From Aduncisulcus paluster (Eukaryota): 33,928 bases of DNA. Of this stretch, positions 1 through 33,928 are shown one piece after another (positions within the stretch are counted from its first letter, which is position 1; each line of letters begins with the position of its first letter). The DNA lies in assembly GCA_024181965.1 (NCBI GenBank), contig BQXS01012759.1, forward strand, positions 1 through 33,928, in the 5' to 3' direction. A program made the position numbers and the translations under genes. Under the pieces are notes generated by a model that searched no databases, was not told the DNA's origin, and saw only the letters and a list, made by a program, of their open reading frames with translations.

Positions 1-951
1 GGATGAATCTCCATCAGCAAGGATGCACATGTGATACTCATCACTAATGGTTGGACATTGGTATGTCGTATCTTCAATGTCACAAGAATAAGTGGCCTCA
101 TTGTAATAATACCCATCCTCACACTCGGCTGCGTAACGACCAGGATATACCTCATTGCAGACCAAGTGATCGTCCTCAGAGAGATACATGGAACATTCTT
201 CAGAGAAACCATAGCCAAGGACAGACTGGAAGGAAACACACAGAACAGCCAAGAATATGAGCATGGAAGGAATAGAGTTCATTCTATTCCCAGTAGTAAG
301 CATAGTAGAAATAATAGAAACAACAAGAAGAGTGATGGAGAGAGCAGCAATGAGGAGAAGACCAAGGGGATGTGGCTGCAAAAAAGAATGGTCCTCTGAG
401 AGTGGCATGGTGGGACAAGAAAGAATGTCGATGCTATGGGCAAGATCATTGGAGATCTCACGGGCAAGGTTATAACTGTTCGGATGGCCTGCTATATCAT
501 ATCCACGAACAAAAGCAGAGGAACAGGTAGAACAAAGACGACAATAAGAAGAACACGGGGATTGATGGGCATTGTGAGGTGATAGACTATTACTCGTGGA
601 CTCAGACAATGAAATGATCAGACCCGAACTGTCAGAAGAGAAAGATGGCAACATCATGGAATAGGACGAAATGAAACAATCACTGCAATTCATGGAGATA
701 GTAATATCTGAGACACGTCCAAAGGTATCTCCAACATTTCTGTCAACAGTATAACCAAGGAATTCAGAAGGATGGTGGGCATAAAGGGTGGGATTGGAGT
801 TGCCGAAAAATAATAAACAGGACAATGCCAATACCAAGAACGGTAAAATGAAATAATCCAACAGGATTCTCAAAATACCTTCAGAATGGTTCAATACGGG
901 GAGATGAAAAGTGTCCCACATAGAAAAATCTTGAAACGGATTTTGTTTCAT
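1..951 (-). CDS. 5' part of a giant Cys-rich LRR/EGF surface protein paralogue; runs off the left edge and is absent from the ORF track
   Basis: Hand translation from ATG at 951-949 stays open to base 1 (317 codons): MKQNPFQDFS...HPLGLLLIAALSITLLVVSIISTM...MLIFLAVLCVSFQSVLGYGFSEECSMYLSEDDHLVCNEVYPGRYAAECEDGYYY...ADGDSS. Bases 1-236 are the reverse complement of 18476-18711 with 4 mismatches. The start codon is uncertain. Confidence 0.85.
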   Translation of the reverse strand, partial: MKQNPFQDFSMWDTFHLPVLNHSEGILRILLDYFILPFLVLALSCLLFFGNSNPTLYAHHPSEFLGYTVDRNVGDTFGRVSDITISMNCSDCFISSYSMMLPSFSSDSSGLIISLSESTSNSLSPHNAHQSPCSSYCRLCSTCSSAFVRGYDIAGHPNSYNLAREISNDLAHSIDILSCPTMPLSEDHSFLQPHPLGLLLIAALSITLLVVSIISTMLTTGNRMNSIPSMLIFLAVLCVSFQSVLGYGFSEECSMYLSEDDHLVCNEVYPGRYAAECEDGYYYNEATYSCDIEDTTYQCPTISDEYHMCILADGDSS

Positions 952-1376
952 TGAAGTAGATATATAATTGCTTTAAATAGTCGATATTTTCAAAATAGGT
1001 TGAATTATACCCTTAGAGCGTCGGGGAAATGGATCAGTTTGAAATTGGCAAGAAATGAGATGATTACAAATATAAATGTTCGAAAATATTCAATAAAAAG
1101 GAATGGTATTTTCTAATATTCGAATTTTATTTTCCCNNNNNNNNNNNNNNNNNNNNCACATAGAAAAATCTTGAAACGGATTTTGTTTCATTGAAGTAGA
1201 TATATAATTGCTTTAAATAGTCGATATTTTCAAAATAGGTTGAATTATACCCTTAGAGCGTCGGGGAAATGGATCAGTTTGAAATTGGCAAGAAATGAGA
1301 TGATTACAAATATAAATGTTCGAAAATATTCAATAAAAAGGAATGGTATTTTCTAATATTCGAATTTTATTTTCCC
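917..1376. other. Scaffold gap (N 1137-1156) with overlap duplication, 917-1136 = 1157-1376
   Basis: An identical 220-bp sequence lies on both sides of a 20-N gap. Confidence 0.9.
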
Positions 1377-1567
1377 AACATAATTAATATTGGAGTTTTT
1401 TGTTTTTGTCTTTTTGTTACGGGGTAAATTTAAATTTTCTCACCTTTTCCCCTTTGAATTATCCGACAATCCTTTCCAAAGATAACATTTTTGTCCTAAA
1501 ATTGGGTTTTATATTGAAAAATTTGAATTCAGATGTTGTAATATATATTTTAATAAAAAACTATCAA

Positions 1568-1638
1568 GCGCCGATAGTCTAGGGGTATGATACTTCCCTG
1601 CCACGGAAGAGGCCCGGGTTCAAATCCCGGTCGGCGCA
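1568..1638 (+). tRNA. tRNA-Gly (GCC)
   Basis: Acceptor stem GCGCCGA/TCGGCGC plus discriminator A; anticodon arm CTTCC-CT GCC AC-GGAAG (anticodon 1600-1602); T arm CCGGG-TTCAAAT-CCCGG; 71 nt, no intron. Confidence 0.97.
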
Positions 1639-1640
1639 AA

Positions 1641-1655
1641 TTTTTTTTTTTTTTT
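1641..1655 (+). terminator. RNA polymerase III oligo-T terminator of the tRNA
   Basis: T15 run starting 3 nt after the discriminator base. Confidence 0.85.
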
Positions 1656-2170
1656 GATACAATTGTAGTGGTGTAAGGTGTGGGTTAATGATACCCTATT
1701 GGATATAGCGCACAAATTTACTGAATATAATACACTCATATCGAGTTCCGGCAATGTTCCATATGCCACATAAGGGTCACCATATCTGGACTCCAGATGA
1801 TATTCGGGCCGAATAGGCCTTTTATGGTATAGAGGTCAAACCACAACAATTCCAACATTGTTTATACATGTTGTGGCATAAGATATGCCGAAATATACAA
1901 TGATGATATTTGAATCAATAATTTGGCTCACCATTAGATATTTCAAATATCTAATAAGTTATTAGGTTGTTAGACCACACATGTCAGGAAACGAGTTTAT
2001 AAAGCAAATTTATTAATTAGCTCAATAAAGAATGATATTACCTCGCTTTATTTATCTCATTGTGTTTCGACAAGTCTGTTTTTATATTCTCGTCGATTTG
2101 AAAGAGATCCAAAGTTAGTTTAGGCTGATTTAAATTTGTATATTACATATAAACATTTTATCTTTTACAT

Positions 2171-5100
2171 ATGATGAAAAAACTCTCATCTTTAGCAAGG
2201 ACCCAATATTGCTATCTCCACGCTTTTCCTGATGTGAAAATATCAACCAATAGCAATTCCATTGAAATTCAAGGGGTAAAATACCCGAAAAATGTTATCC
2301 AAACAATCAGTACCGGAGATTCTATTTCTCTTGACACAAAGCTTCATATCTCTCGTTCTGTTTTATCTGACATTACTGATGGATATCATCACACATTATT
2401 CCTTCCTGTGTATAATGATGAAGATAATTTAGATTTAATTCTCCCTCAAATATCCTTTGAAGAAGAAGAGTCTGGAATTTTCCCATTTATTTGTAGAAAT
2501 CTATTTAAATTTATCACCATTTCCGATAACCATGAAAAAGAGGAGTACCTATTACCATCAAAAAAGAGCTCATCCAGTGTAAATGTTTCTGTTCTTGAAA
2601 GTCTAACTCCTCGAGGCAAATCAACCGATAATTCTGATTTCCCCGTATATTCGTCACATTTGTCCACTACTAAGTCCTCATCCAATCTTCATAAGAGCCA
2701 TTTCATCCAGGTTTCATGCTCAGTTATCCTCGACAATGCTGTTGAAATTGATCCGTTGGCTCCATCATTCTATTTTGATCCAGAGTCAAAACCACAGCCT
2801 CACACACCTTCTGACGATGTGTTAGCCCAGCCCTCTCGTGTAAGTGTGCGTAATTACATTGAACTTCTTCATTTATTATCCCTTGCCGAAAAAAATGTAA
2901 AAATAGTCGTGGACAGCATCAAACGAAAGCAATCCGACCATGTAGACTTGCTTCCCATGAGTAGTGAGCGCGAAGAAAAGAAATCAGATGAAGAAGAAGA
3001 TGAAAGTTCTCGTACATCCTCATCAAAGCATGTCAGTCATGCAGAAAATCCTCATGCCTCTGGAATTTCAATTGTTACTCTCGATCTATTTTTAGAAACA
3101 AAGAATTATCTTGACCAAACGACAACCAATGGTCAATTCCGTTGTGTTCTTTGGAATGTATCTGAGTCTGGCATCCAGAGAAAAGATGATACGTTTAGCT
3201 CCAACCCTCTTTCCTGCTCTTCTGCATCTTATATTAGCCCACGAACGAGTGATAGTTCCAGAAAAGGATCCTCTGGTGGTATTCATACGTCTAGTCCACT
3301 TGCCCGCATGTCCGAGACTTCTTCTTCTCTCCCTGCATGTGGTTCTTCTTCCTCCATTCAAGCAAGTCTATTTCCTTCGATTATCGAGATTGTAGAAGCC
3401 CTATTGTCCTCTCCGCCAGCAGTTCGGACATCCTCTTCGTCTCTCTCTCTCTTCTCAATGTATCATCTTGGGTGGAAGATCTGTGAACTCATAAAGGAGG
3501 AGAGTGTTATGAGTATCTGTGCATGTTTACGAGGAACAGAGGAAGAAGAAGAGGAAGAAGGAGGAAGAGGGGATGATTATGGTGTTGATAAGCAATTAAA
3601 AGATCGGAATGGAGAAGAAGAGACAGAAAAGGCCGATAACACTGCAAACCAAGTCAGTATGATCAACCATTCATTGGTTAGCCTTGCTCTGCATGCAGCT
3701 TCACGGCCATCAGCCTCCGTAGCATCACCATCTCCTCACACCATTGGAATTTACCCCTGTATTCTACCTTTCAATAGAGTAATACTTCAAGGCTTCAAAC
3801 AATGGAGTCAGATGGAACAAGAAGAACATAGCGACTGTAAAGGAAGAGATAAGAATCTGGACAAGGATTCCATTCCGAAGAGAGATATGAAGAAAGAAAG
3901 GAAAGAAAAAGATTCAATTGTGGATAAGCATCCTTCTATTTCTGAACAGAGACCATCAAAGTCGAAAGACAAACCCATCAAGATACAACCTCATGAAGTT
4001 GACACTGAACACAATGATATTTCTATATTTAGATTCAAATCTATTGATGAAATTGATCGAGTCGTATCCACTGTCACCCATAAAGGTCAGTCAGATTCCA
4101 GTGGAAAGACAAGCAATGGGGATGATTCAGATGCCCATTCTTCAAGTTCTTTGCTTATGCACCCATCACAGGCATTTATTGCTTCCATGAGTGCCGTGAG
4201 AAAATCCACATCAAGCCCTGTTCGTTGTGTTGGCCAATCCCACCTTGTCGTACTAAGAGAAGTGTGGAGAGAGAGAAGAGAAAGCTTGCGTGAACAGTTA
4301 GGGATCTTACAGCTGCAAGTAGAGGAATATCTTGAGAAAATACAAGACTTTGAAGCCAAGGAGAGGGATAGAGAGAAAGAAATGCTTGAACACGCAGCTT
4401 TATTGCCTCAATTGGATGAAATTAGACAAGAAATAGGACTTGGAACAACTCAACCAACCACATCAGGAAGTTCTCCTTCTTTGAGTGACGATTCTTTCAT
4501 TGCTTCTGGAGTCTCCTCCTCCTCTTCATCATCATCTCAAAGATACGGTTCTTTTCCTTCAACTGCATCTCCTTCTTCTTTCACATCTGCCACTCTCAAA
4601 CAACTCTTACACCGATTGCACGATGCTGAAACTCGGTGTGCCATTTTAACTCATAAACATCGGAATAAGATGGCGTGGCTTTCTCAACTAAGGGATATTC
4701 CGGTGTCTTCAAGTCCTCGCACAGTCATCAACAGCGAAGTGAATCCACGGACTATCAAGACATGCCTCCTTCTAGGGGACATTCCTTACTCGTTGCATCC
4801 TGGTGCTAATATGACTGGTGATGATATGGGAGAGCTCGATGCTCTGGATATCGCTGATGTCGTGTCTGGGTTGTTATGGACAATAGAACACTATAAGTGG
4901 GAATTGAAGAGAATCAAGTCTGACAGAGAGCTTGAAGAAGAGAGGTGGACTGGAGAGATGTCTGAAATGAGTGCTGAAATCGATGTGCTTAAATCAATAG
5001 TGAAAGATCTGAGAGCATCTCATGCTATAGAGACATATGATCGAACCAAGTATGAAGGTCGTGCTTCATCATTAAGTGCCGTGAATAAGAAACAATCTGA

Positions 5101-6073
5101 GACAATTATATCCCTTTCACAACGTTGCAAAGAACTTGAAACAACGAACATCCACTTATCAACACAATTGGCTGCTCTAGCTGCTCGTCACTCCTCAGAA
5201 GTGTCTATTTATAGAGCACAAGCTGAAAAATTCCACGATCAGTGCAACAAACTCCAGAATGATCTAAAAATACTCAGGAGTGAGAAGAAAGAGGAAGCAA
5301 AAGCACATTTTGAAGAGATTACAAGAATACATTCAACCCATGCCCAATCTATCTCCAAACAGCGCAAGGATGCTCTTGTTGCAAAAGCTAAGCTTCGTCA
5401 AGAGAAGGAAACCTATGAACACGAATTACGGTGCTTATCAATGACCCTTGAAACCATCGAGAATGATCGAAATGACGCCAAACTTCTCATCACTCGCCTT
5501 CAATCGCGTCTTGAAGAAGAGAGAAGAGGAAAGAGCGATCTGAAAGCTGAAATGCGAGCAAAGGAGGGAGTTGTTGGCACACTGGTGGACAGACTTTCCC
5601 GAGTAGAGATTATCGAGCAAGAAGAAGAGAGGAAACGCAAAGAGGAGAAAGGAGATTCCATGATAAAGATCGTTGAGCTTGAAGGAAAACTTGACACAAT
5701 GTCAATGAGAAACTTAAAGCTCAATTCTGAGAAAGAAAATCTCAATGAACAACTTTCAGAGGCGAATGATCTTATTTCTGCCCTGAAAGATGAGATTAAA
5801 GCCGAACGAAAGGAATTCGAAGAGAAAGAGAGTGTTTTATTGAGGAGAATTGCAGATTTGGAACGCTCAGATGGAGAGTACGAAATGATATTGAAAGCTC
5901 TTGAAAATGAAAAAGATGCAAATCCGAGTCGTTTCTCATTTACTTCTTCACCTCCCCCAATGCCTTTGGAAGCTAGAATGGAGGAAGATGTTACTCCTGT
6001 TCCTAATTATAGGACAATTGAGAAAGAATCGACTCCAATTCCTTATTCGAAAACCGTTCATCTTGGATCTTGA
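2171..6073 (+). CDS. Hypothetical 1300-aa protein with Ser-rich/acidic low-complexity middle and long C-terminal coiled coil
   Basis: Uninterrupted ORF with ATG start. Heptad-like E/K/L/R-rich region from about aa 700 to 1250. No family motif recognised. Confidence 0.85.
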   Translation: MMKKLSSLARTQYCYLHAFPDVKISTNSNSIEIQGVKYPKNVIQTISTGDSISLDTKLHISRSVLSDITDGYHHTLFLPVYNDEDNLDLILPQISFEEEESGIFPFICRNLFKFITISDNHEKEEYLLPSKKSSSSVNVSVLESLTPRGKSTDNSDFPVYSSHLSTTKSSSNLHKSHFIQVSCSVILDNAVEIDPLAPSFYFDPESKPQPHTPSDDVLAQPSRVSVRNYIELLHLLSLAEKNVKIVVDSIKRKQSDHVDLLPMSSEREEKKSDEEEDESSRTSSSKHVSHAENPHASGISIVTLDLFLETKNYLDQTTTNGQFRCVLWNVSESGIQRKDDTFSSNPLSCSSASYISPRTSDSSRKGSSGGIHTSSPLARMSETSSSLPACGSSSSIQASLFPSIIEIVEALLSSPPAVRTSSSSLSLFSMYHLGWKICELIKEESVMSICACLRGTEEEEEEEGGRGDDYGVDKQLKDRNGEEETEKADNTANQVSMINHSLVSLALHAASRPSASVASPSPHTIGIYPCILPFNRVILQGFKQWSQMEQEEHSDCKGRDKNLDKDSIPKRDMKKERKEKDSIVDKHPSISEQRPSKSKDKPIKIQPHEVDTEHNDISIFRFKSIDEIDRVVSTVTHKGQSDSSGKTSNGDDSDAHSSSSLLMHPSQAFIASMSAVRKSTSSPVRCVGQSHLVVLREVWRERRESLREQLGILQLQVEEYLEKIQDFEAKERDREKEMLEHAALLPQLDEIRQEIGLGTTQPTTSGSSPSLSDDSFIASGVSSSSSSSSQRYGSFPSTASPSSFTSATLKQLLHRLHDAETRCAILTHKHRNKMAWLSQLRDIPVSSSPRTVINSEVNPRTIKTCLLLGDIPYSLHPGANMTGDDMGELDALDIADVVSGLLWTIEHYKWELKRIKSDRELEEERWTGEMSEMSAEIDVLKSIVKDLRASHAIETYDRTKYEGRASSLSAVNKKQSETIISLSQRCKELETTNIHLSTQLAALAARHSSEVSIYRAQAEKFHDQCNKLQNDLKILRSEKKEEAKAHFEEITRIHSTHAQSISKQRKDALVAKAKLRQEKETYEHELRCLSMTLETIENDRNDAKLLITRLQSRLEEERRGKSDLKAEMRAKEGVVGTLVDRLSRVEIIEQEEERKRKEEKGDSMIKIVELEGKLDTMSMRNLKLNSEKENLNEQLSEANDLISALKDEIKAERKEFEEKESVLLRRIADLERSDGEYEMILKALENEKDANPSRFSFTSSPPPMPLEARMEEDVTPVPNYRTIEKESTPIPYSKTVHLGS

Positions 6074-6629
6074 ATTTCTTTTGACTTGTTTTTTTTATAT
6101 ATAATTATTGTTTACAATGCAAATTATACTTAATATTCTTTTTTTCTTTATATATTTATATTGGATAATACAAATTGGTGAATATATTTCTTCCTTCAGA
6201 TAGCCTGGATGTCATGGTACCATAAGTTGGCGCACATATAGGTGGATCTTTTCTATTATTACGCATACCAAATTGAAAAATATGTGGGTTTTTTGTTGGG
6301 AATTCGAAAGAAAAAGCAGTAAACGAGAACAAAAATTCTGCATGAAGAAAGTTGATGCTACTAATTCTACTACGGACTAAACCGTTATTTTGTTTTTATT
6401 TTTATTTATATTTATATTTTTCCTTGACTAGATAGCTGATTTTACAGTAATAAACGATATATGAAAGTGTCATTTTTTGTCTTTTCAAATTTTCTGTAAT
6501 TGATATAACATTCAGAAAATAAATCAATATCTCAAATGGGCAATCTGCTCTATTTTATTTATCACGTTAATATTTTTCTTGTTTGTGACTCGAACGTAGA
6601 TTCGGAAGTTTTTTTTTTGTTTTTTTTCG

Positions 6630-6945
6630 CATTGCCGAAGTTTTCCTCAAAAAATACGGGGTTTTCTTGGGCAACTGTCGCAAGTTCTTTGTCAATTCTG
6701 TGTGTAGAGTGTCAACTTCAAGTTGATATTATTGGAGTTGACCTTCCAATAGATCTCCCTACCTGACGTTTCGGATGGACACCCCGGTTAAAAAACACAT
6801 TTTCAGGTGGGAGATTTATTGGGAGGCTCTTATAACCTTGATCTTGACTTTGAACTAATTTTTACACCTGGCTCTTGATAGCCTACTTGTAGGTGGTCGG
6901 GCTATGGTGGATTTGGCAATATTTTGCCAAATCGAAACCGCAGAA
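6630..6945 (+). ncRNA. Candidate structured non-coding RNA, family unknown
   Basis: GC-richer island in an AT-rich intergenic region. A 24-bp helix (6742-6766 with 6803-6826) has 2 G-U pairs and one bulge, extends outward in further helices and is flanked by hairpins. Confidence 0.5.
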
Positions 6946-7963
6946 ATATAAATTTCTGTTTAAATAATTAAAATCCATATTAAACAATAATTCACAACTA
7001 TTGATATTCGATATAATACATTTTCCAAGAAAACACTAAATACACAACAACGGGCGGTTACACATGATTATTGAAATTTTACATTTATATTATGGGAATT
7101 TACTAAATAAAATTCTTCACCATCAATATTATTGACGTTCATATGCAATAGAAATTGTGAAATGAAAACACTTAGATAATACCTACGAACAAAAGGAAAT
7201 AGAAAATAAATAAATAAAAAAATTCAATTCTGAAAATCATAGAATAAAACATGAAGTAAGTTCGAAAGCTATCCTTGCTATATTAAATCAAAGATGAACA
7301 CCCACTTCATTTATCACCAAACAGATGAAAAAAGGGAAATAGTAGAAATAATAAAAATATAAAACTTAATAAAAAAATAAAAAACCGAACAGGAAAGAAG
7401 CGTATATTCACAGAACACAGACAATCGATGGATTGAAATGTATTTTGAAACTAGAAAAAGACAAGTGAAGCAGAAATTTGCAAAAAAATGATAAAAATAA
7501 CAATTAATAAAAAAATATAAATTAAGAAACATTCATTTTTCTCTAAAGCTAAGTTCTGTAGAGGAAAAGAAAACGAAGTTAGTGATAATTTTTTTCTTTT
7601 TAATAGCAATCCCACATAAGTAAAACATTTGCAAAAATGGGAGTAATTTGAAAGCAAAACTAGGCGGATCTATTTTTAGTGATTTTTATAAAGTGATACA
7701 AATCTATATTTAGAAATTTGAAAATGATGGAGACATTCAAGAGATTATGAGTTATCCAACAACAATTACTTTTGGAATAATAATAATAATAATAAAAAAA
7801 AAAAAAAAAAAAAACACATAATTTTGTAGTTCTAAAATAACGAAAATAAACTACAAAAAATCAAAACAACCAATAAGAAGTAACTAAGTGACAAGAATAT
7901 CTTGAAATACGTCAGAATATGAGTCGATAGAATGTCATTTCTTTTGTAATCATATCATACAAT

Positions 7964-9571
7964 TCATACAAAACCTAACTGCCTCCCGGAACTCTCAGAT
8001 TGGCTTCCTCGCCGTAGACGACTCTCACTCCCCTTCCTGCTCTTCTTATAATGTCCGTGGGAGTCAACACTAGACCTGGAATGTGAGGAGGAGGAATGTG
8101 AGGAGGAGGAAGAGGATGAGGAGGAATGGCGGGAAGAGCTTCTGTGCAACGAGTGCGTAGACCCATGAGCAGACCCATGAGCAGACCCATGAGAGAGCCG
8201 AGAGGAGGCGTGTGAGGAGGCACGGGAAGAGGCATGGGAAGAAGCATGGGAAGAGGCGTGAGAGGAAGTGTCGGAATAAGCATCAGATTGGGAAGAACTA
8301 CCAGATCCAACAGCCTTACGAGTCTGCTTCCTCCGTCTGGCAGCAGCTTTCTTTGAAGCATCTTGTTTACGCTTACTGATTGTCGTATAAAGGGTGCTTC
8401 TGTACTTCTGAATACTGAATTTGCTTCCATCATCAAGTCCAAGGTGAATAGGAATAGAATGGGTTGGGAAGGGCTGAACTTCTTTGGTGAAATCAGCAAT
8501 ACCGGATTCAGCGCCTTCTCCACGAGCAAAAACAGCCACGTAAGGGTGCTCCAAGGCCTCAAATGCAGAGATCCTATTCTTAGGAGAAAAGGCAAGCATC
8601 CGAGCAAGTAGATCAAGAGCATCTTCAGAGGCAGTGGGAATAGCAACAGATAATCTCCTCACAAGGGATTTAGAGGGGCAAGACTTCCCCAATACCTTGT
8701 CAATATTAGGGTGTTTAGTAATGGAGGATATTTTGGACACTCCAGAGGAAGCAGACATCATAGAGGGACGAGGAAGGGCTTCTAACATAGTACTGGCAAA
8801 AGGGGAACCAATATCATGGATGTCATCGTCTGAAGGGAATCCACATATATTAATGATACGAGTCAGCTGATTCAAGGTGCTGCTTCCAGGGAAAAGAGGT
8901 TTTCCAAGCAGTAACTCAGCAAATACACACCCTAATGACCAAATATCAACACCTTCAGTGTATGTAGCAGCTCCAAGTAAGATCTCAGGGGCACGGTACC
9001 AACGAGTTGCAATATAATCGGTTAACAACGGAGCAGGCCCTGCAGTATCAGAAGGACCTTGAGTAGAATGTGGCCCAGTAACATGGGGAGCAATAGATCT
9101 TGCTAAACCGAAATCACCCAACTTGACAAGACAATCAGCATTAATCAACAGGTTACTCGGTTTTAAATCACGATGAAGTAACTTTCCACTATGAATATAA
9201 GCCAACGAAAGGAGAATCTGATATATAATATATTGTTTATGAATGCTCTCAAGAATATTTGACCGAATAACCGCATGAAGATCGGTAGGAGCAAATTCAA
9301 ATACTAAAAAAATATCTCTATCATTTTCGGCTTTAATAACATTGATTAATTTGATAATATTGACATGGTTTAGTTCCAGCAAATACATGATTTCTCGATA
9401 AGTTCTTTGAGCATCAGTCACATTCTGAAAACCATCAATTATACGTTTAATAGCCACAGGTTCTTCTGTTTTGCGGTCCAAAGCCTTATAGACGACTCCA
9501 TAAGCCCCTTTACCGACTTTATGTAAAATAGTGTACCTTTTTAGAACTTGGCGGTCAAATTCTTCGCTCAT
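7964..9571 (-). CDS. MAPK15: MAP kinase, ERK7/MAPK15 subfamily, with Ser/His-rich C-terminal tail
   Basis: GKGAYG, VAIK, HRDLKPSN, DFG and TDY activation motif followed by IATRWYRAPEILLG. DAQRTYREI and VIKAENDRDIFLVFE are characteristic of ERK7/8. Confidence 0.92.
   Translation of the reverse strand: MSEEFDRQVLKRYTILHKVGKGAYGVVYKALDRKTEEPVAIKRIIDGFQNVTDAQRTYREIMYLLELNHVNIIKLINVIKAENDRDIFLVFEFAPTDLHAVIRSNILESIHKQYIIYQILLSLAYIHSGKLLHRDLKPSNLLINADCLVKLGDFGLARSIAPHVTGPHSTQGPSDTAGPAPLLTDYIATRWYRAPEILLGAATYTEGVDIWSLGCVFAELLLGKPLFPGSSTLNQLTRIINICGFPSDDDIHDIGSPFASTMLEALPRPSMMSASSGVSKISSITKHPNIDKVLGKSCPSKSLVRRLSVAIPTASEDALDLLARMLAFSPKNRISAFEALEHPYVAVFARGEGAESGIADFTKEVQPFPTHSIPIHLGLDDGSKFSIQKYRSTLYTTISKRKQDASKKAAARRRKQTRKAVGSGSSSQSDAYSDTSSHASSHASSHASSRASSHASSRLSHGSAHGSAHGSTHSLHRSSSRHSSSSSSSSSHSSSSHSRSSVDSHGHYKKSRKGSESRLRRGSQSESSGRQLGFV
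8080..8270 (-). repeat. Coding 12-15 bp tandem repeats (SSHA, HGSA, SSSSH) in the kinase tail
   Basis: Repeated GAGCAGACCCAT, GGAAGAGGCATG-like and GAGGAGGAATGT units on the + strand. Confidence 0.8.
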
Positions 9572-10292
9572 TTAAAAGTTCAAAAGGTTGAAAAAGATTG
9601 GAACAACTTGAAAAAAAATTTAGAGGCAACTGAGATGTAGCAAAGAAAAAATATGAAAAGCAATGTTAAACTGAAGGCAAAATGACCATGAACAACATAA
9701 TAGTATTGCTTCATAAAGCATACTATATTTCTAAATTAATTTATTTCTTATTTTTGTTCCCAATTCAAGTTGATGGCCGGGAATTCAATTTCTCAAAATG
9801 AAAAATCTCGTTGGATCGGAATAGAATTCGGAAAAAACCACATAAAAAATGAATAAACTATCAACAATAGAATCAAGTTTTCCGAACCATATTCATTTTT
9901 CTTCATGCATTTCCAAGGTTCATGAAGATGAACATCGGATTCGATTTGCGGTGTTGAATCATTGATAAAATCATTAAAAATCCAAAAAAAATACCAAAAA
10001 TAATATAATTAGAAACAGTAGATTCACATATATCATATAATGATTCAAATAAATCGATAGCCCACAACGTATAGGCAGTTCTGAAACAATCACAATTGAA
10101 AGAGGGTGGCAAAGTTTAAATCCTAGATAATGACCATTAGAGAAATGTTTGAATAAATTAAGATGACAATTATCCTTGTCTTTGTCCAGTTAATGATTTA
10201 TTCTCAATATCTATATTTGGATTTTTTCCGATTTGCTTAACTTGCATTCCTTTGGCTCGTTTTAAGATTATATAGACCTGATCTAATTGAAA

Positions 10293-11227
10293 ATGGCTCC
10301 TAAGAAGAAGACATCTCATGTTGAACAGACTATCGACAACAAGCCCCTTGTCCATGAAGAGGAAGAAATTTTCGGTGTTATCCATGTGTACGCTTGCTAC
10401 AACAACACCATTCTTCACGTTACTGATCTTTCTGGACGTGAAACTATCTGCAAGGTGAGTGGTGGTATGCAAGTTAAAGCTGATCACGATGAATCCTCTC
10501 CCTACGCTGCCATGCAAGCTGCCCAGATTGCTGCTAAGGCCGCTATGGTATGTCCTTTTTAATTTCTAGTTTCCTTTTAGCATTTTCCATAGTATCTTCT
10601 TATATATTTATTTTGTTGACTCAAATTATTTCATTTATCTTTTTTTTTTGTTCTTATCCCTTTTTCATTTCTATTTTGTTAATTTAAATTATTATTAATA
10701 CCAATTGACTCTTTAGGAACGTGGAATCACCGCTCTTCACTTCAAGATCCGTGGAACTGGTGGTGTTAAGAACCGTTCTCTTGGTCCCGGTTGCCAATCC
10801 GCTCTTCGTGCCCTCGCCCGTTCTGGAATGANNNNNNNNNNNNNNNNNNNNCCGCTATGGTATGTCCTTTTTAATTTCTAGTTTCCTTTTAGCATTTTCC
10901 ATAGTATCTTCTTATATATTTATTTTGTTGACTCAAATTATTTCATTTATCTTTTTTTTTTTGTTCTTATCCCTTTTTCATTTCTATTTTGTTAATTTAA
11001 ATTATTATTAATACCAATTGACTCTTTAGGAACGTGGAATCACCGCTCTTCACTTCAAGATCCGTGGAACTGGTGGTGTTAAGAACCGTTCTCTTGGTCC
11101 CGGTTGCCAATCCGCTCTTCGTGCCCTCGCCCGTTCTGGAATGAAGATTGGACGTGTTGAAGATGTTACCCCCATCCCTTCCGATTGTACTCGTCGTAGC
11201 AAGGGTCGTCGTGGTCGTCGTCTTTAA
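10293..11227 (+). CDS. RPS14: 40S ribosomal protein S14 (uS11), two exons, 150 aa. Exon 1 is 10293-10547; exon 2 starts at 10717 and its complete copy after the gap is 11030-11227.
   Basis: [26 protein letters not shown], then after splicing ERGITALH...[25 protein letters not shown]...GRRGRRL-TAA. Confidence 0.97.
10540..11144. other. Scaffold gap (N 10832-10851) with overlap duplication of the RPS14 intron and exon 2
   Basis: 10540-10831 is repeated from 10852, differing by one T in a homopolymer run. Confidence 0.9.
10548..10716 (+). other. Spliceosomal intron of RPS14, phase 0, 169 nt
   Basis: GTATGT donor, T-rich body, ends CCAATTGACTCTTTAG. Removing it restores the uS11 frame. Confidence 0.95.
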
Positions 11228-11464
11228 GTTCAGACCCAATGAACAATAGATCAGATATTTCAATAAATCTTGCCTAGAATAGGTATTTTCCTATTTTACT
11301 TTGTCCTTTTAACTATTATTCTGTCTCAATCGAACAAATGATGGAAAGAAAAAAAAAAAACATGAAGAAAAGTTAACAAGTTTCTGCTTCAAAAAAATAT
11401 ATTCAAAAAACAAATATAAGATATGATTCTCAAAAAAAAATGACAATACATTGCACTTGAGGCT

Positions 11465-14233
11465 TTGATTTCAAAATGTCAATTTCAACAGACCTCTTTC
11501 TCCCTTGATGGTATGTATGACGGCATGTCAACCTCCGATACGTCATCAATAGTCTTTCCTTCTCCGATATATCAATTTGGAGAGGATATTATTGATGTTT
11601 CAACCTCTTCAAAATCCAAATCAACCATCACACCGCTTTCTCTTTTAAAGGATAATGATATGTGGTCAAATCAAATTTTACTTGCAGCAGAAAATGATTC
11701 TTTCGTTGAATATATTAACATTGATGTTGATACGTCCTTAGAGTATTTCCCATCAGCATCCAAGTCAAAAGACACATACTCAGTTTCTAGTGTGTGCGTT
11801 CTTGCTTCAATACATCTAAATAATTCTGACTTTTCTCCATATTATTCTGTAATATCTCGTTGTGAAGATCCAGATGATTTGTCAGACCTTAGTTCTTTCC
11901 CTTCTCTTCCCACCCATGATTGTGTTCTTACTTCAGAAGGCTATGGAAGTCAGACTGCTTCATTACGGTTATGGGGAATAGAGCCCGGTAAAAAGATTGT
12001 TTTTATGTGTCAGGCTTCATCTATTCCCTCAACTTCGAATGGGTATTTTAAAATTGATATCACTGCAAAATCTGGAATTTTAACATCATATTCTATTTTT
12101 GAAGCCGATCTTTTGTCATCTATGACCACTCTATCTTTATCAACTCTCTCATATAATATATTAAACATTCCTTCCGTATATTCGGCAGCTCTGAATTTTA
12201 TTTCGATTCAAACTCTCTCTGGGGATGATAGTATTCTAATTTCTGTGTTCGAATCGGATGAGACCATAATCTTACCCACTCTCCACTCTAGTGGGGTGGC
12301 TATTCTTCCGACTCTGCGCAATATATCTAGTTCAACTAATTTTAGCACATATTCCGAATCGTATAGTCCCACTACTTCGTATTATAATCAGTATGCAGCC
12401 CCCAATATATATATCCAAGACTTTGCCTCTCCTCTATTCCTTGATGATGTCATTGAAGAAATATCCACCGAAATCTATGGTACAAACACCAATTCTGGTA
12501 CATATCGCCTTAATATTTCAACTAATCCGACGTATCTACCTCCCTTATCGCCATCGAGCTCTATTTTAGTTCAATCTCTTTCTGGTTCTGCCCTTGATCT
12601 TGTTTTATCGTGGAATAATGGAGTTTCATCGTCGATAGGTGGACATGTAACCTCAAATATTGGTGGAAATGCGATATATTCTTACGATTCTTCGTTTCTT
12701 CCCGATTCCCCCATTATTGATATTTCTACTCTCCAATCCTATTCAACATGTCTCAAGTCCATTATTCCATCGTATTGCGAACAACTTGTGGATATAACTG
12801 ATGATATAAGTGATCCCAATTCCGATGCCTTCAAGTTGTATTCTCCTTCTCTTCATTTCATGACCTCCCTGCCTCCAACTTCCTCTTTCTCCTCTTCCAT
12901 AGGTGCTGTGCATTCGTTGTCCTTCACAACATCTCTCCTCCCACCATCTTCTCTCTTTTCCGGCACTCTATCCCCTTCCATCGGTCATCCTTCCTCACTC
13001 TTGTGGAACAAGGGCCAAGACAAGTTCAATATCGGTGCAGCCTCCCTATCTTATTCAGGAATAAGCAATAATCTCTATTTCTCCACAGTTCATTCCCATT
13101 CAATGACATACACATCCGGAATATCCTCAGCATATGGAAATGGGAGATTTGATGGATCCATCTCTCCGAGTATCTCGTATCCCATCATTCCTACATCTTT
13201 TGTTTCTCACTGCTCTGCATCTGATACCAGTAGATTGTCTGTGGCAAGATACACAGTTGATGGTATAAGTGATTATTCAAAAGAAATAGGTTTTCACGCA
13301 ACAGTACAATCTGCATTAGACAATGAAAACTCTATATCCATCGAAAATTATCAGACTCTCATAGGGAATGTCCAAGACGATCTCTCCGCTCTCTGGTTCG
13401 ATGGGATTAACCTTCATGAGGATGTCATTGGTGTATTTGGTGAAGGTAAACTACTCAACAACTGTGAATGCTCTTCTTCTTCAGGAGCTTATTCATGTTC
13501 TTGCTCTGCTCCTCCTGGATGGAGTGCTATTCCTATCCACGGAGGCTCCTCTTCTGTCGCCCTCTCCGTTAATGCGAAGGATGATTCCTCTGACTCAGAG
13601 TATAATGTTGATGATATGACTTATCTCGACCCTATATATTACATTGGATGCACATCAAGACAGGCAGATAGCGTTGGAATTAATCACAACATTGAATCTT
13701 TTGATTTCTCACAACTGAAGTCTTTCTCAGAATCTATTTCTGGGTACCCATCCTTCGATGCCCCTACTCCCATGATCATTGATTCCACCATGTCAGATAT
13801 CTCGGTGTCTTTGTCTCCCTCATGCTCATTCCTTAACTTTTATAACCCAGGTTCAAATTCTATTTCCTTCAGTGTTCTCGATTCACCTTGGAATTTCCCA
13901 TCAATTCTGCAAAGGGAAGTACAAACACATGTGATATGGCCCTGGTGGTTGGCTCTTGTGGTTTTGGTTGGTATTGTTCTGTTTGGCCTTCTGTGTGGAG
14001 TGTTCTGTGGATGCTGCATGTGCGCTTCTTCAAGAAGAGCCTGGAAACGCTTTAAGAAGACAAGGAAGGCCAAGAAGGAAGGCAAGGAACCTGAAGAGAA
14101 GGCACCCAACCCTTTTACAACAGAGCAGGCAAGATCACCATTGGGCTCACCTCTTGGAGCACCCACAATGATGCGCTCGAGTGTTATGTCATCGCCATAC
14201 AGAGAATCACCCTTTGAAACTTTCGATTATTGA
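11465..14233 (+). CDS. Ser-rich single-pass membrane protein (~900 aa) with Cys-rich juxtamembrane segment and short cytosolic tail; 5' end uncertain
   Basis: Long ORF. TM segment WPWWLALVVLVGIVLFGLLCGVFCGCCMC is followed by basic RRAWKRFKKTRKAKK. The track start is TTG and no signal peptide is visible. Confidence 0.85.
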   Translation: MISKCQFQQTSFSLDGMYDGMSTSDTSSIVFPSPIYQFGEDIIDVSTSSKSKSTITPLSLLKDNDMWSNQILLAAENDSFVEYINIDVDTSLEYFPSASKSKDTYSVSSVCVLASIHLNNSDFSPYYSVISRCEDPDDLSDLSSFPSLPTHDCVLTSEGYGSQTASLRLWGIEPGKKIVFMCQASSIPSTSNGYFKIDITAKSGILTSYSIFEADLLSSMTTLSLSTLSYNILNIPSVYSAALNFISIQTLSGDDSILISVFESDETIILPTLHSSGVAILPTLRNISSSTNFSTYSESYSPTTSYYNQYAAPNIYIQDFASPLFLDDVIEEISTEIYGTNTNSGTYRLNISTNPTYLPPLSPSSSILVQSLSGSALDLVLSWNNGVSSSIGGHVTSNIGGNAIYSYDSSFLPDSPIIDISTLQSYSTCLKSIIPSYCEQLVDITDDISDPNSDAFKLYSPSLHFMTSLPPTSSFSSSIGAVHSLSFTTSLLPPSSLFSGTLSPSIGHPSSLLWNKGQDKFNIGAASLSYSGISNNLYFSTVHSHSMTYTSGISSAYGNGRFDGSISPSISYPIIPTSFVSHCSASDTSRLSVARYTVDGISDYSKEIGFHATVQSALDNENSISIENYQTLIGNVQDDLSALWFDGINLHEDVIGVFGEGKLLNNCECSSSSGAYSCSCSAPPGWSAIPIHGGSSSVALSVNAKDDSSDSEYNVDDMTYLDPIYYIGCTSRQADSVGINHNIESFDFSQLKSFSESISGYPSFDAPTPMIIDSTMSDISVSLSPSCSFLNFYNPGSNSISFSVLDSPWNFPSILQREVQTHVIWPWWLALVVLVGIVLFGLLCGVFCGCCMCASSRRAWKRFKKTRKAKKEGKEPEEKAPNPFTTEQARSPLGSPLGAPTMMRSSVMSSPYRESPFETFDY

Positions 14234-14256
14234 AAGAGACATGAGATATCATCAGA

Positions 14257-14282
14257 ATAGTATAGTATAGTATAGTATAGTA
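14257..14282. repeat. (ATAGT)n microsatellite, about 5 units
   Basis: atagtatagtatagtatagtatagta just downstream of the stop codon. Confidence 0.8.
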
Positions 14283-14924
14283 CATTCTTGTTGAGTCTCT
14301 CACTTTTGTCTAATATTCGTACGAATATTCCAATCAATTTGATCCAGTACTAGAAATATTTTGATGATATATATTTGTTTTTTTACTATTATTATTATTA
14401 TTCATTATTTATTTGTTATTTATTCATATATATTTATCTAAATGCTTTCCATCCTTCCAAATCTTAGAGAAAAAGATAACCCCGTAAGGTGGAATATAGA
14501 TGTTTAATTAATGAAACAGGGACAAAATCCTCATTGAATCAATAATGCCATGTTATTCTAGAGTTGAAAAAGAGCTTTGTGGAGATTGACTCGCAATGAT
14601 TCTGTATCATACAATGATTGTCACTTTTTTAGAAAATTGCTCTTTCATACTTGGTTCCAGCTAAAAAATATGGGGAAGGAGTGATATTCTATTGTTTATT
14701 CCTGTGGTACATTCTTTATTTTTAAATAAATACCTTCTTTTTTTTTCAAATATCAATTTTTTCATAATTAGTTAATATCTGAAAATTCTGAACTCTATTG
14801 TTATTTTGAAACCATAATTAAGATTTAAAAATATTTTTTGACAAAGAATTACTCTGATTCAATCCACACAGTTTCCCATTCTGATGATTGCAGGCTTTTA
14901 AAGCCGCTTTTTTTTGTTCAAAAA

Positions 14925-16553
14925 ATGGGAAAACAGAAATCCAGTCACCCAAAACGTGCAGTACTAAGTGAACGGCCAAAAGATGATGGATTAACAGCTG
15001 AACAAAAGGCTATGGTGCGTGTAAGGAAGGATTTACCCTTACCCATCAAAAAGAAGCTTGGTATTGATGATTTTCCTGATTGTGATTCTGATATTTGTAA
15101 AATAGATGTGAAAACAATCCGTTCCCATTTTGAATATGAAGGTAGATTGTCTGATGAATTAATTCGGTTAATTCTTTCTGAAGCTCTTGCTAGTTTGCAA
15201 GCTCTTCCTAACATTGTAAAAATTACTTCTCCAATATGTGTTGTTGGAGATATTCATGGTCAATATTACGATTTATTGCATCTACTCGACATTGGAAAAT
15301 GGCCTGACCAAACAAATCCCAAAAGCACCAAATATTTATTTTTAGGAGATTATGTTGACCGAGGAACCTTTGGAGTCGAATGTTTTATCACCTTAGCCCT
15401 GTTATATTTGCAAAATCCAAAAAGTGTTACCCTGTTAAGGGGAAACCACGAAACCGCTCACATGACGCAACATTTTAACTTTTTTGCAGAAGTATGTTCC
15501 AAATATGATGAGTCAATCTATGATTTATTCTTGGAATGTTTCTATGCGCTGCCCTTGTGTGCATTAGTCGATGGAAAAATGTTGGGTGTTCACGGAGGAA
15601 TTTCCTCTCGGGTAAAGACTTTAGAAGACATAAATCGTATCCGTAGACATGAAGAATATAAGCCTAACACAATATTAAACGATTTATTGTGGTCGGATCC
15701 CCTCCCTAACTGGAAAAACAAAGCCATTACATTTATTCCAAATACACAGCGAGGAACTGGTGCCTTTTATGGTCAGGCAGGTGTGAAAGAATTCCTTACT
15801 CGTAATGGAGTGCTCTGTATCATCCGAGGACATGAAATGCAGGACACTGGGTATAAACTGTATCCTCCAATCGCTGATACTCCTTTCCCGCCCGTTATTA
15901 CTGTATTTAGTGCCCCAAACTATACCGATTCGTACAACAACACTGGTGCCTTCCTTGACATTGGACCTAAACACTTGAATGTAAAGACGTATCGTGGAGT
16001 GACGCATCCGTACGCTCTTCCTTCACATCAGAGTGTTTTTGATTGGTCTGTACCATTTGCAGCCCATTTCTTGTCCATCTTGATGGAGTCCATGTTCAAG
16101 AAGACCGAGGAGATGTTGTTAGATGATGCCAAGGATTGTTCTGAAGAGTCTGCAGTGGCCAAGAGAATGAGACGTGTGCGGATCGTTAGAAAGAAGATAG
16201 CAAGTGCCGCATTGATGAAATTCATGTTCAAAACACTCACAGAGGAATCAGAGGCTGTGGTCAAGATCAAGGGTTTCAACAAGGGTATCCTGCCGCGTGG
16301 TATCCTTCAAAAGGGACCAGAAGCCGTCGCCGCAGCAAATCGAGTCCTCATAGAGCTTCAAAAGAACGGAGATGCCGTCAATGAAATGAGTCCAATTGCT
16401 CTTGAGCGCATCATGCTCGAGGCGGCAGGTGTGGAGGGAGATACGGTTGCAGCCGACAAGAGATTGGTGGAAAGTTTGGATGCAAAAATGTCAACAGATG
16501 GAATTGCAAAGAAATTACGAATTCTATGGGGTCGAATGTACAAGAAATATTGA
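14925..16553 (+). CDS. CNA1: Calcineurin (PP2B) catalytic subunit A
   Basis: PPP motifs GDIHG, GDYVDRG, RGNHE. PP2B-type SAPNYTDSYNN, CnB-binding segment HPYALPSHQSVFDWSVPF, CaM-binding-like RIVRKKIASAALMKFMFKTLTEESE and autoinhibitory-like DAVNEMSP. First in-frame ATG is at 14925. Confidence 0.93.
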   Translation: MGKQKSSHPKRAVLSERPKDDGLTAEQKAMVRVRKDLPLPIKKKLGIDDFPDCDSDICKIDVKTIRSHFEYEGRLSDELIRLILSEALASLQALPNIVKITSPICVVGDIHGQYYDLLHLLDIGKWPDQTNPKSTKYLFLGDYVDRGTFGVECFITLALLYLQNPKSVTLLRGNHETAHMTQHFNFFAEVCSKYDESIYDLFLECFYALPLCALVDGKMLGVHGGISSRVKTLEDINRIRRHEEYKPNTILNDLLWSDPLPNWKNKAITFIPNTQRGTGAFYGQAGVKEFLTRNGVLCIIRGHEMQDTGYKLYPPIADTPFPPVITVFSAPNYTDSYNNTGAFLDIGPKHLNVKTYRGVTHPYALPSHQSVFDWSVPFAAHFLSILMESMFKKTEEMLLDDAKDCSEESAVAKRMRRVRIVRKKIASAALMKFMFKTLTEESEAVVKIKGFNKGILPRGILQKGPEAVAAANRVLIELQKNGDAVNEMSPIALERIMLEAAGVEGDTVAADKRLVESLDAKMSTDGIAKKLRILWGRMYKKY

Positions 16554-17332
16554 TATTTGTGGTTTATGTATAGTTTCATCCTTTTCCACCATTCTATTTT
16601 CTTCCAACATTCGGTGGAATTATATTCGTTATTCGCTTTGTTTTTTTACTATCAAACTTCGTTCTCCTCTCTTGAATTATATATTAATTGCTTATATTCA
16701 TAAAACAGAAGCTAATATTTTTAAATCTTATGGTTATAAAATGTATTTACTTCCAGACCTTATTTTAAGTGTGTTTAATGCCAACAAAAGCCAGTGGCTT
16801 TTCTCCTGCTTTTCTTTTTACTCACAATCGAGGCCCAATTCTCTTCTTTTCTTTCTGTATACATTCTTTATTGTATTATATTATTAATACTTGGACCATT
16901 GTCTCTAAGTATAATTTTTGACAGATAATGTTGTATTCTGCCACCATTATTATCTATTTTCGACCCTATATACCAATATTGCCTTCTAGTGTGCATGTTA
17001 ATCTTTCAAAATGATTTGTCTTTAAGATATCCATTATCGGATCGAATATGGCTCGTTTTTTTTTTATTTATAATTTTTTTTCTTTGTTAGAATTTCATTT
17101 ATACTCGAATAAAATTATTCTGTTTGCTCCTTTTTCTGTTATCAAATTTTTCATTTTAAATTATTTGTCAAAATTTGAAATAAAAATAAATGATCATATA
17201 ATACCGAACAAATTTTATATTTTTGATATTGATAATCTCGATAATCTATAGCAGAACTCTACTTCCAAATTGTTCAAGTGCCCATGATTTTGAACTCACT
17301 TTTTGCCACCACTAAGGAACAAAATTATTAAA

Positions 17333-17584
17333 ATGAGAACTGGAGGATGCGTTGAACAACCTGAAGCCGAGTATGAACACTTCATGCCCCAAGTTAACTA
17401 CTGTGTCGACCTTGTTGAAGGTGCTACTCTTGTCAAGATCGTGCGTATTGAAACCCAAGTCGTTGCTGGAACTAAATTCAACATCGAACTTGAGATCAAA
17501 CTTCCCAGCGGTGAAACCACCACTAAAAAGTTTGTTGTCGTTCGTAATATCAAAGGTGAAATGTCTGGCAAACTCCTTGAGTAA
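17333..17584 (+). CDS. Cystatin (stefin-like intracellular cysteine protease inhibitor), 83 aa
   Basis: N-terminal GG, QVVAG (QxVxG) motif, no signal peptide. Codon usage resembles RPS14. ATG at 17333. Confidence 0.9.
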   Translation: MRTGGCVEQPEAEYEHFMPQVNYCVDLVEGATLVKIVRIETQVVAGTKFNIELEIKLPSGETTTKKFVVVRNIKGEMSGKLLE

Positions 17585-17880
17585 TAATGCTTCTTTATTG
17601 ATTTTTAAATGATCAATACTTTACATTGTTGATATTCAATAAATGTTTAACTATTATCTATTGTTTTTTTAGGATTCTAGGTGGCCTAGACTTGGCTAGT
17701 GTTCTAACAGAGCTAAATGAAATGAAAACATTGGTAAATATAATAAAAATTAAATAATATATCATATTCTCACGAAAAATGTCATCATAAGTCATTACAA
17801 AATAAAAAAAAATCCGGGTCTTCGATTTTCTCCTGATAATGGGTTCAAATTGATAAGTAATTCTATATTTTAACGAAATT

Positions 17881-20800
17881 ATGCCCAATATATTTAACTT
17901 TCTTCCAGTTTGCGCCTTTCCCCGGAAGATGTTGGATGCTTGTCAACACTCCCCCTTTAACTCTTCTATTGTTGCAAGTTCACTGACTATTCGACCATAT
18001 TATAATTTATTATTCATATCTTATATATATATTCTTATTGTGTTTTCAATTACCTTACATTTTCAGGAGGTAGACTTCCCTTCTCTTGAAACAAGCGGTT
18101 CCTTTAATACACAAAACATTAATTCAATCCCTTTTAATATTCAACAATTTGGAACGATGAATACATTGTCATTTTCTCTTCAGTCGAGTTATGTTACTCC
18201 TAATTATTTTTACAATCTCTATTACTCGAATCTCTTCGATATAAAGTCTTTTGAAGATAAATATTTCGATAAATCAATCAAAATATTTTCTCCAGATGGC
18301 TATATTTCGCATCCACTTTGTCTCCTGCTTGTTTTTATCCTCTTCACCATCGGTTTTCTCCACATATTTTGTTTTAAAGAACAATCTTACCACAAATTGT
18401 CATTCGCTTCCTTTTACTCATCGCCTAATAGTTTTTCTATTTTTTCCATCCTCATATTCATTTCCATATTCAGTATTTCCTTCCAGTCCGTCCTTGGCTA
18501 TGGTTTCTCTGAAGAATGTTCCATGTATCTCTCTGAGGACGATCACGTGGTCTGCAATGAGGTATATCCTGGTCGTTATGCAGCCGAGTGTGAGGATGGG
18601 TATTATTACAATGAGGCCACTTATTCTTGTGACATTGAAGATACGACATACCAATGTCCAACCATTAGTGATGAGTATCACATGTGCATCCTTGCTGATG
18701 GGGATTCATCCCTTTCCCTGGGCTGTCGATCTGCCTGGTATGGAGATGATTGTGACCAGTTGTATCAAGTGCATATTCCAGATCCATTGTTCAGGGGTAA
18801 AGTGTGTAACTATGCCGGATATGATACTACAGCTGATCCGCTATGTGACGTGTCTGAGTTTGACATGGCTGGAATAAGTGGGCAGTTTAATGTTGCGAAC
18901 AAGCATATATCATCTTTTGAAGGTGCACAATATTTTATCAATTTATCCTCTCTTGTTGCAAGAAACTCTGATATCACCTCAGCATCTGCATTTTCTCATC
19001 TTTATCAGATCACTCTATTGCATTTTGATGCATTAAATCCCGATTCATATGAATTGAATATTCATGATGTGGATACTCTCTTCACACTAAACAGGTTGGG
19101 TAACCTTCATTTGATGGGTAATGAGCGTGTCTATGATATTTCATTTACATTCAGAAACATTGGAATGAATTGGCTCGCCATTTCTAATAATGGAAATGTT
19201 CTAATTCCCCTCTGTCGATCCGAAACTGATGAAGACTACTGGAATTTCATCACAACTGTATTTCCAATTCATGAAACAAGTTTATCCTCGGCCGTTAAGT
19301 CATTCATTCCAAATAGTTGCCCTCTCAATTCTGAGACTGCAGATTATTTTTGTGATTCTGGTGCAAATTATAAATGCCCTTCGATTGTCCTGAACGAAGT
19401 GTACAACAGTGTCGACGGAGTGAACGAGAAACAATGTGCATTCATTGCCAAGGATTCCGATGGCAGGTGTTACACTGTCCATGATGATTCAGTTCGGCAA
19501 TACTTGGTTGCTAATTGCTTGGCTGGAGGTTCTGATGATCTTGAACCCAATGGAATCATCAGTGTTGCCACGATGCGAAGTGGTTTGACATGTCCTTCTT
19601 CCTCATTGTCCCTTCCAGCCATCGCTACAGCCATGTCCTTGAGTTCTGTGAATGATATCTCGACTCTTCAGGGTCTTGAGTATGGAACCTCCCTGACCTC
19701 CCTGACTCTCGATGGGTATGACTTGAGTGGNNNNNNNNNNNNNNNNNNNNTGCATTCATTGCCAAGGATTCCGATGGCAGGTGTTACACTGTCCATGATG
19801 ATTCAGTTCGGCAATACTTGGTTGCTAATTGCTTGGCTGGAGGTTCTGATGATCTTGAACCCAATGGAATCATCAGTGTTGCCACGATGCGAAGTGGTTT
19901 GACATGTCCTTCTTCCTCATTGTCCCTTCCAGCCATCGCTACAGCCATGTCCTTGAGTTCTGTGAATGATATCTCGACTCTTCAGGGTCTTGAGTATGGA
20001 ACCTCCCTGACCTCCCTGACTCTCGATGGGTATGACTTGAGTGGCGACATTAACTCCAATGCCGAGTATGATAGGTTGGTTGTCCAGATCTTGGCAAAGG
20101 CCGTGACATATGGAGTTATTAACTCTGGCCTTACTTCACTCTCAACCAATGGATGTGGACTGAGTGTTGTCAGTGATATCTTGGATCTCACTCCAATCGC
20201 TGATGGCGATGATCTGACACAACAATTTAAACTAACTCATCTTGACCTTTCCAACAATAATATCTCTGATGTCTCAGTTCTCATTACTTCTCCCATCTTT
20301 CCTGTAGATACATTGGCATCTCTTGATATCAGTGGAAATAGTATCTGTGATATTGATAATGTTGTTGTTGATCTTCTGACCAAATTTACAAGCCTAACAT
20401 TATCATCTTTGACATACTCTGACCAAACATGCCATTGTTCAGCTTCCGTATCGTCTTTGTCCCATCAGGTGTGTCGTGAAATATATCCTGATCGCTGGGC
20501 TGTTGAGTGCTGGAATGGGTACTATCTCGACAAATCGACTGGAGACTGTGTTGCTGCATGTGATAGTGGCTCTGAACTTGATACTGAAAGTGGAACTTGT
20601 GTATCTGTGAGTGCCTCTGTTGATGATGCCATTCGTGTCCAAGTCTGTGAAGGCCATTCCAATATGATGCCTGTTCTTGAGGAAGGAGCTTCATCCATCA
20701 CATGTGGATGTCGAGCTGCATGGTATGGAGATGATTGTGATCAATTGTATCAAGTGTATATTCCAGATGAAGTACTTAGAGATACTCTGTGTTCTTTAGC

Positions 20801-23800
20801 TGGGTATAACACCTCATCAGACCCATTGTGTGACATTTCTGAATATGAACTAGCTTTACTCGGAACAGCAAGTATGACAACATTTTATGTGCCTCTTTCG
20901 AGTCTTCAAGGTCTTCAATATTTGATAAATAGTTATTTCTTTCTCTTTTATTCTGCAAATCACTCATATTCTACAATTTGGCCCTTATCATTTTTGGGAC
21001 AATTGACATATTTGCACCTGTTTTCGATGCCTAATATCCCAATATCAGCTTCAATGCCTTATTTAACACCACTTCATCGTCTAAGATCAATTGCTATTCA
21101 GAATAATCCCTATATTTACGACATTTCCGTCTTCTATCGGAATATCAGAGTTTTTTCATTGGTTATTTCTGATTCGGTCAATTATTTTTATATTCCTCAA
21201 TGTCGATCTGAAACTGATGAGGAATATTGGGATTTTCTTGTTTCCGTTTTCCCAGCACATACATCAACAGATAAAAACACCAAATTTCTCCCGAACAGCT
21301 GTCCCCTTAACTCTGGTGGCAATTCCTGTACCTCGTCTGCATCATGTCCTTCCATTGTGCTGAACGAAGTGTACAACAGTGTTGCCGATGTTCCAGCCAA
21401 AGAATGTGCATTCATTGCCAAACCAAGTGGATCTGGTGATAACCTGACATGCTACACCGTTCATGATGATAATATTCGTCAATACCTTACAGAGCATTGT
21501 CTTTCTGAGACTGACTCTGAAACGAATGGTATCATCAGTGTTGCCACGATGCGTAGTAAGTTGACATGTTCTTCGTTGTCGCTCTCTGAAGTTGTTTCCA
21601 GTTCTTCCTCGTCCGTTTCTACTCTTGATGAGATCACGACTCTTCAGGGTCTTGAGTATGCCCAAGGTACAGATTCAAATGGCGAGTCCATTGGTTTGAC
21701 ATCTCTCAACATTGATGGGTATGACTTGAGTGGAAATATCAATGAGAATGCCGAGTATGATAAGTTAGTTGTTCAGATCTTGGCAAAGGCCGTGACCTAC
21801 GACTCCATCGATTCTGGTCTCACATCTCTCTCTGCGAGCGGGTGTGGATTGAGTGCTGTTAGTGATGTGCTTGATTTCACTCCAAGGGTCGCAAATGACA
21901 CTGCAACTCAATCATTTAAACTAACTTCACTTGACATTTCATACAACTCAATCTCTGATGTTTCTGCACTGATTACATCTCCAATATTCCCTCCTAATAA
22001 TTTAACCTATCTTAATATCAGTGGTAACATTATTTGTGATATTGATAATGTTGCAGTAACACTGCAAGCGTATTTTACAAATTCCGTGATTATCATTTCT
22101 TCAGACCAGTCAACATGTCCGTGTTCGGGTTCAGTTTTATTTCATTCCCACAAAACGTGTCGACAACGCTCTGATGGCGAGTATCAAGTTGAGTGTTGGC
22201 ATGGCTATTACTTGGATAAGAATACAAACACTTGTGTAAAATCATGTCCGAGTGGGTATTCACTTGATCTACCGAATGGTGGTGAATGTGTCTCCGATTC
22301 TGGAGTAACTGAAGATAATTCTGTTCATTGTCAAGTATGTGAAAGGAAAGATAACGATTCTTTGATTTCAATTTACAATAACGATAGTTCGTCTGTCTTG
22401 TGTGGTTTTCCATGTGAATCTGGATGGTATGGAGATGATTGCTCAAGTGAATGCCCAATCAGTGGAGGTGTTGTATGCTCTGGCAATGGAACCTGTAATA
22501 CAATTGATCATGTGTGTGAATGCGATAAATGGCATGATGGATCTGTCTGTTCCAATATGATTTCAATATTCTCCCCTGAATGTGATCGTGCATTCACTTT
22601 CCAAGATCATTTGGAGTGCAATGAGGTATATCCTGGTCGTTATGCAGCCGAGTGTGAAGATGGATATTATTATGATGAAGCTGATTATTCATGTATCCAA
22701 GAAAATAGCTCATCTCAATGTCCAACTAGCATCGATGAGTATCACATGTGTGTTTTCGCGGATGGAGATTCAGCCCCCTCCCTTGGATGTCGGTCAGCTT
22801 GGCATGGGAATGCCTGCGACGAATTATATAATGTGCATATTCCAGACAAGGCGTTTAGAGAAGAAATATGTACAGCTGCCGAATATGCCGATTCGGATTG
22901 TGATGTCACTGAGTTTGAGATGGCTGGAATAAGTGGGCAATTTTACATCCATGATTCGCATATTTCAACAATTCAAGGTGCTCAAAATTTGATAAATGTT
23001 TATTATTTCCACGCAGATAATACTGATATTACAAGTGGAACTCCATTATCAACCCTTGGACAGTCCTCTTGTTTATTTGTTCAAAAGAAATCTGATTCGT
23101 ATGCTTCAAATTTGTTTGATTTGTCATTTTTAATTGGGATTCATCGGTTTGTTTCCGGGATTATGACCGGAAATGATCGAATGTTTGATATTTCGATTCT
23201 ATATCGAAATGCTTCCTTATGGTATGTTGATATTGCAAATCACGATTATCCAATAGCTAGAATTCCACTTTGCCATTTAGAAAGTGATTCTGATTATTGG
23301 TCTTTCATTATTTCAGTATTTCCTGCACATTGTCAAACTGAAAATTATATGAATTATTATTATCTCCCCAATAACTGTCCACTTAACTCTGATCCTGGAA
23401 ACACTCCTTACAACTGTGATTCCTCACTCTATCCTACAAAATGCCCTTCGATTGTCCTGAACGAAGTGTACAACAGTGTCGACGGAGTGAACGAGAAACA
23501 ATGTGCATTCATTGCCAAGGATTCCGATGGCAGGTGTTACACTGTCCATGATGATTCAGTTCGGCAATACTTGGTTGCTAATTGCTTGGCTGGAGGTTCT
23601 GATGATCTTGAACCCAATGGAATCATCAGTGTTGCCACGATGCGAAGTGGTTTGACATGTCCTTCTTCCTCATTGTCCCTTCCAGCCATCGCTACAGCCA
23701 TGTCCTTGAGTTCTGTGAATGATATCTCGACTCTTCAGGGTCTTGAGTATGGAACCTCCCTGACCTCCCTGACTCTCGATGGGTATGACTTGAGTGGCGA

Positions 23801-26800
23801 TATTAACTCCAATGCCGAATNNNNNNNNNNNNNNNNNNNNAATGGAATCATCAGTGTTGCCACGATGCGAAGTGGTTTGACATGTCCTTCTTCCTCATTG
23901 TCCCTTCCAGCCATCGCTACAGCCATGTCCTTGAGTTCTGTGAATGATATCTCGACTCTTCAGGGTCTTGAGTATGGAACCTCCCTGACCTCCCTGACTC
24001 TCGATGGGTATGACTTGAGTGGCGATATTAACTCCAATGCCGAATATGATAGGTTGGTTGTCCAAATCTTGGCAAAGGCCGTGACATTTTCAAATGGTTC
24101 CGGATCTGTAAATTCTGGTCTCGAATCCTTGTTTGCGAGTGGTTGTGGACTGAATGAGGTTAGTGATGTTCTTGACTTGACTCCAATTGCCAATGGAGAT
24201 GAAGGCACAAAGGAATTTAAACTAACTTTTCTTGACCTTTCCAACAATAATATTTCCGATGTCTCAGTTCTCATTACTTCATCTATCTTCCCTTCAGATA
24301 CCCTTACTTTGCTTGATATTAGTGATAACTCGATCTGTGATATTGAAGGAATGTTAAGTGCATTATATACTCATTTTTCATCAACTTCTATCCAAATAAT
24401 TTATTCTAACCAAACTTGCAAATGCTCAGCGCCCGTGTCTTCTTCGTTGCATCAGGTGTGCCGTGAAGTTTATCCAGATCGATGGGATGTTGAGTGCTGG
24501 AATGGATACTATCTTGATGAAGCCAGTGGTGAATGTGTTGCTGTATGTGATAGTGGGTATGTGTTTGATAAGATTGGTGAAACGTGTGAGACTACTACTT
24601 CCCCAGTTGATGATGCCGTTAGAGTCCAAGTATGTGAAGGTCATTCTACAATGAAGCCTGTTTTGAAAATTGATGAGTCATCTATCACATGTGGCTGTCG
24701 ATCTGAATGGTTTGATACTGATTGTGATAAAATGTATCAAGTATATATTCCAGATAGGTTATTCCGAAAGAAGGTTTGTGAATATGCCGGATATGATATT
24801 AATTCTGATCCTTATTGTGATGTTTCAGAGTTTGAGATGGCGGAAATAACAGGAACATTTTATGCAAACGAAAACCATATTTCGACATTCGAAGGTGCTC
24901 AGAATCTCATCAATATATATTACTTCCACGCTGGAAATACTGATATTTTATCAGCCACCCCATTTTCTAGTCTCCCACAATTATTTTGGTTAGATCTCAC
25001 CCAGTGGAGTGATGATTATGCTATTAATATTCTTGATGCCAATTCCTTATATTCTCTTCACCGATTATCTATTTTTGCTATATTTGGGAATGAATCCATC
25101 TATGATTTATCGGTTTTCTTCAAAAATCTAGGGATGACATTATTTTCTCTTGCCAATGAGAATTATGACGATGCAATAATTCCTCTTTGTCGATCTGAAA
25201 CCGATGTGGAATATCAATCATTTATCACATCTGTATTTCCAATTCATACAGATGTTTTAACAACCGTTTCTCTGCCGAACAGCTGTCCCCTTAACTCTGG
25301 TGGCAATTCCTGTACCTCGTCTGCATCATGTCCTTCCATTGTGCTGAACGAAGTGTACAACAGTGTTGCTGATACTCCAGTTAAAGAATGTGCTTTCATT
25401 GCAAAGACGAGTGGCTCTGTTGATGATGGTGATCTCACATGTTATACCATTCATGATGATAATATTCGTGCTTATTTGTCTGATCCCGCCAATGGATGTC
25501 TGATTAGCTCTGATATTGAATCCAATGGGATGATTAGTGTTGCCACATTGAGGAGTTCTCTGTCATGTCCTTCTTCCTCTTTGTCTCTCTCATCCATTGT
25601 AACAGATATGGGCATATCATCTGTGAATTCCATTACGACTCTGCAAGGTCTTGAGTATGCCACTTCACTGACATCTCTCAACATTGATGGGTATGACTTG
25701 AGTGGAGATATCAATGAGAATGCCGAGTATGATAAGTTAGTTGTTCAGATCTTGGCAAAGGCCGTGACCTACGACTCCATCGATTCTGGTCTCACATCTC
25801 TCTCTGCGAGCGGGTGTGGATTGTATGCTGTCAGTGATGTGCTTGATTTGACACCAATTGCCTTTGGTGATGAAGCTACAAAAGGCTTTAAGCTGACCTC
25901 TCTAGATCTTTCCAACAACAATATCTCCGATGTTTCTGTTCTAATCACTTCGTCAATATTCCCTTCTGATAGCTTAACCTTCCTTGATATTAGTGGTAAC
26001 TCAATCTGTGATATTGAAAACGTTGTGTCAACGTTTCAATCGTATTTTACAAATTCTAGTCTTGTAATAGTGTCTGAGGATCAATCTGCATGCCCTTGTT
26101 CTGAAGGATTTGATGTATCATTTTCTGCTCATAAGACTTGTAAGCACCGCTCTGATGAATCCAACCAAGTTGAGTGTTGGCATGGGTATTACTTGGATAA
26201 GAATACAAACACTTGTGTAAAATCATGTCCTAGTGGATATTCGCTGAATGAGACTGATACTACTGGTGAGACATGTATTGAAGATCTTGGTAGTACTGTT
26301 GACAATACCATTCGTTGTCAAGTATGTGAGAGGAAAGATATCTTTGTTCCAATTCTTGATCTCAACACATCAGATATTTCATGTGGGTGTTCATTTGGCT
26401 TCCATGGAGATTCCTGTGAATATGTTGACATTCCCGATTCCAACCTTCGAAGTGCTGTGTGTCTGGCTGTTGTTAATCCAAGTGCTCACGATTCCTCCTG
26501 TGATGATCTGACTCTTTCAGACATGGCAACCGTGACCTCTATTAGTGCTTCCATTGTGGACTCCTTTGAAGGTCTTCAATCTGCTGTGAACCTCACATCT
26601 TTGTCTATCTCTGGCACTTCGTCTAGTTCTGTGTCCATTGGGAATACTGATCTTTCCTTCCTTCCTTTGTCTCTCGTTGAATTGTCTCTTGAGGCTGTCT
26701 ATCTTGATGCTGATAGTGACTTCTCAAATTTTGAAGACCTTACAACACTTTCTTTGAATAACAATCCGACCTATGAGATCACCGAGTCTGGTCTTTTCCC

Positions 26801-29800
26801 TTCAACAACTCTCACTTCTTTCAGTGCCAACAACACTTCAATCTCTCTGTTGTTCCATCTTGTTGCTAGCATGCCCAATCTGACTGAACTATCTCTGAAC
26901 AACAATAATATCTCTGATCCTTCCCCATTGTATGCTTTATCTAATAATTCCTGGAGCAGTCTTGACTTGTCCAATAACTACATCTGTGGTGATGAATTTT
27001 CAACTCAATCTTTCCTTGCAACAAAGTTTTCTACAACAGTGAATGTTGCTGATCAAGTATGTGAATGTTCTGACTCGAATTCTCTTCCAAGTATAATTGA
27101 TAATCTTGTGTGCAGTGAGACTAAACCTGGTTCTGACCACTGGTATGTTGTGTGTGCCAGCAATTCGTATTTCTCGTACACATCTGCTGAGGACTTTACA
27201 TGTACTTCTCCATCCAACCAAGATGGTACATATGGATGTCCTGGAGGATGTGAGTATGGACACGAGTGTAGATTTGCAGAAGGTTCCGACTCAGTTTCTT
27301 GTCATCCTGTAATTGTTGATGAAAATCTGCATACTTGTGTTGCCAAGATGTTCAGGATAGATTCTTTTGAAGATTATACCCACAAGACAATTGGGAATGA
27401 TTTTAGCGTGGCTTCATTAAAAGCACTTGTATCTCAATTTTCAAGTACTACTGGTGTGGCTGATCCTGTTCTCTCTTGTCCTTATGAAATTATCACTATT
27501 TATGGTATTGAACATCTTGCATACGTTTCGTGGATCGATCTATCTTATGCAGAAATCACTGATACAATGGATTTATCTCCATTGACAACATTAACCAATC
27601 TTCAATATTTCTCTTTGACAGGAAATGAAGAATTGAATATCTTACCTGATTTGACTAATCTTGAGATGCTTCAAAAGCTACGTATTGATTCAACATCTAT
27701 TTCCCTTCCATCTGACAGTTTCCTCCTCCCTAGTTCAGTAGAATATCTTAATCTTCTCGATTCTCTTGTGGATCAAGCTGGATTCGAGAAAAATGTTGGT
27801 TATGGACATTTACCTTTGCTTGATTCATTATATTTTGGTGGAACTACTTCGATATCTTCGATCTCTTGTCTCACATCTGGACAAAAAGAGCACATTTCCA
27901 AGCTTAATATACAGAAATATCCCATTTATGATTCTATGAATGATGATATCGCTGAAATGAAGAATTTAAACACATTGTATCTCCAATATGTTGCTTTAGA
28001 AACCATTCCAGACCTCTCCAACAGTGCAGCCACCCTTGTTGAAGTCAGTATCGATCACAATCCAAATCTCACTTCCCTTTTCCCTCTTTCTGAGGCTGGT
28101 CTCGACTCTCTTGAGATTTTGTTAGTTTCAAACTGCAATATCTCTGACTTGTCACCTCTATATAATTTATCCAACCTTTGGGCATTAGATGCATCGTACA
28201 ACAAGATTTGTGTAGGGAGTGAAACTCAATCTTCGATAGATGAAAAGTTCTGTGGGGATTCATTAGATATTAACATAGAGTTTGCATCGCAGACATGTGA
28301 TTCATCCTGCTCTTTGATTGAATACACTTCCTCTTCGACTCCAATATCCGATAACAAGATCTGCAGTGAGACTAAGCCTGGTTCTAGCTCCTGGCATATT
28401 GTATGTGCCAGTGATTCATACACATCATACACAGACGCAGAGACATTTAGCTGTATCCAACCTACATCGGCTTCTAAGAATTGTTCTGGTGGGTGTTCCT
28501 ATGGATATGAATGTAGATATGTTGGAATGGATGAAGACAACGGATTGGAGGGAGAATGTCAACCCGTGATTGTTGATGATGTTTTGCATGCCTGTGTTGC
28601 CGCTATGTTCACCGATTCTGTTCATCGTACAGATGATTCCCTTCCTCTCTTCAGTGTTGCTTCATTGAAAACTCTTGTTGGTGATTATAGCAGTGAAACA
28701 GATACATATTCATATGAACTGTCCTGTACTTCACCTATAGCCGTATTATCTGGAATTGAGCATCTTGTGAACGTGTTAAAAATATCAATTATTAATGCTT
28801 CCCTTCCTGATTCATCTTTGTCTCCAATTTCAACTCTAACGAAATTGGAGTATTTAAATTTGTCAAACAATTCATCGTTGACTTATCTCCCTGATTTTTC
28901 AGATCTTAACCTCAAAAGCCTTGATATTATCAATTCAAACATTATTCTATCAGAAACAACCGAAGCGTCGTCGTTGCTTCCTTCCACTCTAAGATATTTG
29001 GCCATGTATAATACTCCTACAACTCAAGCTGGTTTTAACATTCACGTTTGTGCAAATAATCTTCCAGAATTGAAATATCTCACTTTCGGTAACTACGATT
29101 ACATATCTTCAATTTCTTCAGTTTCATCTGATCTGACAACCCTTGGGATTGGTAACACAACCTCTATTCAAGATCTTCAAGAGAAACTAAACTCAATGGA
29201 ACAATTACAGAAGGTTTATTTTAGAAATATTGATTTAGAAACAATTCCTGATTTTTCAGCTTCAAAAGAGAGCTTAGTTTCACTGACACTCTCATATAAT
29301 TCGAGAATTTCATCTGTCTATCCATTGTTTGAACAAGGATTATCAAATCTAGAGAGTTTTGATTGTTCCCACTGCTCTATTTCAGATCTATCTCCATTGT
29401 ATCCTTTCTCAAAGCTTATGACCATCTCAGTTATTGATAACCGTATCTGTATGGGATCGGAGACCACTGATGTTCTTGCTCAGAAATTCTATAATTATGG
29501 AGAGACTGAATTCTCTCTTGCTTTAGGCGATGACCTTTCAGAAGACCAGACATGCGAAGAGAGTTGTTCCTCTGTTGCCAATCCAATCACCAACAATATC
29601 GTTTGTAGTGAGACTAAACCTGGTTCTGGCATTTGGTTTACCGTTTGTGCCAGTGATTCATACACGTCATACACGTCTGCTGAGGACTTTACTTGTATCT
29701 CCCCTGCTAATGGGGATGGTACTTTTGGATGTACTGGAGGTTGTGAGTATGGGCAAGAGTGTAGATATGATTCAACTTCAAATTCAACATCGTGTCAGCA

Positions 29801-32800
29801 AGTGATAGTTGATGATATACTGCACAATGTTATCTATAGTCTGTTTGGAGGATCCGACTTACATTGTGATACAACAGATCAAACATTCGGTGTTGCTTCT
29901 TTGAAGACTCTCATATCTGTAGAAGATGAAGATGGAAATGTCAGCCCAGAAATTTATTGTAATCTTGGAGATTTAGTGAGTAATTTTTCTGGTATTGAAC
30001 ATGTTGGATTCATTACAAAAATGCAATTTTATCATCTTGATATCTCTGAAACGAAAGATCTTGAACCCCTATCAACACTCTCTAATCTCAATTATCTCTT
30101 TCTGACTGACAACACTCTTGCTGATTCGGTGGACCCGTTTGATTTGCCTGATTTCACAGGTCTTTCTTCCCTTGAAACATTATTTCTCCGAGATATGCCC
30201 TTAACTCTTCCTTCAGATCGGTATGTTCTTCCTTCTACAATTAAAGAATTGAGAATAGTTTGTACTCCTACCGTTCAAGCTGGTTTTGATAAGAATGTTG
30301 GTTACGATTACTTGTCATCTCTTGAATATTTACAATTAGGAGGTGAGAATAATTTGATTACTTCCATTGAATCGTTGTCAAAGGACCAATTGTCAACAAT
30401 TACCGGCTTCCAGTTCGCCGATTATCCCATTTATGATGGATTTAATACTGTAATTTCCGAAATGACAAATTTGGAGTCGTTGTATTTGCGCAATTGTAAT
30501 TTGCAAAATATTCCAGATCTTTCAAAAAGTTCTGCTACTTTGACTGATCTTAACCTCAACTTAAATCATGATATTACTTCTCTTGTTCCATTGTCAACGA
30601 TAGGATTATTTTCTTTGAGTAACATTAGCTTAAGAAGCTGTTCCATTTCTGATCTTTCTCCATTGTATGATTTCCCCAATCCCATTAATATAACATCAAT
30701 TAAAAACAACAAAATATGTATTGGAACAAATTCAACCTCAGATTTAATTGCCAAATTCACACAATCTTCTGTGAGTATTGTATTGGAATCACAGACCTGT
30801 GAATGTTCCTCTGATAGCACTGCAATTGGATACACCGATACCCCGATCACTGACAATATCGTGTGTAGTGAGACTGTACCTGGATCTGGTTCATGGCATT
30901 ATGTGTGTTCCAGCCATAGTATTGCATCATACACATCTGTGAATACCTTCGAGTGTCTAGCTCCACTCAACACAGATGGTGAAACGTATGGATGTTCTGG
31001 AGGTTGTGAGTATGGATATGAATGTAGATATGATGATGAATTAACTCAATCCACCTCTTCATGCTATCCTGTGATTGTTGACGATAACCTAAGACAAACC
31101 ATTATTGACACATTCTTTGATGATTGTTCTCACTATGTTTGCGACGCTGAGGATTCTCTTTTGAGTGTGGCATCTCTTCGAAATATTCCTATTTTTCCTC
31201 CCGCTTTGGAAGGTACTTTTATTCTTTCTTTATCTGGATTGGAACACATTCTTAACCTCCGATCCCTTCAACTTTCACCGGGAGAAGTTTCTTCATTTGC
31301 GCCTTTGTTTAATCTTACAAATCTCCAGGAGCTCTCATTATTATCCGCAACGACTCTATCTGATATATCTTTCATTTGCAATTTCCCCAATCTTGAACTC
31401 CTAAGTGTTGCTGATTCAACAAATGTTAGTGCACTTCCAACGTGTTCTGGGTCAAATGATATATATTCTACATTATATTCCATAGATATCTCAAAAACAT
31501 CAATAATAGACCTCTCCCCTCTTATCCAAAATGGGGATAATAATGTTCTAGAGATATTGTATACTGGGGAGCAATATCAAACAATAACCAATGAAGATAC
31601 TGGAGATACTTCGGTTGAATATTTGGATATCTCTTCCTTCCAAAATTTACCTTCTCTTCGAACTGTTGAACTTGACAATTCAAATATGTCCGAATTAGAC
31701 TTTCAATATTTGTTAGATTTTAATTTCCCTGAATCCATTGATCTTTCTGGAAATTATTTGACTGATGTATCTCCTATATTTCACTACAATCAAACACTTA
31801 CCTCTTTTTCTTTTGATTCGAATGATCTTTGTATTTCATCACAACTTCAAAACTATGTTTTTGAATCATTTTTCCCATTTGCAGACTCCATGACGTATGG
31901 AGACAGTGAATATAGTGAAACAACTGCAAGGTGTTGTGCTTGTGACGATTCTGCGGATTTCTTTATGAATTCAAAATGCGTCAAGGCATGGACATGGACT
32001 GAGCTCGATGATGACGGTTCTATCATAGAATATGAGCATTGGCAAACAGGATGTGTATTTTACAGTTATCTGGACAGCGATGGATCATGCGTATCTTTCC
32101 TCGATTCATCTTCACGAGTCCCACCCGAGAATGTGCCCCCCTGTGTTCTTGAGTCAATACTTGACTCACATGTACAATGTTCAAATCAGGAAGGAACTTT
32201 AACTTCTTGTATCGATGGTTGGTATGGTGAGGATTGTGATCAAGAATGTCCATTGGTCGATTCACAACAATGTGGAGGCTCTGAGTTTGGAACATGCGAA
32301 CTTGCTCTTCATCAATGTATTTGTAATGAAGGATACTTCGGTGATGCATGCGAATACCTTGATTCTGATCTATCTGAATATATCTGTCATGATATTTCGA
32401 ACTCAACAAACAATGTTTCTCTTATTGAAGGTTCTACTGTTATCTGTATTGATGATTCTCTCCTTCTTCTTGATGACATGCAGAATATAGTTTCCCTTGA
32501 TTTGTCTCATTCAAATATCTCCTCCCTTCGTGATCTTCATCGAGCAACAAATCTTGTTGAATTAAACATTCACGGAATGTCTTTTGAGGAAAATGATGAA
32601 AATTCCATTTCATTACTTGAACTCTCTGAGATCCATTCGTTAGTTTCCCTCGATATTGGCTCTACAAATATTGATGTAACATCTGCACTCTCCAATATTC
32701 CATCATCTATTCTATCATTGCACTTGGATTCACTTGATATCGATCCTGATACAGATTTTTCCTCCTTCTCACAGTTGATGACTCTTTCATTGCGATATAA

Positions 32801-33928
32801 TTCAAGATTTTATCTTAGTTCCCCTTCGATGCTCCCTTCCAAAATATCATATCTTGATCTTTCTGGATGTGTTATGTTCGGTGAATATTTAGATGCAATT
32901 TCATCTTTAAGCAATCTTTCTACTCTATTTCTCTCTGATATGAAGCTTGATAACTCCTCAACATTTTCTCTTGCAAAAATATCATCCATTAATTATTTAG
33001 ATCTATCAAATAATGAAATTTCTGACATTTCTTTGTTATTTCAATTACCCGATTTGTTTGAATTAGATATATTGAATAATAAGCTTTGCAATGTGACAAA
33101 TGATACTCTTGTTTCATTTTTCTCACAATCCGATATTTTTATTGATGTTGGGAATGATTCAGGTGATTCTTTCAATCAAGATGAGGAATATTGTCTCCAG
33201 TGTGGAGGTGAATCTGAATCAATTGTTGATCTTTCTTCTTATATCGTTTGTAAAGAGATATGGGCCGATACGTATTCCCTGGATTGTGCCCTTTTCAGTT
33301 ACAAAGATAGTTCAAGTGAATCTGATCTGAATTGTATTGGTTTAGAAGTTGGAACATCTTATTCATGCATTGATGGCATTGAAACAAACTTAAATATGCA
33401 ATGTTTTCGTGAAAATAATATTAACGATATAATTACCGCATGTGTTGAAGGGTGGTATGGCGATGAGTGTCTTGATGAATGTCCACTCCAAGGCACTGAG
33501 GAATGTGGAGGCTCTGGGTATGGAACATGTGACAGTTCAACACATACTTGTGATTGCTCTGTCTCTGGTTTCCATGGTGATTCGTGTCAATATGTCACAT
33601 TCGCTGATTCCCACATTCTCTCTACTCTATGTTCACTTGTTGATGGTCATGACTCCACATGTGACGATCTGACTGATGGTGATCTGACAGAGAGTGATCT
33701 TGCAGGGATTACATTGCCTGATGATGAATGTCTTGATCTGTCCAGTCTTGATATCACTGACTTATCTGGACTTGAATATCTCACGAACATCGCATGCATC
33801 GATCTGAGTGGAAACACTTCCTTGAGTAATATCTCTGTTCTTGACTCCTTGAGTGAGTTTAACCATCTGACTGCTCTGAACATCTCCAATACAGCCGTGG
33901 ATGACTTGACCCAGATCTCATCTTTGTC
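17881..33928 (+). CDS. Giant modular Cys-rich LRR + EGF-like surface protein, 3' partial, at least ~5,170 aa after removing gap overlaps
   Basis: The 17881 ORF reaches the first gap and resumes at 19752 in another frame because of the overlap. That frame was in register at every segment I translated (20820, 22413, 23451, 23841, 24780, 27111, 30864, 33891), and the track lists no terminated ORF in it. Motifs include IPDxxFR/LR caps, LDLSNNNISDVSVL-type LRRs, NxIC C-caps and CxxGWYGxDC EGF-like modules. Confidence 0.9.
19437..20044. other. Scaffold gap (N 19731-19750) with overlap duplication, 19437-19730 = 19751-20044; causes an apparent frameshift
   Basis: An identical 294-bp sequence lies on both sides of the gap. 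Confidence 0.88.
23616..24045. other. Scaffold gap (N 23821-23840) with overlap duplication, 23616-23820 = 23841-24045
   Basis: An identical 205-bp sequence lies on both sides of the gap. Confidence 0.88.
27100..31960 (+). repeat. Four diverged ~1.25-kb coding units (Cys-rich CSETxPGS..W..VC / GGCxYGxECR module plus LRR domain)
   Basis: CSET at 27111, 28362, 29604 and 30864 (spacings 1251, 1242, 1260 nt). Each is followed by VIVD, (F/L)xVASL and GIEH/GLEH motifs and LRRs. Confidence 0.85.

Follow-up and report, generated by a model that had tools for sequence, protein, structure and literature searches.

A giant predicted surface-protein gene of Aduncisulcus paluster alternates variable and constant leucine-rich repeat domains

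We analysed a stretch of 33,928 nucleotides from the free-living flagellate Aduncisulcus paluster (contig BQXS01012759.1 of assembly GCA_024181965.1), referred to here as the window. A single open frame runs from 17857 to 33926, with 5,177 codons and no stops once assembly gaps and the duplicate copies beside them are deleted. On the explanation that we favour, and consider reasonably likely as a whole, the region described here is the N-terminal third of a single giant gene, which lacks introns and encodes a type I surface protein. The start is tentatively placed at 18157, where the frame has its first ATG ahead of the hydrophobic segments; the 3' end is open because the contig ends at 33926, and the C-terminus, and hence any membrane helix or kinase there, lies beyond the contig end. 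Alignment of the four units gives the encoded order as four units of Cys module, variable leucine-rich repeat domain (LRR-V), Cys linker and conserved LRR domain (LRR-C), followed by more LRR/EGF modules. Within this one protein, over 4,900 residues long, the pairing of LRR domains of opposite variability, set among Cys/EGF modules, recurs up to four times. The hydrophobic FQSVL segment followed by LRRs reproduces the N-terminal signal sequence and extracellular LRRs of LRR receptor kinases. The features are as follows; X2 denotes an independently built set of contigs.

18157-33926, plus strand: giant ORF, continuous only with two artefactual stretches removed
18439-18495, plus strand: signal-peptide-like hydrophobic segment ending FQSVL; same motif before the ectodomain in several paralogues
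18553-18768, plus strand: unit 1 Cys module, type a (CNEVYPGRYAAEC...GCRSAWYGDDCD), from sequence comparison of units
18769-19248, plus strand: unit 1 LRR-V (cap, about five repeats, IPLCRSE cap), HMM envelope; single-copy X2 contig 18778-19401
19372-19730, plus strand: left part of the 362-nt tract, linker (CPSIVLNEVYNSV) and LRR-C start; identical to part of 23439-23800
19471-20396, plus strand: unit 1 LRR-C, HMM envelope, broken by an artefact
19731-20044, no strand: artefact, 20-N gap plus exact second copy (19751-20044) of 19437-19730, from self-comparison and frame
20472-20753, plus strand: unit 2 Cys module, type b (CREIYPDRWAVECWNGYY...); high summed k-mer depth
20754-21236, plus strand: unit 2 LRR-V, HMM envelope and AlphaFold2 model; single-copy X2 contig 20742-21320
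21291-21385, plus strand: exact 95-nt linker tract, equal to 25275-25369; no gap nearby, X2 contig break at 21320
21453-22085, plus strand: unit 2 LRR-C, HMM envelope
21697-21851, plus strand: 155-nt tract in LRR-C, one mismatch to 25669-25823 in pairwise comparison
22101-22616, plus strand: Cys module type c and EGF-like module; weak cEGF/DUF4215 matches
22617-22832, plus strand: unit 3 Cys module, type a, from unit comparison
22833-23306, plus strand: unit 3 LRR-V, HMM envelope; single-copy X2 contig 22633-23468
23439-23800, plus strand: 362-nt tract, the same as in unit 1, by exact identity
23538-24389, plus strand: unit 3 LRR-C, HMM envelope, broken by an artefact
23821-24045, no strand: artefact, 20-N gap plus exact second copy (23841-24045) of 23616-23820, from self-comparison and frame
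24459-24740, plus strand: unit 4 Cys module, type b, from unit comparison
24741-25223, plus strand: unit 4 LRR-V, HMM envelope; single-copy X2 contig 23996-25304
25443-26060, plus strand: unit 4 LRR-C, HMM envelope
26088-33926, plus strand: further Cys/EGF and regular LRR modules, including four ~1,250-nt units starting with CSETKPGS at 27111, 28362, 29604 and 30864

The four HMM envelopes of LRR-V show that the four LRR blocks of the original prediction are real, and its near-identical DNA blocks lie exactly where it had placed them: 19372-19730 equals 23439-23797 (100%), 21291-21385 equals 25275-25369 as an exact run of 95 nt, and 21697-21851 differs from 25669-25823 by one mismatch that separates runs of 38 and 116 nt. 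With the gap collapsed, the first tract extends to 362 nt (19372..19730 joined to 20045..20047, against 23439-23800). The exact runs of 362, 116 and 95 nt compare with at most 42 nt for the longest run by chance (2,000 column shuffles per pair), and third codon positions are 100% identical within the exact-tract windows. Exact runs that include synonymous sites and are longer than divergence predicts are the mark of gene conversion, which may lie behind these tracts; the 362-nt run adjoins assembly gaps.

The window holds four 20-N gaps, and next to each the flanking sequence is repeated in tandem (an exact repeat at three gaps, 99.7% identical at the fourth). The two gaps in the gene frame, with their duplicated flanks, are scaffolding artefacts that arose because the 362-nt exact repeat exceeds the read length. 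The original prediction had overlooked the gaps, two of which (19731-19750 and 23821-23840) fall inside the first of its invariant blocks. The published draft was built from 150-bp paired reads and is highly fragmented (N50 4.6 kb); together with the 362-nt tract abutting both gaps and the duplicated flanks at four of the four window gaps, this would suit a reading in which the identical blocks are assembly products, collapsed or filled from another copy, while the true copies diverge there as elsewhere. Only the largest block is tied up with gaps, however, and the 95-nt and 155-nt tracts lie within unbroken sequence. The X2 contigs are single-copy across every LRR-V (depth ~1,250-1,340) and stop precisely 30 nt into each exact tract, the one in unit 1 at 19401 and the others at 23468, 21320 and 25304, with starts at 20018, 23996 and 25794. 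On the left they give two distinct single-copy flanks, and on the right likewise two distinct flanks, which merge at the tract borders, as expected where an exact repeat longer than the reads breaks an assembly, and we regard an assembly origin of the identity as very unlikely. Linkage of the flanks across the 362-nt tract depends on the scaffolder. Framework bins add up to 10-140 times single-copy depth (k-mer, X2), a summed contig depth that does not equal copy number.

The AlphaFold2 model of unit 2 has a pLDDT of 81.9 and a pTM of 0.78. Five predicted strands at LRR spacing (135-137, 156-160, 180-184, 206-209 and 229-232) match the variable motifs that had been singled out earlier, and the prediction forms a curved solenoid (VIA-align against InlB), with model residues 90-243 aligning to InlB 39-177 over 136 residues (Z 10.8, rmsd 2.2). 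LRR-V is thus predicted to fold as an internalin-like cap and LRR of five repeats. Pfam placed 0 of 4 LRR-V blocks above the gathering cutoff, the best being LRR_8 at E=0.059 (13.6 bits against a cutoff of 27); the whole protein matches LRR_4 with 139.7 bits through regions outside LRR-V, and LRRs of the window protein match LRR_4/LRR_8. There was no match to the BspA-type LRR_5 at E<=0.01 for the whole ORF or E<=10 for unit 2, nor to Pfam VSP for either, and the Cys modules gave just weak sub-cutoff cEGF/DUF4215 matches.

Variation within LRR-V is concentrated on the predicted concave face. Identity among the four copies in the window falls to 0.11 at the 16 beta-strand x positions, against 0.32 in the core and 0.47 elsewhere. 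Over 42 copies, entropy is 3.31 bits at x positions against 2.17 in other columns (Mann-Whitney p=7e-7), and low-entropy L/I/V/F or N columns alternate with high-entropy x columns through four repeats, in the LxxLxLxxN-type pattern of an LRR. In LRR-C the concave positions are conserved, with 1.71 bits at x positions against 1.59 in the others (p=0.36). The hypervariability that had been proposed for the x positions therefore holds and is not evenly spread, and the variable/constant LRR arrangement is genuine and family-wide. The aromatic enrichment and AT-richness noted earlier were also borne out: Phe, Trp, Tyr and His make up 16-19% of LRR-V and 5-7% of LRR-C, and GC is 0.32-0.35 in the originally delimited LRR blocks against 0.39 for the ORF. 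At the x positions of the 42 LRR-V copies, Ser accounts for 18% and Tyr for 15% of residues, every other residue for at most 7%, and Lys and Ile are outside the twelve commonest.

These features bear on whether LRR-V could be a spacer, in decay or with a structural role alone, whose x positions drift neutrally in an AT-biased genome, with no recognition repertoire. LRR-V is invisible to Pfam and is the most AT-rich module (GC 0.34-0.37), and AT-richness also marks the TAY and TTY codons. Because synonymous changes in LRR-V have reached saturation (pS 0.64-0.79), positive selection is not established; dN/dS is at most 0.35 in the computable comparisons, pN/pS is below 1 everywhere and reaches 0.83 at x codons, and the dN/dS above 1 at variable positions that the original prediction implied was not obtained. 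AT drift alone is nonetheless insufficient for the Tyr enrichment because the AT-favoured Lys and Ile are not among the twelve commonest x residues, and against decay stand the retained caps, Cys residues and core, the frame open for 5,177 codons and the confident LRR fold predicted for LRR-V. In the clade P0096/P0006/P0017/P0091, the frequency of change at x positions is about double that at 36 equally unconstrained columns: identity is 35/96 at x (36%) against 152/211 (72%) at the 36 other high-entropy columns, and 13/16 x columns are variable against 17/36 (Fisher p=0.033), in protein sequences of one clade of four related, non-independent copies with x columns picked by motif. Core positions in these proteins are identical at 10/12 to 12/12. 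In two other close pairs x positions are retained (P0026-P0108 14/16, P0015-P0107 13/16). Neutral drift of a spacer thus appears unlikely, and the fast change at x positions probably reflects diversifying selection, which we infer to be its driver.

A different question is how the variation is generated. The original prediction had proposed a diversifying receptor system with the constant blocks as recombination anchors, and the data bear out the anchor role in part, on an evolutionary time scale only, through the exact tracts between units and one LRR-V lineage found behind two different Cys-module types. P0017 and P0091 share LRR-V at 0.81 identity and Cys modules at 0.46, and the LRR-V of unit 4 is closer to units 1 and 3 (0.49 and 0.48) than to unit 2 (0.38), yet by its Cys module it groups with unit 2 (0.65 against 0.43). 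Overall, Cys and LRR-V identity are discordant (Spearman 0.11), with the same nearest neighbour in 5/29 units. This discordance between neighbouring modules, the high-copy near-identical DNA on either side of LRR-V, and some X2 contigs that join different units, with sides of merely 20-30 nt that may belong to other paralogues, could point to a dedicated generator in which the framework anchors frequent mitotic or somatic LRR-V swaps, as in var/VSG genes or, at the extreme, lamprey VLRs. The germline frame is complete, however, and changes in close paralogues alternate residue by residue with an identical core, which cassette exchange cannot produce; because the x residues differ while the interleaved core is identical, the x variation of close paralogues probably stems from point substitution and not from cassette swapping. 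A VLR-type incomplete germline gene with donor cassettes was rejected, as the frame is continuous across the four units with artefacts removed. No variant letters were seen in the tracts or LRR-V blocks among contigs of two runs, which cover the tracts partially and drop rare variants. Nothing points to a dedicated or somatic mechanism, and we hold it to be decidedly unlikely.

The receptor part of the proposal fares better. Representative related proteins number 83 at E<=1e-3, and 58 of these reach E<=1e-30; the named top relatives are from A. paluster in 9/9 cases and in 47/47 in a second search, in line with the unicellular eukaryotic host originally proposed, and the LRR receptor family is apparently large and species-restricted. 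P0042, P0043 and P0110 have the order LRR-C, Cys module, membrane helix and Pkinase (E 3e-14 to 1.3e-16), and because these three paralogues run into a membrane helix and protein kinase, a receptor role for the family is plausible. A C-terminal helix but no kinase motif is present in ten other members, and in the complete giant paralogue P0068 the helix is followed by ~190 residues of tail that contain no kinase.

Taken together, these results lead us to favour, with somewhat better than even confidence, a receptor repertoire that is encoded in the germline and has diversified at the concave face, while recombination homogenised the frameworks and exchanged modules. LRR-V would be the face that binds ligand and determines specificity, LRR-C and the Cys modules a constant scaffold or co-receptor interface, and the cytoplasmic kinase or short tail the signalling route of family members. 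Diversity would be germline-encoded, through duplication and accelerated point substitution at x positions (probably under diversifying selection), with occasional exchange of whole modules adding to it, while gene conversion would hold framework DNA near-identical across units and paralogues. More speculatively, and on balance doubtful, this bacterivorous free-living metamonad may carry a germline repertoire (dozens to perhaps more than 100) of Tyr/Ser-rich LRR 'paratopes' on receptor kinases and receptor-like proteins, positively selected at x, reshuffled by gene conversion and recognising prey, symbionts or viruses. If true, a recognition system of a protist would have converged with the RLK/RLP/NLR repertoires of plants, and with lamprey VLRs in protein design.

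Among known systems, metamonad BspA-like LRR and Cys-rich membrane proteins are likewise expanded surface families of the same supergroup, but the window protein matches LRR_4/LRR_8 instead of LRR_5 or VSP; one report gives 0 VSPs and 18 Cys-rich membrane proteins in A. paluster transcriptome data (PMC11437800). Tetrahymena LRR expansions are also lineage-specific and tandem in a free-living bacterivorous protist, with ectopic recombination as proposed driver, but consist of 90-bp exons with phase 2 introns, whereas the A. paluster gene is intronless and modular with paired LRRs and Cys/EGF modules (PMC6564038). The Entamoeba histolytica transmembrane kinases (such as PATMK/TMK96) are a large type I receptor-kinase family with Cys-rich ectodomains in an anaerobic phagotroph, one member of which functions in phagocytosis (PMC2211552); their ectodomains consist of CXXC repeats and are without LRRs. 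LRR-type transmembrane kinases are reported in oomycetes and sporadically in other eukaryotes, and the main text of that study has 0 mentions each of 'Metamonad', 'Trichomonas' and 'Giardia' (PMC10463195).

Plant LRR-RLKs/RLPs and oomycete LRR kinases share with the A. paluster family a type I topology, an LRR ectodomain, one membrane helix and a kinase or short tail, and form large lineage-specific families. In plant resistance proteins variation is concentrated at solvent-exposed xxLxLxx positions, as in A. paluster LRR-V. The A. paluster repeats differ in being internalin-like, at ~22-29 residues rather than the 24-residue plant type, and in pairing variable and constant LRRs with Cys/EGF modules up to four times, in a free-living metamonad. 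Listeria InlA/InlB resemble the predicted cap and LRR fold of LRR-V, and internalins bind ligand at the concave face, as LRR-V may do. Internalins also have an Ig-like inter-repeat region and bacterial cell-wall anchoring, whereas the likeness seen for LRR-V covers the cap and LRR. Internalin structures match the model at Z 10.2-11.8 and rmsd 2.2-3.5 over 136-168 residues with 18-21% sequence identity; given this identity, the eukaryotic host and the embedding of LRR-V in Cys/EGF modules, the model places the two in the same fold class but in different families. In lampreys, somatic assembly from donor cassettes completes a VLR gene that is incomplete in the germline, in contrast to the complete germline open frame of A. 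paluster. VLRs share with LRR-V small LRR modules and hypervariable concave residues between invariant caps, and VLR-derived repebodies are among the structural matches of the model (7yco_B, Z 10.8; 4j4l_B, Z 10.4).

The window (GC 0.38 over 33,928 nt) is interrupted by four runs of 20 N, and comparison of the window with itself showed that, in all four cases, the flanking sequence is duplicated in tandem across the gap.

Duplicated flanks at the 20-N gaps
Gap 1137-1156: 917-1136 repeated as 1157-1376, 100% identity, 220 nt
Gap 10832-10851: 10540-10831 repeated as 10852-11144, 99.7% identity, 293 nt
Gap 19731-19750: 19437-19730 repeated as 19751-20044, 100% identity, 294 nt
Gap 23821-23840: 23616-23820 repeated as 23841-24045, 100% identity, 205 nt

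When gap and second copy are deleted, two long forward-strand frames fuse into one of 5,177 codons with no stops, running from 17857 to the contig end; the 20-N gaps are therefore overlapping contig ends that were left unmerged, and have no biological meaning. Celera-type scaffolders place a minimum of 20 N at gaps of negative size. The draft genome of Aduncisulcus paluster was assembled with MaSuRCA from 150-bp paired reads with inserts of ~500 bp; its N50 is 4.6 kb (PMC9933649). Since duplicated flanks are also present at the two gaps nearest the contig start, the artefact is general in this assembly, and any gene model spanning such a gap will contain false duplications or frame breaks. The public gene model of the window locus (P0003, 1,791 residues) is truncated and carries the duplication artefact: a 77-residue first exon (17333-17563), which may be a separate small gene, is spliced to 18475; the model includes stretches matching the duplicated gap flanks; and matches to 19752-20066 and 23841-24044 make up its final residues. 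An ORF that is at least 5,000 codons long is thus covered only in part.

The protein encoded by this ORF opens with two hydrophobic segments; the second (18439-18495) has the FQSVL ending that many paralogues share. A pair of such segments, 24-41 residues apart, precedes the ectodomain in the family members P0109, P0114, P0059 and P0056 and in the window (18316-18495), an arrangement suggesting that the N-terminus may not be just a signal peptide. Four units follow, each with the same order of a Cys module, a variable LRR block (LRR-V, with IPD at its start and IPLCRSE at its end), a Cys linker that includes CPSIVLNEVYNSV and a second, regular LRR domain (LRR-C).

Modules of the giant ORF and other ORFs in the window
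18553, forward strand: start of unit 1, type a Cys module
20472, forward strand: start of unit 2, type b Cys module
22617, forward strand: start of unit 3, type a Cys module
24459, forward strand: start of unit 4, type b Cys module
27111, 28362, 29604, 30864, forward strand: four more tandem units of ~1,250 nt, a CSETKPGS Cys module and then regular LRRs
32208, 33441: EGF-like GWYG(D/E)xC modules, downstream of the CSETKPGS units
2153-6073, forward strand: 1,306-residue ORF without a Pfam match
7964-9571, reverse strand: 535-residue ORF encoding a complete protein kinase domain (Pkinase, E=1.3e-62)
11444-14233, forward strand: 929-residue ORF without a Pfam match
14829-16553, forward strand: calcineurin-like metallophosphoesterase ORF (E=1.1e-32)

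The 3' end of the giant gene lies beyond the contig. Pfam models for LRR_4, LRR_8 and related repeats match the ORF, and none of the four LRR-V blocks gave a match above the cutoff when searched alone.

Among the four LRR-V blocks of the window, identity is 0.11 at the 16 beta-strand x positions (LxxLxLx), which form the concave face, against 0.32 at the interleaved hydrophobic and Asn core positions and 0.47 elsewhere. Phe, Trp, Tyr and His together make up 16-19% of LRR-V and 5-7% of LRR-C, and the GC content of the variable blocks as first delimited is 0.32-0.35, compared with 0.39 for the whole ORF. The original prediction, of strand x positions that are variable and rich in aromatics within AT-richer blocks, is thus borne out on all three points. 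The greater variability of LRR-V was also observed family-wide.

Near-full copies across the family and their mean pairwise identity
LRR-V: 42 copies, 0.32
LRR-C: 43 copies, 0.51
Cys module: 61 copies, 0.44
Linker: 35 copies, 0.48

The variation falls on the concave positions of LRR-V, where mean entropy reaches 3.31 bits for the 16 x positions, drawn from four strands, and 2.17 bits for the 130 other columns (p=7e-7). These x positions are dominated by Ser (18%) and Tyr (15%); Lys, Ile and Asn, also expected from AT bias alone, are not enriched there. The corresponding positions of LRR-C are 75% Ser, Thr or Asp, with an entropy of 1.71 bits versus 1.59 elsewhere (p=0.36).

An AlphaFold2 model of unit 2, made with 23 aligned sequences (pLDDT 81.9, pTM 0.78), predicts five strands at LRR spacing in LRR-V, located on the variable motifs noted in the original prediction. 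Foldseek searches with the whole 543-residue model gave low TM-scores (0.16-0.25) because the model has several domains, and VIA-align domain ranges were used instead. The cap and LRR of internalin B (9qr4_A) match model residues 90-243 (Z 10.8, rmsd 2.2 over 136 residues, 21% identity), and the LRR of NLRP1 matches residues 328-543 (Z 10.6).

When unit 2 was searched against 1.84 billion representative proteins, 83 matched at E<=1e-3, 58 of them at E<=1e-30. Ten top matches were looked up: the nine that are named all come from A. paluster and the tenth is the gene model of the window itself. All 47 matches of a second search are likewise from A. paluster; most are partial proteins whose contigs measure 1-4 kb. 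Ten of the weakest matches comprise six from A. paluster and one each from a nematode and an uncultured bacterium, with two metagenome proteins; these last four are weak, mostly short LRR matches without the unit architecture, and were rejected as family members. In three paralogues (P0042, P0043 and P0110), LRR-C and a type-b Cys module are followed by a membrane helix and then by a protein kinase domain, and the kinase HRD motif is also found in P0067. Ten other members end in a helix without a kinase motif, including the complete P0068 (4,577 residues), in whose ~190-residue tail Pfam found no domain. The sequences of these paralogues, with helix and kinase or helix alone, point to a family of type I surface receptors in which the kinase may be present or absent.

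The clade of P0096, P0006, P0017 and P0091 allows the rate of change to be compared between positions. Its LRR-V blocks are 74-84% identical, and 10/12 to 12/12 core positions are unchanged. In this one clade of related copies, identity is 35/96 at x positions and 152/211 at 36 other columns that are equally unconstrained, their family-wide entropy being computed without the clade; 13 of 16 x columns vary, compared with 17 of 36 others (Fisher p=0.033). Here the concave face shows accelerated change. Two other close pairs have kept their x positions (14/16 and 13/16). Among the four window units, dN/dS is <=0.35 where computable, and pN/pS in LRR-V is 0.83 for x codons, 0.58 for core codons and 0.50 elsewhere. 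Synonymous sites of LRR-V are saturated in this comparison (pS 0.64-0.79, with no Jukes-Cantor value in four of six pairs), so the dN/dS test proposed with the original prediction cannot decide on these four units, and these values do not demonstrate positive selection at the x positions.

The framework is conserved to a very different degree. The longest exact run between units is 362 nt, from 19372 to 19730 and on from 20045 to 20047 with gap artefacts collapsed, equal to 23439-23800 (units 1 and 3). Units 2 and 4 share an exact run of 95 nt (21291-21385 = 25275-25369), and 21697-21851 = 25669-25823 consists of exact runs of 38 and 116 nt around one mismatch. No run longer than 42 nt arose in 2,000 column shuffles per pair, and the identical tracts lie where they had been predicted. 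Third codon positions are 100% identical in the exact-tract windows and 50-80% identical in the flanks.

Independently built contigs of two public sequencing runs, X1 and X2 (the latter DNA by guess), were placed on 18400-26600.

Long X2 contigs, depth about 1,250-1,340
18778-19401
20018-20440
20742-21320
21846-22157
22220-22610
22633-23468
23996-25304
25794-26200

The depth of these long pieces is uniform, and every LRR-V block is therefore single-copy. X2 contigs end or start precisely 30 nt into the exact tracts (19401, 23468, 21320, 25304 and 25794), as a 31-mer graph would give where two distinct flanks enter a true repeat. The contigs become fragmentary between the long pieces, where summed depth is 10 to 140 times higher (177,916 at 25524-25797, for example); this value is not a copy number and marks framework k-mers common to many read sequences. 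We conclude that the identical tracts are genuine repeats and that the longest of them, of 362 nt, caused the assembly to break; linkage of the flanks across it still rests on the scaffolder. X2 cover is low at 19496-20043. The receptor family probably contributes to fragmentation of the draft assembly. X1, RNA only by guess, has the same unique pieces at a depth of 12-40. After the 116-nt tract the unique contig begins at 21822 in X1 and 21846 in X2; X2 may contain further paralogues, absent from X1, that share up to 24 more bases, which would fit X1 being RNA from a family of which only part is expressed but is no evidence for it. Some X2 contigs within 18783-25680 join different units at near single-copy depth, such as 21598 to 25619 and 20750 to 23844. 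With only 20-30 nt on either side of the joint, they were not counted as recombinants, and their likely source is other paralogues with mosaic junctions.

The modules of a unit do not appear to share one history. In the window, Cys modules pair 1 with 3 (0.75) and 2 with 4 (0.65), and the LRR-V of unit 4 is more like those of unit 1 (0.49) and unit 3 (0.48) than that of unit 2 (0.38). In P0017 a type-a Cys module comes right after the signal sequence, and in P0091 a type b comes after LRR-C; their Cys modules are 0.46 identical, while LRR-V and linker are each 0.81 identical and the cap is the same. Across 29 units, LRR-V identity correlates moderately with that of LRR-C (Spearman 0.55) and not with that of the Cys module (0.11); nearest neighbours agree between modules in 5 of 29 units, a suggestive figure from noisy, distant representatives without tree support values. 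These comparisons indicate mosaic ancestry in the window and among paralogues. Over evolutionary time, it is best accounted for by exchange of modules together with gene conversion at framework sequences. The x changes alternate residue by residue with an identical core, so exchange cannot have produced them. The interpretation made in the original prediction is partly supported: the repertoire of variable and constant LRRs stands, with exchange over evolutionary time but not as the source of the x changes; the window, the paralogues and the X1 and X2 contigs gave no hint of a programmed or somatic process.

Taken together, and with the assembly caveat, the results confirm the original observation as a whole. 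They describe a germline LRR receptor repertoire whose diversified concave faces are interspersed with homogenised frameworks. Innate recognition in plants and animals has its backbone in LRR receptor families that are large and evolve fast. The present family would put a comparable recognition repertoire into Metamonada, in a free-living relative of Giardia, and its design is unusual in that each unit pairs a hypervariable with a constant LRR domain, an arrangement that recurs along giant proteins. Its interest lies mainly in the organism and in this paired design, and it offers a tractable case for how a phagotrophic protist distinguishes bacteria and for the respective parts that gene conversion and selection play in a repeat family.

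The genome announcement does not mention an LRR receptor family (PMC9933649), and we found no description of one from A. paluster in the literature searched, supplementary tables aside. One source has 'Aduncisulcus' and 'leucine-rich' in separate contexts, and its Table S2, with LRR counts per species, may bear on this negative result (PMC11437800). BspA-like LRR and Cys-rich families are known from metamonads (PMC11437800); their Pfam models do not match the window gene. Lineage-specific LRR expansions occur in Tetrahymena, with ectopic recombination proposed as the driver (PMC6564038). In architecture, the A. paluster family would work like the plant LRR-RLKs and RLPs and the LRR transmembrane kinases of oomycetes; kinases of this last type are also known sporadically from other eukaryotes (PMC10463195). 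The Entamoeba TMKs likewise form a large family of receptor kinases in a phagotrophic anaerobe, and one member acts in phagocytosis; their ectodomains, however, consist of CXXC repeats without LRRs (PMC2211552).
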